Below the pieces are notes generated by a model that had not been told where the DNA came from, made no database searches, and saw only the letters and a program-made list of their open reading frames with translations. The position numbers and the translations under genes were made by a program. This document shows, in pieces, positions 1 to 64,000 of a stretch of DNA of 64,000 nucleotides. This stretch comes from an uncultured virus (IMG/VR IMGVR_UViG_3300027977_000026) (lineage: Duplodnaviria; Heunggongvirae; Uroviricota; Caudoviricetes), in IMG/VR virus record IMGVR_UViG_3300027977_000026. One strand, given 5' to 3'. Each line of letters opens with the position of its first letter. Positions within the stretch are counted from its first letter, which is position 1.

Positions 1-476
1 TATTTATGTTTTTCGTTATTATTTAATTCTTTTTCCGTCAAAATAGTGAATTCATATCCTCTATCTCTGCACCATTTCTTTGCAGCTTCCCACTTTGCAG
101 TGTTTTGAATGTACATCAATTGTTCATACAATATGTTCTTTTTTTGTTTTTTAGAATTTGTATCTTGTTGAGGCTTAACAGTTTGCTTAGATGGCTTAAC
201 TTCGACTAAAAACTTCTTCACCCCTGTAGGTGTCTTTAATTTTATGTATGCATCAACAAGGTACCTGTGTTGCTTGTTGTCCAGTGGGCTTGTGTAGTTT
301 ATGACCACAGTTTCTGATCCCCATTCAAGAACATTTGAGTTGCAATCGCACCATCTGAATAATTTTAATTCCCAACTGCTCAAGTATCTGGGCAAATCAT
401 GTCCGCGGTATTTCTCTGAATGCTTGGGCTGATAAATTCCTTGTATGAACCTACCATTGCGCGATGTTAGCTTCAT
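1..476 (-). CDS. gp4: Head completion nuclease, T4 gp4-like (TnsA-type endonuclease); stop codon cut by window edge
   Basis: Not in ORF track; translated by hand from ATG 476: MKLTSRNGRFIQGIYQPKHSEKYRG...YLSSWELKLFRWCD...WGSE...HRYLVD...VEVKP...NTAKWEAAKKWC...GYEFTILTEKEL, typical gp4 motifs. Confidence 0.85.
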   Translation of the reverse strand, partial: MKLTSRNGRFIQGIYQPKHSEKYRGHDLPRYLSSWELKLFRWCDCNSNVLEWGSETVVINYTSPLDNKQHRYLVDAYIKLKTPTGVKKFLVEVKPSKQTVKPQQDTNSKKQKKNILYEQLMYIQNTAKWEAAKKWCRDRGYEFTILTEKELNNNEKHK

Positions 477-477
477 G

Positions 478-1473
478 TCAACCTAAGAAGAAGGCTGGAG
501 GTGCTGCATCGCCCATGCCTGGTGCACTTGAATAGAGCATTTTTTCTAAATTATCTTTTTCTTGTTCACCTTGTCGGATCAAATAATCATAATTAATAGC
601 ACCTCCACCGAACAAGTTAGTTCCAGTGTATTTGCCTCTTACTGATCCAACTGCAATTTTTGTTAATGCAAGTGCATACTGATAAACCCAGGGTTCCTTG
701 ATTATGTCAATCAAAGATCTCTCCACATAACACCCCAACACACCATAGAATCTAACAGAATCTTTGGGTGGTGGCACCATATGCAGCACTTGTGTCCTGG
801 GATCAAAGGAAATGTCACGCCTCAAAGCAAGAACTTTTTCACGTGTATCCAACCAATTTTTCAAAACAGTCCAGCTGACCAAATCAAACCCATAATTGCC
901 CATGGCATAACTAAAGTAAGTTTGCTGTGCTAGTGTCTGCTCTATGGTGAACAAAGTATTCACACCAGTGGAACTGCCCTCTTCGAAATCTATAACATCC
1001 ATGACTCTTCTGTAATCACCAATCAAATAATCATAAGAATTTAAAAGCTGATATTGGTTGGGTTTGGTTGAGTCTAACACTTGAAAGATTAATGGATTGT
1101 TTGCCTCTCCTATGACCATGGAGCCTATGCTGTATCTTTCTCTGATGGACTGAGGGGTGTTTGTGTCATCAAAGGTGAAATTAAAATCTCTACTCATGCT
1201 AAACAGCACATCCAATCTTATGCCTCTTTTCAGGTCATATAGATCACTATCAAACACCAGATACTCTTGAGTGTAACCAGCAAATTTAGTGAACATTTCA
1301 CAGGATATGGCAATGAACTCATTCAATTGGTCTTCATGTATTTCAATGTTGATCAAAGGTGCACCAATTGCGCGGCAAATTCTCTGACCTAACCGGCCAT
1401 AGCTTTCCATCTTGTTATTAAGATTGGTGCTGTAGAAAGCGCTTACTGGTTCAACTGTATTACAATCCATCAT
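478..1473 (-). CDS. gp13: Neck protein, T4 gp13-like
   Basis: 331 aa; IGAPLINIEIHEDQL start, WVYQYALALTKIAVGSVRGKY and GGGAINY motifs, C-terminal PPAFFLG; late box upstream. Confidence 0.8.
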   Translation of the reverse strand: MMDCNTVEPVSAFYSTNLNNKMESYGRLGQRICRAIGAPLINIEIHEDQLNEFIAISCEMFTKFAGYTQEYLVFDSDLYDLKRGIRLDVLFSMSRDFNFTFDDTNTPQSIRERYSIGSMVIGEANNPLIFQVLDSTKPNQYQLLNSYDYLIGDYRRVMDVIDFEEGSSTGVNTLFTIEQTLAQQTYFSYAMGNYGFDLVSWTVLKNWLDTREKVLALRRDISFDPRTQVLHMVPPPKDSVRFYGVLGCYVERSLIDIIKEPWVYQYALALTKIAVGSVRGKYTGTNLFGGGAINYDYLIRQGEQEKDNLEKMLYSSAPGMGDAAPPAFFLG

Positions 1474-1497
1474 ACTTATTATTTATTAGTAAAGCAA

Positions 1498-2838
1498 TTA
1501 TATAAAGAAAGGTATTTTAACTAATCTGCCGTTAATGCTTGCAGCAAATGCACTAGTTACAGATATGGTTGTAACTGGAAACGTTACAACTGAAAGAGGC
1601 ACGGAACTAGTGCCAATTCTGAGTATATCAGTTAAAAATTGATTTGCTGATATGGTATTATTAACTGTTAAGTTGTTGAGAATTCTGGCATTAGACAGAG
1701 AGATATTGAGACTTGAAGACACAAGATCATTGCAATACACTGGTCCGTTCACACTCAGAAAATCGGTAATTGTGGCACTGGATATAGAGATATTGAGACT
1801 TGAAGACACAAGATCATTGCAATACACTGGTCCGTTCACACTCAAAAAACTGGTCATTGTGGCACTGGATATAGAGATATTGAGACTTGAAGACACAAGA
1901 TCATTGCAATACACTGGTCCGTTCACACTCAAAAAACTGGTCATTGTGGCACTTGATAATGTAATGCTAAGAGCTGAAGACACAAGATCATTGCAATACA
2001 CTGGTCCGTTCACACTCAAAAAACTGGTCATTGTGGCACTTGATAATGTAATGCTAAGAGCTGAAGACACAAGATCATTGCAATACAAAGGACCGCTCAC
2101 ACTCAGACTGTTCGTAATAGTAGCTGCACTCAAAAATAAATTGGTGCTGCTAGCACTTATGATTGGAGTCGTAAAATAAACTCCATTCTCAAATGATACA
2201 TGCAATGTGTTACTACCTTTGCCAGTTGCAGCATCATTATCAGCAATTACTGCACTGTTGCTAGGATTATTACTGGAAATTTCAGCTGCAGATAGTTCAT
2301 TGAGTATCACAGCACTCTTCAGAGTAATTGTATTTGCAGAAAGATAATTCAAAATATTAGACAAGGAAGAAGAACCAGCCCAGCTTGAGCTATTGGAATT
2401 AACTGTAGTAAAAGTGTTCTGCCAACCTGCACTGTATGTGTTCTGATTGGTATATGAACTATTCCAGGCTGGTGAAGAGTTGATCACTTGAATGTATGTG
2501 CTTGCCCATCCTGAGCTGTTGGTTGCAACAGTGGTGCTAGTAGAATCCCACTTGCTGCTGGTGACAGTCAGGAGTGTGTGGCCTGCAGTGAGTGTGGTCA
2601 AGTTGGCATATCCATTGTTCCACGTGGCACTGTTTGCAATGATTGTGGAGGATATGCTGCCACCAGAATTCCAGCTGGCACTGTTGTATGATACTAAAGT
2701 AAAAAGACCCAAACTGTATTCTAAGTTGTTAAAATATACTTTTTTGGTTTGATTGGCCACAGTGTCGACTACTGGTAAAAGTGTTGACGCTGAAAGACTT
2801 ATCATCTCATTCAAGTCAGATATTTTGATATCGGCCAT
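1498..2838 (-). CDS. Fibre-like virion protein with Trp-periodic Ser/Thr-rich segment and 29-aa tandem repeats
   Basis: 446 aa; N-terminal IKISDL..LLPVVD seen in phage fibre proteins; internal repeats; late box at 2843-2850. Confidence 0.55.
   Translation of the reverse strand: MADIKISDLNEMISLSASTLLPVVDTVANQTKKVYFNNLEYSLGLFTLVSYNSASWNSGGSISSTIIANSATWNNGYANLTTLTAGHTLLTVTSSKWDSTSTTVATNSSGWASTYIQVINSSPAWNSSYTNQNTYSAGWQNTFTTVNSNSSSWAGSSSLSNILNYLSANTITLKSAVILNELSAAEISSNNPSNSAVIADNDAATGKGSNTLHVSFENGVYFTTPIISASSTNLFLSAATITNSLSVSGPLYCNDLVSSALSITLSSATMTSFLSVNGPVYCNDLVSSALSITLSSATMTSFLSVNGPVYCNDLVSSSLNISISSATMTSFLSVNGPVYCNDLVSSSLNISISSATITDFLSVNGPVYCNDLVSSSLNISLSNARILNNLTVNNTISANQFLTDILRIGTSSVPLSVVTFPVTTISVTSAFAASINGRLVKIPFFI
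1690..2125 (-). repeat. Coding tandem repeat, 87-bp unit, about 5 copies (SVNGPVYCNDLVSSxLxIxxSSATMTSFL)
   Basis: gaagacacaagatcattgcaatac recurs every 87 bp (agatattgag at 1701, 1788, 1875). Confidence 0.95.
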
Positions 2839-2845
2839 ATATTAT

Positions 2846-3892
2846 TTATGGGTAATAATAGTTTATCTTCGTTCCCAAGCTTTCATTATATGGGACTTCC
2901 CCAAATATAGTCAATCCAGAGCCATCTGTTGGTATCAAGATATCGTCTGCAGCAATCAAATAACAAGGATTAGGTGTCAATATGATACCAGGGCCAGCAA
3001 AATGTGTAATGCCTGCCAGTCCATAATAAAACTCGTTGTACTTGCCATACAATTTGCTTCCATCATTAACAAAATTTACCACCATGACAGCAAATGCAGA
3101 CAATTCTTTAATGAGACCTGCACCAGGCATGACCATATTGCTAGCTGCATCTAACCCGGATAGAACAAATTTATTTTCGAATGTTACATTGTGATTGCCA
3201 GGGAAATCCTGCTGCAAAGCAATGCTGTAAGTGCCTCCCTTTTTCAGACTGCTGGGATTCATAACTGTCACATCACTGGTCAAAAAAACAAATGCTGTTT
3301 GAGCGTTATCCAGATCCCAGTTTACTTGCAATGCAGGGGTTGTTGATAATGTTGGTGCAATACAGCCCTTATATTTGGTGTCCTGTTGAGGCACATTCAG
3401 CAATCTGCCATAATTGGTGATGTTGAGCCAGGTGCCAGAGTAGCTCTGCAAAGTGGAGTACATGGATTCATATTTTGCAGAATTAGTAGTAAGTGACACA
3501 TAGAAGGAATAACCATCACTCCAGGATGCACTCAAAGTATTGACTGTATCAGCTACTGTGTAAAATTGCATCCAATCTGCACTAAAAGTTTTTACACTAT
3601 TGTATGTGTTAGTAATGGAGAGTGTGTCTATGGTAAAAGTAACAGTCAGGGGTGGTGTGATAGAAGAATTCTCCAATATGCCCAAACTGTCTTGTGTAAT
3701 CAAGTGACCACCATCTTGTGCAATTAACAACAGATAACTAAACAATTCACCTTCAATTATATTTGTAAAGTTGCCTACAAAAGGAGAATTTACTGAAGCT
3801 ATGGGATCTGTTGCGCTATCAGGAAATTGGGGTGATGAAACGGTGTGGTGGTTTCTTCTGTGAAACTTGTTATGGAAAAGGGTATTGGACAT
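2846..3892 (-). CDS. Putative virion protein, paralog of 3894-4646, with extra C-terminal GAPY-like module
   Basis: 348 aa; FHNKFHRRNHH N-terminus, VNWDLDNAQ...KGGTY domain shared with neighbour. Confidence 0.55.
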   Translation of the reverse strand: MSNTLFHNKFHRRNHHTVSSPQFPDSATDPIASVNSPFVGNFTNIIEGELFSYLLLIAQDGGHLITQDSLGILENSSITPPLTVTFTIDTLSITNTYNSVKTFSADWMQFYTVADTVNTLSASWSDGYSFYVSLTTNSAKYESMYSTLQSYSGTWLNITNYGRLLNVPQQDTKYKGCIAPTLSTTPALQVNWDLDNAQTAFVFLTSDVTVMNPSSLKKGGTYSIALQQDFPGNHNVTFENKFVLSGLDAASNMVMPGAGLIKELSAFAVMVVNFVNDGSKLYGKYNEFYYGLAGITHFAGPGIILTPNPCYLIAADDILIPTDGSGLTIFGEVPYNESLGTKINYYYP

Positions 3893-3893
3893 G

Positions 3894-4646
3894 TCATGCG
3901 CTCAGTTTGATCACATCACCATACATGACTGCACCATCACATAAAAAGTTTATAACAGTGACTTTGTTTGAACCAGAATCAACTATGTTGTTCCTGAAAA
4001 GAGAGTTTGCAAATCTGTAACATGTATCAAAGTCAATATCTTTATTACCAGCACTGCTTTGCTTCACAACCATAGTGTACAACCCACCCCTCTTCATGTT
4101 TAATGGATTATTAACTGACAAGCTACTGATCAAAGTAATGAAGGTAACTTGATTTGAATCCAAGTCCCAATCAACTGAAGCAGGATCAATTGCTTGTAAA
4201 TTAGTACCAGAGAATGTTTTTGATTTGGTATACTCCTGCACCACATTGAGGTACATTATATTTTCATTGTTCCACCCAGCGCTGTAAGTGTTGAATGTGG
4301 TATATGCACTTTCATACTTGGCAGAATTAGGAGAAAAACTCAAATACCCATTGTATCCTAAATTCCAATTGTCTGATAAAGAGTTAACTGTGTTGTACAC
4401 TGAATCAGTCAGTCCCCAGAATCCAGAATAAGTGCTAACTATGGAATATGCTTGATACCATTGCAAGCTATTGCTATTCAAGGTGAAAGAGCGGCTATCA
4501 TCAGTAATAGTATTATAAAAAATACCAACAAATGGTTCAGTCAAAGAAGCAATAGGGTCCAAGCCAGAATCCGGTATTCCAGGGGATACCACAGAGTGGT
4601 GATTGGCTCTGTGGAATTTGCTATGAAATTTGGATGTTCCGGCCAT
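3894..4646 (-). CDS. Putative virion protein, paralog of 2846-3892
   Basis: 250 aa; FHSKFHRANHH N-terminus, VDWDLDSNQ...RGGLY domain; late box at 4652-4659. Confidence 0.55.
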   Translation of the reverse strand: MAGTSKFHSKFHRANHHSVVSPGIPDSGLDPIASLTEPFVGIFYNTITDDSRSFTLNSNSLQWYQAYSIVSTYSGFWGLTDSVYNTVNSLSDNWNLGYNGYLSFSPNSAKYESAYTTFNTYSAGWNNENIMYLNVVQEYTKSKTFSGTNLQAIDPASVDWDLDSNQVTFITLISSLSVNNPLNMKRGGLYTMVVKQSSAGNKDIDFDTCYRFANSLFRNNIVDSGSNKVTVINFLCDGAVMYGDVIKLSA

Positions 4647-4661
4647 ATTATTATTTAGTGT

Positions 4662-6299
4662 TTATCTTACCGGAGAAAGATTTGTTATCACATAGTCATT
4701 ATTAATAATATACTTTAACATGTTTTGCTGGTAATCAAAGATTGAATCCAAGCATCTGTTAACAGTGGAGGATTCAAAGCTCTCATTGATACCTATGTTG
4801 CAGTATTCATTGATGTCTATCTTCTGGTTTTTTATAACAAAATTATTATACGCTCTTTGCACAAAAACCGGTGTATTAAACACATTCTCACCTATAAAAA
4901 ATCTATACTTTACATAGCTATTCAAAAGAGTCAAATTGTACATGATCTTTTGAAAGGATTTGTTATACACCCATGCTTGATTATATTCACCGGCTCTGAT
5001 CTTTATGTCATTTAAATCATAAATTTCTATATCAATTTCTTTTAATGTTGTAATTAAATTCAACCCATCTTCATATGCTCCTATGAAGTCGGAAGATAAA
5101 CTTGGCGTTCTGCACAAGGTGAGAAGCAGATCTGTTGATACTAGTGGCACTGTAGTTACCCAAGCAAAATTTCTATTGTCCACTTTAGTGTTGGGTAATA
5201 TGCCAATATTTGAATTGGGCTTGGTTATCCATTTTTTAATAATTTGATACTTGGTAACAACATAAAAAATTTCTGGCTCATAATTTGCAAATTTAAGATT
5301 AATTAGTTCTTCGTCTGGATCTAGCATGTTAGAGAAATCATAGGAATTAGTTGAAACTATTGTATAATTGCTGGTCAGCTCAAACTCGAACATGGTATTC
5401 TTGTTAATGCCATAAATTTTATTCAAATAAGAATTATATACCAGTGCGTTCAAGCCTGTTGCAGCATTAAAAAAGGAATTGTAGATGGTAGTGTTCATCC
5501 AGTTTAAATTTCTATCAAATACTTTGAAGCATTTGTTGCCTCTGTCCTCCACCACAAGAACATCATTAACAAAAACTATTTTACCGGGATTATTCAATTT
5601 TATATTATCAAATTTGCCACCATAACCACCCACGGTATCCACCAAGAAAGGTCTGCCTGATCTTACATAATCATCAGAAAAACTGTTCCTTATGTCAAAA
5701 GCGTACACATTATTGAAACCTGAGTCACAAACATACAGAAGCTCACTACCATCAGTTGCAATGGATGTTATATTTTCTGCAACTATTGTGCCGCTCAAAG
5801 GATCAATGAACTGTCCTCTGCCCAATTCAACTGGAGCTCCATTCTGTGTAATTCCTAGAATTGTAATGGCTTTTTTATCTGCTACAATCAAACCAGCTTT
5901 CAAATAACTTGCCACATTACTAAAATACACACAATCAAAACTGTTGTCAATATTGCTCGTCATACTTGAACCACACAAAAAGGATACAGCTGTGTTGAAT
6001 TTACTGTTAGGAAAGAATTCTATGTTTCTGGAACTAATAGGTGTGGCGTTAGTAGCGGTTAAACCTATCCACCCATTGAAAGTATTTGGCACATTAAAGT
6101 CTGAAATGTTGCACAAACCGTAGAGATACAACAAATTGTAGTACAGCTTTTCCAGCTTTAAATTGATGGTACTGGAAACTGCTAATTCATTTGGTTGAAT
6201 TTGGATATTATTCAAATTGTAAGGTAACGCAAATGTGTCGTCAATGGTTCTATCGAAATCCATTGTGGTCTTTAAAAATTCGCTGTATATGTTGTTCAT
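4662..6299 (-). CDS. Putative baseplate-associated protein with NHL-like beta-propeller segment
   Basis: 545 aa; LYVCDSGFNNV, LNNPGKI, VEDRGNKCFKVFD resemble NHL repeats. Confidence 0.5.
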   Translation of the reverse strand: MNNIYSEFLKTTMDFDRTIDDTFALPYNLNNIQIQPNELAVSSTINLKLEKLYYNLLYLYGLCNISDFNVPNTFNGWIGLTATNATPISSRNIEFFPNSKFNTAVSFLCGSSMTSNIDNSFDCVYFSNVASYLKAGLIVADKKAITILGITQNGAPVELGRGQFIDPLSGTIVAENITSIATDGSELLYVCDSGFNNVYAFDIRNSFSDDYVRSGRPFLVDTVGGYGGKFDNIKLNNPGKIVFVNDVLVVEDRGNKCFKVFDRNLNWMNTTIYNSFFNAATGLNALVYNSYLNKIYGINKNTMFEFELTSNYTIVSTNSYDFSNMLDPDEELINLKFANYEPEIFYVVTKYQIIKKWITKPNSNIGILPNTKVDNRNFAWVTTVPLVSTDLLLTLCRTPSLSSDFIGAYEDGLNLITTLKEIDIEIYDLNDIKIRAGEYNQAWVYNKSFQKIMYNLTLLNSYVKYRFFIGENVFNTPVFVQRAYNNFVIKNQKIDINEYCNIGINESFESSTVNRCLDSIFDYQQNMLKYIINNDYVITNLSPVR

Positions 6300-9200
6300 T
6301 GCACTATATTGGTTAGATTGGTTAAGCTATTACCAGGGAAAAATACACCTCTGTATTGTGCAGTCAAGCTGGGCATTGTGGACAGCCACTTGATGGAGTT
6401 TAACCTGGAATAATTTGGGGCAATCTCCTTCAATCTATTTAGAATTGATATTTTTATGTATTCTTGACATGTTTCATCCAACAGACTGTCATTAATGTAC
6501 AAATTATAATCAGTGCTCTTGCTACCTGGTACAGCTTGTCTGAAGAATCTAGAAACCACATCCACAAAGCTTCTTCTGCCAGTAGGTATGTTCCACTTCA
6601 AATCATCAGGCAATATTTTCTGCTTAAAAAACAAATTAATATCATAGTAATTTAATGCCTTATTGTAAAAATATAAATTTTGCAATTTTAAATCTTTTAC
6701 TAGGTAAGACGTCTTGTGTACCTTGGTTCTGTCCAGTACATCTTGTAGCTGTGTGCCATTGTAGAAAGGCGTTGCACCAGCGGTAAACCTATCCACAACC
6801 AAAGGTATGAAGTTATATCTGTTGGGTTCAAAATATGACACACCAAACTCCTCACCATCTACATAAAGCCCGAGCTTACCTTCTGAAGAATTTAATACCA
6901 CACTAAAATGGTGCCATCCAGTATTGACTGCAGTCACAGGCACTACAATTTCTGGCAATACTGAATCTTCAGTGTCAAACTGATTGAACAATCGAGCTTT
7001 AAATATATAAGAATTATATGGGTAGTGCCACAATAGAGATGTGTAATTAAATTTATGGTTCACAGGTTCTACCATATCTGACCATGAACTACCAGTGTCT
7101 ATAAACTTTTGAAGTTTCTCATTGCCAGCGTAATTCAAATTGTACAGAATTACACCTTTGTTATTACTGCCTGTAGCAGTTACTAACACTGAACTTATTA
7201 AATTGCCATTGTCAAAATCTTCTGTGAAGGTAATATTCTTTACCACTGGCGTGCTGGTGCTAACTGAAGAAGATGCAGATAAAGTGGTACTGAATAAATG
7301 TCTGGAAAAAGAACCAAACACTGCAATATTATTGGTATTGCCAGATAATGTCCATGTTAAATTATCTTTATCAATGTTGAATAGCTTTATGCCTGGACCT
7401 ATCACAGCGCTTGAAGAAAGTGTGTTGGATGACCATCTATTAACATAGCCACCACTCAAATAATACACATCATTGTCTATTACAGTGGAATTCATACCTT
7501 CCACAGCAACAATCTTACCATTCTTTAGAGTTCTAATTTCTTTTGCACTGAGTATGGACCCAATACTATAGTTGTACGCAGTTGAGGTTACTAAATTGGA
7601 AAGCAAATTAATCATCTTAACGCTGCCATCCTTATACAACACATACCCGTTATATTCATCATTGTAGACGTTTACAATTGGCTTGCTTGCCGACAATGCA
7701 GAGGTAGCATCAATAATAGTTCCTCTCAAATCAAATTCTATGAGTCTGCTAGTATCAGTAATCACATGAAATGAATTCAAAGGATCTCTTCTCATCATAA
7801 ATCTACTCTTACCCCAAGAAGAAATGGTATTAATGAATGTTTCCACCCTTTCAAATGATCTATTAAATCCTATGAAATTGCTGCCACTCAACATCATTAT
7901 GAATGGTGTTACTCTCATGTAGTTGAATATGCCCATGCCATAATCAGTCATGTTGCCACCCAATTCAAACCCAGCATATTGATCCCAATAATCCCTATAT
8001 GCCCAGAACATTATGGTGAAATTGTTATAATTTGCATCTGTATTGTTTACATCCACCAAGGCATATCTATTACCATCAAAATAATAGGAACTAAAATCTC
8101 CTTCATCATCTGGTGTTAATATGGCACCATCAGATCTCAAAAATTCAGTAAAATCTTTGAATTGCTTGTTTGTTGCCATGGAATTAATGTTTTGCTCAAT
8201 GTCTGATTTGCCAAATCTAGAATAAGCATACCAGCAACCAGGTTCAAACACCATGGATGATGGCACATCCACAACACCCCCTGGAATTCCCAAGCAATCA
8301 TACGTGCTCTGGTATGTTACAGTGGTTGGATCAGCTGTTAAAGCTGCAACAAATGTAATTGTCTTGGGATTATAAAACCTATCCATCCACACAGGCTCGG
8401 ACAAAATATCTTTACCCCCAGATAGCCAGGAACATAGCCACTGACCAGTTTGCTCTTCTTGAGAATCACCCTGGTTGCTTGTGCTCTTGTAATTTGCTAA
8501 TTTCTTCCAGATCTTATCACTTCTCAAGGGATGATCACCTGCAACAGCACCATTCTCAACAAGCTTGGTATTAGATATATTCAATCTTTCAAAGGGATAC
8601 ATGTTTTGTGGTGTATGGAACCAGGTAGTTTTGCCTTGAAAAAATTCATACTGTGTGGAGTAGCTTGTGTATCCCAGATGCAGTTTTTCGTATCCTTGCT
8701 CCTGATTGCCGCCTGCAAAAATGGAAACATAATCTCTCATGTCTGTAGGATTTTCATTTATGAAGATATTATTTCTGCCTTGTTCATTTTTTTGATTCAA
8801 TTGATTCTTTAAATTAATTAAATTGTAATTCAAAGATTGTTGAGTTTGATCTATGTTATTGTATTCAGTATGAAACAGATAATTGTTCTTTATATCCAGA
8901 TAACTTCTATTGGGATCTCTGTTTAAATTGTTTTGATTTAAATCTTTTTTATAGGATACCCATTCGTTCATTATTTCGGGAGAGTCTGGCTCTTCAAATG
9001 AACTCAAGTAAAAAACTGAATTGCTATCATAAGATAGCATGCTACTTGTAGGTGTGGCGCTAAGTACTAATCTGTTACCATTGACTGTAACATAGTAAGA
9101 AAATCCTCTTACTCTTATTTGTAATGTTATTATCTGTCTTTCTCTATTATAGAAATAAGTAAAGTCGCGGTTATAATCTCTGAACACATCAAAGGCACTA

Positions 9201-9703
9201 GCAATTACAAAATTTAAATTTAGGTTTGTTGGATTAACCGCCAAATAATATATTTCATTATTGTATATGTGTGATACATTGACTTGTATTGGATCGTTTA
9301 AATCCACTTCAAAGAAATAATCATTATTTATTGCTGAAACACTGCCACCTATTATACTATCATAGATGATAGTATCTGCCACAGCATCATCAATTTGATC
9401 TGTAAAAATTAGAAACTTATCTTGCCCGTTTTTAGATATGTTGATTGTGCCCACCTCTACATTACTTTTTTCCAAGGGAACATGAAAATCAGAAATAGTT
9501 TTCAAATCTACTTTTTCTGAAATATTCAAAAAGCTGTAGTTGTTGTTTTTAAAATCATAATTGCTGCTAAGCAGTGGAGTTTTTGAGACACTCATTCTGC
9601 CGTCTATATAAACAGCTTGATTCTTGAAATTAACCTCTTCGTCGTGAGTGTAGTTTGCACTCAATGCCTTCCAATTATTAGATGTAAAAAATTCGGTTAG
9701 CAT
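6296..9703 (-). CDS. Large virion protein with LamG/concanavalin-A-like domain
   Basis: 1135 aa; NFTIMFW and GWHHFSVV...LYVDG...YFYNKALN LamG-type motifs. Confidence 0.55.
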   Translation of the reverse strand: MLTEFFTSNNWKALSANYTHDEEVNFKNQAVYIDGRMSVSKTPLLSSNYDFKNNNYSFLNISEKVDLKTISDFHVPLEKSNVEVGTINISKNGQDKFLIFTDQIDDAVADTIIYDSIIGGSVSAINNDYFFEVDLNDPIQVNVSHIYNNEIYYLAVNPTNLNLNFVIASAFDVFRDYNRDFTYFYNRERQIITLQIRVRGFSYYVTVNGNRLVLSATPTSSMLSYDSNSVFYLSSFEEPDSPEIMNEWVSYKKDLNQNNLNRDPNRSYLDIKNNYLFHTEYNNIDQTQQSLNYNLINLKNQLNQKNEQGRNNIFINENPTDMRDYVSIFAGGNQEQGYEKLHLGYTSYSTQYEFFQGKTTWFHTPQNMYPFERLNISNTKLVENGAVAGDHPLRSDKIWKKLANYKSTSNQGDSQEEQTGQWLCSWLSGGKDILSEPVWMDRFYNPKTITFVAALTADPTTVTYQSTYDCLGIPGGVVDVPSSMVFEPGCWYAYSRFGKSDIEQNINSMATNKQFKDFTEFLRSDGAILTPDDEGDFSSYYFDGNRYALVDVNNTDANYNNFTIMFWAYRDYWDQYAGFELGGNMTDYGMGIFNYMRVTPFIMMLSGSNFIGFNRSFERVETFINTISSWGKSRFMMRRDPLNSFHVITDTSRLIEFDLRGTIIDATSALSASKPIVNVYNDEYNGYVLYKDGSVKMINLLSNLVTSTAYNYSIGSILSAKEIRTLKNGKIVAVEGMNSTVIDNDVYYLSGGYVNRWSSNTLSSSAVIGPGIKLFNIDKDNLTWTLSGNTNNIAVFGSFSRHLFSTTLSASSSVSTSTPVVKNITFTEDFDNGNLISSVLVTATGSNNKGVILYNLNYAGNEKLQKFIDTGSSWSDMVEPVNHKFNYTSLLWHYPYNSYIFKARLFNQFDTEDSVLPEIVVPVTAVNTGWHHFSVVLNSSEGKLGLYVDGEEFGVSYFEPNRYNFIPLVVDRFTAGATPFYNGTQLQDVLDRTKVHKTSYLVKDLKLQNLYFYNKALNYYDINLFFKQKILPDDLKWNIPTGRRSFVDVVSRFFRQAVPGSKSTDYNLYINDSLLDETCQEYIKISILNRLKEIAPNYSRLNSIKWLSTMPSLTAQYRGVFFPGNSLTNLTNIVQ

Positions 9704-12021
9704 ACATTATTTAATGGGTCATGGTTAGTGTAGGCAGATATCACCGTCAAAATGGGGCTCTTGACGTTGTAACTGTTGATAGTGTATATTTTGTGGATAG
9801 CTTCGCTACTAACATTAAAGAAATGATGCACTACATCAGTATCAGTAGCATATGTTGCATCTATGGTGTCGTTTATGTAGAAGGTAACAGAACCACCTCT
9901 TACACCTCTATAATTACCAGAATTTCCCCTGACGGTTAGTTTAGCTACTCCCCCATAGGGTGAATATGGATCAGGTGCATATGGATCAGGTGCATATGGA
10001 TCAGGGTAACTTGATATGACCCCTATGACCCCTCCATAGGGTGAATATGGATCAGGTGCATATGGATCAGGTGCATATGGATCAGGAATAGGATCAGGGT
10101 AATTGTTTCCCCATGCTACAAACTCTGGTTTGGACGGCACAGGCGATATGCTAACAGGGCTTTGCCCATAGGATACAGATGTACTATTAAGAGCTGAGGT
10201 GGATGTTGAACCCGCTCCTGAAGTGCCTGGATATGTTGGAGCAGTTGGATATGTTGTACCAGTAGTCAACGTGAGAACTGGACTTTTGCAGTTAAAATTG
10301 TTGGTTGTATGTATTTCATATGCAGTTCTCTCTTCAACATTGAAGAAGCTATGCACCACATCTGTGTCAGTAGCATATGTTGCATTTATGGATCCGTTCA
10401 AATAGAAGGAAATGGAGCTGCCTTTTATCCCTTTGTAACTACCAGAATTTCCCTTGACTACTAATTTACCCACACCTGCATAAGGTGAGTATGGATTAGG
10501 ATACCCATTCTCCCATGTTATGAATTCTGGCTTTGTTGGTGCAGGTGGGGTGTTGAGATAAAAAGTTCCTGATTTCAAATACACATTTTCTTGTGTAACT
10601 TCGTTCAAATAATATGCTTCAATGGTTCTTGGTGAGGATGTATTGCATGTATTCTCATTCACATAATATTGATTCTTAAATGCAGCATCAAATATCCTGG
10701 CACTCAGTGTGGGTGCACTCCCCACAATGCCAAAATTTGCAAAATTGGCTTGTGGGTTAAATGAAACTGCAGCTAATCCATTGTTTCCGTAAGGTATATC
10801 AGCAGGAATTACTGTAATATCTGACAATACCGCATTCACTGGCAAAGTTGGTACAACTGGACCGCAATATTCAGAGAAAGTAAGTCCAGCACCTTGCACA
10901 TAAGGTGCACCACTAGGATCAATTACTAATCCTGCATTGAATTGTTCCAATTCTTCTCCAGCTGATAAAAATGCTATGTGAGCAACTGGTCCCTCGGAAA
11001 CTATGGTTATGCCCACACAACCAGAGTATGAGTAATCCTCTCGAATATTACAATCTATGGAAATTGTGATGCCTGTGGCTTCTGGGATATTTGCATATGG
11101 TGCCCCACCTTCCACAGTCAACCCAGATCTTGGCAACAAATAAAAATCTTCTCCTCTTGCCAGATAAGCTGTGAGAGGATTTATAGTCACACCTGCACAT
11201 GCCACATACAAGTAATCAGTAGTAGGAGGCTCTATGCCTACTAAATCTGTAGGAGGTATAATCCTGTATCTAAACTCTGTGGGTCTGGCAGTAAGAGGTA
11301 TGGGCTCCACTAGATCAGGCAAAGCGGAAAGAGCAGATAACAAAGACAGGGGCGCTTGTGATAGTAGCAAGTTTGCATAAATTTGCTGCTCTTCTCTGTC
11401 TTCAAAAACCACCACCAAATTATATGTGGGCGACAACATTTGAGTATTCAGCAGTCCCACAGTATCATACAATTCCAGAATACCACATTGATAGCTACAA
11501 AGTGTAAAGTTCAAAGTGGTTATGCAACAATCGGATTTTATTACGCTTATGGAAGGAAAATATGATGTGATATAATTTTTACCTGGATTGTATGTATGCG
11601 AAACAATGGTCAACTTGGGTGATGGTGCAGAAGATATGGGACTGATTGTAGCATCTAAAGCATTCTCTTGTATAGGAGTTCCGTCACCGAAGTTATAGAG
11701 AATTTTTATAATTTTGGATGCTGATTCATCCAAACCACTCAATACAAAATTGACACCTGTTGTACAATACATTTTAACAGGAGATATGCTAACTGTTTCA
11801 AAACATACATCTTGATAACAAATATCATAAAATGGCCCTCCAGAAACAGTACTCGTGTACACAGTAGGTATCAAATCACCACCAAAGGCAGTTAAAGGAT
11901 ACCAAACGTTTATGCCTGAAACAGGATCAACAAATATCCAATGATCCAGTATATTGCACAAGTCATATGCTGATAATACACCTACTGGTGTTCCGGTTAT
12001 GTTAATAGTCCTAGTGTTCAT
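9697..12021 (-). CDS. Virion protein with PKD-like domain, two GAPY modules, duplicated C-terminal domain and PDPYA repeats
   Basis: 774 aa; YNFGDGT..SHTY; two copies of KPEF.W...GNSG.Y.G..G...ATYATDTDVVH.FFNV...KSP. Confidence 0.55.
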   Translation of the reverse strand: MNTRTINITGTPVGVLSAYDLCNILDHWIFVDPVSGINVWYPLTAFGGDLIPTVYTSTVSGGPFYDICYQDVCFETVSISPVKMYCTTGVNFVLSGLDESASKIIKILYNFGDGTPIQENALDATISPISSAPSPKLTIVSHTYNPGKNYITSYFPSISVIKSDCCITTLNFTLCSYQCGILELYDTVGLLNTQMLSPTYNLVVVFEDREEQQIYANLLLSQAPLSLLSALSALPDLVEPIPLTARPTEFRYRIIPPTDLVGIEPPTTDYLYVACAGVTINPLTAYLARGEDFYLLPRSGLTVEGGAPYANIPEATGITISIDCNIREDYSYSGCVGITIVSEGPVAHIAFLSAGEELEQFNAGLVIDPSGAPYVQGAGLTFSEYCGPVVPTLPVNAVLSDITVIPADIPYGNNGLAAVSFNPQANFANFGIVGSAPTLSARIFDAAFKNQYYVNENTCNTSSPRTIEAYYLNEVTQENVYLKSGTFYLNTPPAPTKPEFITWENGYPNPYSPYAGVGKLVVKGNSGSYKGIKGSSISFYLNGSINATYATDTDVVHSFFNVEERTAYEIHTTNNFNCKSPVLTLTTGTTYPTAPTYPGTSGAGSTSTSALNSTSVSYGQSPVSISPVPSKPEFVAWGNNYPDPIPDPYAPDPYAPDPYSPYGGVIGVISSYPDPYAPDPYAPDPYSPYGGVAKLTVRGNSGNYRGVRGGSVTFYINDTIDATYATDTDVVHHFFNVSSEAIHKIYTINSYNVKSPILTVISAYTNHDPLNNVC
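9953..10100 (-). repeat. Nested coding repeats: 15-bp unit (PDPYA) within an 81-bp-period duplicated block
   Basis: ccatagggtgaatatggatcaggtgcatatggatcaggtgcatatggatcagg at about 9953 and 10034. Confidence 0.9.
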
Positions 12022-13946
12022 GGTGAGCTACACAGGGTCACAAGGTATGTATCATTCTTGGTACTGATCACGAACCCACTGTAATCATACAAGGATATTG
12101 GACTGTCTGGTATTGGAATTCTTATAGGAGGCTGTGGATACACACACTCCACATCAAACAATTGCAATTTGCATTTTGTGTCTAAAACTGTGTAAGGTGC
12201 AAGACACGCTGCTGTTGTCTTGTAATTGCCAACTGCTTGACCAAAGAACATGTATTTCTCTATGCCACTGGATAGAGGATAAAGCACGGTGGCTTGTGTG
12301 AAATAACCACCTGTGGTTTTTCTAAAAACATAAGATCTGCCCACATTAGGTATATCTTCAAAGTCTTTATTAGGATCTTTCCACATTTCCCCAGGACTGC
12401 CAATAACACAAATATTATTGTTCAATGATACACTGTTTCCAAAATTACCAGCTGGTGTACTGATGTCGTATATGTATCCTAGTGCCATGACTGCACCCCA
12501 TTGATCTGTTGCTGAATATAAGAAATAATGATACACCTCACCCTGTCCTGGTTCCATGTAACTGATTTTACCACTGTATGGTGCACCAATGATAAGATCT
12601 CTACCTTCCCTGGATAGACTGTATCCGAATCTGGTTATACCAGTTATAGGAGAAAAGATTGTTTGATGAGGTTGGTATCCTAGATTTGGATCAAATTTAA
12701 AAGAATGAACATACTGATTGATATTTCCGAGAAGCATGTAGTCACTGTCTATTTGACAGCTTATGCCCATGCCAACACCAGAAGGCACCATGCTCGAAGT
12801 TATGGTTTGATACAATTTCCATTCGCCCAAACTACTCAAGGGAGCGGAAGTGGTATTGAATCTGTAAATGTATGTTACTGATGAGACTGACTGCAGGTTG
12901 ATACTAACAGCCAAATAATCACCATTTATATCACCACCCACTATCTGACCACTTACAGGCAAATCAAAAGTAAAGGTACGAGCAAATTTAGTGCCCAGAT
13001 AATCATACACTAAAATACTGCATTTATCTAGAGTAGAAACCAGAATCGAATCATTGTCACTTCCTAATATTTTAATACCGTTTGAACTTCTCAAAGTTTG
13101 TTCCAATGAGTACCTCTCTGTATCTGTGGTATAAATTCTTATTTCTCTTTCAGTAGGCACAGCTATCCACTCTGGACCTATTGGCAAAAAAGTAAATGGT
13201 GAATATTCCCCAACATCTATACTCTGGTTACATGTACCGAGTCTTATGTCAGAAGGAGCACCAGGATAACCAGCTACGTTAAAATTTTTCAAGTCAAAAA
13301 CTGTTGTATCACTATCGCTATCTTTGCATCTGGTTATGGCCACTTTGAAGGATCTTCTTATTATTTCCGGCAAGTCATATTCAAATACTGTTACATAATT
13401 ATCGTCATTTCTATTATTTTTAAGCTGCACTAATATCTTTGAACCGGCATGCTTCAATATAACTCTTACAGTTTTATAAGTGACGGGTTGATTGAATGTA
13501 AGATTTTCTGCTATATCGAATGTACTGAGCAATGCATTCCAAGATCTCAAATTAGTGGTTTGATATAGTAGTGAATAATCTGTTAAAATACCACCTCTCA
13601 GGCCAACACTATTTGCATTTGTGGATGATACACCATCAACTCTGGATGTAGCTAGGCTAAATCTACCTTGTGGGTCAAATCCTATGCCAAAATAAGCACC
13701 CAACAATCCTGAAAAACCATTCAAATTGCAGTCAACTGATTCAGTAGATGGGCAATAGCCTAGAGCATATCCTGGTCCCCCTCCACGAGGCAAATCCTTT
13801 ATGCTGTCGTAGAACACCACAGCAAACCCGCCCAAAGGTGGAGCATAGTAATTATACATGGCATAGTCAAAAGAAACCACTATATCATGCTCAGAATCTA
13901 AATCCTGGTCATTGTATATTGCTATATTATTAAGTTCGAAAGCCAT
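12018..13946 (-). CDS. Virion protein with L-type lectin-like N-domain and FG-GAP-like repeats
   Basis: 642 aa; GGFAVVF..GGGPGYALGY..GIGFD..G.F; RFGYSLS..LIIGAP and NFGNSVS..VIGSP; late box at 13951-13958. Confidence 0.55.
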   Translation of the reverse strand: MAFELNNIAIYNDQDLDSEHDIVVSFDYAMYNYYAPPLGGFAVVFYDSIKDLPRGGGPGYALGYCPSTESVDCNLNGFSGLLGAYFGIGFDPQGRFSLATSRVDGVSSTNANSVGLRGGILTDYSLLYQTTNLRSWNALLSTFDIAENLTFNQPVTYKTVRVILKHAGSKILVQLKNNRNDDNYVTVFEYDLPEIIRRSFKVAITRCKDSDSDTTVFDLKNFNVAGYPGAPSDIRLGTCNQSIDVGEYSPFTFLPIGPEWIAVPTEREIRIYTTDTERYSLEQTLRSSNGIKILGSDNDSILVSTLDKCSILVYDYLGTKFARTFTFDLPVSGQIVGGDINGDYLAVSINLQSVSSVTYIYRFNTTSAPLSSLGEWKLYQTITSSMVPSGVGMGISCQIDSDYMLLGNINQYVHSFKFDPNLGYQPHQTIFSPITGITRFGYSLSREGRDLIIGAPYSGKISYMEPGQGEVYHYFLYSATDQWGAVMALGYIYDISTPAGNFGNSVSLNNNICVIGSPGEMWKDPNKDFEDIPNVGRSYVFRKTTGGYFTQATVLYPLSSGIEKYMFFGQAVGNYKTTAACLAPYTVLDTKCKLQLFDVECVYPQPPIRIPIPDSPISLYDYSGFVISTKNDTYLVTLCSSP

Positions 13947-13957
13947 ATATTATTTAA

Positions 13958-16900
13958 CTAAGAAGTGAAATATGCAGAAATAGTCTTGTTACTAGTCATT
14001 CTTACATATACGTCTCCTTGGGTTACAGTTGTTCCAGTGCCTGATCCATATGGTGCACCAGCAGTATTGAGTATTAAGCTGTTGTTAATACGTGCAAATG
14101 CACCACTGGTCAAAATGAAAGCTGTGGAAGGTGAAATTCTAATTCCAGGGCCAGCAACATAGCTGTAAGCATATATATCCCCTTGATAAGCACTCAACTG
14201 GCACGTGCCCACTGTTGTGCTGTAAATTCTGACTATGGTATCGTCATTAAATAAGCTGCTGCAAGTGGCACCACAATTTATACCTGCAGGGATGGACAAT
14301 ACCGTACCACATGCATTTGCAGGTTTCTCTATTGTCAAGGTGTACAATGCACCTGGAATGTAAGCTGCAGTGATGACATAATTTTGTGTCATGTTCAATG
14401 TGCAATTGTCAGCACCAGTGCCACCACATGGGCTGCCATAGAGACCTATGAGGGTGCTAGATCCAAGCCCATATGCAGACAATACAACTACTGATCCACT
14501 CAAAAATTCGTAATAACAGTTGGAGGTGGGTTGATACTGAATGCAATCAATTTCAAACCCATCTGAGAATGCTCTGCCTATGCCTGCACCACTGTTAACA
14601 ATGGTAATGGAATAGACCCCCAAATCAAAATTACCAACTATTGATTCGTTACTATCAACAGTAAATTCACAAACATTCAACAGGCTCGAATCACATACAG
14701 TGCCACCCCAACCGGTGAATCTCCAACCCGGAGCAGGTGTGGCACTCAATGTCACAGGTGTCCTGTCGACAATTATGAATTTTTGAGAACTCATGGTAGA
14801 TGCATCTGTTGTGGGTGTTGTCAGTCTAATCCTGCCAAACTCTATTATGCTGCCTGTTATGGATGCGTTAAAGGTACTGACATTGATCTCTCTGTCATAT
14901 ACTCTGACAAAATTTGCTGTTATTGTAGTATTCTCAGTGACCCTTATCAAGCACTCTGGGGTAGGCACACCCTCACAAGGGCCACCCAGGTAGCCATCAA
15001 ATGCATACCCAGAAGGTGGTGGTACACATGAAATATAAACCAAGGTGTTGGTCAAGTATGTATGATCACACACACCTGGGCAGCTTATGTAACCATCACT
15101 TGTGGCCACCGTAGGTCCAGGTGTGAACAGACTGAGAGTATAGTAAGGCAAAGCGTCAAACACTGCAGTGATGGTTTGATTGTTTGAAACAACAAAACTA
15201 TAATCTAATAACGAAACTACACCTGCAGGTGCTTCCCATCGTGAAAATGTACTATCATATGATGCAGAAGCAATCAAAGTGACTGTAGTGCCATTAATAA
15301 AATTACCAGCACACGAATTACCACAATCCAAGCAAATAGGATCAGCAAAAACCTGTCCAACACCTGTACCAGATTTTACCACTTCTACTTCACTCACCAC
15401 ACTGTTGGTATTGGCACAAAACGGTTCATCCCAATATGCAGCTGGTGGTACAACTTCTACAGATAAAATACTTGGGTCTGGGTAAATAGGCCTCTTCACT
15501 ATTGCATTAATATTTGCAGATAGGGCTCTGCTAAAAGTAAACAATCTAAATTTAATGTCTTGACCTGCAGATAAATTAACACCAAGCAATTCACCAGTAT
15601 CAATGCTGCAATATATCTCTGATGGGGTGAGCTGTGTTGTTGAAATGACTCTGACTTCTGTTGAATTGATATAAGCTGCCAGAAGATTTGAAGAAAAATT
15701 TAAATTATCAATGGATGAGAGGGGGTTGGAGGTATTGGTAACTATAAAATTTTGCTTCAAATTGCTAGCATAGTTCAAGATGGTGCCAGTCAATACATAA
15801 GTGTTAGAATATGACGAAACTGCAATTGTGCGTAGTTCAATTTCCTGGCTAAAACCAGTCACAGGCACATTGTAACTATCCAACAATATTGCATCATTAG
15901 AGGAAAAATTCCATATCAAGTCCTTGCCAGCATTCTTAACAAGAATAGAGTTGCAACCTAAAAACACATTAGCAACACTGTAGCTAGACCAATCAAAATT
16001 GATATAATAGCGTCCAACTCTATTTATAATGCATGGGGTAACACCATCATTGTAAAGATACATTATCTCTGACGAGATGGTTCTACAAGTAGAAAATATA
16101 TTATTATCTTGAGGCTTTTGAAGGTATTCTCTAGTTGCTGTCAATGAAACTTGTTCTGTATACAGGTAAATGCTAACCTCTGTACCAGAGCTCAATTGTC
16201 TAGTTAATGACGGTACAAAGTTAATAGAAATGCCATTTGATGTGACACTACCTGAAACACCATAATAAAGAGTATTGCTTTGAAGATTTTCATTTCCGAA
16301 AAAGCTCACATATCTTTGGTTGGGTGGCAGGTATGTATCTACTATTGGTACACTCAAATTAGTAATCTCGACATTATTGGTACCGCTAACCATAGTAAAC
16401 AATACTGTGCCTGTTAGTAATGGTGTAGTGGAAAGGTTATTCTTATAATATTCAAATATTTTTATTTCACTACCACTCGCACAACTCACCACAAGAGGTG
16501 GCGCAATTAATCCTCTCAGCTTGTAGGTGTTGTCCACATAAGAAGACAGCACCACATAATTAGTACCCCTTAGACTCAGAATATAGTCTGTAAAATATGG
16601 CAACACCGGTACAGATGCAAGTGTAGGTGAAACATCATTGACAATAATACTTGAAGTACCGGCACTGTAAGTATTGAGAAGAGCACCAGAAAGAATGGTC
16701 GCAGAGGCAGATGTGAGCGGTGGTGCGTAGTTTGTAACTGCAACATAAGCAGTGCTTACAAATTCTACTCGAGTATTAAAATTATGAGTGCCCACAAGTC
16801 CAGATACATCGCCTTTGTACATTACTAAAAAGGAGCACACATCATTTGCATAATTATTGTCACAGACATAATAAAAAGGTTTAAACAACAGCGGATTAAA

Positions 16901-19267
16901 ACTCTGTAAATATGGCTCATTTCTTCTGAATTGTTCATTTATTAAGAATGGTATATCATTCTTATTCTTAGCCAAATATGTTATATTGTATAAATCAGTT
17001 TTAGCAGTCTTAGACAAACTTATTCCTTCTATTTTAAATAAATCTATTTGCGGAGGATCAATTAAATCTGCACTTAATGAATAAACACCTGCTAAATTCA
17101 CATCTTGTGAGGGGTACAAAAGCTTTGGATTAATAAAAGTTAACTCAGTCCTGTAGATCTTTGGGTATAAAATTCGATAGTTGGAGCAACTCAAATGTGG
17201 GTGCAGTGATAAAAATGCAAAATATATTACATTTTCATCTTCCGTGTAAAAGTGATTAGCATATTTTTCTAGATAATTACCGATAAAATTACTTTTCTCA
17301 AAGTAAGTGCCTACATTGTCGTTACTCTTTAAAACTAAACTGTCGTAACTATAGCTAAAACTATCTATTACAACAAAATTCTCGGTTTCTATTACAAAAG
17401 TATCATAGTAGAGATTAAATTTTAATATCTTAGAGCTCAACTCATTTGTGACGGTTGATGGATATTTGAAAAACACTGCACTGAGCGCATCAAAGGCAGG
17501 CTTGACTATGTTAGTTAGCCCGTCTCTGAAATATAAAATGCCTTTGGTATTGCTTTTGTCATAAATTCCTTTTCTCTCTATGCTAGGGACACTCCGGTAA
17601 GCGGTGTTACTACCAGGAAATAAACTCTCATCTATTGGAGGAGAACCTGGATCTAATAAAGGCACAACATTTTTATACAGACCAAATTCATTTCCAAATT
17701 TATCAGAACTCCAATCAGTCATGACACCATAATCAATTAATAAAGATTCTTGTCTTTGTTCTAATGGTAGTGATTCTTTGCTCTCTAATCCAGGCCAGAT
17801 ATCTGGATTGGCCCATTGATCTTGAAATTTACCTGTCCAGAATTGAACATTATCTACTGTTCTGCTCAATCCAGTAGAATCTATGTTCAAATCTTGAGAT
17901 AAGCTCTGATACCCATAATAAAGTTGACTGTAACTATTGCTCAAAACATTGCCAAAAGCAAATTGATTAGATTTAGAAACCTTAGAACTGGTAACATCTA
18001 TTAGATAGAAAAATGGCGATAAATTCTGATCAAACTCACTATTGTATGAGGTGTTGCCAATTACATCTGGATCAGGAAAGGCATACACAGAATTTGGTTC
18101 TAAATTTTTAATATCCAAAAAGTTTCTTTTATTAGGTGTACTATGAATTAGCATGCCAAGATGCTGTGGCAAAAAGAATTTACCTATCTCATAGGAGGCG
18201 AATAAAGAGCTAACACTTGGAACAGTTGCAGTGGTTGGAAACTGTCTGTTCAACAGATTTAAAGTGGCAGCACCAGACAACGGCCTTACACTGAATAACA
18301 CACCAGACACATAAGAGGTATTTGTATTGTTTGTACTAAGATAGTAAAAGGTATTGCCCATGTATTTGGGTGCTAATTTTTTAAATAAATTCAACTTCAA
18401 GGAATCTTCTCCACCGCTCAGATAATCTATAAAGTCTCTGTTTCTCAGGTAATTGTATTCAGTCCCTGATAATATAGGATTAATTGTGAAGTTATTAGTA
18501 CCCAAACCTTCAAGCACAAAAGGATATTGTTTAATAGCTGCTATGACACTATTTTTAAAATCAATATATAGATATGAATCAACTGCATTAATATTAGAGG
18601 AACTTAGATTGTTTCTTATGGATGTACCGCTCGTTACATCAACATAACTACTATTTGGATCAATATTAAAATATTTGTCATATGTGTCGTATAGCTCTTC
18701 CACATAGATGGATAAGTTCTGTGCTACTGCTGTGATAGGAGGGAAAGAGCATGTGTTCACACCCACATCCAAAGTATTAGTATCTATAGCATCATAAATT
18801 ACTCTTTTAATTAAATTCTTAACTCCCAATGTACTGCCTTTCATGTTGTGCTGCAAGGGTGCAGACTTCACTAGCTCTCTTTGCTTGTTGTAAAATAAAC
18901 AAACAGCTTTTATCTTTTTAATAAAAAAAGGCAGGATAATATCTAGGTCTTGTGGATCATTAAAATTAGAATTTAAGATATATCTCTTTTCTTCTTCTGT
19001 AGAAAAATTTAAAGTAACATCTCTCAAAACCTGCACATATGAATCTCTTATGATATCTGTAGAATCTTCTTTACTTTTATTCTTTCTTTGCCCCCATGCA
19101 ATAATATATTGTCTGTAAACATCAAATAATTTGTTTAAATCAATATCAGTAAAAGATTTTTGATTGTACCAATCCAAAAATGATAGCGGGGCAAATACAT
19201 CCAAAGCTTCAGTGCTATCATTTAGAATGCTCTTTTCAAACGATAAGTTAGAAGTGATAAAGCTCAT
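13958..19267 (-). CDS. Very large baseplate/adhesin protein with about 5 Cys-containing InlB-B-repeat-like domains at C-terminus
   Basis: 1769 aa; repeats such as VTLSATPAPGWRFTGWGGTVC...C.FTVDSNESIVGNF. Confidence 0.55.
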   Translation of the reverse strand: MSFITSNLSFEKSILNDSTEALDVFAPLSFLDWYNQKSFTDIDLNKLFDVYRQYIIAWGQRKNKSKEDSTDIIRDSYVQVLRDVTLNFSTEEEKRYILNSNFNDPQDLDIILPFFIKKIKAVCLFYNKQRELVKSAPLQHNMKGSTLGVKNLIKRVIYDAIDTNTLDVGVNTCSFPPITAVAQNLSIYVEELYDTYDKYFNIDPNSSYVDVTSGTSIRNNLSSSNINAVDSYLYIDFKNSVIAAIKQYPFVLEGLGTNNFTINPILSGTEYNYLRNRDFIDYLSGGEDSLKLNLFKKLAPKYMGNTFYYLSTNNTNTSYVSGVLFSVRPLSGAATLNLLNRQFPTTATVPSVSSLFASYEIGKFFLPQHLGMLIHSTPNKRNFLDIKNLEPNSVYAFPDPDVIGNTSYNSEFDQNLSPFFYLIDVTSSKVSKSNQFAFGNVLSNSYSQLYYGYQSLSQDLNIDSTGLSRTVDNVQFWTGKFQDQWANPDIWPGLESKESLPLEQRQESLLIDYGVMTDWSSDKFGNEFGLYKNVVPLLDPGSPPIDESLFPGSNTAYRSVPSIERKGIYDKSNTKGILYFRDGLTNIVKPAFDALSAVFFKYPSTVTNELSSKILKFNLYYDTFVIETENFVVIDSFSYSYDSLVLKSNDNVGTYFEKSNFIGNYLEKYANHFYTEDENVIYFAFLSLHPHLSCSNYRILYPKIYRTELTFINPKLLYPSQDVNLAGVYSLSADLIDPPQIDLFKIEGISLSKTAKTDLYNITYLAKNKNDIPFLINEQFRRNEPYLQSFNPLLFKPFYYVCDNNYANDVCSFLVMYKGDVSGLVGTHNFNTRVEFVSTAYVAVTNYAPPLTSASATILSGALLNTYSAGTSSIIVNDVSPTLASVPVLPYFTDYILSLRGTNYVVLSSYVDNTYKLRGLIAPPLVVSCASGSEIKIFEYYKNNLSTTPLLTGTVLFTMVSGTNNVEITNLSVPIVDTYLPPNQRYVSFFGNENLQSNTLYYGVSGSVTSNGISINFVPSLTRQLSSGTEVSIYLYTEQVSLTATREYLQKPQDNNIFSTCRTISSEIMYLYNDGVTPCIINRVGRYYINFDWSSYSVANVFLGCNSILVKNAGKDLIWNFSSNDAILLDSYNVPVTGFSQEIELRTIAVSSYSNTYVLTGTILNYASNLKQNFIVTNTSNPLSSIDNLNFSSNLLAAYINSTEVRVISTTQLTPSEIYCSIDTGELLGVNLSAGQDIKFRLFTFSRALSANINAIVKRPIYPDPSILSVEVVPPAAYWDEPFCANTNSVVSEVEVVKSGTGVGQVFADPICLDCGNSCAGNFINGTTVTLIASASYDSTFSRWEAPAGVVSLLDYSFVVSNNQTITAVFDALPYYTLSLFTPGPTVATSDGYISCPGVCDHTYLTNTLVYISCVPPPSGYAFDGYLGGPCEGVPTPECLIRVTENTTITANFVRVYDREINVSTFNASITGSIIEFGRIRLTTPTTDASTMSSQKFIIVDRTPVTLSATPAPGWRFTGWGGTVCDSSLLNVCEFTVDSNESIVGNFDLGVYSITIVNSGAGIGRAFSDGFEIDCIQYQPTSNCYYEFLSGSVVVLSAYGLGSSTLIGLYGSPCGGTGADNCTLNMTQNYVITAAYIPGALYTLTIEKPANACGTVLSIPAGINCGATCSSLFNDDTIVRIYSTTVGTCQLSAYQGDIYAYSYVAGPGIRISPSTAFILTSGAFARINNSLILNTAGAPYGSGTGTTVTQGDVYVRMTSNKTISAYFTS

Positions 19268-22200
19268 TTAAACAACCCTAACCCGTTGTAGAAAGTATAA
19301 CTGAGTATTCTCTCCATTGTGCCTCCGAATTTGGTCCAATCCTTGTACGAGCTCTCACTATAAGATAATGTAGTCAACGGATTGGTAAAATCTATAACTG
19401 AATCATATATAACATTGGATTTATTTGGCAAATAGTTGTAGAACGAATAATATGGTTTTATTTCTGCCCCACTTTGCTCTCTGGTACCAGTAACCAAATT
19501 CCAACCCCAATCATAGTTTATGCCTGATAAAGGGTACCTGTCATTAACAACAACAGATATCATATCCTCACCAGAGGGGACTATGGTGTTGGTTATGAGT
19601 GAATAGCGTTCACTAAATTTTTCATATGCTACCACTGGTCTGCCAACAATAAAATGACCTGTACTAATATCTATTTCTTCACCTAAATTTCTACCCACAG
19701 TGCCATTGGTGTTTTTAAAGTTCTCTAGATAGTTGTTCAGTGATCCCCATAATTTTCTTTGCTTGATACTCAAGATGTTCATTATTCTTGCAAGATCAGC
19801 AGGGTATTCTGTTGCAAAATCGTAAAATGTTATGCCATTTTGTTCAAACAAGCTCTTCAATGCATTCAATGTGCAAACATCAGGGTCGGAATTATTACTA
19901 ACAAAATTCGATATTCTCTCATAAATTTTCTTACCTAGAGAATTTGGACTGCTATCTTTGTCACCCACAATTCTACCTATAAAATTATCCCACAAATTGC
20001 TCCTATCAAATAGACTTTCCTGCAAGATGTAGCTCTTGTATTGTGACGACATGTCAAAGTCTTCATTTTTCTTATTAATAATGTAGTCACCGGAAACTAT
20101 ATCAAACAAATTGCTCGACCCGCTCACTAGTCGTTTAATTGGATTTATACTTGCAATGTACTTGTTGGTCCATCTTATGCTTGTCCAATCACCTATTGTG
20201 TTGTAAAACGCTTGTGAACCATCTTGTAAATATGTGGCAATTTCAGGCATTGTGGCATAATCTATGGCACTGACAGGTGTTGTGAAGAGTGTTTCTATGG
20301 GTATAAAGAACATCTTACCTTCAAAATTATCCATAACCCAAACACAACCACCAGAATCACAAGCAACAGCACCTATTTGCTGCACATAATTGTTTGTAAC
20401 TATGTTTTGTGAGAAATCTCTTCTTCTTACAATACCCTCGGTGGATATTTGAGTTATAGTTTTAGAATTCTCGCTAAGCCATAAACTCTGAGTCAGATCT
20501 ATGGTGATATTGCCCACAGACTTAAACCCATATATAGGAAAACCAGGTGTTAAATTAAAATCTTTATCCCATCGGTAAACCACATCATTTCTTTCGCTCA
20601 ATTCATCATCTTTATCCGTTAAATTGGTGGCTACAGCCCATATGTTGTTTAATTTATCTATTAAAATTTCTTGTATTGAATGCAAAGGTGTAATTGGAAA
20701 GGCACTCAGCAGAACACCTACAGTATCATATTTCATCATGAAACCACTGACCGGGTGAGAGTAACTAACCCATATATTGTTTGTAGTATCAGCATCCACA
20801 CAAGTGGGTAGTAGAGAATTTTCCCCAACGTATCCACTCATAGTGTCTCTCAAGCTCATGTATAAATCACTATTTAAAAATTCAATATTTTGTAAATTAG
20901 GAACTGCACTAGCTGTTACCATCATTAATGATTGATCAATTTTTATGGTCTTGACTGCATCATACAAGGTGATCCACGCATTACCACTCCCATCTGTGGT
21001 AATATAAGAAGGCGCTGCACTGTTTAAATCTCCCAAAAAGTTTACTATATTAGGCAAAATAACACTACCGTTGTAAACTGGCATTGCAGAGAGGGAAAAT
21101 TCATTTAAGGTTTCACCAGAAATACTCATCACCAATACTCTATCCAAATCAGCATCTGCTACCCATACCTTGTCCTTTTCTAATGGTCTATTGTAGTGTA
21201 TTGGTGAAACACTTATGGGTATTGGGGAGCATAAAGAAACAGTATAACTATCAACAATGCCTTCAAAATTGATAGTAACTGAATCATAGTCACAATTATT
21301 AAATATTGTCTGCTTGGTCACTCTCCTTATGCTGGGTATACCGGGTTGACTCACATAACCAAACCCAAATCCTGAATTATATGCAGGTTTATCCAGCACA
21401 CATAATGTTGCACACAGTTGTACAGTTTTTGTTTCAGTTGGAACTTCTAGCAGTCCTGCAAAATAACTACCACCTCTATATTGAGGTACACTGCTGTCCT
21501 TATAAAACATTGCATTTGTAACTCTCACAGTGCTGTAAGAAGGTGTCAGGGTGTAGCTATCATTGCGCACATAAGTTACTAAATCCAAACTCAAGTCACC
21601 CACTTGAGTAGGCTCTGAACCATCAAATTTAAATGCTGTTACTGGTGGATAACATTTTGTAGTGAAATAATCTCTATCTTTTAGAGTCACTATGAAAGGG
21701 ATTTTTGTTTTGGCCCATTTTATAGGATATATATTGAAAGAAAAGATATTTTGAGCTGACAAAGGACCAATGACCTGGCTATTTCCTTCAACAGTTATTC
21801 CATTGCTAGTAATCTCTAATACTTCTGCAGGATTAAACACACTCTTTATCACCCTTACATCTGGCCTTGTATTAAAAACACCATAAGCAGGAAAATCAAC
21901 ACTAGGGTATAAGCTATTTTCAATATTGAACCTATCTACAAATCTTCTGGTATCTAGTGAAGCATATAGAAATATTACTGAATTCGTGTCAAGCGTTGAA
22001 GGCGTCTGGTCAACAAAGTGCAGGGTTTGATTTGTTCCTGTCTCGCCTGATGTACCAGCAAACACGGTGCCTGCTTTATTATAATTGTACAATTGCAAAG
22101 TATAATCCCAAGAATTGTTAATTCTTATTTTCTCAGCAAAAACACTAACAGAGCTGGTAGTTGTTCTGTCTACTAACTTTGTATTAAAGACATCCTCATC

Positions 22201-22794
22201 AGTTTCCTGCATTTCCACAAAACTAAAGAAGTTTTTTAAGTGACTATATTTGTTGGAATAGTAAGATATAGGGGAAAGAAAATCACTTCTGCAACCAGAA
22301 GCATACAGATTAATTGTATATTGATTATCAGGTAGATATTGATCAAATTGCCAAGAATTTAATCTTTTTATGGTCAGAGGTTTGCTCAACTTACCAGCAG
22401 GTAGCAAATATATGCCCTCTTCACTAGTAGTCAAATCTTCAAACAAAACCATATCAGGTAGCACATTTAATGCAGTGACAGTATTAGTAAATGTGTCCTT
22501 GAAAGTACTGAGCAGAGAAACATTACCTGTGTTATCATAAACTGAAGCAGTTACTTGGTACTCACCTGGACATTTGTAATAATGAGAAGCACTGGGGCCT
22601 ACTATCCTGGTACCGTCACCCAGATCCCAATATATTTGATATTGGCTGTAATTGGTTATGTTGAAATTTGGATCCTGCAAATTCAAAGTGAAATAAAATG
22701 GAGTATTAGGGAGAGTATAGCTAACAAATTTAGTACTTGCGTTTGCGTCATCAAAGACTGTAACTTTGATATTTACAGCGGTAATTGAAGTCAT
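19264..22794 (-). CDS. Large baseplate wedge-associated protein (PKD domain, beta-propeller), next to gp6 where T4 has gp7
   Basis: 1176 aa; WDLGDGT..SHYY.CPGEY PKD motif; propeller-like DxxxNIWV repeats; follows gp6. Confidence 0.5.
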   Translation of the reverse strand: MTSITAVNIKVTVFDDANASTKFVSYTLPNTPFYFTLNLQDPNFNITNYSQYQIYWDLGDGTRIVGPSASHYYKCPGEYQVTASVYDNTGNVSLLSTFKDTFTNTVTALNVLPDMVLFEDLTTSEEGIYLLPAGKLSKPLTIKRLNSWQFDQYLPDNQYTINLYASGCRSDFLSPISYYSNKYSHLKNFFSFVEMQETDEDVFNTKLVDRTTTSSVSVFAEKIRINNSWDYTLQLYNYNKAGTVFAGTSGETGTNQTLHFVDQTPSTLDTNSVIFLYASLDTRRFVDRFNIENSLYPSVDFPAYGVFNTRPDVRVIKSVFNPAEVLEITSNGITVEGNSQVIGPLSAQNIFSFNIYPIKWAKTKIPFIVTLKDRDYFTTKCYPPVTAFKFDGSEPTQVGDLSLDLVTYVRNDSYTLTPSYSTVRVTNAMFYKDSSVPQYRGGSYFAGLLEVPTETKTVQLCATLCVLDKPAYNSGFGFGYVSQPGIPSIRRVTKQTIFNNCDYDSVTINFEGIVDSYTVSLCSPIPISVSPIHYNRPLEKDKVWVADADLDRVLVMSISGETLNEFSLSAMPVYNGSVILPNIVNFLGDLNSAAPSYITTDGSGNAWITLYDAVKTIKIDQSLMMVTASAVPNLQNIEFLNSDLYMSLRDTMSGYVGENSLLPTCVDADTTNNIWVSYSHPVSGFMMKYDTVGVLLSAFPITPLHSIQEILIDKLNNIWAVATNLTDKDDELSERNDVVYRWDKDFNLTPGFPIYGFKSVGNITIDLTQSLWLSENSKTITQISTEGIVRRRDFSQNIVTNNYVQQIGAVACDSGGCVWVMDNFEGKMFFIPIETLFTTPVSAIDYATMPEIATYLQDGSQAFYNTIGDWTSIRWTNKYIASINPIKRLVSGSSNLFDIVSGDYIINKKNEDFDMSSQYKSYILQESLFDRSNLWDNFIGRIVGDKDSSPNSLGKKIYERISNFVSNNSDPDVCTLNALKSLFEQNGITFYDFATEYPADLARIMNILSIKQRKLWGSLNNYLENFKNTNGTVGRNLGEEIDISTGHFIVGRPVVAYEKFSERYSLITNTIVPSGEDMISVVVNDRYPLSGINYDWGWNLVTGTREQSGAEIKPYYSFYNYLPNKSNVIYDSVIDFTNPLTTLSYSESSYKDWTKFGGTMERILSYTFYNGLGLFK

Positions 22795-22795
22795 C

Positions 22796-24676
22796 TTAAT
22801 ACTCTCTTAAGCTGGCTTCTTGTGCATCAGGTGTCACTACTTTTATATAATTTAATAAATTAGTTAGATTGTAAAAATATGGTATTTTAAAATATGATAA
22901 CGTTACAGGCTGCGTAGTAATGGCAATGTCTTCCTTTGAATTGCTATAAACCGGGTTCCACATTAAAAGGCTCAAGCCAGAAGAAGTAATTGCTTGGTTG
23001 TTTACAGTTCTGCTAGTTACAACAGAAGTTACTCCTTCTATATCCAATATACTTCTAGTTAATAAATCCACATCAATACTTTGACCCAGTCTATTGTTTT
23101 GAACATTAAAATAATCGTTAAATATGGCATATACTTTTTGCTGTATTTCTATCTCATTGAATCTACTGTTTGGAGATCTGCCCACTACAAGGTATGTTTC
23201 GTTTGCTATTTCTGTAGTCAATAACTTACTATTTATTTCTTGTGCAGTACCTACGCCCAGACCAACAGCTATATAAACTGGATCCATTACTATGATCTCC
23301 GCTGTCATCATCTTTACATCTTGTAGTGCATTTATAATATTGGTCTTCAGCCCTGTGGCAAGAAAATTGGTATTGGTTTGCAAGCTGTTGGTTTTTTGTA
23401 ATTTTGGCACAATATAAATGTACACATTATTAAAATCACAGCTATCGGCAAAGTTTAGCTGGTTGAATGCTACTCTAGAATCTTGATTGGGAGATTTTAA
23501 TCCTAAATTATACAAATATCTCACATGCTCTGCTAGATACTCCCAATTATTGACCACTTTTACGTCATTTATAATATTGCTAAAATTTGCATTCACGTAA
23601 TTGGTGAAATCTTCTGAAGTTATAAGCCGGAATTGAGATTTGAATGTATTTGCAGAATTTTTTCTCATACTTTCCACATTCTCAACTGTTCTGTATGCTG
23701 TACTTGCAACTTCATTGCTAAAGTTAAGCAGACTTATCTGGTTGGTATCCATGACATTTAAAGTGCGGGAAATGGTAGGATAAATTTGATTGAACTGAAC
23801 TGTGTTGTATGTGAATAAAGAGTTGCCATCAATTGTGTTGGGACCAATCTCACCAGCACTACCATTACTCTTCAAATAATATACGGCCACGATGTCACCA
23901 TTTTGCAGTTTCTTACCAGTCACATCATCTCCAAACTTTAACACATATCTCTGACTCTCATTCATTCTGCATTCAAAACTAAGACTAGGTGGTGCTTCAA
24001 GGTACAAAGTTTCAACTCTACTGTATTGGTTCCATTGCGATGTTTTTGAATTGAACACATAAACATCAATTGATGAATGATCTATTATCTCATTAGTACC
24101 ATTTTCATCTACTACAGCAAGCGGAATCTCTTCAAACGGCTCACCAGTTGCTGCATACAGTGGGTATTCCTTGAAAACACCTTGATATAGTAAATTAGAA
24201 TCGGTCAATTGGTCCAGGGTCTCAAGAGAATCAGTATTTTTTATAAAAGTGGCATCTCTTTGAAAACTATAGTTTATACCGTTGACTGTCAGATATGAAT
24301 ATCTTGGTATTGTGTATACACCTTTGGGCAATTCTGCATCAGCACTGCAATTAAAGGGTAAAATACTGGTTTGATTACCAATAGGATTATACCCAAGTGT
24401 CTTGACTATTTTGTTCATGTTTTCATACAACTGGGCTTGTGAAAACAGGCTCTCGCTACCGGTTTTGTTCAAATAAAACAACAGCACGTGATAACTATAT
24501 GCTATAACATCCAATAGACTATTAAAATTGCTACCTTCAAAAACTTGATCAGTAAAAACACCACCTTCATTCAATCTTTGTTGCATCAATTGCTTCAAAG
24601 AAACAGCATCAAATGCTGCATATGCATTGAATGGTAAAGTGAACTGATTGCCTACTATTTGATTGTTAATACTCAT
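22796..24676 (-). CDS. gp6: Baseplate wedge subunit, T4 gp6-like
   Basis: 626 aa; FTDQVFEGSNFNSLLDVIAY, ESLFSQAQ, LKFGDDVTGKKL, RLITSEDF. Confidence 0.9.
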   Translation of the reverse strand: MSINNQIVGNQFTLPFNAYAAFDAVSLKQLMQQRLNEGGVFTDQVFEGSNFNSLLDVIAYSYHVLLFYLNKTGSESLFSQAQLYENMNKIVKTLGYNPIGNQTSILPFNCSADAELPKGVYTIPRYSYLTVNGINYSFQRDATFIKNTDSLETLDQLTDSNLLYQGVFKEYPLYAATGEPFEEIPLAVVDENGTNEIIDHSSIDVYVFNSKTSQWNQYSRVETLYLEAPPSLSFECRMNESQRYVLKFGDDVTGKKLQNGDIVAVYYLKSNGSAGEIGPNTIDGNSLFTYNTVQFNQIYPTISRTLNVMDTNQISLLNFSNEVASTAYRTVENVESMRKNSANTFKSQFRLITSEDFTNYVNANFSNIINDVKVVNNWEYLAEHVRYLYNLGLKSPNQDSRVAFNQLNFADSCDFNNVYIYIVPKLQKTNSLQTNTNFLATGLKTNIINALQDVKMMTAEIIVMDPVYIAVGLGVGTAQEINSKLLTTEIANETYLVVGRSPNSRFNEIEIQQKVYAIFNDYFNVQNNRLGQSIDVDLLTRSILDIEGVTSVVTSRTVNNQAITSSGLSLLMWNPVYSNSKEDIAITTQPVTLSYFKIPYFYNLTNLLNYIKVVTPDAQEASLREY

Positions 24677-24678
24677 TT

Positions 24679-25149
24679 TTAGTTGAAATAATATCCTGAT
24701 TCAGATAATGTTCCTTTCAGGGATATCACCGTATTATTTAAAGCTGGAACATTTAATAGAAGGTAAATATTGTATTGATTATTATCATAATCCACCTCCA
24801 CATTCACGTTCTTAACTTTAACTCTTGGCTCATATTTGTTCAGTCCTTTCAGAATAGTTTCGGCCATCAATTTGCCATTCAATTCGGATAAACCAGTGAA
24901 AATGAATTGTTGTAGGTTCAACCCAAAAACTGGGTTCAATATCTTTTGACCTGGCATGGTAGTGAACAGGTTAAAAATACTGTTTTGTATGGCTCCTATG
25001 TTTTCTGAATTCTGTATGTCTTTAATCTCTCTCTTTTTAAGAAGTTGTGTATTCTTGGTGTAATTGGTTTCCAGATCCAATCTAATATCATTAAATAACA
25101 CCCTAGAACTAAGTGTTGGTGATAAAGATGTTATTCTAATAGCAGCCAT
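24679..25149 (-). CDS. gp25: Baseplate wedge subunit, gp25-like
   Basis: 156 aa; AIQNSIFNLFTTMPGQKILNPVFG, YEPRVKV. Confidence 0.9.
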   Translation of the reverse strand: MAAIRITSLSPTLSSRVLFNDIRLDLETNYTKNTQLLKKREIKDIQNSENIGAIQNSIFNLFTTMPGQKILNPVFGLNLQQFIFTGLSELNGKLMAETILKGLNKYEPRVKVKNVNVEVDYDNNQYNIYLLLNVPALNNTVISLKGTLSESGYYFN

Positions 25150-25209
25150 TGAATTATTTATGGATTATTAACATTTCTGAAAATAAATAATAATAACATA
25201 AGTATATAT

Positions 25210-25809
25210 ATGGGTAGATTTACTGCACTTTACGAATCGGCAATACAACGCTTCACCAGGGGTGGCTTCTTAACTGGTGATCTTGTTAAGTTTAAGGATG
25301 ATGCTTTTAAGGATGATTTCTTCAAGCAACAAGCTTCCAATTATATTGAGAAGGCCAAATCTTTTGCTACAAGCGGCAGAAACATAAGAGTTAGTGCAGT
25401 CAAGGCAGTGAGACCAACAATACATTCTGGAGATGTACAAAATGAAGCGGAGAATTTTCTTCTGGATATTGTCTTAGAACTTGCACCAGGTTTATACAAA
25501 GAATTCATAACTATACCTGCACATTTAGTTCAACATGTTGACACAGGCATAAATCTGGCACCAGTGCCTGATGATCTCAAAAGAAAAGATAACACTCAAA
25601 TAAAACCAGAGGAAGAAGAAACCGAAAAAGGTGCAGATTTTCTCACACCTCTAAGACAGACTCACACAAGTGATGTGGGCAATAAGAAGGATAGTGAAGG
25701 TGATAGGACATTAAACAATACCAATGTGCAAATACCTAGCAGCCCAGCCAAAGGTGCCAGAGACCCCAGCGTAAAGAATGGCACAGCAATATATCTGCCT
25801 AAGAAGTAA
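25210..25809 (+). CDS. Hypothetical late protein (candidate internal head protein)
   Basis: 199 aa ORF; CATAAGTA 5 nt before ATG; N-terminal FTALYE. Confidence 0.6.
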   Translation: MGRFTALYESAIQRFTRGGFLTGDLVKFKDDAFKDDFFKQQASNYIEKAKSFATSGRNIRVSAVKAVRPTIHSGDVQNEAENFLLDIVLELAPGLYKEFITIPAHLVQHVDTGINLAPVPDDLKRKDNTQIKPEEEETEKGADFLTPLRQTHTSDVGNKKDSEGDRTLNNTNVQIPSSPAKGARDPSVKNGTAIYLPKK

Positions 25810-26752
25810 TAGGGTTGATATCACTCAGAGCTAACATCATACAATAAAAGTTTATTTCCTGGTCAAGTACTAGGGCGCTCCGATACATGTATTCACCAAT
25901 GCAAATTAGCCAAAATTTTCTCTGATTTTCATTTATAGGGTAATTGCCTGAGCAAACTGCATCAAAAACACCCTTCATCAACATGGCATAGTCACCCCGG
26001 AATGATGCCTCATTCTCAATGATGAGTTTTCTTCCATTTAAAATCTTTTTATCAAGAATACATCTCATTACTTTATCTACAAATTCATCTGTGCTGGTTG
26101 TATCTGGTATGTTGAGATTGCCCTCAACACTAAATTTCTGCATCTCGTTAATGCATTTTCTAATGTCTGGGTAAAACTTGCGCACCAATGTAACTAGCTT
26201 GGTTTTATTGCTGTCATCCAGATTGACCTGCTCTCTTTTTAAGATACTATAACATCTCTTGAGTACTTCAGGCAAAGGTGGTGTAAGATCCATGGACTGA
26301 CATCTGCTCTGCAGAGGCTCAATTACTCTGTGAATATAGTTACAAGTCAGAATGAATCTACAATGAGAAGCATATTCCTCCATCACATTGCGCAACGACC
26401 TCTGTGCTTCAATAGACGCCATGCCATCCACCTCATCCAAAAATACAATCTTTCTATTGCCATTGAAACTTTTGGTTCTACTAAAATTGGTGATGACAGT
26501 GCGAACCTCTTCTATGCCTACCTCGGAGCAATTCTTATAAATGCTTTCAGCATCTAGTTCATTGATTAACACTTTTGCAGTGGATGTTTTGCCTATGCCT
26601 GCATGGCCTGAAAACAATAGGTTGGGTATTTCCTTATTCTTAACAAAGGAAGATAATATAGTTCTGTTATTTTCCACCAGTACCATGTCATCCAAGGTGG
26701 AAGGTCTATACTTCTCCACCCAAAAATTATCTACACCAATTTTATTTTCCAC
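25799..26752 (-). CDS. gp44: Clamp loader ATPase subunit (gp44/RFC-like)
   Basis: WVEKYRP, Walker A GHAGIGKT, DEVDG, LQSRC, PDIRK; start probably GTG 26752 (ORF track extends to 26776). Confidence 0.92.
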   Translation of the reverse strand: MENKIGVDNFWVEKYRPSTLDDMVLVENNRTILSSFVKNKEIPNLLFSGHAGIGKTSTAKVLINELDAESIYKNCSEVGIEEVRTVITNFSRTKSFNGNRKIVFLDEVDGMASIEAQRSLRNVMEEYASHCRFILTCNYIHRVIEPLQSRCQSMDLTPPLPEVLKRCYSILKREQVNLDDSNKTKLVTLVRKFYPDIRKCINEMQKFSVEGNLNIPDTTSTDEFVDKVMRCILDKKILNGRKLIIENEASFRGDYAMLMKGVFDAVCSGNYPINENQRKFWLICIGEYMYRSALVLDQEINFYCMMLALSDINPITS

Positions 26753-27185
26753 TGCTACCAATCCCTTTTTCACCACGATCTGTTTGTTGCACAGTGCCCC
26801 AATCCACTTTCATTTGAATATTGAAATGCAATACCAGCTGCGCTACCCTGTCACCCTTGACAACTGTATAAGGCACATCACTATGATTATACAATAGAAC
26901 ACCCAGATCGCCTCTATAATTCTGATCAACAACACCTGGGTGCGCCAAGATACCATGCTTGAAACTCAAACCAGATCTGGATGCAACCTTAATCCAGTAA
27001 CCTGGTTCCAAGTACGCTAACTTCAAACCAACAGGCACAGTGTATCTGCCTTTGGGTGGTATGACACAGTTGTCTACTGAGAATAAATCCCACCCAGCAT
27101 CAGTCTCATAGTTTTTTTCTGGTAATTTGGCATCTGTGTGGGTCTTTTCAAACCGCATAGAAGGCTCGTATGCTGGTAAATTCAT
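26742..27185 (-). CDS. dut: dUTPase (trimeric)
   Basis: AGWDL, SRSGL, GVVDQNYRG, GDRVAQL, RGEKGIGSSG; start set at ATG 27185 from promoter spacing. Confidence 0.95.
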   Translation of the reverse strand: MNLPAYEPSMRFEKTHTDAKLPEKNYETDAGWDLFSVDNCVIPPKGRYTVPVGLKLAYLEPGYWIKVASRSGLSFKHGILAHPGVVDQNYRGDLGVLLYNHSDVPYTVVKGDRVAQLVLHFNIQMKVDWGTVQQTDRGEKGIGSSGK

Positions 27186-27191
27186 ATTATC

Positions 27192-27219
27192 AATATAAAT
27201 TATATACACAGGATATCAA
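27192..27219 (-). promoter_or_regulatory. Sigma70-like promoter TTGATA-N16-TATATT for dut-gp44
   Basis: 6 nt before ATG 27185. Confidence 0.65.
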
Positions 27220-27220
27220 G

Positions 27221-27697
27221 ATGGAAAAAGAACTAAATGTAAACGATCTAATAGAACAGATCAAACAAACAAATGCTGTTGTCAAGAACACCAGTGAAAA
27301 TGTGGATCAGCACTTGGATAGAGATAAGCTGGAGAATTTTGTATTAAACAGCACAGGTAAACTTGTGACCCAAGGATTGGACATTATTGACAATGTCAAA
27401 GATTATGTGATGAATAATCCGGAAAGTAGAGAAGTAGCATCTTTATCTGAAGCTCTGAAGGCTGTTGCAAGCGCGCTGAACGTTATTAAGGATATACATA
27501 TTACTCACTTGAAGAAGGACAATTTAAAAGAAATAAAGATAATGGAAATAGAATCTAGAAAAGTCTTAAAAGCGGAAGAAAGTAAAACCAAGGTATTGCT
27601 GAGCAGAGATGAGGTGTTTAAGAAAATTTTAGAAGATGCCAAGGTCATAGAGGCAGAAGCAGTTACTGTTTCTCAACTCCCAGCACTTTCATCGTAG
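27221..27697 (+). CDS. Helical hypothetical protein, possibly terminase small subunit (gp16-like)
   Basis: ATG 27221; NPESREVASLSEALK...VLLSRDEVFKKIL loosely resembles gp16 of T4-like phages; TATAAATT upstream. Confidence 0.4.
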   Translation: MEKELNVNDLIEQIKQTNAVVKNTSENVDQHLDRDKLENFVLNSTGKLVTQGLDIIDNVKDYVMNNPESREVASLSEALKAVASALNVIKDIHITHLKKDNLKEIKIMEIESRKVLKAEESKTKVLLSRDEVFKKILEDAKVIEAEAVTVSQLPALSS

Positions 27698-28517
27698 TCA
27701 GATTGCTCTTTACCTGTTGTAGCTGGTTGAATAATAGATCTTGATTTATAGGGTTGCCTTCAACATCAACAGTAATGTTTATATTAGGTGCAAACTGCAA
27801 ATTGCTTGTTGAATTTTGGGGATTATAGAAGCAATAATGCTCTATTAATTTGTACACAACACCAAAACTGGATTGTATTTTTTGATTTATTGTGCTAATA
27901 TTGGATTGAATGCGTTGAAAATGTGCAATGTCTGGTATTAAGTTATCACCATGTGCAGTAGTATTTTCAGCAATAGCTGGCTGTATATTGTTTATGTTCT
28001 TATTGAATAATATATTTAATTTTTTGCTCATCTCTGCATGCAGCATCAAAGAATTAGGATTAATTTTATTAAATAACGAAGAACCATATCTAAGCGGAGA
28101 AACTTTGTTGCTACTATCAACATCGCTTACCAAACTGGTACTATCATCATAATAGTTTTCTATTCTGCCTATGGAACCAACACTATCGCTCAATACCTTA
28201 AAATATTTGTTGTTACCACCCTTAATGGCTAATTCGGTTTTGATCTGATTGAGAGTAGAATTGTACTTTCTAACCCAATAGGCTGCAAACTGTGCATCGT
28301 AACCATCTAGATCTTTGTTTAATTTGTTGAAAAACTCTGCTTGAGAAGTTATAACATCATTAGATACTAATGTTTTTTGATAGTCAACTGCAGTTTGTAG
28401 CTGTTTTGTGTAATTACTAACAGCATTCAGGAAATTACTAGCTTTGTTGTAAAAATCCTTCTTATAAAATAAATTTAAACTTAATATCTCCGGATCTAAT
28501 GTTTTCTGTTTGTTCAT
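27663..28517 (-). CDS. Hypothetical protein at end of baseplate hub operon
   Basis: 284 aa ORF overlapping upstream gene by 4 nt. Confidence 0.6.
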   Translation of the reverse strand: MNKQKTLDPEILSLNLFYKKDFYNKASNFLNAVSNYTKQLQTAVDYQKTLVSNDVITSQAEFFNKLNKDLDGYDAQFAAYWVRKYNSTLNQIKTELAIKGGNNKYFKVLSDSVGSIGRIENYYDDSTSLVSDVDSSNKVSPLRYGSSLFNKINPNSLMLHAEMSKKLNILFNKNINNIQPAIAENTTAHGDNLIPDIAHFQRIQSNISTINQKIQSSFGVVYKLIEHYCFYNPQNSTSNLQFAPNINITVDVEGNPINQDLLFNQLQQVKSNLTTMKVLGVEKQ

Positions 28518-30055
28518 AATACTTTACTTGTTAGTTTGTTATTATCCATATTGTATACCTTGGTACAAATAATATAATTCTGATAGCTACCTTTAATAAA
28601 TGAATGTGTTATGTTTGTTATCATATAAATTCCCATGATTTTATTGTCAAAGCTACTATCGGCTTGAGAATTATTTCTTTGAATGGTTATGAATCTGCCT
28701 GTTTGACGTCTCACACTGCCATTAGTTCTGAATGAAATAGCAGTATTCATGAAAATGGAGTTCATCAGAAACTGATTTCTGCCGGAATTTAATCTCTGTT
28801 CAGGAGTTTTACTGCTGTTAAAAACATGCTTAAGATTTTTATTTTCCTTTCTAAATAGATTGGCACTCATGTTAGAAGAAGGGCTTTTGCCAGAGCGGCC
28901 TTTCATATAATTGACAAGATTTTTATTGTAAATTTTATTATTGGTTTCAAAATTATTCTCATTTGAATCCACAGTAAATAGCTTGGTGTTATGATCGTAG
29001 TTATGCACATTGTAAGATACTATGCTATTCTGAGTATCATCTGCCGCCATATTAGAAACACTGAAATTTTCTACATAAGAATAATCTGCTAAATTAGAAG
29101 AAAACAGAGATATGCCAGGTGCTCTCAATGGTGAATTGTTGTTACCTCGGTCACTACTGTCTTGCTTGCCCATGACAAAATTTTCTATTAAAAACCCGCC
29201 ACCCAAATTGCCCACGCTCTCATTGCCCTTATAGTAAGCACCTTTGAAGTATGTAGTTATTGGCCTCAAAGAAAAGCTACTGTTTCGTTCTTTTTTGAAA
29301 AAACATGGTGAAAAATCTGAATCTTTTGAACTCACATGTCTGTCCAATAGGTAGTTTAAATCATCAATTGCTTTGTAGCCAGCTGGCGAGGAGTAAAATA
29401 TTTTTGAACTACCTTTGTCAAAATCTGTGTCAAAATTAATTTTACCTTGAATTTCATCTTTAAAGATTTCAGTAAGTAGGTTTCTTATTGCATCACCGGT
29501 ATGTATACTCCTGTCTGAATCTGATAAACCTTTGGAATATTTACTTGTTGTAAAGTTTGAATTTCTTTCATTTAATATCTGATAGGTATAATCCCAGAAA
29601 TATAATTTTTTAAATTTTTCTGATTTATTTTCACCGTGCAAATCTTCATAATCGTAGATGCTAAAAATAAAATTCAATTCAAACTCATCGGTCTTGGAAG
29701 AATCACCTGTAATTAAGTCACCTTCGTTTTTAGTTGGTTTGATTTTTACTCTCAAGAAATCTCTACCATCACCCCTAAACACATAAGGATTAAACATCTT
29801 AGTACTGTTATCAGAATCTATGGTTTCAATAGATTCCAGTACATCTTGATCATTCTTAAATATTATGAACCCATAATGGTAAAATTTCTCCAATTCATCT
29901 ACTATCTTAAAGTCGGAGATGGCATTAGGATTAATCTTAAACTCTATTCCATCCGAATTAAAAATTATTGCTTCAAAACTATAATCAGTATCCTGCAATC
30001 GTGCTATAGGTGGTGACTGGTTGTTTGTAAGGTTATTGTAAAGGTTTATGCTCAT
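28514..30055 (-). CDS. Baseplate hub protein, gp27-like
   Basis: 513 aa; C-terminal GSVRRQTGRFITI...GIYMITNITHSF hub-type motif; next to gp53/gp48. Confidence 0.55.
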   Translation of the reverse strand: MSINLYNNLTNNQSPPIARLQDTDYSFEAIIFNSDGIEFKINPNAISDFKIVDELEKFYHYGFIIFKNDQDVLESIETIDSDNSTKMFNPYVFRGDGRDFLRVKIKPTKNEGDLITGDSSKTDEFELNFIFSIYDYEDLHGENKSEKFKKLYFWDYTYQILNERNSNFTTSKYSKGLSDSDRSIHTGDAIRNLLTEIFKDEIQGKINFDTDFDKGSSKIFYSSPAGYKAIDDLNYLLDRHVSSKDSDFSPCFFKKERNSSFSLRPITTYFKGAYYKGNESVGNLGGGFLIENFVMGKQDSSDRGNNNSPLRAPGISLFSSNLADYSYVENFSVSNMAADDTQNSIVSYNVHNYDHNTKLFTVDSNENNFETNNKIYNKNLVNYMKGRSGKSPSSNMSANLFRKENKNLKHVFNSSKTPEQRLNSGRNQFLMNSIFMNTAISFRTNGSVRRQTGRFITIQRNNSQADSSFDNKIMGIYMITNITHSFIKGSYQNYIICTKVYNMDNNKLTSKVL

Positions 30056-30444
30056 AAATTGATCTTAGAATTAATTTCATCTAAAATAGTTTTAACATAT
30101 TGAGGATAAATTATTTTAAGTTGTGTGCCGGGGACTGGGTAATCAATAGGGTTTTGAATATTGTTAACTATGCAAATTAACCACCACAAATTCATTGTTT
30201 TATATTCATTGTAACTAATTACAGTCCATGCTGTTTTACGTGATATTTTTACCACATAAAAATAGGATGGTGATATATCTACAGGAAGGCACACATTATT
30301 CAGAAGATTGTAAAAATACTGGTTGTCATTAGTAGTATACATCCTGAAAATATTCTCGTAACAGTTTTCAGACACATTCAATAGATTGTTTATATCATTG
30401 CGAAATAACCCCAGCGCTGAAGAGCCGTCGAATAACGTACTCAT
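30052..30444 (-). CDS. gp53: Baseplate wedge protein, gp53-like (LysM-type)
   Basis: 130 aa; ISYNEYKTMNLWWLICIVNNIQNP. Confidence 0.75.
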   Translation of the reverse strand: MSTLFDGSSALGLFRNDINNLLNVSENCYENIFRMYTTNDNQYFYNLLNNVCLPVDISPSYFYVVKISRKTAWTVISYNEYKTMNLWWLICIVNNIQNPIDYPVPGTQLKIIYPQYVKTILDEINSKINL

Positions 30445-31805
30445 ATGGATGGGTTACCTACAAAGTTTCTAATGTCGTCAGATGGTCTTCTGGTACTGGA
30501 AACATTTATTAACTGCTGTTTATCAGTAAGCATGGCATATAAAAAGTTTTGAGATTCAGCTACTAGAGGTGTTAAAGTTATAGACACCTCATAAGCATCA
30601 GGAACTATGGTGTCAATGGGCACACCTCCACCTTGCACAGGCACAGTTAGAAACATCTTTCTCCTGTTACCTATGTAATCTATTGTCATTTTACTTATGT
30701 ATGCAAAAGGAAAATATTTTACGCCTGGTATTGTAACCTCATAAATGACTGGTGGATCTATTAAATCCCTAGTCTTTCTATTTGGTCTGTTTTGATAGGT
30801 GAGCATGAACAGAAGTTGCCAATTGTTTAGTACATCTTCAAATGTTGAATGCCCGGAATTAATCAGAGGGAACGTGAAGTTTATTGGTGTACCACCAGAG
30901 GGAAATTCATAAAATTTTGGTTTTTCTATATAAATTCCTGGCTCGAAAATATTTACGTTTCTAGATGTTGAAACGGCACCTTGGTACGCCATATCTCTTA
31001 TATTACTAAAAAATCCATATGGTCCATATTCATAGTCAAAAGATGAAGAATTTAAAATTTTATCATTCTCACCAAAACTATTGCCTACCTGGTTTTGGTT
31101 TTTATTAAAATATGGCATTCTATAGAAAAATCTAGTATCCTCAGTTATATACAACCCTTCGTAGGCTTGCAACACATCACTTCCTAACCCTTCAATGTTA
31201 ATATTTGCAGGTAGTTGACTCAATAGACCTCCTGCCAGATTAGATATTCCATTCAAAGCTCCTTGGAAAATATCTGTTGCTGCGCCTATGCTTCCATTTT
31301 GACTGAGATTGCCTAAAATACCTCCTGCAGCAAAGCCGCCTGTAGCGCCAGTGAGTAATCTTCCTAATGGTCCTAAAGCTGCACCAAATGCACCACCAGC
31401 TGATGCACCAGTGGCAAACCCCAATGCTTGTGCCTGTCCTTGAGTCAAATTGCCAAAAGCATTAATGCCTGATTGCAATGCACCTGCAACCGTGCCAGTA
31501 TAGTAAAGAGCCTGGGCAATAAGTGCATTTGTTTTCAATCTCTTTTCTCTCAATTGTATCTCTGGAACTTCATACCTGCCGCTCTTGGGTGTTGTGGTCC
31601 ATTGAAAATCATAAATTACATCCACAGTTGATCCTACACCTGTTTGCTGTGCAATGAAATTATTGCTACCAGAAAACAAACCACCAGTAATATTGTTAAA
31701 ATTACCACCTCCAGCACCTGGAGGCACAAGCCTAGGTGCACCGCTATAAAATTTATTAGGTTGTGATTGTGGTGCAGGTGTTGTTTCGAAATCGTACAAA
31801 ATCAT
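30441..31805 (-). CDS. gp48: Baseplate tail-tube cap, gp48-like
   Basis: 454 aa; Gly/Ala-rich middle, PINFTFPL, PPVIYEV, AYISKMTIDY, YEVSITL. Confidence 0.55.
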   Translation of the reverse strand: MILYDFETTPAPQSQPNKFYSGAPRLVPPGAGGGNFNNITGGLFSGSNNFIAQQTGVGSTVDVIYDFQWTTTPKSGRYEVPEIQLREKRLKTNALIAQALYYTGTVAGALQSGINAFGNLTQGQAQALGFATGASAGGAFGAALGPLGRLLTGATGGFAAGGILGNLSQNGSIGAATDIFQGALNGISNLAGGLLSQLPANINIEGLGSDVLQAYEGLYITEDTRFFYRMPYFNKNQNQVGNSFGENDKILNSSSFDYEYGPYGFFSNIRDMAYQGAVSTSRNVNIFEPGIYIEKPKFYEFPSGGTPINFTFPLINSGHSTFEDVLNNWQLLFMLTYQNRPNRKTRDLIDPPVIYEVTIPGVKYFPFAYISKMTIDYIGNRRKMFLTVPVQGGGVPIDTIVPDAYEVSITLTPLVAESQNFLYAMLTDKQQLINVSSTRRPSDDIRNFVGNPSI

Positions 31806-33244
31806 AATGTGACTCCTGGTGTACTGTGTCTAAGCACTCTTGTTGCAACATCGTTAGCTGTACCAGGGTTTCTCATTTGCTGTCTGTATCTGGCCAGATT
31901 TAATTGATTGTAAGTGTCATTATAGGAGCCATTTTTATTTCCGGCACCACCCTCTCCTTGATTAACAAATGTGTTATTACCGCCAAGATTACTTAAATTG
32001 TTGTTCATTGCTCTGAGAGTGTTGCTAATACCTATCATAATATTAGCTATATTTAAAAAATTCTTATCGTTGTTCTGTGAAAGGTTTACTATTTGTTTAG
32101 ATATTTCAGATACTAAGGTCTCTAGGGAATTTACAGATTCAGGAGATTCTGTAGCTTCTTCAGGCATAAATCTATATTCTGATTGAGCTACCCCAGGTAT
32201 AGATTCAGCAGGTGAAGGTTGGTTGTTCTCTACTTTTGAGTTATCTGTATTTTCACTAAATTCTTGACCATTATCTATGCTTTCTGGTGATTCTTGCTCA
32301 GGTAATGCTACTGTAGTTGGTTCAGATATTTCTTCAGAATTAATTTGAGCAATTTCTTGTGCACTTTCATTGATCTCAGCTGGTTCAGTCTCGGGATTAA
32401 CTTTTACATCTGAAGAATCTATAGAGCTGCTCTTGTTTTTACTAACCACATTAATTACTGGGGGTTCTTTCTCTGGACCTATTTCTTGCTGTTCAGTCTC
32501 CTGTACTGGTTCTACTAAAGATTCAGAATCTTCTTTCAAATCAGAAATTTTATAAAAATTATCTTGAGATTTTTCAGAAATTTTCTCTGTTACGCTATTA
32601 ATACTAACAACCGGTTCAACATTCTCTAGACTCTTTTCATCAGTATTTTCATTAATCTCATCCACAGAAACAGCCTCTGAGACATTTGCTTTGCTTGAAA
32701 CCTCAGGCTCTGTTACTGTATTAATTTTCTCCTCTACAGTAGCTTCGCCTTTGTCAACACTACTAGGTCCACTAAACTCAACAATATCCTTACTGTCTTT
32801 ACTGTCTACTAATTCGCTTATTTGGTTTTTTACAATGTTAAACCAATCAGGCATGTTATCAGTTGGCTTGTCTTCTTTTGTTTGAGTCTTAGTATTGGTC
32901 TCAGGCCTATCCTGCAATATGTCTGTCTCTTTGTTTATAACATTATCTTCTTCGGCTTGCTCAGCATCATCATTAACATCACTCTTAATTGGATCTTCCT
33001 TTATGCTTATGCTGGTAATATTGCTTTCATCTTGCTTGGTAGCATTTGAATTTTTATCTGAATCCTTATTTTTATTATCTGTACCAAGTACCGGTTTGTC
33101 CAATACAATGCTATTAGTGGGCTTGGCAGCTTGATTATTTTTTGAAATTTCATCCAAAAGAGTATTTTGTTTTTCTATGGAGCTCAATATGCTATTAAGC
33201 TTAATAGTCTCATCAAACTGCTCTTGTTGGGTTTCTAGATCCAT
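31802..33244 (-). CDS. Acidic low-complexity protein in the gp29 (tape measure) position
   Basis: 480 aa, E/S/D/N/P-rich; perfect TATAAATA upstream; lies between gp26/51-like and gp48-like genes. Confidence 0.45.
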   Translation of the reverse strand: MDLETQQEQFDETIKLNSILSSIEKQNTLLDEISKNNQAAKPTNSIVLDKPVLGTDNKNKDSDKNSNATKQDESNITSISIKEDPIKSDVNDDAEQAEEDNVINKETDILQDRPETNTKTQTKEDKPTDNMPDWFNIVKNQISELVDSKDSKDIVEFSGPSSVDKGEATVEEKINTVTEPEVSSKANVSEAVSVDEINENTDEKSLENVEPVVSINSVTEKISEKSQDNFYKISDLKEDSESLVEPVQETEQQEIGPEKEPPVINVVSKNKSSSIDSSDVKVNPETEPAEINESAQEIAQINSEEISEPTTVALPEQESPESIDNGQEFSENTDNSKVENNQPSPAESIPGVAQSEYRFMPEEATESPESVNSLETLVSEISKQIVNLSQNNDKNFLNIANIMIGISNTLRAMNNNLSNLGGNNTFVNQGEGGAGNKNGSYNDTYNQLNLARYRQQMRNPGTANDVATRVLRHSTPGVTL

Positions 33245-33250
33245 ATGTTA

Positions 33251-33258
33251 TATTTATA
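33251..33258 (-). promoter_or_regulatory. T4-type late promoter TATAAATA
   Basis: Exact match, 6 nt before ATG 33244. Confidence 0.8.
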
Positions 33259-33269
33259 CTGTATTTTTG

Positions 33270-34091
33270 TTATGAGGTTTTTAATTTCTTAGAAATAGCT
33301 CTTTGTTCTTGTTTATAATGATTGATATACACATCACACTCAAGAGGCGTCATATCCATAATATCTTTAACATTGAAACCAACTTTATTGATCAAAATGT
33401 ATTTTTTCTCATGAAACACATTTGACCAGAGTGAATACAATCGTTTCACATGTTCGAACAAAGTGTTATCGGTAATCCTGAATGACGGGCTCTTGACACC
33501 GAATTCCTCCAATCTGGATAATAACTTAAAACTATAATCATCCAATTCATTAGATATATTGGATTTGGCCAGCTGCTTTAATGTAGCAGACATTTTGCCC
33601 AGAATAATATCCTTCTCTTTTTCTCTTAAAATTACTTCCTCTTTGTTGATCACAGCTGCAATCAAACTCTCCTTCAATATGTCCTGTGTAGCAAGACTGC
33701 GTGGCACTGTAAATACAAGCTCAGCATCTTGTATGTTAATAAAAATTCTATCCTTTAATGTTTTATCTGAAATTTTTTCTAGCATCTCCAATATAGAGAT
33801 ATCAGCTGCAGCAGTATTATTTTCCTTAGTTTTTACTTTATATACACTTACCGGTGAAATGCATACCGCTCTTAAAAAACACAAAACAAACCATTTATCA
33901 AATTTATTGATTTCAATTTTATCAGGTAAATTTTTGATTAACACTTCATCGAAGCATTTCTCTAGCCCTTCATCATCATTATTGAGAATATATTTTAATA
34001 TGAGTTCATACTGGTAAAAATTTAATTCCTTCAATCTAAAATAATTTTTTTGACTTGGAATCCAGCAGAGAAAATTAAAACTATTCATCAA
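33270..34091 (-). CDS. Baseplate hub assembly protein, gp26-like with gp51-like C-terminus
   Basis: 273 aa; FDKWFVLCFLRAVCI, C-terminal DIMDMTPLECDVYI. Confidence 0.55.
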   Translation of the reverse strand: MMNSFNFLCWIPSQKNYFRLKELNFYQYELILKYILNNDDEGLEKCFDEVLIKNLPDKIEINKFDKWFVLCFLRAVCISPVSVYKVKTKENNTAAADISILEMLEKISDKTLKDRIFINIQDAELVFTVPRSLATQDILKESLIAAVINKEEVILREKEKDIILGKMSATLKQLAKSNISNELDDYSFKLLSRLEEFGVKSPSFRITDNTLFEHVKRLYSLWSNVFHEKKYILINKVGFNVKDIMDMTPLECDVYINHYKQEQRAISKKLKTS

Positions 34092-35035
34092 AAGAACCCA
34101 GCCGCATTAAAGATATTTGTTCCATTTTGTGCAGCATTTTGCAGAGGTGAAACTTGCGGTATATTAGAACCATTTACTATTCCTTGAACTCTATTAATAA
34201 TATCTGGCAATGGAAAGTATAAGCTGTTTTGAATAGTATAATTGGTATATGTCCAATATGTTGAGTAACTAGCTATTTTGTCATTATCATAGGTATAGGG
34301 CTGATCTACTATGGCGTGTGGTACGCAATTGTAAAATGTAAATACTTTTCTGGGTATTTGGCTTATGTTTTGATAACTTCTGGTATAACACATGAGAGTA
34401 ATTATCGATTTCATGTTTAGTTTATCTTTGGATCCAGGCACATCTCCAGGGCGAGCCACCAATCCAAAATGACTGGCCATTATGACCCACGGTCTTATAA
34501 CAAAATCTATGAAACTGGTATTGGTTTCTAGAAAGGTAAGAGTGAGCCTGTTTTGATTGTATGCATATCTATCCCCTGCGGCAACACCTTGAATGAAACC
34601 TCTGTTGTTGTCAATGTTGATGTTGTTAACTTCAAAGCCTTCTTGCGGTATATCAACACCTTGGGCAAATACACAACCTATTACTTTTTGCAGAGGGAAG
34701 CTTGTCAAGACAGTTTTAGCTTGGTCTATATTGTAACCTTTTCTTGCACCATCAGTTCTTTCTAAATTTTGGAGCAATGTATTGTTTAGTGCTGCAGGGT
34801 ATGAATCTATGATAGCTATCCATTGACTTTGCGTGGGTATGGAAGTCAGCCAACTCTCCATTTGCAGCAAAAAGTAGTCTCTGGTAGATATTAGTGGTAC
34901 ACCAGGGATATTGAATCCAAATAAATCGGTAATTTGAGGCTGTGTTAATGAATTGGTGCCTCTGCCTATATCTACAAGATTATTTGTTAATCCAGTAAAG
35001 GCATCAGTGAGAGGGTTTCCTAGACCACCAGGCAT
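34088..35035 (-). CDS. Tail tube-fold protein, gp54-like tube initiator
   Basis: 315 aa; AQGVDIP, LTLTFLET, FTFYNCVP tube-fold motifs; follows gp19. Confidence 0.55.
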   Translation of the reverse strand: MPGGLGNPLTDAFTGLTNNLVDIGRGTNSLTQPQITDLFGFNIPGVPLISTRDYFLLQMESWLTSIPTQSQWIAIIDSYPAALNNTLLQNLERTDGARKGYNIDQAKTVLTSFPLQKVIGCVFAQGVDIPQEGFEVNNINIDNNRGFIQGVAAGDRYAYNQNRLTLTFLETNTSFIDFVIRPWVIMASHFGLVARPGDVPGSKDKLNMKSIITLMCYTRSYQNISQIPRKVFTFYNCVPHAIVDQPYTYDNDKIASYSTYWTYTNYTIQNSLYFPLPDIINRVQGIVNGSNIPQVSPLQNAAQNGTNIFNAAGFF

Positions 35036-35067
35036 GTATATATTTAATAGAAACTACAAAATTACAG

Positions 35068-35610
35068 TTAAGCTTTCTTAACAAAATAATGATAAGACAT
35101 GGCCACATTGAAGTTCACTGGTGCACCGGCTCCGGTGAAGTCATACTTGATGTCACCAACTTCTTTTATACTAACACCTACCAATTGATACTGTGCAACT
35201 TTTTCCAATTGATTATCTAGTTGAATCAAATCAATTGTGCTGGATTGTGTGGGGGTAAAGTAATTGCCGGTGCTATTGGTATCATTGAAAGTATCTCTTG
35301 TCCAAGTTTCAAACTTGGTTCTAATGTTGTTCTTTGCATCATTAAAGAATTGCAAAGAGTAATTGCTACTATTAGGATAAGTTGCAACACCAGGGATATT
35401 AAAGTTTAATCCCATGTATTTCACCTCGTTTATGTTGATGGCTCTTGCTGGTAGAGTAGCTGCTCTTGCATATACTAAATCGTTTTCATCAAACGTTACA
35501 GTTGAGCCGCCAGGAGAGATGCTAAGCACTCTGAAGTGAATATCACGCTGGAAGTCGCGTGCTGCTGCTATTCTATAAAAGTCTGCTATGGTTTGTTTTA
35601 TGGCGGGCAT
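35068..35610 (-). CDS. gp19: Tail tube protein, gp19-like
   Basis: 180 aa; ARAATLPAR, IRTKFETW, LIQLD, FNVAMSYHYF; directly follows sheath. Confidence 0.85.
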   Translation of the reverse strand: MPAIKQTIADFYRIAAARDFQRDIHFRVLSISPGGSTVTFDENDLVYARAATLPARAININEVKYMGLNFNIPGVATYPNSSNYSLQFFNDAKNNIRTKFETWTRDTFNDTNSTGNYFTPTQSSTIDLIQLDNQLEKVAQYQLVGVSIKEVGDIKYDFTGAGAPVNFNVAMSYHYFVKKA

Positions 35611-35628
35611 GGTTATTTATTTATTCCT

Positions 35629-38493
35629 TTACGCTAGGAGCTCCTGGAAGTTTTGACTAGTGCGGGTTGCATAAAAGCTCACCAAGATGAACTCAGCAGT
35701 ACGTACTGGTTTCAGGTACAGATCCACTTTGAGCTCATTATTATCAATAACATCAGGTGTGTTATTGCGTTCATCGCATATGATCAAGTAATCATAGACG
35801 CCATCTGTATTTTTAGCATTCTCAAAGATGGGTGTCAATGTGTTGATAACCTGTGTGCGTGTGAAGAGTGTGTTTGGTTCGAATACAAAGTATTTCACTG
35901 TATTGCGAGTCAATGTCTCCAGAGTCAAGAACAATCTACGCACATTGATGCGATCAAATGCGCTGGGTTTCTTGAGGGCAGTCTTTTGACCATATATTAC
36001 AAACCCTTCCACAGGGAAGAATGTGACTGGGTTGAGACTGATCTTGTAAAGTTGATCGCGTTGCTTCTGCTTGGGATATACACCCAGATCATTCACACCC
36101 AACAACACACCACGTGTAAAGCCTGCTGGTGCAAACCATGGTTGGAAGTTAGCATCAGTGTTGCCCATTGCTGCCGCTGCAAAGCCGCTGAACGGCACCC
36201 ATATTTGACGATTTGTCACATTGTCAAGTACTTGTGCACAGTTTGCATATATTGCTGCATAGCTAGTATCTGTTATGCCAAACTGATGTCTCAATGGCCA
36301 GTAGATGTGCTGACTGAAATTAGTTGAAACAAATCCAGGAGCAGTTGGATTGGGTGCCTCACCAGCATTAGGTCCAAAAAGTTTCTTGCTGTTTATCACC
36401 TTGGCATTATCACCCTGCACAAATATGTTTCTGATAGGATCCAATATTACCATGAAGTCTTTGCGTTGGTTTTGTGCTTGGTTTACAAACACACTAGCAA
36501 CTGCATTGTAATTGGCTCTTAAGCGCAGACCTTCATCAGACAGCTCTTCACTGTTGGTGGTGTACCATGCACTGAGGGCATTTAAAGGTTCTGAATCAAT
36601 GAATGGACCTGTGCCAGAAAGCGGAAGACCACCAGCCAATGTTCTTTCAACTGCATTAACATAGATGGTTCCAAGACCTGCTTCACATGCAACACTGATG
36701 GGATACAGATCAGGATTTTCTACCAGCTCAAACACTCTCTCAAGCTTATCAGGCAAGTTTCCAATGTCTTTGTTGGTTGCCACAGTGTCATTGTACACAC
36801 CAATTGGGAACAATGCATTTGTTGTGCCCATTTGGGTCAGTAATGTGCCCACTACTGCTGATGGTGCACCAACTCTTGTGCTATAAGACGTGGCATTATC
36901 TGTGAAGCCCTGCACATTGAACGGCAACGCCAATCTATCTGAAAGGAATCTTACTTTCCTAGAAGGCACACCATCATCATTGAGCCATGTATTGTCATAG
37001 CGATCATTCAAGAAAGGATTCACAATTGTATTGACATTGGGCGAGCTGGCTTGCTGCTGGCCCAAGTAGAAGCTAATTGCTGGGCCACCATTCTGATCAG
37101 CAATTTGACGATGAAAATCAAGTGAACCTGCATAAGTTTCAGATGCAATATAATCAAGAGCAATCACATCAGGTGAGAAAACACTTTGACGCAACTTGTA
37201 CAATCCAAATAACACTGTATCATCAAATATGCGTGAACTGATATCAAACTTGGATATATTCTCTTGCACTTCACTGATACTGGAGCCATCACCAAACTTT
37301 GATGCACTGAGTGGGAAGTTCAACCTGGCACGCGGAATTTCAATATAGCTGTTTGAATCTGCATTAGAAGCAAGTGTGTTTATATTGAGAATGCCATCAA
37401 ATGGTGTTGCAGGATTATTGTTATTGTTATCTGTTATACCAATATAATATCCTTCAAACTTGGAATTGATTGTGGTCTGAGATTTGTTGAGAACAATGAA
37501 CCCAGACTCGCCCAATGTGTTGTAGGTATATGGTGTGTTCTTGCTTGTTACTGATGGTGTAGCAGACCAATTGACATTGTTATTGAGCAACTCTTGATAT
37601 TGTTCGACGCTCAATTCTATGTGCGTTGGTGTGCCAAAGAAATAAGTTGTTGCTGCCGACAGACTGCTAACAACACCACCAGAAACTGCGGCAATGGCAT
37701 TTGTGCCTGGTGTGTATGATATGGCAAATTGTGTTGACCCTACACCTGCATATGCTGCATATGTTACTGGTGCTGTCGCAACTGCACCACCCACCGTGTT
37801 GGTGATCTGCACATTGAATGCAGAGGTTGTGGTGTTGTATGTGCCTATTGATGTCAAGCCACCGTTGATGGTGTTGTCAATGGCACTCAGAGTGCGTGAT
37901 AACAGCTGTTGCGGTGTCATGCTATCGTCAATAACAATGGTAGCACTCAAGGATGATGCAATACCGTGAAATACTGGAGTGTTGCCATTGATGGCATATC
38001 CGAAATCATAAACAGTGCCACTGGCCAATCCAATGAGGAAACCAGAGCCAGAAAGTGTTGATGCAAGAGACACACCATATGCAGAATAATCACCAATGGT
38101 GTTGGTAAGGGTTACAACTTGCTTGCCTGCAGATACTGCTGCAGTATCACTGGCATTATTGTAAGATACAACTGGATAAACTAATGCACTATATTTCCAT
38201 TGATCAAATCCTTCTCCCAATGCCACACCATAAGGTAAACGAGATACTAACAGTTGTGAAGGGGATTGAAATGCAGCCTTTACTGTGTGGTAAAAATATC
38301 TCTCTGCAGCGTTGGTTGGTGAACCATAAATTTGTTCAAACTCACTCAGACTTGTTGGTTGAATGATTTCATCTATGGGGCCTTGATTGGAGAAACCGGT
38401 GATAAGAATGGATGTGCCCTGACTAGTGACTCCTCTGAGCGACAAATCAACCTCACGTATCTCTACTCCGGGGCTTTGAATTGTTCTTGCCAT
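35629..38493 (-). CDS. gp18: Tail sheath protein, gp18-like, enlarged
   Basis: 954 aa; SPGVEIREVDLS, PWFAPAGFTRG, GQKT, AFDRINVRRLF, FEPN, CDERNNTPDVID. Confidence 0.97.
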   Translation of the reverse strand: MARTIQSPGVEIREVDLSLRGVTSQGTSILITGFSNQGPIDEIIQPTSLSEFEQIYGSPTNAAERYFYHTVKAAFQSPSQLLVSRLPYGVALGEGFDQWKYSALVYPVVSYNNASDTAAVSAGKQVVTLTNTIGDYSAYGVSLASTLSGSGFLIGLASGTVYDFGYAINGNTPVFHGIASSLSATIVIDDSMTPQQLLSRTLSAIDNTINGGLTSIGTYNTTTSAFNVQITNTVGGAVATAPVTYAAYAGVGSTQFAISYTPGTNAIAAVSGGVVSSLSAATTYFFGTPTHIELSVEQYQELLNNNVNWSATPSVTSKNTPYTYNTLGESGFIVLNKSQTTINSKFEGYYIGITDNNNNNPATPFDGILNINTLASNADSNSYIEIPRARLNFPLSASKFGDGSSISEVQENISKFDISSRIFDDTVLFGLYKLRQSVFSPDVIALDYIASETYAGSLDFHRQIADQNGGPAISFYLGQQQASSPNVNTIVNPFLNDRYDNTWLNDDGVPSRKVRFLSDRLALPFNVQGFTDNATSYSTRVGAPSAVVGTLLTQMGTTNALFPIGVYNDTVATNKDIGNLPDKLERVFELVENPDLYPISVACEAGLGTIYVNAVERTLAGGLPLSGTGPFIDSEPLNALSAWYTTNSEELSDEGLRLRANYNAVASVFVNQAQNQRKDFMVILDPIRNIFVQGDNAKVINSKKLFGPNAGEAPNPTAPGFVSTNFSQHIYWPLRHQFGITDTSYAAIYANCAQVLDNVTNRQIWVPFSGFAAAAMGNTDANFQPWFAPAGFTRGVLLGVNDLGVYPKQKQRDQLYKISLNPVTFFPVEGFVIYGQKTALKKPSAFDRINVRRLFLTLETLTRNTVKYFVFEPNTLFTRTQVINTLTPIFENAKNTDGVYDYLIICDERNNTPDVIDNNELKVDLYLKPVRTAEFILVSFYATRTSQNFQELLA

Positions 38494-38497
38494 AAAA

Positions 38498-38530
38498 TTA
38501 CTTTGAAACCTCCGAAAAATTGGTAGTCAT
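38498..38530 (-). other. Candidate 10-codon upstream ORF (MTTNFSEVSK) ahead of the sheath gene
   Basis: ATG ACT ACC AAT TTT TCG GAG GTT TCA AAG TAA, then TTTT and the sheath ATG; AATAAATA 8 nt upstream. Confidence 0.4.
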
Positions 38531-38581
38531 ATCAGTTTTATTTATTGTTCCTTGGCATACTTTTGTACAGACTTGTCAAAG

Positions 38582-38589
38582 TATTTATA
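38582..38589 (-). promoter_or_regulatory. T4-type late promoter TATAAATA upstream of sheath
   Basis: Exact match overlapping gp3 stop; second box AATAAATA at 38539-38546. Confidence 0.7.
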
Positions 38590-39184
38590 GCAATTCCATT
38601 GTCCACTGAGAGTAACCGAATTCAAAAGTTGATTGCATTTCACTAGGATCGCGTTCATTATAAGTTATTCCATCCAATCTAACTGGGAATGCTTTTAGAT
38701 AATTAAATCTTGCTACCTTGTTATTATATTCGTCCAAACCATATATTGTTACGTTGGTCTGATATCTGTTTAATTTGCCCTCATCTCCAGGCTTATTGGC
38801 ATTATAAAAGCTTTGTGTTTCATTATTAAGTATATCTAGCCATTTGTAAATGACAAAATAATTATTAAACATATTATCAACAGTAAAATTAACAACCAAA
38901 CAAGGACATTCCGGTCTGGCGTAAGAAGTTATTTTGGTTGTTTGACCGGCATATGATAAGGAGACAGAAGGCACTACCAATGCTGGTACCACTGCACCAT
39001 AAACACTGAACTGCAATGAATCAAAATTTACTGTTCCATACTTTTTACCTAGTTTATTAATATCATCTCTTAATATTTCTGGTATAGTTAAAACCAATAA
39101 AAACTTATCTTTGCGCTGCTTATTAAAAGGACTCTGTATTACAGGTGTCTGATTTACTGGTGTTTGATCTGTTGGTGTGACCAT
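38585..39184 (-). CDS. gp3: Tail tube terminator/sheath stabiliser, gp3-like
   Basis: 199 aa; LVVNFTVDNMFNNYFVIYKWL, AFPVRLDGITY, STFEFGY. Confidence 0.75.
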   Translation of the reverse strand: MVTPTDQTPVNQTPVIQSPFNKQRKDKFLLVLTIPEILRDDINKLGKKYGTVNFDSLQFSVYGAVVPALVVPSVSLSYAGQTTKITSYARPECPCLVVNFTVDNMFNNYFVIYKWLDILNNETQSFYNANKPGDEGKLNRYQTNVTIYGLDEYNNKVARFNYLKAFPVRLDGITYNERDPSEMQSTFEFGYSQWTMELL

Positions 39185-39187
39185 AGT

Positions 39188-40909
39188 TTATTTATAATGG
39201 TCCAAAGGTACATACCCCATATTGGTAAGGTCAGAAATATCTTGCAGCATTGGTGTGGTGTTCACCTCATCCATGGTCTTGTTGTCAAACACAGCTGGTA
39301 ACGCACTAGGTGTTGGATCTCTTTCATTCAAATAGCTACCTACCGGGCTTATGACTCTGGAGGAATTATAGTCCAATTGTCTTATGATCATAGGTTTGTT
39401 ATAATCATCCAGTTTTTCAATATCAAAATATCTGGTACAAATTTCATTCTCTAAAATTATCAATGCCCATATTAATGACATCACCCTGTCATCCCAACTG
39501 TCTGTACCAGGTCTTGCACCCCAAGTGTTGTTAGGAAATCTTACAAAGTTTTTTAATTCGCGAAGAGTGTCTATGTCTCTCAATTTAACCACTTTTATTT
39601 CATTGGTCCAATATCTCATATTGGTAACACCTCTATACTTTGTGTTAGTATGTGCAAGAATACCAACTTTCTTCTTCTCTACAATGTGTGCAGCTTTGGC
39701 ACCCCAAGTTACAATATTTTCATAACCGTGAGTAAATTTCAACTGTTCCACAACCTGGGCACCACAATTGTTCCTTTCTATTAATACAGGAGGATTGCCC
39801 CACTGAGCTAGAATTTCTAATAATTTTGCAGTGAATTGATATGGGATAATGTCTTTGTTATGGTATGTTGCAACTTGCTCTATGTTGGACAAATCAGTTA
39901 TATCTAGAATTTGCACCACACTAGCAGCTTCACCCACACCTTCACAAATGTCCACGCCAACTGTATATATTCTCCCATCTTTTGGCTCTTCCCATATTTT
40001 GTAATGACCTTCATCGAAAACATATTCAGGGTCTTTTATACCTTTCAGCATTTCATTGTAATGTTCTTCATTGAGCGACGTTTCACCACTTGCTATGAAT
40101 TCATTACCAAATTCTTGCGCAAATGCTTCTGTGCTGCCCAGGGTTCTGATTGTGTCTTGTTTCCATGCCTCATCTCTCCCGGGTATCTCCCACCAATCAA
40201 TCCTTTCAGCTTTCCAATTATTGGTACTATCTATTGCACCTTGGTACAGCCTGTAGAATAAATTCTCTGTACCATTGGGAGTGCTTGCTATGAATATTTT
40301 GCTCTTTTTTGAGCTACTAATAATTGGGTAAACTGATTCCCAGAATTTTTCCACAATATGATTGTCAATAAATGCCAACTCATCAAGCACGGTCACATTT
40401 ACAGATTCTCCTCTGCCTGCATCACTGCTGGTAGTGCTGATGCCAATGCTGCTGCCATTTGTGAGTGTCATGCTGGTCTGTCCATATTCAACCACACCAG
40501 GTTTCAAGAAATTAGGCAACATCTCATAGGCAGTTCTAATTCTTTTGAAAATGTTTTTAGCAGTTTGCTCTTTGTTAGCTACAATCAACAATCTTTGATC
40601 TTCTGAGAAACATGCAATCCAGAGTGCATAGATTGTCATCATGGTAGTTTTTCCAGCTTGACGCGATGATAACAAGATTACGAATCGGTTATCTCTCAAA
40701 CCTCTGAGCACTCTCTTCTGGCAAGGGTGTAGGTTTATTTTTTCCTTTCCCCTGTCTAGATTAACAATGTAAAAATGATTTTCCGCAAAATGTAAAATAT
40801 TTTTTCTGCATTTCTTCAACTCATTGATCATCTCGGGGGTATACTCGTGTTTTGTTTCCCTAGTAGGCAGTTTGTTGTTGCCGAGATAATACTTCTCCTT
40901 GTCTTCCAT
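39188..40909 (-). CDS. gp17: Terminase large subunit, gp17-like
   Basis: YYLGNNKL, SRQAGKTT, LDELAF, STPNG, FAQEF, VGVD, IERN, DDRVM; true start ATG 40909. Confidence 0.97.
   Translation of the reverse strand: MEDKEKYYLGNNKLPTRETKHEYTPEMINELKKCRKNILHFAENHFYIVNLDRGKEKINLHPCQKRVLRGLRDNRFVILLSSRQAGKTTMMTIYALWIACFSEDQRLLIVANKEQTAKNIFKRIRTAYEMLPNFLKPGVVEYGQTSMTLTNGSSIGISTTSSDAGRGESVNVTVLDELAFIDNHIVEKFWESVYPIISSSKKSKIFIASTPNGTENLFYRLYQGAIDSTNNWKAERIDWWEIPGRDEAWKQDTIRTLGSTEAFAQEFGNEFIASGETSLNEEHYNEMLKGIKDPEYVFDEGHYKIWEEPKDGRIYTVGVDICEGVGEAASVVQILDITDLSNIEQVATYHNKDIIPYQFTAKLLEILAQWGNPPVLIERNNCGAQVVEQLKFTHGYENIVTWGAKAAHIVEKKKVGILAHTNTKYRGVTNMRYWTNEIKVVKLRDIDTLRELKNFVRFPNNTWGARPGTDSWDDRVMSLIWALIILENEICTRYFDIEKLDDYNKPMIIRQLDYNSSRVISPVGSYLNERDPTPSALPAVFDNKTMDEVNTTPMLQDISDLTNMGYVPLDHYK
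39189..39196 (-). promoter_or_regulatory. T4-type late promoter TATAAATA
   Basis: Exact match, 4 nt before gp3 ATG. Confidence 0.8.
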
Positions 40910-40914
40910 AATAA

Positions 40915-40935
40915 TACTTAGTAAAGATATAAATA
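40915..40935. promoter_or_regulatory. Back-to-back late promoters (minus ACTAAGTA 40915-40922; plus TATAAATA 40928-40935)
   Basis: 5 nt and 4 nt from the respective ATGs in a 30-bp divergent gap. Confidence 0.7.
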
Positions 40936-40939
40936 ACAC

Positions 40940-41824
40940 ATGAGCGACAAAAACTATATCAAAGACATATCTGTAATTTACCGAGAGCAATTCATGAATA
41001 AAAATTCTGAAGTTGTTGTAGAGAAAGCAGTTAAAGACTTACATTCCTTTCCAGAGGCCAAGGATAAGAAGATTGTAATTAAGAAGGATGGCACCGAAGC
41101 CAAAGCGTTTTTTCATAAAGATTCAGGGCCTGAGCATGCAGAAGGTGTTAAAGAGATATTGGATCCAAAGACGGCAAAAGAAAATAATGCGTTTGAACCC
41201 AGGAAATTTTCACAAAACACTGGAAAAAGCGTTAAAGAGAATATAAATACTTTTATGAGCAAATCAGTATTCGATAAACTTTTTGAAGATGTAATGAAAG
41301 ATGACGCCCTTGATTTGGGTATCACAGCCGGTCCTGAAGGGGATCAAGCTGATGTAGAAACCACCGGTGAAACTGAAGTTTCTGGTGATGTAAGTTTTAC
41401 ATTGCCTCGTGATGTAGCGCAAAAGCTTCATGACGTTTTAATGGCAGCTTTGGAAGGTGGTGAAGAAGCCGCTGCTGAAGATGATGCAGCAATGGAAGAT
41501 GATACTTTTGCTTCGACTGATGAGGATGAAGAGAAGAAACACAAGCATGATGATAAGGAAGACATGTCTGGTGAAGCAGTAGATATGGAAGAGCTTCCAG
41601 ATAGCAAAGGTCAAGCCTTGCAACATAAGAATAACAAAGTCACTGGAACCTTGGGTCATGCAAAGTCCGGTAAAGCACAAGCCTCTGTTAAGGGTGAAGT
41701 TGATGGTAAAGGCAAAGAGCTTCCCGACAGCAAAGGTCACGTCTTACAAAACAAGAACAACAAAGTTGGTGGTGTAGTAAAGGGCGGTGGAAAAGGTGAT
41801 CAGAACTTGTTTCAAGCTAATTGA
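40940..41824 (+). CDS. Acidic/charged late protein, candidate prohead core/internal protein
   Basis: 294 aa; TATAAATA 4 nt upstream; duplicated ELPDSKGxxLQxKNNKVxG; strong terminator downstream. Confidence 0.6.
   Translation: MSDKNYIKDISVIYREQFMNKNSEVVVEKAVKDLHSFPEAKDKKIVIKKDGTEAKAFFHKDSGPEHAEGVKEILDPKTAKENNAFEPRKFSQNTGKSVKENINTFMSKSVFDKLFEDVMKDDALDLGITAGPEGDQADVETTGETEVSGDVSFTLPRDVAQKLHDVLMAALEGGEEAAAEDDAAMEDDTFASTDEDEEKKHKHDDKEDMSGEAVDMEELPDSKGQALQHKNNKVTGTLGHAKSGKAQASVKGEVDGKGKELPDSKGHVLQNKNNKVGGVVKGGGKGDQNLFQAN
41242..41249 (+). promoter_or_regulatory. Intragenic late promoter TATAAATA
   Basis: Exact match 5 nt before in-frame ATG 41255. Confidence 0.6.
41255..41824 (+). CDS. Candidate nested in-frame isoform (189 aa, MSKSVFDKLFEDVM...)
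   Basis: Internal perfect TATAAATA at 41242-41249, 5 nt before in-frame ATG 41255. Confidence 0.5.
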   Translation: MSKSVFDKLFEDVMKDDALDLGITAGPEGDQADVETTGETEVSGDVSFTLPRDVAQKLHDVLMAALEGGEEAAAEDDAAMEDDTFASTDEDEEKKHKHDDKEDMSGEAVDMEELPDSKGQALQHKNNKVTGTLGHAKSGKAQASVKGEVDGKGKELPDSKGHVLQNKNNKVGGVVKGGGKGDQNLFQAN

Positions 41825-41842
41825 TAGTATTTAAAAGCTAAT

Positions 41843-41876
41843 AAAAAATGCCGTTCTTCGGAACGGCATTTTTTTT
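41843..41876 (+). terminator. Rho-independent terminator with C(UUCG)G tetraloop, possibly bidirectional
   Basis: aaaaaatgccgttc-ttcg-gaacggcatttttttt perfect stem with U tract. Confidence 0.92.
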
Positions 41877-41877
41877 G

Positions 41878-41885
41878 TATAAATA
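41878..41885 (+). promoter_or_regulatory. T4-type late promoter TATAAATA
   Basis: Exact match right after terminator, 6 nt before ATG. Confidence 0.8.
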
Positions 41886-41891
41886 ACTTGT

Positions 41892-42260
41892 ATGTTGTTT
41901 GAAAAATATTACCTGCAAAGCTTGGATGAGCAAACTTGGAACTCCGGCATTGCCAATCTTTTTGGTAACTTCAAGCAGACCGCCAGGCACAGAAAGATCA
42001 TTAAAGATCCTAAATTCAGAAAAAATCCACAAACTGTACCAGACATGTACAAGAAGGACATGACTGATATACCCAAGGTGGAGATGTTAAAGAATTCTGC
42101 ACCTGGCATACAACAAGTAATATCACAGGGTGAATTTCGACAAATTGCTAGAAAATATAATTTAAATGGTTTAACCTACGACGGTCAAAAGAAACTAGGC
42201 AACACAGGAATATCTGTTAAATTTGATCCTAATTTTAACAGCTATGTTTTAGTAAAATGA
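41892..42260 (+). CDS. Hypothetical late protein
   Basis: 122 aa; TATAAATA 41878-41885; N-terminal MLFEKYY. Confidence 0.6.
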   Translation: MLFEKYYLQSLDEQTWNSGIANLFGNFKQTARHRKIIKDPKFRKNPQTVPDMYKKDMTDIPKVEMLKNSAPGIQQVISQGEFRQIARKYNLNGLTYDGQKKLGNTGISVKFDPNFNSYVLVK

Positions 42261-43000
42261 GCATGGACAAATACACAGGGGTTAATTGTGTAAGGTCATA
42301 CCCATTCAAATACACCACCAGCACCTTGAGAATCACAGACAAAGAGAACAATCAATGCGAACGTCAAGTCTATAGCAATTATTGGAGAGAACAAATTGAT
42401 ATGTATGGTCAAAAAATTGACTATTATATTAATAAAACAACAACACTGTGTGCAGACAACATATATGGTGAAGAACCTATAGCAGGATTTCTCCCACCTC
42501 AAACTCTCATTGCAGGCATAAAATTAGCAGAGAATGCACTCATTCTCAGTAAGTTTGGATTTCAAAGTGATGATCTATTGACTGCATATGTGCACATAAG
42601 CTCTTTCTATGCAGTTTTTCCACCTTATACTGAACCAAAAGCTGGTGACGTGTTCAAGTTAACTGAGTATGGCAGTGACAGACCAGGTGAAAGAGATGGA
42701 AAAATGTTTGAAATTACTGAGAGAGTTGACCAGGATAACAGTCAAATCAATCCATTAATGGGCCATTATGTGTGGATGCTCAAGGCCAAGAGATTTGATT
42801 ACTCTTTTGAACCGGATATAGTTTTTGAGAAGGGCAGCGCCCAGGTGCATGATGACACAGGCTACGGCACTATGATAACGGACACTACAACTATAAATGA
42901 TAGACCCAGCTCTTACCCTGGTGATGCAGATACTGTAAGTAAGGAACAGGTCTTTAATATGGACGTTAACAGGACTCTAGAGTATGGGGGATATTACTAA
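42257..43000 (+). CDS. gp14: Neck protein, gp14-like
   Basis: 247 aa; EQIDMYGQKIDYY, DNIYGEEP, LSKFGF..DD, EPKAGDV, MFEIT. Confidence 0.8.
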   Translation: MSMDKYTGVNCVRSYPFKYTTSTLRITDKENNQCERQVYSNYWREQIDMYGQKIDYYINKTTTLCADNIYGEEPIAGFLPPQTLIAGIKLAENALILSKFGFQSDDLLTAYVHISSFYAVFPPYTEPKAGDVFKLTEYGSDRPGERDGKMFEITERVDQDNSQINPLMGHYVWMLKAKRFDYSFEPDIVFEKGSAQVHDDTGYGTMITDTTTINDRPSSYPGDADTVSKEQVFNMDVNRTLEYGGYY

Positions 43001-43361
43001 TATCCATATTCATTGCTTGCTCTAAACTGTCATCAGTCTCTTCACTCTCTTCGCTCTGTTCACTCTCTTCATTTTGTTGCAAGAGATTGTTCCTAACTTT
43101 CTCAGCAGTAAGCTTTACTATGTCCACATTATTCTCTTCTCTATCTATGTCCAATACCATAGTCTCGAATCTGCTCTCTATGTATTTCTGAAAAGCTAGT
43201 GGCTTAAGCCAAAAATCATCTTTATTGAGGTCCGTATTCAATTCTGAAGCTTTAGTATTGACCAGATCTATGGCTTCCACAAGACAAAACCATCTTGCGT
43301 ACTCTTCTTTCTTAAGAACATGTGACTTATTCTTACAAACAACTGTGAATTCATTTTTCAT
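42966..43361 (-). CDS. Hypothetical protein with acidic tail
   Basis: Start ATG 43361 (MKNEFTV) behind TTGACC-N17-TATACT. Confidence 0.6.
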   Translation of the reverse strand: MKNEFTVVCKNKSHVLKKEEYARWFCLVEAIDLVNTKASELNTDLNKDDFWLKPLAFQKYIESRFETMVLDIDREENNVDIVKLTAEKVRNNLLQQNEESEQSEESEETDDSLEQAMNMDISNIPHTLESC

Positions 43362-43403
43362 ATTACAGAGTATAGTAGAAATTCTCTTGCAGGTCAAGAG
43401 AAT

Positions 43404-43805
43404 TCATCTCTTCATTTTGCCGCAAATATATCCTGAAATAATGGCAAGCATGTTCAGCTTGTTTGGGTCAAAACCAACAGACAGCAATATTGTCAGAATC
43501 TTCACTGTGGCTTCTTGAATATTTTTTAATATCAGGAGGTTGTCAGGTGTATCTAATTTCTTTGAAGACAGTTCCTGCTTTATGTTATCACATGTTAATG
43601 TGATTATATCGCGTATCATGTGTATACCAGTGGAAGTATTGACCGTGGCAAATGTAGAAGAATTTTTAAACAGTTTATGTGATTCAATGCCCAAGCTAAA
43701 AAACATATTCTCCAAATTGCTAGTGACAATGCCTATGTTACCACTCACCTCCTCTGCACTCAGAGGAATTATTTGACTGGATTTTGTATTACTGATTTGG
43801 TGCAT
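43404..43805 (-). CDS. Hypothetical protein
   Basis: 133 aa ORF overlapping upstream gene. Confidence 0.55.
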   Translation of the reverse strand: MHQISNTKSSQIIPLSAEEVSGNIGIVTSNLENMFFSLGIESHKLFKNSSTFATVNTSTGIHMIRDIITLTCDNIKQELSSKKLDTPDNLLILKNIQEATVKILTILLSVGFDPNKLNMLAIISGYICGKMKR

Positions 43806-44217
43806 TTGCTATGGCTTTGTTTATAATCTGATCTGGCGTTTCATTCATGGGTGTGGTTTGCAGATAAGTTTTCAGTTGAATATTAACATTAATGGTCTTG
43901 TTGCAACCCGGGCACTCATAGGTATTCTCCTCACCCATAAAGAGGGGAATTTCCGAATTAACTCTGCTATCGCATGGACATGTGACTGAGGCGAACTGTC
44001 TGCTAAATTCAATATCCCTTTGTATCTCCAATCTCTTTGCTGTCTCCAGAGCTCTTGTTTCGAGGTTTGTGCTGTAGAAGAAAAACACTACAAATTGCAA
44101 TGTGGTAAAGAAGCAAAAAGCACTTACAAATCCTATGCCAAAATAAGTCACAGGCCAAGCCAAAACAGCACTGACTGCAGCTGTCAGCAGCAAGCTTCTT
44201 GTGAGCTTATTAAACAT
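43789..44217 (-). CDS. Membrane protein with two N-terminal hydrophobic segments and a Zn-ribbon-like motif
   Basis: 142 aa; CPC...CPGC; sigma70-like promoter upstream. Confidence 0.6.
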   Translation of the reverse strand: MFNKLTRSLLLTAAVSAVLAWPVTYFGIGFVSAFCFFTTLQFVVFFFYSTNLETRALETAKRLEIQRDIEFSRQFASVTCPCDSRVNSEIPLFMGEENTYECPGCNKTINVNIQLKTYLQTTPMNETPDQIINKAIANAPNQ

Positions 44218-44222
44218 ACATT

Positions 44223-44250
44223 ATTATAATACAAGACTACTTGTTTTCAA
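44223..44250 (-). promoter_or_regulatory. Sigma70-like promoter TTGAAA-N16-TATAAT
   Basis: 5 nt before ATG 44217. Confidence 0.65.
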
Positions 44251-44605
44251 CTATCTCGTCCAATTCCTCAGTGCATGAAAATATGATGTTCTGAATCTTA
44301 TCCAGCTTTTCGTTCAAACTTCTAATTGCTTTAATTTTTTCTGATGTTTCTTTGATAACAGGGTTCTTGAAGCTTTGATTCAAAAGCCCTCTTAGATTTG
44401 CACATTGTACAAAGATTTCACCCAAAAAATCTAAAATATTGTTCAAAGGATATGGCAGTATTTTTTTAGCCTGCTGATTGTTTCTGAATCGATTGATTAT
44501 GTCGGCTACTGTAATTACTTCAGGCTGAAATTCTCTTTTGGCAATACCAGACACCCATTTGTTGTAGATCATTGATGTATCTTCATTTATAGGGTAATTC
44601 TTCAT
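44237..44605 (-). CDS. Hypothetical late protein
   Basis: 122 aa; ATTAAATA 5 nt before ATG. Confidence 0.6.
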   Translation of the reverse strand: MKNYPINEDTSMIYNKWVSGIAKREFQPEVITVADIINRFRNNQQAKKILPYPLNNILDFLGEIFVQCANLRGLLNQSFKNPVIKETSEKIKAIRSLNEKLDKIQNIIFSCTEELDEIVENK

Positions 44606-44610
44606 GTTAA

Positions 44611-44644
44611 TATTTAATAAAAAAACATCTTATTTCTATAAATA
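44611..44644. promoter_or_regulatory. Back-to-back late promoters (minus ATTAAATA 44611-44618; plus TATAAATA 44637-44644)
   Basis: Each 5 nt from its ATG. Confidence 0.7.
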
Positions 44645-44649
44645 ATATT

Positions 44650-45054
44650 ATGAATTTGTTCGAGAAGCAGTTTTTACATCTATTAGAAGCCGATGAAGAG
44701 GGTGCAAACCAAGAAATCACCGATAAAGCTGCAATGTCGCAACAGCTAGACAAAGGCACAAATCCAACAGATTTCAACACCCAAGTTCCTGCAGGCATAG
44801 AGCAAGCCAAGCAAGGCCATCTGCAAGCTCAGAAAACTTCTCTACAAGAGTGGATTGTTAAAATAGGTGAATTTATTGAATATATGAATGGGGTGGACCC
44901 GACCAGCATTCAATCCCAATTGCAATCTGGTGGTTGTGAGTCTTTGTTTGAAAAAGTAGCTAGTAGTGAAAAAAAGAGAATAGCAAGAGTGGCCATGGAG
45001 CTGAGTGCATTGAATGAGGCTTTAAAAGGTTATCTGATCTCTGGGGACTCTTAA
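44650..45054 (+). CDS. Hypothetical late protein (candidate internal head protein)
   Basis: 134 aa; TATAAATA 44637-44644; MNLFEKQFLHLLEA. Confidence 0.6.
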   Translation: MNLFEKQFLHLLEADEEGANQEITDKAAMSQQLDKGTNPTDFNTQVPAGIEQAKQGHLQAQKTSLQEWIVKIGEFIEYMNGVDPTSIQSQLQSGGCESLFEKVASSEKKRIARVAMELSALNEALKGYLISGDS

Positions 45055-46070
45055 GTCAAAATAACTCTTGCTTTCAAATCTGTAAAAGTATTTTTAAGTA
45101 TAAAAGATGTAGGAATTTTATTCAAATTATATGTGATGCAAAGATCATTCATATCCTTTATCTTCTTCAATTCGCTGGGCCAAATAAAAACTTTGCACCC
45201 TTGCTTGACTAGTGCCAAAGATTTGCTCTTGCTTGTTTCATCTAGCATCTGATTGTCAAGAACCCATATCAATTCATGTTGAGGGAACATTTTTAATTGT
45301 TGCTTCTGCCTGTCAGTAAACAAGTGATTACCTCTTTTGGTGATACCTGCCACTGCTATTCCATTGCGAATAAAGCATGCATCCAGAGGTCCTTCTGTTA
45401 TAAAAATGTGATTGTTTTGATTCTGGACACGATCTATGCCAAAGAGTGTTTTCTCACTGTTGGTCTTGCTCAAGTATTTTGGCTTGGGGTACCTCTTATC
45501 TTCAATTAATGTTCTGGACTGGTAGTGTACTATTTTACCGTTTAAATCTTTGAAAGGTATGATGAGTCTGTTCTGGTGTGTACCTTTTTTCAGACTAATG
45601 TAAAATGCATCTGGTTTGTTGATGGCTGAAGTAAGCCGTCTCTTTACTAAAGCATCTAACGCTGCTTTGACATACATATTGTCTTTATAGAAATTAATTT
45701 GAGCACTATCCCTGAGATTGATGCTGTCTTCTGGTAATATTTCTTCATTAATAATAGTAGCATTTTTTTCAAAAATATCTGGTTGTGTTAGTTCTGGTAC
45801 AAAGCATTCTGCTTCCTTTAGAACTTCTGAATATGATTTATTTGAAACAGTCTGAATCCATCTTATAGGTGCCATGCTCAGTCCGCAGTTATGACAGTAT
45901 AACAGATTCTTTTTCTCTATATAAAATAATCTCCTCTTCTTTCCCCATGAATTGCCCTCTCTGCATGTCGGACAACTACCATAATAGGTCTTGCTTAATC
46001 TGTTATATCTTGGAGACCCAGCATAAAGGTAGAATTGCTGAATAATAAAATCTACAGGCAATACAGTCAC
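45051..46070 (-). CDS. gp61: DNA primase, gp61-like
   Basis: 339 aa; CPTC..CHNC Zn finger, RLIIPF, TEGPLD, VLDN, KDMND TOPRIM motifs. Confidence 0.92.
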   Translation of the reverse strand: MTVLPVDFIIQQFYLYAGSPRYNRLSKTYYGSCPTCREGNSWGKKRRLFYIEKKNLLYCHNCGLSMAPIRWIQTVSNKSYSEVLKEAECFVPELTQPDIFEKNATIINEEILPEDSINLRDSAQINFYKDNMYVKAALDALVKRRLTSAINKPDAFYISLKKGTHQNRLIIPFKDLNGKIVHYQSRTLIEDKRYPKPKYLSKTNSEKTLFGIDRVQNQNNHIFITEGPLDACFIRNGIAVAGITKRGNHLFTDRQKQQLKMFPQHELIWVLDNQMLDETSKSKSLALVKQGCKVFIWPSELKKIKDMNDLCITYNLNKIPTSFILKNTFTDLKARVILT

Positions 46071-46104
46071 ACTATTATTATAAATGAAAACTTGAGAAGT
46101 GAAA

Positions 46105-46290
46105 CTACTTTTTCGTAATTGGAGCAGGCTCTATTTTTACTATGCCTTTGCGAATAAAGGTACCAGACGCAGGGTCAATCCAATGGGCTTCTGTGTAGAT
46201 TTTGTCACCATAAATCCGAGTCACAATCCTGGGTTCCACAGGTTGACCGCTAATGGGACTGGTTATTTTTACAGGCTTAACTATGTCCAT
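46105..46290 (-). CDS. Small hypothetical late protein
   Basis: 61 aa; AATAAATA 4 nt before ATG; SPISG and DPASG knuckle-like motifs. Confidence 0.6.
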   Translation of the reverse strand: MDIVKPVKITSPISGQPVEPRIVTRIYGDKIYTEAHWIDPASGTFIRKGIVKIEPAPITKK

Positions 46291-46319
46291 ATAGTATTTA
46301 TTGTTTAAACTGCATTTTT

Positions 46320-46610
46320 CTACTTAATAGTTCCCTTTAACTTGCAGTACTGTGCCCTGCAAACGGAAAATACATCAGAAGGCAACACTGTAACCAGATC
46401 CACTATCTTATTCTTAACACCCCTGTCAAACGCATCCATAGGCACTTTTCTTATGATCATCTTGGGTAAGCTCAGGAATATATTGTCTGTATCATCAGAC
46501 TCCATGTAAACCAGAAACTCACCAATATAATCACCAGTAACCACAGCGTAGGCACCTCTTCTCTTCAGAGAAGACGTTTTTTTAGAATTTAGATTAAAGA
46601 AGCTTAGCAT
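46320..46610 (-). CDS. Hypothetical protein
   Basis: ORF overlapping end of reductase; probable start ATG 46610 (MLSFF). Confidence 0.55.
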   Translation of the reverse strand: MLSFFNLNSKKTSSLKRRGAYAVVTGDYIGEFLVYMESDDTDNIFLSLPKMIIRKVPMDAFDRGVKNKIVDLVTVLPSDVFSVCRAQYCKLKGTIK

Positions 46611-47457
46611 ACTTGGAAATCTCCAATTCAAGAGACTCTTTGGCAGAAGGCAATCCTAATGAGAAGGATCTTATTTTTTCTGTGGACAATATGCAGTTGG
46701 ACCTACCAGCAACAATATCTAACTTGGACATGTCTACAAACTCCCAACCCTGATCGGCAATATTGTGTGCCTTGAATAATTCTATAATATCAGTTGCAGA
46801 GACTGCACCTTCATTCACTATGTTGTAAGGTCCTACAGGTAGATGCTTGTATATAAACAAAAATTTTAGAATAAAATTTGTCAAGTCATCTACGCTTGTT
46901 ACGCTGTTGGGCATATTAATGAGTTTTTTATAATTATAGATTTTATTAATATAATTTTTGTGCATGTTGGTACCATCAAAAGGCATTCTAATTCTTAGAG
47001 TATAAACATTCCAACCATCAAGATTGATTTCACAGGCATGTTTGCTCTTGCTATAGAAACTACTGGAATCGCTGTACATACCAAAATTAGGTACATCTGT
47101 TTCACTATAAATCTTATCATAGCCTGTATAGATGCAGCCACTGCTCACATTGATAACAGATATATCTGTGAGATTGCATGCAGCAGCAATATTTGAAGGT
47201 GTCTTTACATTCCAAAACCAACAATCTTGTTTGTTGGTCTCACAACCATCCACATTTGGAAATCCAGTATAACCTGAACAGTTGATAACACACTCAATTT
47301 CATCCTTATGTGCCTGTAGAAACGATCGCAAATGGTATGGTGAAGTGTAATCCAAATCAGACCTCTTCAAGCACATAACATCAAGCTTGCCTTCAATGAG
47401 CTTCTTTTCAAGAAAGGCACCAATATATCCTTTGCCCAGGATACAAATTTTCTTCAT
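46594..47457 (-). CDS. NDP-4-keto-6-deoxysugar epimerase/reductase (RmlD/UER1-like SDR)
   Basis: GKGYIG Rossmann motif, GYTGFPNVDGCE, SSGCIY, FYSKSK catalytic YxxxK, LRIRMP. Confidence 0.8.
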   Translation of the reverse strand: MKKICILGKGYIGAFLEKKLIEGKLDVMCLKRSDLDYTSPYHLRSFLQAHKDEIECVINCSGYTGFPNVDGCETNKQDCWFWNVKTPSNIAAACNLTDISVINVSSGCIYTGYDKIYSETDVPNFGMYSDSSSFYSKSKHACEINLDGWNVYTLRIRMPFDGTNMHKNYINKIYNYKKLINMPNSVTSVDDLTNFILKFLFIYKHLPVGPYNIVNEGAVSATDIIELFKAHNIADQGWEFVDMSKLDIVAGRSNCILSTEKIRSFSLGLPSAKESLELEISKYAKLL

Positions 47458-47458
47458 G

Positions 47459-47806
47459 CTATTGTTGTTCTTGCCCGTCACCGTTCTGATTATTGAACAG
47501 GAATTTGTTCAATGCAGCAGTCAAGGCATCAGCATCCATTTGATTTTTGGCATGTATAAAATTTTGTGCATTGCCCTTAAAATCATATCCAATTATAATG
47601 AATGCATTTAAAAACTCAGAAACCATGCTTGTCAGGGTGTGAATATTTTTTGTAGTTTCATTCTTTACATCAGATTGCTGAGCCAAATAGTCCTTCATTA
47701 CTGACTTTAAAAGACCCTCAATATCTTTCCTATCACTCTTAACAATCTTGGGTAATTTATTGTCATTATCCATGCCATCATTGCCCCGTTGTTTGTTTCG
47801 CTTCAC
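47459..47806 (-). CDS. Hypothetical protein
   Basis: Probable GTG start 47806, 5 nt after CCTAAATA late box. Confidence 0.55.
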   Translation of the reverse strand: MKRNKQRGNDGMDNDNKLPKIVKSDRKDIEGLLKSVMKDYLAQQSDVKNETTKNIHTLTSMVSEFLNAFIIIGYDFKGNAQNFIHAKNQMDADALTAALNKFLFNNQNGDGQEQQ

Positions 47807-48161
47807 CTGTATATTTAGGCTTTTGCGTAAAGTACGGACTATTTGTAGGATTATTACACACACCTCTTTGAATTAAATATTTAATTATTACCTCTATGCT
47901 TTCTGTTTTGAGAGAATAATGTTTATTGAATCTAAGCCCGCCATCATTTAATTCAAACATAATATCATCCATGAAATCTTTGTTCTGATAGCATGTAATA
48001 AAGACGCTCGCGCCACCTGGATCGACCAGGATGGTCCATCTGCGTGGATCTTGTTTTGCATATCTATCGAAGAGTCTGAAAGTAATGAAGCCGTTATCCC
48101 TGAGTCTTTTTATGAAATAACTGGGGGTTTTGATTTTATTTTTAGATATTTTACTTGACAT
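47778..48161 (-). CDS. Hypothetical protein
   Basis: 127 aa ORF overlapping end of the clamp gene. Confidence 0.6.
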   Translation of the reverse strand: MSSKISKNKIKTPSYFIKRLRDNGFITFRLFDRYAKQDPRRWTILVDPGGASVFITCYQNKDFMDDIMFELNDGGLRFNKHYSLKTESIEVIIKYLIQRGVCNNPTNSPYFTQKPKYTGEAKQTTGQ

Positions 48162-48882
48162 ATGAAGATGTAATATATTTGGCTATAATTTGACCGTCAT
48201 CTATTTCAAACAAAACAACCCCAAGCTTGGGATTAATCTTACAATTTAGCTGCTTGACTCTCACACCGCTAATTATTCTAACTAATTCAAAAGTCAAGCA
48301 TATGCCACTAAAATTATCACCTGCATAGCCTTCATAAATGGGTATGGTGAAGCTATCCACATTTTGTCTAGATTTATCTGTTAGATCGGCATATATTATG
48401 CCGTCTTGTGAATATAGATAGATTTTATTACTCTCTGTGGTGAATGTGCTGCCCCTCAATAACTCTATCAGAGCTTTGTATTGAATAGTAAAATTGATTG
48501 GAAAATTTAAATCATCCAATTTCTCCACATTTACCTTGGGTATTGAGATGATGTTGTCTTCTAGAAGATGGTATTTGAACCTCACCTCTTTGCTGCTATA
48601 TCCAATGTTGTTCCGGTCTATGTCAAGTGTAAAAGTATCTTTCTCGATGCATTCAATAGCCTTTATCACCTTTCTTATGTCGGATATATTGAGGTTAAGC
48701 TGTTTCTCCGTGTCAATCTTCTGTTGTAGTCTTGTGGATAAAATTATTGATGCATCTGGGGTACTAGCAATGCATTGAAGACCTGTGTCAGCTACTACAA
48801 TTACACAGCTGTCACTTATCTTGCTTAAGGGCTGCAAAAACCCGCGAACAAAAATCTTCTTATCGTTGATGGTTAATTGCAT
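48151..48882 (-). CDS. gp45: Sliding clamp, gp45-like
   Basis: 243 aa; clamp-sized, two-domain beta/alpha pattern; in replication cluster of a genome with gp44 and gp43. Confidence 0.65.
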   Translation of the reverse strand: MQLTINDKKIFVRGFLQPLSKISDSCVIVVADTGLQCIASTPDASIILSTRLQQKIDTEKQLNLNISDIRKVIKAIECIEKDTFTLDIDRNNIGYSSKEVRFKYHLLEDNIISIPKVNVEKLDDLNFPINFTIQYKALIELLRGSTFTTESNKIYLYSQDGIIYADLTDKSRQNVDSFTIPIYEGYAGDNFSGICLTFELVRIISGVRVKQLNCKINPKLGVVLFEIDDGQIIAKYITSSYVK

Positions 48883-48891
48883 TATAGGATT

Positions 48892-48919
48892 ATTTTAACA
48901 ACTCAATGTTGTTATTCAA
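48892..48919 (-). promoter_or_regulatory. Sigma70-like promoter TTGAAT-N16-TAAAAT for gp45
   Basis: 9 nt before ATG 48882. Confidence 0.55.
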
Positions 48920-49340
48920 GCCGCTTTATTCTCAGATCAATATCTGTAAGCTTTGAAAGAATGCTATCCAATTTACCATTTATAGTGTCCGGTGTGATGG
49001 GTTTATTGAAATCAAAAACTAATTGATTTGGATCTTGGTATTCTACTGCTACTACTGGTGCAGCTTGTTGCACAGGTTGAGGAATGTTGATACCTGCATT
49101 GACAACATTTGCAACAGGATTGATGTGTTGTGGTGGTGTACCGGTTGGTTGTGTGGAGGCAAGCTGAGAAAATATTTGATTGACATCAGTCTTTAGCGCT
49201 CTAATATTGTTTGATGACCCCACCATGCTGCCATCTATAGTTTTTAACTCTGATAGAGTGCTGCCCAGCAATGCGGCTAAGGCATATTTGGTATTTGGGT
49301 TATCAGGCCCCAGATCAACAATAGGATTATTTTCATTCAT
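48912..49340 (-). CDS. Hypothetical protein
   Basis: 142 aa; P/Q-rich linker, DPNQLVFDF motif, coiled-coil-like end. Confidence 0.6.
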   Translation of the reverse strand: MNENNPIVDLGPDNPNTKYALAALLGSTLSELKTIDGSMVGSSNNIRALKTDVNQIFSQLASTQPTGTPPQHINPVANVVNAGINIPQPVQQAAPVVAVEYQDPNQLVFDFNKPITPDTINGKLDSILSKLTDIDLRIKRLE

Positions 49341-50175
49341 CAGCTTCTAGTCCCTCGAGCAGTTTTTTGACTGTGTCGTCTTCAAGCAAATCTTCTTCCT
49401 TGGAAGTTTGTACTGCTTTAGGTTGTTCTGCTTTCTGGGTACTAGGCTTGACTGCAGGTTGCACTTCTTCAGTACTACCAACATAGTGCTCGTTGAATAT
49501 TTGCTTGATCTCCTCATAGCTCTTGATGGTGAACACTGATTCAAGATCATAGGCTGACTTGTTAATTTTGTCAGTCTTACTTGCATCAAACCCTTCAATG
49601 GCCTTGGGCATCATGAACTTGCTACTCACATATGTGGGGTAATCACCCTGCTGTTCCACCTTGATCTTCAAGCTACTGCCTTTCTCAGACAAATCAAAAA
49701 TACGTGGACCCAGATCTTCGGAGCCTTCACCTTCAATGGCATCCATAATAATCTTATGAAGCTGTTTGCCATAACGAAGAATCATTACCTTGCCATTATT
49801 TTCTTCATTAACAGGATCATTGATGATATAAGCATTGACAAGCCACTTCTCTGAACGGATTATTGCACGTGCCTTATCCTTTTCTTCCTGAGTGCCAGTT
49901 CTTAAGATTTTGTACCTGGCTTCGGCAATGGGATCCTTAGCACCAAAGGTAGAGGGACTGACAACTGAGACATATTGACCAGTACTGAAGCTGTTCCAGC
50001 CAAAGGTATAATAATGAAAGAAAGTTTTGCCTGGATCATCCATATTCGGTAACAATCTTACCGTGTATGTGTTGCCAGGCTCAAATCTAAGAATTTGATT
50101 ATTCTTGGCTACATTTGTTGTTTTGTTGAGGGCAGTGCGTATACTTTCGAACATTGATGTTGTAATTGAACTCAT
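49333..50175 (-). CDS. gp32: Single-stranded DNA-binding protein, gp32-like
   Basis: 280 aa; VRLLP, NDPVNEENNGKV.ILRYGKQL, IFDLSEKG, YPTYVSSKF, acidic tail. Confidence 0.88.
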   Translation of the reverse strand: MSSITTSMFESIRTALNKTTNVAKNNQILRFEPGNTYTVRLLPNMDDPGKTFFHYYTFGWNSFSTGQYVSVVSPSTFGAKDPIAEARYKILRTGTQEEKDKARAIIRSEKWLVNAYIINDPVNEENNGKVMILRYGKQLHKIIMDAIEGEGSEDLGPRIFDLSEKGSSLKIKVEQQGDYPTYVSSKFMMPKAIEGFDASKTDKINKSAYDLESVFTIKSYEEIKQIFNEHYVGSTEEVQPAVKPSTQKAEQPKAVQTSKEEDLLEDDTVKKLLEGLEADE

Positions 50176-50181
50176 ACTATG

Positions 50182-50209
50182 ATTGTATATGGAGAATAAA
50201 TTAAATCAA
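50182..50209 (-). promoter_or_regulatory. Sigma70-like promoter TTGATT-N16-TACAAT for gp32
   Basis: 6 nt before ATG 50175. Confidence 0.65.
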
Positions 50210-50217
50210 CTACCATT

Positions 50218-50850
50218 TTACCTTTTCTCGATTTTTTCTAATCCGGAAACTGCTAAATGCTTGGCTTTAATACTATTGAAGAATTTGGTTCTAAACACAG
50301 GCATTTGATCATACATATCGCTGATGGTGAATCTAGTAATGTCTGGATCACAGTTTTTTAGTGCTGACTCAAACATGGAAAAAGCAAACAAATTGTAGAC
50401 ACTTATGAATCTCTTTTTGAGATGTATCAAGAAGCTAAACTGAGTACCTTCTTTGAAGCTCACATATTCTGAAGTTGGTATATTTTTGGATATGCAGAAT
50501 TTTTTAATAAATTTCAATCCTTTTATAATATGATTAAGATGGTAGTCGCTATCCGGTGACAAGGATAGCTGCTTCTTCATGTACATAGAATATATTTTAA
50601 TGGCTTTCTGTGAGGTGTAGAAAGAAAGATCAAAACCACTCTCGCCAGGATAAATTGTATAGGGCGCATTAAAAAAATCAAAGATATCTATATGTCTGTT
50701 TCTGGTGAAAAGATTCTTAAGTTTCATAGTATACGGGTATGATGTAGAGTCTTCAAAACCATCCCAATGTTTCCGGAGTCTATATGGTAGACTTTGTTTG
50801 GATCTACTAATCTTTAGAAATGCGTTGTATATGATCTTTTCGTCAATCAT
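50218..50850 (-). CDS. Hypothetical protein (position compatible with gp59 helicase loader)
   Basis: 210 aa basic protein directly upstream of gp32. Confidence 0.45.
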   Translation of the reverse strand: MIDEKIIYNAFLKISRSKQSLPYRLRKHWDGFEDSTSYPYTMKLKNLFTRNRHIDIFDFFNAPYTIYPGESGFDLSFYTSQKAIKIYSMYMKKQLSLSPDSDYHLNHIIKGLKFIKKFCISKNIPTSEYVSFKEGTQFSFLIHLKKRFISVYNLFAFSMFESALKNCDPDITRFTISDMYDQMPVFRTKFFNSIKAKHLAVSGLEKIEKR

Positions 50851-51125
50851 TTAAGAATATCTTTGGCCTTGGGACTATTCAAAAACTTCATAATGTACTT
50901 GCTCTTGTACAATGTAGAGTCAAATTCTAAAAACGCTTTAACAGCTGTGATATCATCATCAATATCTAGTATACTTCTGAATAACTCTCTTACTTCTTTT
51001 TCTTGCAGATAGAGCAGTAATATATTTGCTAGGTTGTATTTTTTATTAGTGATGAGACAGAAGTAGCTGCAAAACATTCTGAAAAGATGATCAGACTCTA
51101 CTTGGGTTATATTGGGGCAGTTCAT
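50847..51125 (-). CDS. Hypothetical protein
   Basis: 92 aa, 4-nt overlaps on both sides. Confidence 0.6.
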   Translation of the reverse strand: MNCPNITQVESDHLFRMFCSYFCLITNKKYNLANILLLYLQEKEVRELFRSILDIDDDITAVKAFLEFDSTLYKSKYIMKFLNSPKAKDILK

Positions 51126-52009
51126 AGTTCAATAAAGTTTTTAGTAAATTCTAGAAATTTGTCATTTATGGGCCCGCCTGCTGCAAAGTCATGGCCAGAT
51201 CCTCCACAAATACTATTAGCCACTTCTTTGCAACTGGCGCTGGATGTCCTTGATCTTCTAAAGCTTACCTTCATGTGCTTAAGATTTATGACCATAGACA
51301 TGTCAGATCCAGTCTTTTTAATCAAATAATCGGCAATATCATTAATCCCGAAATCCGCAAATGCAGCAGAGAATTTGATATTGCTGCCATTTAGCTCGTA
51401 ATTTGTAGTGTATATTTTTAATCCTTTTATAATTTCGGTTAACCGTCTGATGTAAATGTTAACTGAATTTTGTTGCAGGTTATTAAAACCTTTGAATCCA
51501 TTAAAGAAATCGTTATAAAACTTATCCACCCTGTTGCCTGAGTAGCTGCTAAAAAGATAATTTAATTTCTTAGAATTTTCATTCTTGAGAGTGTAACTAT
51601 CATAATCATCTACCAAAGCTAATAAAAGTCTTTCGTGTTCATTTAAATTAAAGCCATATTTTTCCTTGAGAGACCTATACAAGAGAAGAGAATTGCTTGA
51701 ACATTCTTTCAAATAATTCTCACAATGAGTCAAACTTGGAGCCTTCTCTATGCTGCATTTGTGATGATCACAAACAAATACATTATTATAATTAAAGAAG
51801 GAATAATCTTCACAAATCTCCAGATCCAGTGTATAAATCTTTTCAAAGTAAAAAATCTTAGGCAGTACAGTCTTTTTCCAATAATCACTAAAAGCTGCCT
51901 GGGAGATAGGCCTCACAGGCAACTTTCTATTTAAATATTTGCAAATTAACAGATAGCTCATGGCACCGTCTAGATCTGCATGAGTAATACAAAACTGTTT
52001 TTCGTTCAT
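51122..52009 (-). CDS. DHH/DHHA1-family phosphoesterase
   Basis: 295 aa; HADLDG, DHH, VSFRR, GGSGHDFAAGG. Confidence 0.85.
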   Translation of the reverse strand: MNEKQFCITHADLDGAMSYLLICKYLNRKLPVRPISQAAFSDYWKKTVLPKIFYFEKIYTLDLEICEDYSFFNYNNVFVCDHHKCSIEKAPSLTHCENYLKECSSNSLLLYRSLKEKYGFNLNEHERLLLALVDDYDSYTLKNENSKKLNYLFSSYSGNRVDKFYNDFFNGFKGFNNLQQNSVNIYIRRLTEIIKGLKIYTTNYELNGSNIKFSAAFADFGINDIADYLIKKTGSDMSMVINLKHMKVSFRRSRTSSASCKEVANSICGGSGHDFAAGGPINDKFLEFTKNFIEL

Positions 52010-53370
52010 GTTATTCCACCTAAGCTGGATAATGTTCTGGTGAAATCTTTTGCCTCATCACTCTCATTGATAGTTTCATCTTCTGAGATAGTGAGTGTGC
52101 TGTAATCGATCTTTAGTGCAATGCTACCAAAATTAGGCCCAAAGCGATTTTTGCTCATGCCCAGATTGATAAGACCCAATTCCTTGTCTTCATCTTTTTG
52201 CCAAATAGACATAATTGAATCAGCTGTAGTGGCCAGTCCAATACTCTCAGAGATCGTTTCAAGTCCTGGATTGTCTATATTGAATCCAGACCTATTAAGC
52301 TGTGTTGCAGAGATAATAGGGCAATTAATTTCATAACTTATGGCTCTCACCTGTTGTGCGCAATATAAAATACGCTCATAGCTATTATTGCCAATAGAGC
52401 TGCCAAGAAGGTTGAGATAATCTAGAACAATGGCATCCAATTTAATACCTTTTTGGCTCAACTTCAACAGAAAACCTTTCAACTGCTGAGGTGTTAGCGT
52501 GGATGGTGGAAACTCCTTAATAATAATCTTACCGGGCTTTTCTTTACCAATTTCATTAATTTGTGACTTAAGAGTTTCAGATTCTTCCTTGAGTCTACTC
52601 AGAGGTATTTTAGTAATATTAGAGAACAATCTTCTAGCGTACATATTCTCGCTCATTTCAAGTGAAATAAGCAAAACTGTTTTACCAGCCATGGCTATAT
52701 TACTAGCAATATTGCCAAGAAATACACTCTTACCAACATTTGTTTCCCCGGCAAATACATATAACGCTCTGCCATTTTCTAGAAAACCACCACCAAGCTT
52801 ATTGTCAAGCCACTTCCATCCAGTCTTAACATAGTTCTCCTCTTTATGGAGTTCCGCTAAAAAAGCATCAACATCTTTGAATAAGTCCAATCCTAGACTT
52901 TGAGTTAAATTTATATTAACGGATTTTTCAAATTTTAAAACCAGCTCCGCGGTGTCTAGTGATCTTGAATCTAGCTTTTCGGCTGCATCCAGGAGCGAGT
53001 GGTAGACTGCTTTCTCTTTTAAAAAAGCTTCTGTATTTGCTAACAACTCTGACTTAAAGAATTTTTTGTCAATGTCACTAAATGATGATACCACTTTTTT
53101 GAAGCTGTTCTTCAACTCTTCGGTATTTAAGTATGCCTTTATTTCTGAATTTGTAGGAATTGTATTATTTTTTACAAAAAATTCCTTAATAATAGAAAAG
53201 ATATTTTGTATATCCTTGTTTTTAAAATATTTTAATTCTATAAAATCTATGATGCTACCCAAATAGGGTGGGTCAGTTAGACTGTTGAATATTATTACGC
53301 TCTCATAAAAATCTAAATCTAGATTGCGCTTTAAATTTTTATCTTTATCTGTTGTACTTTGCTTCACCAT
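52006..53370 (-). CDS. gp41: Replicative DNA helicase, gp41/DnaB-like
   Basis: 454 aa; GETNVGKS, SLEM, IKEFPP, LDYLNL, ATQLNR, SESIGL, KNRFG. Confidence 0.95.
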   Translation of the reverse strand: MVKQSTTDKDKNLKRNLDLDFYESVIIFNSLTDPPYLGSIIDFIELKYFKNKDIQNIFSIIKEFFVKNNTIPTNSEIKAYLNTEELKNSFKKVVSSFSDIDKKFFKSELLANTEAFLKEKAVYHSLLDAAEKLDSRSLDTAELVLKFEKSVNINLTQSLGLDLFKDVDAFLAELHKEENYVKTGWKWLDNKLGGGFLENGRALYVFAGETNVGKSVFLGNIASNIAMAGKTVLLISLEMSENMYARRLFSNITKIPLSRLKEESETLKSQINEIGKEKPGKIIIKEFPPSTLTPQQLKGFLLKLSQKGIKLDAIVLDYLNLLGSSIGNNSYERILYCAQQVRAISYEINCPIISATQLNRSGFNIDNPGLETISESIGLATTADSIMSIWQKDEDKELGLINLGMSKNRFGPNFGSIALKIDYSTLTISEDETINESDEAKDFTRTLSSLGGIT

Positions 53371-54002
53371 TTGCTTATAAATTTCTTATTACTATCATTC
53401 CATGATTTATCATTGATATCTCTCAATCCCGGGCTTTCATGATATAATAATATAGGCCATACTCCAAGTTTCAATTTATTATAATTGCATGTAAGACTGA
53501 AGTCAATATCATAATGGTGCCATTGGAACGACTCATCAAATCTGGCTTTAGATTTCTTGATTCTTTCCGTGTTGAAGGCCAGGAAGACACCATCCAGAAG
53601 AGCCACACGTGAAGGCGTTTGACCGAAGTTTGTGAGCATCATGCTGCTTGTAGAATTGGGATGAGCAGCAATTCCCCTGCAGTCTTCCCTGCTCACCATC
53701 CAATGCCATAAATTCTTTTCAACTATTCTAGGATTTAATCCTCCTGCAACACCAATTACATCAAACTGTCTAGTGGCATCATACAAGCATTTTAAATTGG
53801 TATACTCAAGAGAAACATCGTGATGACAGAGTACAGTGATCTCATATTCTGCTTGTTCTATGATGTTATTGTAATATTCTGGCAATCCTTTTGTTTTGTT
53901 TTTATATTCTATGTGGAGTTTAGCCGAATCTTTATTCACATTAAACGTATTGTCAAGTAAGCAGTTACCGTCAAGAGGGCTTATACTAAATACACCAATC
54001 AT
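53364..54002 (-). CDS. GT-A fold (family 2-like) glycosyltransferase
   Basis: 212 aa; LCHHDV, VIGVAG, LDGVFLA, FDE...HHYDIDFSL. Confidence 0.7.
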   Translation of the reverse strand: MIGVFSISPLDGNCLLDNTFNVNKDSAKLHIEYKNKTKGLPEYYNNIIEQAEYEITVLCHHDVSLEYTNLKCLYDATRQFDVIGVAGGLNPRIVEKNLWHWMVSREDCRGIAAHPNSTSSMMLTNFGQTPSRVALLDGVFLAFNTERIKKSKARFDESFQWHHYDIDFSLTCNYNKLKLGVWPILLYHESPGLRDINDKSWNDSNKKFISKW

Positions 54003-54008
54003 TACTAA

Positions 54009-54036
54009 ATTATATCATAAAACTATAAATAATCAA
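54009..54036. promoter_or_regulatory. Sigma70-like minus promoter TTGATT-N16-TATAAT overlapping a plus-strand late TATAAATA (54024-54031)
   Basis: Read directly from the 38-bp divergent gap. Confidence 0.7.
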
Positions 54037-54040
54037 TCAT

Positions 54041-54883
54041 ATGCATAAAGATACCCATCTAATATTTGAAGCCTATAACAATCATTTGAATGAAATGGCA
54101 ACATATGCAAAGAACAAGCTTGAAGTGCCAGGTGAAAAATTGCAGAACTTACCAGGTGGAGGGTATGGTTTGACTAAAACTGCCGCAAAGAGTGGCAAGA
54201 GTATAGAGCAAGTAGTTGCTGATTTAGCACAAAAAATTCAATCTGCATTATTTAAGAATGAAAAACATAAAGTAGGCAGTGAGGAATACGATCTTTATTA
54301 TCCCGGCAATGCAATGAAATTTAAAAATGAACTCACAGACTTAATTCAAAAGGAATTAGGATTAGGCAAAACTGAAGCGACTTATACTTCTAGAATAGTA
54401 AAAAATATATTAAACATAGTTATACATGATGAAGAAACAGGTGGTGGTGTTGCCAGACCGGACAGAGTAAAGACTGCTGTAAAGACAGCTGTTGCTGCTG
54501 CACCAGCAGTGAAAACCGAGACTGTTTACGAAATAGATAAATCAGTAAAACAAGATGATAAGAGCTTGCGTTTCATAGTATTGAATCTGCCTGATGAAGA
54601 TGTATTGGAAACTGAAATACTAAGTGTATTAAAGACAGCTATTGATGAATATAATGACAGGCCAGGAGTTGAGCCTTTGAAGATCAGATCTTATGATTTG
54701 CTTGATAGGTTAAAAGAAGCAGGTGTTTTGAAAGAAAAACAAATTGAAAAGCAAGCTGCCGAGGGAGAGGGATCAGGAGAAGTAGAAACAATAGAAGATT
54801 TCCCCACGGGAGATGACGCTACTTCAGCTGCAAAGACCTTGGGATTTGACCTGGGTCAGAAGTTTGATGCATTTGACGACTAA
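54041..54883 (+). CDS. Hypothetical late protein (candidate internal head protein)
   Basis: 280 aa; TATAAATA 54024-54031; DTHLIFEAY..LNEMA. Confidence 0.6.
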   Translation: MHKDTHLIFEAYNNHLNEMATYAKNKLEVPGEKLQNLPGGGYGLTKTAAKSGKSIEQVVADLAQKIQSALFKNEKHKVGSEEYDLYYPGNAMKFKNELTDLIQKELGLGKTEATYTSRIVKNILNIVIHDEETGGGVARPDRVKTAVKTAVAAAPAVKTETVYEIDKSVKQDDKSLRFIVLNLPDEDVLETEILSVLKTAIDEYNDRPGVEPLKIRSYDLLDRLKEAGVLKEKQIEKQAAEGEGSGEVETIEDFPTGDDATSAAKTLGFDLGQKFDAFDD

Positions 54884-54885
54884 GT

Positions 54886-55551
54886 TCAAGTACTGAACGG
54901 GCTATTAAAATCAAAATTACCAATGGATGTTAGTCCTTCAGGTGTCACATGAAACAGAACTCCTTCCTCAAGAGACTCTGATTCAGGGAATTTAATACTG
55001 CTAAAACTGTTTGAATAAATGTCAGCAAAAACTGTACTTCCACATCTTGCCACATATGTTTTAGCAGATCTCTTATTCACAATCCATAGACCGAAAGTAC
55101 CTTCTAAAAGAGACAAAGCCGAACATATGGCATCTGTTTCATCTAGATTTTTTGAATAGTTTTTAACACATGAAAATAAGAGAGGAATAACGCTAGAATC
55201 AACAGGATTCTTCCACTTTGGATCAAATTCATTTTTAATTTCATCAAAATTAGTCAATACTCCATTGTGTGCAACCAGCCAATCACCATGTTCAAATGGG
55301 TGGGATGTGTTGATTGAATAACCACGTTGTGTAGAAGTGGGTGCCTGTGTATGCCCAAGATATAAATCAAAATTTACATCTTCTGTATTCCTGAGCAATT
55401 TTGCTGGTTCAACCACACCTTCTTGCTTTCTAATGACCATGGCGGATTGGTTTAAAAATGTTGTACCTACAGCAAAATTGCCCCTCTTTTTGTTGAGATT
55501 ATAGAGTGTTAGAAATTTTTGCTTTTCAGTAGATCCAAAGATACCGCACAT
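54886..55551 (-). CDS. Class II (Ntn) glutamine amidotransferase, stand-alone
   Basis: 221 aa; MCGIFG, RG, GHTQAPT, HPF, AHNGVLTN, VDS. Confidence 0.88.
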   Translation of the reverse strand: MCGIFGSTEKQKFLTLYNLNKKRGNFAVGTTFLNQSAMVIRKQEGVVEPAKLLRNTEDVNFDLYLGHTQAPTSTQRGYSINTSHPFEHGDWLVAHNGVLTNFDEIKNEFDPKWKNPVDSSVIPLLFSCVKNYSKNLDETDAICSALSLLEGTFGLWIVNKRSAKTYVARCGSTVFADIYSNSFSSIKFPESESLEEGVLFHVTPEGLTSIGNFDFNSPFST

Positions 55552-56295
55552 TTAACTATTATAAGTATCGTACTCTATTTTTCTACAATTATATTTCGTC
55601 CAAACATTTGTTAGGTCTTGTTTGTATGACTGAGGATCAATGTATCCAGCATTTGCAAATCCTTTTATTCTCAAGGCGCTGCTTGCTGAATTGGCATCTG
55701 CTTTTTCTTCACCACTATAGCATGTATAAGTTTTACTAAATTTAACTTTTAATCTTATTCCCTCGAGTATAATATCTGCTTTATTCATTTTGATCAAAGG
55801 TGCTACAACTTCAATGTGATTTTCTCTATTCAATGCCAATACACTGTTCATGCAGGGTATGAATTCTGGACTAGCATCCCAATACCCAGCCAGGCTGTCA
55901 ACACCAGTGGCACCATGATAAATTTTTTGTGCGCCTACAGCTTCAGCATATGAAGCTGCAATGCTTAAGAAAGTCATGTTGCGATTAGGCACATAAGACT
56001 TTGGTTGGGCTTCACCTGCAACCTCTCTTATGTCCGGTGTGGGTATACTATCATTTGTCAAGCTACTGACTGGCGCTAGATCCTTAATGAACTGCACATT
56101 AACCATTTTAAACCATTGACACCCCAATTCATAAGCGTGCCAAGCTGCTAATTCCAATTCCCTGTAATGTCTCTGTCCATAATTATAAGCTATAGGAAAT
56201 ACATTTTCATGACCAACTTCTTCAACTGCCTTATACAGTAAGACGGTACTGTCCATTCCACCGCTTATTGGAATTGCAATTTTATTTTGGCTCAT
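55552..56295 (-). CDS. queC: QueC-like PP-loop ATPase with degenerate Zn site
   Basis: 247 aa; SGGMDS, YGQRH.RE, SSLT, YVPNRN, APL..MNKADI; TYTCY..DANSASS in place of CxxCxxC. Confidence 0.85.
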   Translation of the reverse strand: MSQNKIAIPISGGMDSTVLLYKAVEEVGHENVFPIAYNYGQRHYRELELAAWHAYELGCQWFKMVNVQFIKDLAPVSSLTNDSIPTPDIREVAGEAQPKSYVPNRNMTFLSIAASYAEAVGAQKIYHGATGVDSLAGYWDASPEFIPCMNSVLALNRENHIEVVAPLIKMNKADIILEGIRLKVKFSKTYTCYSGEEKADANSASSALRIKGFANAGYIDPQSYKQDLTNVWTKYNCRKIEYDTYNS

Positions 56296-56773
56296 GTGAT
56301 ATTTTCGTAAGCTCTGGTGAATATTGTGGAATTATTACAGCGCCCTGTGCATCCTTTATATTTTCAAATCTGGCCGTGCGTGCTCTTAGTTCACTTGAAG
56401 AGTAGGTATGCTGTCTTTTATGATAGAAAAGCTCAATGCCATTTTCAATGCAATACTGTTTACCGGTAAAATCTCGATTTTTGTATTCTTCACTCAAAAA
56501 GCGAATATGAATAGTTTGTGTTTTGAGAAGTTGGAGTAAATCAAACTCTGTTTCATAAACAATTATTTCATCAACATATCGACAAGCTTGTAACTGCACA
56601 AATCGTTCGTAAGAACTCTGCACAGGTCTATTCTTTATACCAGGTCTATCAACTGTTGGATCTATTTGCATGGCAGCAATCAAATGATCACATAGTTGCT
56701 TCTCCATTTTTAACATTGTCACATGGCCAGCATGCAACAAGTCAAAAGAACTACAATTAAACCCTATCTTCAC
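56282..56773 (-). CDS. Cytidylyltransferase (TagD-like HxGH nucleotidyltransferase)
   Basis: 163 aa; FDLLHAGH, ERFVQL..CRYVDE, YSSSELR. Confidence 0.85.
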   Translation of the reverse strand: MKIGFNCSSFDLLHAGHVTMLKMEKQLCDHLIAAMQIDPTVDRPGIKNRPVQSSYERFVQLQACRYVDEIIVYETEFDLLQLLKTQTIHIRFLSEEYKNRDFTGKQYCIENGIELFYHKRQHTYSSSELRARTARFENIKDAQGAVIIPQYSPELTKISHEPK

Positions 56774-57894
56774 ACGTCTTCTTTTGAAGATTTAACAGCT
56801 TTTGTACTCTTGGTAGGCTCTGCTGCATCACTAGTAGTACTACCATACTTGTATGCGGCTTCGAGCTTTTTATCAAGATGTGGAATTAACTCTTCAAAGA
56901 ATTTTGAATCCTTGGTGAAGTTTTTTGCATATCCCAACTTGGTACCATCAGGTCTTTGATATGTGGCACCAGTTTGAATGATGAGTCCATGATTAACTGC
57001 CATTTCAAGCAAGCCACTGTACTTGTCCAATCCAGTCAAGTAATTCAACTGAATACTTGCTTCTAGAAATGGTGGAACGAAGCGATTCTTCACTGTTAAC
57101 GCTCGCAATGTTACCCCACTGAAGTTTTTTGCTTCTGGAAGAATAGCATCATCTTCATTATTTGCATCCTGCTTCTCATTTCTCTTGGCCAACTGCACAA
57201 TGACGCTAGCCATGTACAATGGGCCACTACCGCCACTCTGATTTTGCACTAGAGAGGGATACAAAGAAGCAGGATCACTGTAAGTATGATTGGTCATTAA
57301 TATAGTAACACCAGCGCGACCTGCTTTGTAAGTCAATAAGCGTAACAAGCTTTTCAGCCCCTTTGCTCTTGTGCCCATGTCAGAGGCACCCTTGTCTTTC
57401 TCTGCATCAGTTACTTCTTTACTACTTGCAAGATTGCCCAAGCTATCCAAACTAATAATAAATTTACCTTGCATGTTGTGCTCCACAATACTATCAAGGA
57501 ATGTACTGATCTGATTGCGTGCATTTTCCACTGTGTACACTGGCACATATTTGGTCTTGTCAGGGTCTAGACCAACACCTGCAGTGGTATTCTTATCAAT
57601 GGCAAACTCTGTGTCAAAAATAACAGGTGTAATACCTTTCTTTTGAGCAAGACCAAGAATCTTATTAACCAACAAAGTCTTACCGGTCTGTGAGGGACCA
57701 GCAAAGATAACCAAACGACCCTTGGGTACACCGCCATCTTTTAGTTTGCCTGAGATAATTGCGTTCAATGCATAGCATCCAGTATCATACCAAGTATCCA
57801 CATTGCACAACGCATTCTCTGAGAGAAAGGTTGCCTCTGGATTGAGTGCATCTAACGTTTTAAATGCTTTTGAGAGTAATTCGTCTTGGTTCAT
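56770..57894 (-). CDS. uvsX: RecA-like recombinase UvsX
   Basis: 374 aa; DTGCYALNAIISG, GPSQTGKT, FDTE, LDSLGNL, DMGTRAK, TNHTY, SGGSG, KNRF. Confidence 0.93.
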   Translation of the reverse strand: MNQDELLSKAFKTLDALNPEATFLSENALCNVDTWYDTGCYALNAIISGKLKDGGVPKGRLVIFAGPSQTGKTLLVNKILGLAQKKGITPVIFDTEFAIDKNTTAGVGLDPDKTKYVPVYTVENARNQISTFLDSIVEHNMQGKFIISLDSLGNLASSKEVTDAEKDKGASDMGTRAKGLKSLLRLLTYKAGRAGVTILMTNHTYSDPASLYPSLVQNQSGGSGPLYMASVIVQLAKRNEKQDANNEDDAILPEAKNFSGVTLRALTVKNRFVPPFLEASIQLNYLTGLDKYSGLLEMAVNHGLIIQTGATYQRPDGTKLGYAKNFTKDSKFFEELIPHLDKKLEAAYKYGSTTSDAAEPTKSTKAVKSSKEDV

Positions 57895-58250
57895 TATTCG
57901 TCAAACAACTTGATAACAGACGTTTCACCGCCAGATTTCTGTTGAGGCACGGATGCAGGGGTACCAGCAGCAATGCGTTCATACTGAGAAATCAAACGTG
58001 CATCCAGTTCAGCATCAGTAGTGACAATCTTATCAAGAGGGAAGTTAAATGTAGCACCTTCCTTGCTTGAAGTAGTGAGAAACTCTCTAAAGAATAATGG
58101 AATTAGCTGCACTTGCAGTTGGCCTGATTGATTAGGCACAACATGAAGAATAGCAGGATCCCTTAGAGAGAGAGTAGTCTTACTCTCCCCCACTTGTTTC
58201 CCGATTACGGTTTGACCAACATGGTTAATAATTACTTTTATATCGCTCAT
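57894..58250 (-). CDS. Hypothetical small beta-rich protein
   Basis: 118 aa; first gene of uvsX operon, behind TTGATA-N16-TATATT. Confidence 0.6.
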   Translation of the reverse strand: MSDIKVIINHVGQTVIGKQVGESKTTLSLRDPAILHVVPNQSGQLQVQLIPLFFREFLTTSSKEGATFNFPLDKIVTTDAELDARLISQYERIAAGTPASVPQQKSGGETSVIKLFDE

Positions 58251-58256
58251 ATATAA

Positions 58257-58284
58257 AATATATATTAAACTTTTATAATATCAA
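58257..58284 (-). promoter_or_regulatory. Sigma70-like promoter TTGATA-N16-TATATT for uvsX-queC operon
   Basis: 6 nt before ATG 58250. Confidence 0.65.
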
Positions 58285-60866
58285 GCTAATAATTCAAACA
58301 AATCACATTGCATGGCTTCACCTGGTTTTCTTGGCGTCCAATTCACCGCCTCATAAAACCTCTCAACAGCGCTGTACAGTATTTTGTCAAACATCAAATC
58401 AACATCTGGCTCAAAAATTGTGTTGAATTCTTCTGGGTAATAGTATTTGTAAGCCACTGCGCTTATACCATACTTATTAGGTTGTTTAACATAGAAGAAT
58501 CTAATCTTATCACCACTTGCAATGAGCTCATACTTCTTGCTCATTTTCAATGTCTTGCACAGTGTATTGTGAAAGTAGGCAGCTTTAACATGCAATGGCA
58601 TAGATTTTATTGTCTTGAAACCTTCACATCTTGAGGAATATTTTTCATAGCCCTTCAGCCCCATGACAAAAGATATGTCAGCAACAGGCAGTTCTTTGAA
58701 CTTTCTATAAGCTTCATCCACCACCTCATTTGTTTTGACCTGGCTCTGGGTCAATAGCATGGTTTCAACAATTTTTTTAGCCAACGGCTTGATAGGTGCA
58801 GGCATGGTAGTGCGAGCAATCTCAACGCCTGTATACTTGAATTTATTAGTTGTAATACCTTCTTCATCGAGAATATGCAGAACATATCTTTTTTTCTGCA
58901 AATACAATGCAACATCACATATGGTTTCACGTTTAAACACAATCCTACTGTCCACAGTATTGAGATTTTCCTCACACCATTTCTTAATTTCCACATTCAG
59001 GTGATTTTCTATATCCATTACTTCATCATAAAAATGCTTGGATATTTTATCGTTATTCATGAATTCTAATCCACTATCCACAAGTAACGATAGAGAAGCA
59101 TGTACTGAATCAGTGTCATTGTATATAACACAGGAATACTCTTCAGGAGGTTTCATATTCTTTACCTTGAGCTTCTCTGCAATTAAATTATCTAAGATTT
59201 TGTTGCTTTGTTTGATTACTGCTTGACCAGTTAATGTAATGCTTCTGGCCAAATCATCGTCACCCAGCGGGAAAACTTTATTACCTAGGGCACCGTATAC
59301 AGAATTAATAAAGATTTTTATTGTATGTTGTCTGATGTTAAGTAAGCTTTGCTGGTCTTTTAATGTCTTGTATTCAGGTGTACCTTTCTGCAATGTAGAT
59401 ATTTGTCTGTTTACCTTGGAGAGTTCTTTTCTGATTTGAACTCTGAGTTTATAATAATGATCCACCATTTCAGGTATAATGCCTTTTGTTTTCTGGCTAA
59501 ACAAAACCTTGGCCTTGCTCAGTGTTAATTTCTCTTGTTTTACAAGCTGTGCAAATTTTGCTATGGATAGATCTACTACTCTACCGCTCACATCCCTGAT
59601 TGTTACAGTTTCTTTATCCTGTTTCTCGATTATACCCATCTTTGTCTCTGGTGACAGGTTAAGAGTAATCATAACAGATGGATACAAGCTGTTGGCATCA
59701 AAAGTTACTATATTTTTCTGAAAACCTCTCTGAGGTTCACTCACATAAGCACCTTCATTCTGGCTCCCGTCATCTTCACCCCTTATGAAGGTTGGGATTT
59801 TTTTATCTCTGTATCTAGCTCTAACCGCGCAGGCCCCTATGATTACACTCATACTACCCATGGCAGCTTCAAAAGTTGTTAAACCGAAATAACTTAATGA
59901 TCTTAATAATTCGAAATATTGTAATTTTTCCTCCATCTTCACAAGCAGTCTCACGTCCTGTACGTTGTATTCTACAAACTTGCTCCAATTCTCATCAGCC
60001 AAGCTACTCAAATTAGTTTCTCCATAGTCAATTTTCTGCTCATCAAGCTCTATCTTAGCTATACTATTCAGTTTGTAACTTGCTCTAAGTACCATGCAAA
60101 ACCGTTTGTAGATATCCAGATAATCCAAACATGATACACCATCAATAAACCATCTCACAGTTTGCCTGCCAAATGTTCCTTTCAATGTTTTGAAATAAAC
60201 TCTACCCGTGGGCGAGAGTCTGCCTACTTCCTCCTCACCAAATAAAACTTTAACCCTGTTAATAATATAGGGCAAGTCAAACAAAATGCTATTCCATCCA
60301 AGTAGAACATCTGGTGGGTCGTTCTGCATGAAAGTTAAAAACTTGTCAAACATCTCTTTCTCGGTTTTGCAGTAGTGAAATATTTGATCTTTGGAGTTGG
60401 ATGTGTGGGGCTTAATGCCCCAGGTGATGAATCTTCTGGACAATGAATCATATATGGTTATGACATTTACTGGGTGTTTAGCTTCTTCTGGTATGGGGAA
60501 CTCATCTGGTGAGTACGTTTCAATATCTAGATAGTAAATTTTTATTGGAAATTGAGAGAATTCTGGCGTTTCATTTACCTCCCAGAAGTTATCACATAAA
60601 AACTGCTGAGCAGGAGATAAATTTTCAAAGATTCTGGTTAGACCAACTTCTTTGATATATTTTGATTTCTCAAATTGATTTTTAAAGCTCTTCTTCTTTA
60701 AGGCAGTGTTAAAGATGCTAGTTGCATCAGTAGAGCCTTTTGATTCTACATATATGTAAGGGTTGTATGTGGAGTCTATAGCAATTCTGTTGCCTGCACT
60801 ATCCCAGGTGAAGAGTCTGATCAACTCACTTCTTGGATCGTATACAATATTCCTATATCCCTTCAT
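58281..60866 (-). CDS. gp43: Family B DNA polymerase, gp43-like
   Basis: 861 aa; DIET, FDLPY, YNVQD exonuclease; FDANSLYPS, KIFINSVYG, YNDTDS, KKRY. Confidence 0.97.
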   Translation of the reverse strand: MKGYRNIVYDPRSELIRLFTWDSAGNRIAIDSTYNPYIYVESKGSTDATSIFNTALKKKSFKNQFEKSKYIKEVGLTRIFENLSPAQQFLCDNFWEVNETPEFSQFPIKIYYLDIETYSPDEFPIPEEAKHPVNVITIYDSLSRRFITWGIKPHTSNSKDQIFHYCKTEKEMFDKFLTFMQNDPPDVLLGWNSILFDLPYIINRVKVLFGEEEVGRLSPTGRVYFKTLKGTFGRQTVRWFIDGVSCLDYLDIYKRFCMVLRASYKLNSIAKIELDEQKIDYGETNLSSLADENWSKFVEYNVQDVRLLVKMEEKLQYFELLRSLSYFGLTTFEAAMGSMSVIIGACAVRARYRDKKIPTFIRGEDDGSQNEGAYVSEPQRGFQKNIVTFDANSLYPSVMITLNLSPETKMGIIEKQDKETVTIRDVSGRVVDLSIAKFAQLVKQEKLTLSKAKVLFSQKTKGIIPEMVDHYYKLRVQIRKELSKVNRQISTLQKGTPEYKTLKDQQSLLNIRQHTIKIFINSVYGALGNKVFPLGDDDLARSITLTGQAVIKQSNKILDNLIAEKLKVKNMKPPEEYSCVIYNDTDSVHASLSLLVDSGLEFMNNDKISKHFYDEVMDIENHLNVEIKKWCEENLNTVDSRIVFKRETICDVALYLQKKRYVLHILDEEGITTNKFKYTGVEIARTTMPAPIKPLAKKIVETMLLTQSQVKTNEVVDEAYRKFKELPVADISFVMGLKGYEKYSSRCEGFKTIKSMPLHVKAAYFHNTLCKTLKMSKKYELIASGDKIRFFYVKQPNKYGISAVAYKYYYPEEFNTIFEPDVDLMFDKILYSAVERFYEAVNWTPRKPGEAMQCDLFELLA

Positions 60867-60900
60867 AATTTGATTTTATACTATATTTGATAAAATAATA

Positions 60901-61092
60901 GTGGAAAAGATTATGCAATTCTTTGAGCTCAGTCTGCCTTGCCCTCCGGAGATACAGGACTGTGACCGGCATAGATTGAACTATATGAATGAATTAGACA
61001 CATTGAAGAAATCTGGTGGGTGTGGTGGTTGTGCAGAACGTTCACTCAGAAATAGATATATTAGCCTACTACAGACATGTTTACAGAAATAA
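60901..61092 (+). CDS. Small Cys-rich hypothetical protein
   Basis: 63 aa; C..C and GGCGGC. Confidence 0.5.
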   Translation: MEKIMQFFELSLPCPPEIQDCDRHRLNYMNELDTLKKSGGCGGCAERSLRNRYISLLQTCLQK

Positions 61093-61412
61093 TATTATAT
61101 TTTTTGGGCTTATGCTCAGTATGTAGCTTTTTGCTCTTGTGGTTTGTTTCACCCCTCAAAATAACTCTAGCCAAATTGCTATTTAATGCAGACATAGTGG
61201 ATGTTAAGAATTTTGACGATCTAATATATCTTAAAAGTAAATATCTGTCCAAACTATCCTCTTGTTGGATATGCTGTAGTTTCTGGTCATCGCTGGCTGT
61301 GGGTATTGTCATGGCCATTGTATCGTCCAATCCTGTCTACCCTGTAATTACGTTCTGCACTTATCCTTGTCTAGCTTATGTTTTTAAACGTATCATTGAC
61401 CAAGACCGTTGA
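61077..61412 (+). CDS. Small membrane protein with CxxCxSxW motif (DUF1360-like)
   Basis: 111 aa; hydrophobic segments, LSSCWICCSFW. Confidence 0.55.
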   Translation: MFTEIILYFLGLCSVCSFLLLWFVSPLKITLAKLLFNADIVDVKNFDDLIYLKSKYLSKLSSCWICCSFWSSLAVGIVMAIVSSNPVYPVITFCTYPCLAYVFKRIIDQDR

Positions 61413-62643
61413 TGCGATTCAATCTGGTACGCTTTGGATCACCATAGGGATGACTGAATAATTCATAATAACACTGAATATTTTCTTGATTCTCTAGCCA
61501 TCTTGTGTCTGCATCTTTGCGTCCTTTGGCACACAGATTCATATATCTTCCCTTTTTGCTGAGCACATCATCTATCATGGTCAGCATCTCCTCACCAGTC
61601 TTAAATTTAAACTGAGCGTCCTCATATGTGCATAAATCTTGACATGCTATAGGAAGACCGAAGCTGTTGGCTTCTATTAGCTTCAAATCGGATTTGGACT
61701 TGTTGAAGTTATTGTCCTGCAATGGTGCAACAAGCATATTAACTTTAAGTTTTCTGATGGCCTCACCATAGTGGTAAAGATTGACCCATGGGTGGAATTC
61801 TACTGCACCTGAATCAACAAGTGGTTTGATTGGCAGTGGATAGGCACCTAGAAACACCCACTGATATTTGTGATGGGTATCATAGATAGCTTTGATAACA
61901 TGAGCAAAATCATCATTTTGGTTGACTCTATTCTCTACATCAAAATGTGCCCCAGATCCTGCATACAGAATTCTAGGTTTATTTTTGTGCGTATCATAAT
62001 TGGCACTTATTGCTTTTTCATCATAGAAATGACCTAGCCAGAATTTTGGTGGAAAGTTTGGAATGACGGTTACGTTCTGGTTACCAGTTTTTTCTTTGTA
62101 GTAGTTTTTCATGAAATCACATGTAACTGTAATTTCATCACACATGGACATTATCTCACAAGCATTCTGCCTGATCTGTGGATCAGTGAAAGCAGATTTA
62201 AATTTGTTATAATCAGGAATATCCTCATGAAATACTAGATCGTCAATCTCATATATGATCCTAAACCCTACCTGCTTTGAAACTTCTTTCAAGAACTTAA
62301 CAAACTGCAGTTGTGAAGATGTCGCTTGTCGTTGTATTCTCACAACCTTGGTGTTGATATAATATCTTGGATCCAACACCATCACTGTTGTACCGTGCAC
62401 ACAGAATTCACCGTAGGCATTGCAAAGGTGCTCTGGCCATATCATTCTCCAGAAACCACACCCAGAGTAATCTGCATAATACTGAATGACCCTTGGGTTG
62501 GTGATCTCAGGTGGTTGCGGCGATGTGGGTGCAATCATCGGCGCTTGTGACTGTTGATTGAAAGGATTATTTAAATAAGGTACACTTTGAAGAAGAGGTG
62601 ATGCAAAGGGGTTGCTGTTGAAAGGAGTACCGGTTGTATTCAT
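61393..62643 (-). CDS. GT-B fold glycosyltransferase
   Basis: 416 aa; ADYSGCGFWRM.WP, YEIDD, VIPN, YAGSGAH, APLQDNNFNKSKSDLKLIE. Confidence 0.75.
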   Translation of the reverse strand: MNTTGTPFNSNPFASPLLQSVPYLNNPFNQQSQAPMIAPTSPQPPEITNPRVIQYYADYSGCGFWRMIWPEHLCNAYGEFCVHGTTVMVLDPRYYINTKVVRIQRQATSSQLQFVKFLKEVSKQVGFRIIYEIDDLVFHEDIPDYNKFKSAFTDPQIRQNACEIMSMCDEITVTCDFMKNYYKEKTGNQNVTVIPNFPPKFWLGHFYDEKAISANYDTHKNKPRILYAGSGAHFDVENRVNQNDDFAHVIKAIYDTHHKYQWVFLGAYPLPIKPLVDSGAVEFHPWVNLYHYGEAIRKLKVNMLVAPLQDNNFNKSKSDLKLIEANSFGLPIACQDLCTYEDAQFKFKTGEEMLTMIDDVLSKKGRYMNLCAKGRKDADTRWLENQENIQCYYELFSHPYGDPKRTRLNRINGLGQ

Positions 62644-62677
62644 GTTTAATATATAACAAGTCTGCAGAATATATCAA

Positions 62678-64000
62678 CTACATTACCTTGAAAGGAAGTC
62701 TCGTGGTTATACCGTTCTTTTTCTCCAAATATATAACTTCTCCATTGCATACTTTAGTACATTCTTTTCTATGGGAAATTATGTAGATTCCAAGATTATA
62801 CAAGTTGACTTGTTCATTGAGAATATTTAAAACCAAATCAACACCAGTCTCATCTAGACTTGTATCCAGCAATTCATCGTAAAACTGTATGTTATAAAAT
62901 ACATTACCCTGGAGTCTGAGCATGTCAATAAAGGCAAACATGGTTGCTAAATCTATAACCTTTCTCTCTGCACCACTATAGTTAAAGTAGCTGGTGATCT
63001 TGCCTTTTTCATTAACGATTGTTTCATCAAACAGTTCGTTAAATGTTACAATAGCATTAGAATTGAGCTTTTTGAGGTATATATTGATTTTATTATTGAA
63101 TAACTTTAATATTTTCTTTACTATATAGCTCTTCACACCCTCTTCACTTACTACAAATTTGGATGCTTCGATTAAGCTTAGAACATTTTGAAGCTTATTA
63201 ATCTTTTCCGATATATCTGAAAGTTTTTTAGTATTTTCTTCTATCAATACATCTGAATTTTCATCTGCTATTTTGAGATGGTCAAAATCCTGTTGCAACT
63301 GCTCTAACAGAGTATCAATTTCTGTTAATCTCTTCTTGCTACTCTCAAACTTTTGCGAGTTAAGGTTGTGGAAATTTATATTATTATTGCCCTTTTTTAT
63401 TGCATCCATTATTTTAGTCTTGAGAATATTCAATTCTGAAACCTTATTTTCATTTAGCTTTATATCGTTCTCCGAATCTGTTATTTGTTTTTTGAGCTTT
63501 GCTTTTTCTTCTTTAATTAATCCTTTATCATGCTCTGTAACAGGCTTCAAGCACACTGGGCAGTTGTGTTTATCTGTGCCAATCTTGGATGAAGTTGCAA
63601 TGGCAAATTCATTCTTGGTTTCTAGAGATGCAATAACTTTAGAATATTCTCTAAGCTTATCATCACAATCTTCAAGCTTAACATTTAACTTTACAATATT
63701 AGCTTCTATTTCAGACACATTAATAGGTGCATAGTTGTTTGTAAAATCTAGAGTTGCCTCTTTCTCTTTATGCAGTTCTTTCTGTCTTATGTTTAATTGT
63801 GATCTTCTAAATTCAAAGTCTTTCTTTGTTTTTTCCTTTTGCTTGATTAAATTGTCTAGCATATTTTTTATTTCTTCCTCTCTTGCTAGATTCGCTTCAA
63901 GTTCTTTCTTAGTGGTGTTTAATTCATCTCTGATCATGTTAAGCATCTTGCTAAATACTTCCAGATTGAAGATACCCTCAATAAACTTTCTCTTTTCTAT
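62678..64000 (-). CDS. gp46: Recombination exonuclease ATPase subunit gp46 (Rad50/SbcC-like), 5' truncated
   Basis: Frame open to window edge (IEKRKFIEGIFNL); coiled coil, CPVC hook, YSGAE signature, DELLD, ISH. Confidence 0.92.
   Translation of the reverse strand: MEKRKFIEGIFNLEVFSKMLNMIRDELNTTKKELEANLAREEEIKNMLDNLIKQKEKTKKDFEFRRSQLNIRQKELHKEKEATLDFTNNYAPINVSEIEANIVKLNVKLEDCDDKLREYSKVIASLETKNEFAIATSSKIGTDKHNCPVCLKPVTEHDKGLIKEEKAKLKKQITDSENDIKLNENKVSELNILKTKIMDAIKKGNNNINFHNLNSQKFESSKKRLTEIDTLLEQLQQDFDHLKIADENSDVLIEENTKKLSDISEKINKLQNVLSLIEASKFVVSEEGVKSYIVKKILKLFNNKINIYLKKLNSNAIVTFNELFDETIVNEKGKITSYFNYSGAERKVIDLATMFAFIDMLRLQGNVFYNIQFYDELLDTSLDETGVDLVLNILNEQVNLYNLGIYIISHRKECTKVCNGEVIYLEKKNGITTRLPFKVM

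Follow-up and report, generated by a model that had tools for sequence, protein, structure and literature searches.

The canonical 7-cyano-7-deazaguanine synthase, QueC, uses free ammonia as its nitrogen source. A zinc motif is a hallmark of the family, zinc is required for function, and four residues of the E. coli enzyme (Y35, R99, Y131 and Y189) are essential (Libby et al. 2026, PMC13329287). The protein deazaguanylases Cap9 and QatC, which belong to anti-phage systems, have the QueC fold in common with it and both retain the zinc motif (PMC13329287). The Gat-QueC fusion of phage 9g/JenP2 and of archaea, which makes archaeosine, combines an N-terminal Ntn glutaminase (Gat) and a QueC-type PP-loop domain in one polypeptide. 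Among phages with DpdA3, vB_FspM_immuto_2-6A contains fdPreQ1 at 345,000 per 10^6 nucleotides of its DNA (Cui et al. 2023, PMC10516641). The Campylobacter Firehammervirus phages (CP220, CPt10) are T4-like, also carry DpdA3 and have queC by the DNA polymerase region.

The window, by which we mean the whole stretch of 64,000 nucleotides that was analysed, carries three abutting minus-strand ORFs after uvsX. These are a TagD/RfaE-domain-II-like HIGH-motif nucleotidyltransferase (56282-56773, 163 aa; PF01467, E 1e-11), a QueC belonging to a cysteine-poor clade (55552-56295, 247 aa; PF06508, E 5e-49) and a stand-alone class II (Ntn) glutamine amidotransferase (54886-55551, 221 aa; PF13522, phrog_12378). 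The first ORF has a 4-base overlap with the uvsX stop and a 14-base overlap with the QueC start, the glutaminase starts at the base directly after the QueC stop, and the plus-strand gene converging on it has its end at 54883. The tight packing noted in the preliminary description is borne out by these coordinates. A megablast comparison of this region with GenBank phages gave no match.

In our view, the most consistent reading, to which we assign a probability of roughly three in four, is that QueC and the glutaminase constitute the preQ0-synthase step within a 7-deazaguanine pathway for DNA hypermodification, whose genes are dispersed over the genome of an uncultured T4-like phage. From the genes, motifs, synteny and co-occurrence that we observe, the QueC product and the modified base in the DNA are predicted as follows. 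GTP would be converted to CDG by FolE, QueD and QueE, and CDG by QueC with ATP to the amide ADG and then to the nitrile preQ0, with ammonia provided by glutamine hydrolysis in the adjacent Ntn glutaminase. QueF would then reduce preQ0 to preQ1, and the base would enter DNA through DpdA3 and be formylated by a DpdN-like formyltransferase. In the resulting phage DNA, formyl-preQ1 or a close relative is predicted to replace guanine and to protect against restriction.

Most of the genes that this pathway needs are found outside the window. FolE, QueD, QueE and TGT families are absent from the 45 window ORFs searched with Pfam and the 48 searched with PHROGs, and tblastn of the FolE, QueD, QueE, QueF, DpdA3 and DpdN of relatives against the whole window gave nothing better than E 0.3, in agreement with the earlier remark that no folE, queD, queE or dpdA is recognisable there. 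For the flanking genes we relied on contigs that other samples had yielded and not on the assembly of the window itself; these contigs overlap the window ends at 99.3-100% identity. On the right, positions 1-6006 of contig G025 are 100% identical to window positions 57995-64000, and 10.1-14.5 kb beyond the window end this contig encodes FolE (PF01227, E 1.9e-47), QueD (PF01242, E 1.6e-17) and a QueE that shares 66% identity with a QueE of phrog_2076, the latter two at 11.3-14.5 kb. On the left, a contig that matches the window at 99.98% over 10,061 bases (L145) joins it to L146/G027, where DpdA3 (G027 1686-2423; phrog_19058, E 2.6e-59), a Formyl_trans_N protein (E 2e-16), an AAA_28 protein and a bimodular QueF (QueF_N, E 8e-34) lie 7.1-10.5 kb before the window start. 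The orphaned look of the genes is an effect of the window boundary, not biology. The preliminary description had proposed an undescribed orphan system and had set against it a canonical deazaguanine pathway elsewhere; the complete set of FolE, QueD, QueE, QueF, DpdA3 and DpdN, found 7-14.5 kb outside the window on the end-matching contigs, replaces that proposal.

The same gene content recurs among relatives with the same QueC clade; for this clade our searches yielded 270 viral contigs as well as 1038 protein clusters. FolE is encoded by 17 and QueD by 18 of 23 large contigs, and both, together with QueE, by all three complete genomes. A DpdA3-like gene is present in 6 of 24 clade records, including the three complete genomes, and QueF adjoins DpdA3 in four of the five clade records searched; the nearest record (G001, 26 kb) shows no TGT or DpdA3-like gene. 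The DpdA3-like protein of the close relative G014 matches known DpdA3 phages only (23 of 23 matches: 14 Campylobacter, 4 Flavobacterium immuto and 5 Cellulophaga records), with E 1e-10 against the DpdA3 of phiST in blastp, and is 44% identical to that of vB_FspM_immuto_2-6A. This last phage has the same gene set and shares the operon order DpdA3, formyltransferase, AAA_28 protein ('thymidylate kinase') and QueF; on the left-hand contig, the DpdN-like protein and QueF each share 46% identity with their counterparts in this phage (E 4e-58 and 3e-84, respectively). Its host and phage backbone differ. Two other ORFs near QueE/FolE in G013 were considered as hidden transglycosylases and discarded: one of 290 aa is of low complexity, the other is DUF262-like, and neither matches any phage record.

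The middle ORF is assigned to QueC. It scores 167 bits against PF06508 (cut-off 22) and 156 bits against TIGR00364, above the NCBIfam equivalog cut-off of 150.3, with 124.5 against the enterobacterial model NF008317, below the cut-off of 378. A sequence search of the PDB returned the QueC structures 2pg3 (E 6e-30) and 3bl5 (E 3e-21), followed in third place by Cap9 (9nto_B, E 1.9e-5). The AF2 model (pLDDT 87) likewise has 2pg3 and 3bl5 as its best fold matches, then Cap9 (9nto_B) as the fourth match listed. In comparison with canonical QueC (PF06508 cluster 1, TIGR00364, 2pg3 and 3bl5), the fold, the length, the PP-loop, YxQxHxxE, VPxRN, the tyrosine of YPDC and the CY of the lid are alike, and QueD and QueE are encoded in the same genome. 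The PP-loop, SGGMDS, occupies residues 11-16, and S11, G12, G13, D15 and S16 are invariant in alignments that include zinc-type and immuto QueCs. The other catalytic motifs read YGQRHYRE, VPNRN, YWDA (Tyr kept) and TCYSG (CY kept), and within them Y39, Q41, R42, H43, E46, V102, P103, R105, N106, Y138 and Y193 are invariant in 25 aligned clade QueCs. The counterparts of E. coli Y35, R99, Y131 and Y189 fall within YGQRH, VPNRN, YWDA and TCYSG, respectively.

The differences from canonical QueC are the zinc motif, the cysteine of YPDC, which is an alanine here, a C-terminal extension of about 20 residues with an invariant, clade-specific Cys237, and the dedicated glutaminase gene. When aligned with zinc-type QueCs, the zinc-ligand positions are Cys192, Asp200, Ser203 and Ser206, so that one of four cysteines is kept and the canonical C(x)8CxxCxxC becomes C-x7-D-x2-S-x2-S (C-x7-D-x2-S/T-x2-S across the clade). 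By comparison, all four zinc cysteines are present in 135 of the best 150 QueC cluster representatives. Our alignments thus uphold what had been read from the window itself, namely that SGGMDS, YGQRH and VPNRN are kept, that YPDC has become YWDA and that the zinc site is altered. They also decide between clade trait and strain-specific decay, since each of the 25 homologues aligned, the most divergent at 58% identity, has the cysteine-poor signature; as judged from this alignment, the loss is a conserved trait of a whole clade of uncultured T4-like phages. The cysteine of YPDC is not diagnostic, because alanine, glycine or threonine stands there in many zinc-type phage QueCs (YWD[A/G/T]). A quick tree of QueCs was built from 87 rows, 12 of the first 91 representatives having been left out for length.

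The missing zinc motif weakens the claim that this is a canonical QueC, not the claim that it works like one. We read the replaced ligands as a remodelled lid that would have kept canonical chemistry, and Cys192, Asp200 and the clade-specific Cys237 could form a metal site. QueF needs the nitrile preQ0, and therefore the QueC encoded with it most likely still makes preQ0 from CDG; from this co-occurrence we infer that preQ0 synthesis is kept without the zinc motif. The QueC of vB_FspM_immuto_2-6A, which is 26% identical, has 293 aa and keeps YPDC, lacks all four cysteines, including the first, which the window QueC retains.

The glutaminase scores 28 bits against PF13522 (cut-off 27) and has phrog_12378 as its best PHROG (E 1.9e-12). 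The protein begins with MC, and Cys2, Arg23, Gly24, His95-Asn96-Gly97 and Asp118 are invariant in 30 homologues. By analogy with GlmS we take Cys2 to be the nucleophile, the Asn-Gly pair to form the oxyanion site and the Asp and Arg residues to bind glutamine. The AF2 model (pLDDT 93.4) shows a four-layer Ntn fold that matches the GlmS glutaminase domain with TMq 0.76-0.78 (for 1xff, TMq 0.77 and TMt 0.72) and PurF with TMq 0.72-0.73. Of 80 related loci, 78 have this gene along with QueC, and the same family (phrog_12378), 27-29% identical to the window protein, stands alone directly after a zinc-type QueC in KVP40, pf16 and Vibrio phage 2.275.O. The first two of these phages have the pair clustered with FolE and QueF, QueF adjoining QueC; unlike that of the window, their QueCs keep all four cysteines, and KVP40 has the nt-1 DpdA2 family (phrog_10773) instead of DpdA3. 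The glutaminase is probably the ammonia donor for QueC, with which it would be in contact. It is also probably dispensable, because tblastn with the window protein finds no homologue in any Flavobacterium or Campylobacter phage record, vB_FspM_immuto_2-6A and the Campylobacter DpdA3 phages included.

The recurrence of this pair bears on a different account of the glutaminase, in which it serves the downstream glycosyltransferase or another acceptor and stands beside queC through inherited synteny of the replication module. The order DNA polymerase, uvsX, queC, glutaminase, glycosyltransferase and helicase is indeed vertically conserved, the glutaminase overlaps the start of the glycosyltransferase in one locus (L044), and in distant clade members a gene on the opposite strand lies between it and queC. 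However, its homologues directly follow QueC in KVP40, pf16 and Vibrio phage 2.275.O amid different surroundings, and we regard this account as unlikely. The probable functional link between the two proteins makes a glutamine-dependent reaction with CDG as substrate the most likely chemistry. It is improbable to about the same degree that this reaction stops at ADG or goes on to the amidine G+, with dADG or dG+ as the DNA base. The loss of three of four zinc ligands and of the YPDC cysteine could be taken in that sense, as could two precedents: the Gat-QueC of phage 9g yields dG+ (Hutinet 2019, PMC6884629), and in Campylobacter phages with DpdA3 the role proposed for a QueC homologue is that of an ADG synthase (Cui 2023, PMC10516641). 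Yet DpdA3 has beside it, in the same genome, the nitrile reductase QueF in bimodular form and the DpdN-like formyltransferase, which require preQ0 and preQ1, and YWD[A/G/T] occurs in zinc-type phage QueCs too. Kinship to the Campylobacter protein was rejected because the CPt10 homologue, whose identity in the alignment is 27%, still has its cysteine cluster and PDC. Nor is the pair a split Gat-QueC; the window has two ORFs with QueC first, the reverse of the fusion, and similarity to the JenP2 protein is weak (21% identity, E 0.002, for the Gat domain and 28% for the QueC domain). The preliminary description had suggested a glutamine-dependent ligase of altered chemistry, of which the glutamine-dependent reaction on CDG survives through the link between QueC and the glutaminase, while the stop at ADG does not, since QueF needs preQ0.

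We consider it very improbable that the phage leaves its own DNA unmodified and makes preQ0 or preQ1 in an auxiliary role, raising queuosine in host tRNA. In keeping with such a role, TGT (PF01702) was found in none of 23 relatives' contigs, and DpdA2 (phrog_10773), DpdA4 (PF20314) and DpdA1 (CAjan protein), as well as phrog_887, in none of five relatives' records each. The CAjan and phrog_887 searches show little because these queries matched nothing anywhere, and matches to DUF5591/ArcS were at chance level only. Against it, a homologue of the DNA transglycosylase DpdA3 and the DpdN-like formyltransferase stand beside QueF, a combination that belongs to a phage whose DNA is fully modified. 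The least probable reading, with hardly any weight in our assessment, treats the three genes as one cassette, acting either to amidate an NDP-sugar or a CDP-activated compound or to join a deazaguanine to protein in the manner of Cap9/QatC. The three genes do abut, Cap9 is the third PDB sequence match and several sugar genes lie in the window, but QueC is far nearer to canonical QueC (E 6e-30) than to Cap9 (E 1.9e-5), CD-NTase and Qat partner families are absent from the 45 window ORFs searched with Pfam, and the transferase shares this position in a minority of loci, as described below. The sugar or protein substrate suggested earlier thus finds no comparative evidence in its direction.

Within the favoured reading of a preQ0-synthase step, a more specific model can be put forward, tentatively and at somewhat less than even odds. 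In this model a zinc-free QueC, with Asp, Ser and Ser in place of three cysteines and a lid closed by the C-terminal segment with its invariant cysteine, would receive nitrogen channelled from the glutaminase, making a two-subunit glutamine-dependent preQ0 synthase; DpdA3 phages would have evolved it two or more times, possibly in response to scarce metal in open water. We found no earlier description of a two-subunit, zinc-independent, glutamine-dependent preQ0 synthase in the literature cited, and a literature search for queC in pelagimyophages returned unrelated papers only. What is new here is modest: a cysteine-poor QueC lineage and a recurrent pairing of QueC with a glutaminase, neither of which we found described in the cited literature. 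The lineage, in which three of four zinc ligands are missing and all other essential residues are intact, offers a natural test of the role of the zinc site. That four phage lineages have a stand-alone glutaminase after QueC is suggestive of a subunit that supplies nitrogen and is absent from current pathway tables. A large uncultured T4-like clade is now placed among the phages predicted to replace guanine with a preQ1-derived base, and such replacement bears on restriction evasion, on how environmental viromes are sequenced and base-called, and on the inference of host range.

The remaining ORF of the three, the nucleotidyltransferase, is an unrelated accessory neighbour that represents a sub-clade insertion, and we do not count it in the deazaguanine module. 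It scores 62 bits against TIGR02199, far below the cut-off of 181.5, and E 1.7e-30 against phrog_7878, and its nearest Atlas clusters are viral 'Putative TagD' proteins. The earlier grouping of all three genes in one cassette does not hold across the relatives: of 80 related loci, 11 have the transferase between uvsX and queC and four more have it elsewhere, against 78 that have the glutaminase. In distant relatives its place is taken by a thioredoxin-like ORF.

The window comes from a T4-like myovirus that branches deeply. Encoded in it are a tail sheath and tube, a baseplate wedge protein, a terminase, a clamp loader, a gp32-like SSB, a primase and a gp41-like helicase, along with UvsX and a DNA polymerase of family B that shares no more than about 30% identity with that of any cultured phage and has cyanomyoviruses as its best matches. 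Three abutting minus-strand ORFs close the uvsX transcription unit: a nucleotidyltransferase (56282–56773, 163 aa), QueC (55552–56295, 247 aa) and a glutaminase (54886–55551, 221 aa), two bases beyond which a convergent gene ends. Elsewhere, the minus strand encodes a TnsA-like endonuclease N-terminal domain (3–476), a dUTPase (26742–27209), an RmlD-like reductase/epimerase (46594–47481) and a second glycosyltransferase (61393–62643); several sugar-metabolism genes are carried by the phage. Self-matches shifted by 87-base offsets at 1681–2105 suggest a tandem repeat within a 446-aa ORF (1498–2838).

FolE, QueD, QueE, QueF and a transglycosylase are all absent from the 64-kb window, in agreement with the preliminary description, which had recognized no folE, queD, queE or dpdA there. 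The rest of the pathway lies just outside, on overlapping contigs from other samples which represent this phage, or one almost identical to it, in a different assembly. An exact 40-base match to the right end of the window identified contigs G025 and G026, the first 6006 and 2895 bases of which, respectively, are 100% identical to the window. G025 encodes FolE, QueD and QueE at 10.1–10.8, 11.3–11.9 and 13.7–14.5 kb past the right end, with PhoH listed between QueD and QueE. Past QueE on this extension is an IMPDH/GMP-reductase-like gene (L142:12252–13211), which also occurs in or near the deazaguanine genes of the relative G014 (L130:8514–9557); the guanine nucleotide pool is its possible target. 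On the left, contig L145 matches window positions 1–10060 at 99.98% and overlaps contig G027 (L146) at 99.975%. The plus strand of G027 holds a full DpdA3-like ORF (phrog_19058, E 2.6e-59) and then a formyltransferase gene, an ORF of 115 aa, an AAA_28 gene and a gene for bimodular QueF; the group lies between 10.5 and 7.1 kb to the left of where the window starts. The suggestion of an orphan system therefore did not survive the search of the flanks for folE, queD, queE and dpdA that had been proposed as its check. In our view, QueC and the glutaminase occupy an ordinary position in a known pathway; what sets them apart is the unusual lid of QueC and a glutaminase partner that is so far unlisted.

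The assignment of QueC itself rests on its profile match (PF06508, E 5e-49) and on a score of 156 bits, above the NCBIfam equivalog cut-off of 150.3. By sequence the closest solved structures are the QueCs 2pg3 and 3bl5, then Cap9, and QueC structures are also the best fold matches of the AF2 model (pLDDT 87, pTM 0.88). The window QueC keeps the motifs SGGMDS, YGQRH and VPNRN as well as the YWDA tyrosine, while the zinc-ligand positions, as aligned with zinc-type phage QueCs, are C192, D200, S203 and S206. These data uphold the earlier description of a QueC-like protein with catalytic motifs but an altered zinc site. In zinc-type phage QueCs, too, YWD is frequently followed by A, G or T, so the missing YPDC cysteine has to be considered separately.

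A word-indexed protein search returned 1038 relatives. The cysteine-poor signature is common to all 25 that were aligned, at identities down to 58%, with C192, D200, S205, S206 and the C-terminal C237 invariant. Of the best 150 sequences representing 50% clusters, 135 have the full set of four cysteines and nine clearly lack at least two. A quick maximum-likelihood tree comprised 87 rows, with 12 representatives among the first 91 left out for length. In it, 14 cysteine-poor rows including the window QueC form one clade (SH-aLRT 99) whose sister sequences keep all four cysteines; another cysteine-poor pair is placed elsewhere. Strain-specific decay, the alternative named in the preliminary description, is not seen, given the signature in 25/25 relatives and the strongly supported clade, and the alignments show the cysteine loss to be a clade trait. 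A clade-specific C-terminal extension (55552–55620), absent from zinc-type QueCs, is modelled with pLDDT above 90, and its terminal motif holds the invariant Cys237. This extension could be involved in a remodelled site; 'zinc-less' is thus a reading of the sequence, and a new site formed by C192, D200 and C237 is possible.

An informative comparison is with vB_FspM_immuto_2-6A, a cultured and chemically characterised phage of Flavobacterium, to whose proteins the DpdN-like protein and QueF of our phage are each 46% identical. Its DNA contains fdPreQ1 at 345,000 per 10^6 nucleotides, and the authors term the genome completely modified (Cui et al., 2023; PMC10516641). Its QueC likewise lacks all four zinc cysteines, but it keeps YPDC and is just 26% identical to the window QueC; the loss appears to be independent, near the second cysteine-poor group (P0134 and P0212). 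A cysteine-poor QueC is therefore already present in a phage whose modified base is derived from preQ0, which offers the strongest evidence at hand that QueCs of this kind still make the nitrile. It is possible that the host QueC supplies the preQ0 of this phage instead.

The glutaminase has the fold of the GlmS/PurF glutaminase domain (AF2 pLDDT 93.4, TMq up to 0.78), and C2, R23, N96, G97 and D118 are invariant among its homologues. It is predicted to supply ammonia to QueC. Its best PHROG is phrog_12378, the family of KVP40.0125, which directly follows the KVP40 QueC; homologues also follow QueC in pf16 (gp77 after gp78) and, across a 69-base gap, in Vibrio phage 2.275.O. Because the KVP40 and pf16 QueCs, unlike that of the window, have all four cysteines and adjoin QueF, the pairing does not depend on the zinc site and agrees with a preQ0 product.

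An alignment-based scan of viral contigs gave 270 relatives, the best 80 loci of which show the conserved order DNA polymerase, small ORF, UvsX, QueC, glutaminase, GT2_5-like glycosyltransferase, helicase. Of these 80 loci, 78 include the glutaminase (both exceptions are contigs that stop at or shortly past queC), whereas the nucleotidyltransferase lies between uvsX and queC in only 11, with a 33–38% homologue at another position in four more. The proposed three-gene cassette including a cytidylyltransferase was accordingly rejected. The nucleotidyltransferase falls in viral 'Putative TagD' clusters, scores far under the RfaE-domain-II cut-off and is treated as an accessory gene. In more distant relatives a thioredoxin-like ORF fills its slot, and a gene on the opposite strand parts queC from the glutaminase. 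The Glyco_tranf_2_5-like glycosyltransferase downstream of the glutaminase (53364–54002, minus strand) is kept in 64 of the best 80 loci, and in L044 the glutaminase stop and the glycosyltransferase start overlap. Mosaicism is sharp between window 54886–57894 and the related locus L004 (UvsX 97% and transferase 98% identity; QueC 80%, glutaminase 53%, convergent ORF 43%); for L012 the figures are 83% for the glutaminase and 70% for QueC.

The zinc motif has been called a hallmark of QueC, with zinc required (Libby et al., 2026; PMC13329287). The Results and discussion of that paper describe no cysteine-poor bona fide QueC, although its supplementary sequence network might show such a group. 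Term searches of the main texts of Hutinet (2019; PMC6884629) and Cui (2023) gave nothing on a QueC zinc site or a stand-alone glutaminase, for the second of which the supplementary table of Cui (2023) has no column. Full-text literature searches, judged by title and abstract, apparently yielded no paper about either.

Among 23 large contigs of relatives, FolE is found in 17 and QueD in 18; both occur in all three complete genomes, and QueE in these three and in G013. DpdA3-like genes occur in six of 24 relatives' records and in all three complete genomes, with QueF adjoining in G002–G005 and G014; the sole QueF match in G006 sits within FolE and is not QueF. TGT was found in none of the 23 contigs, nor DpdA1, DpdA2 or DpdA4 among five relatives' records, but the CAjan DpdA1 and phrog_887 queries matched nothing anywhere, and their negative outcome carries little weight. 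The G014 DpdA3-like protein matches only phages listed as DpdA3 carriers in the supplement rows of Cui et al. (2023). The complete 184.5-kb genome of the relative G004 has, between DpdA3 and AAA_28/QueF, a GNAT acetyltransferase (L131:5898–6443) where a DpdN-like formyltransferase would otherwise stand. A preQ1 base carrying an N-acetyl group is therefore conceivable; the eight derivatives listed by Cui et al. (2023) do not include it. Between FolE and QueD in G013, a 251-aa ORF (L107:62–817) has a weak GmrSD_N/DUF262 (ParB-like) match (E 2e-4, under the cut-off). Bacterial DpdA works with the ParB-like DpdB.
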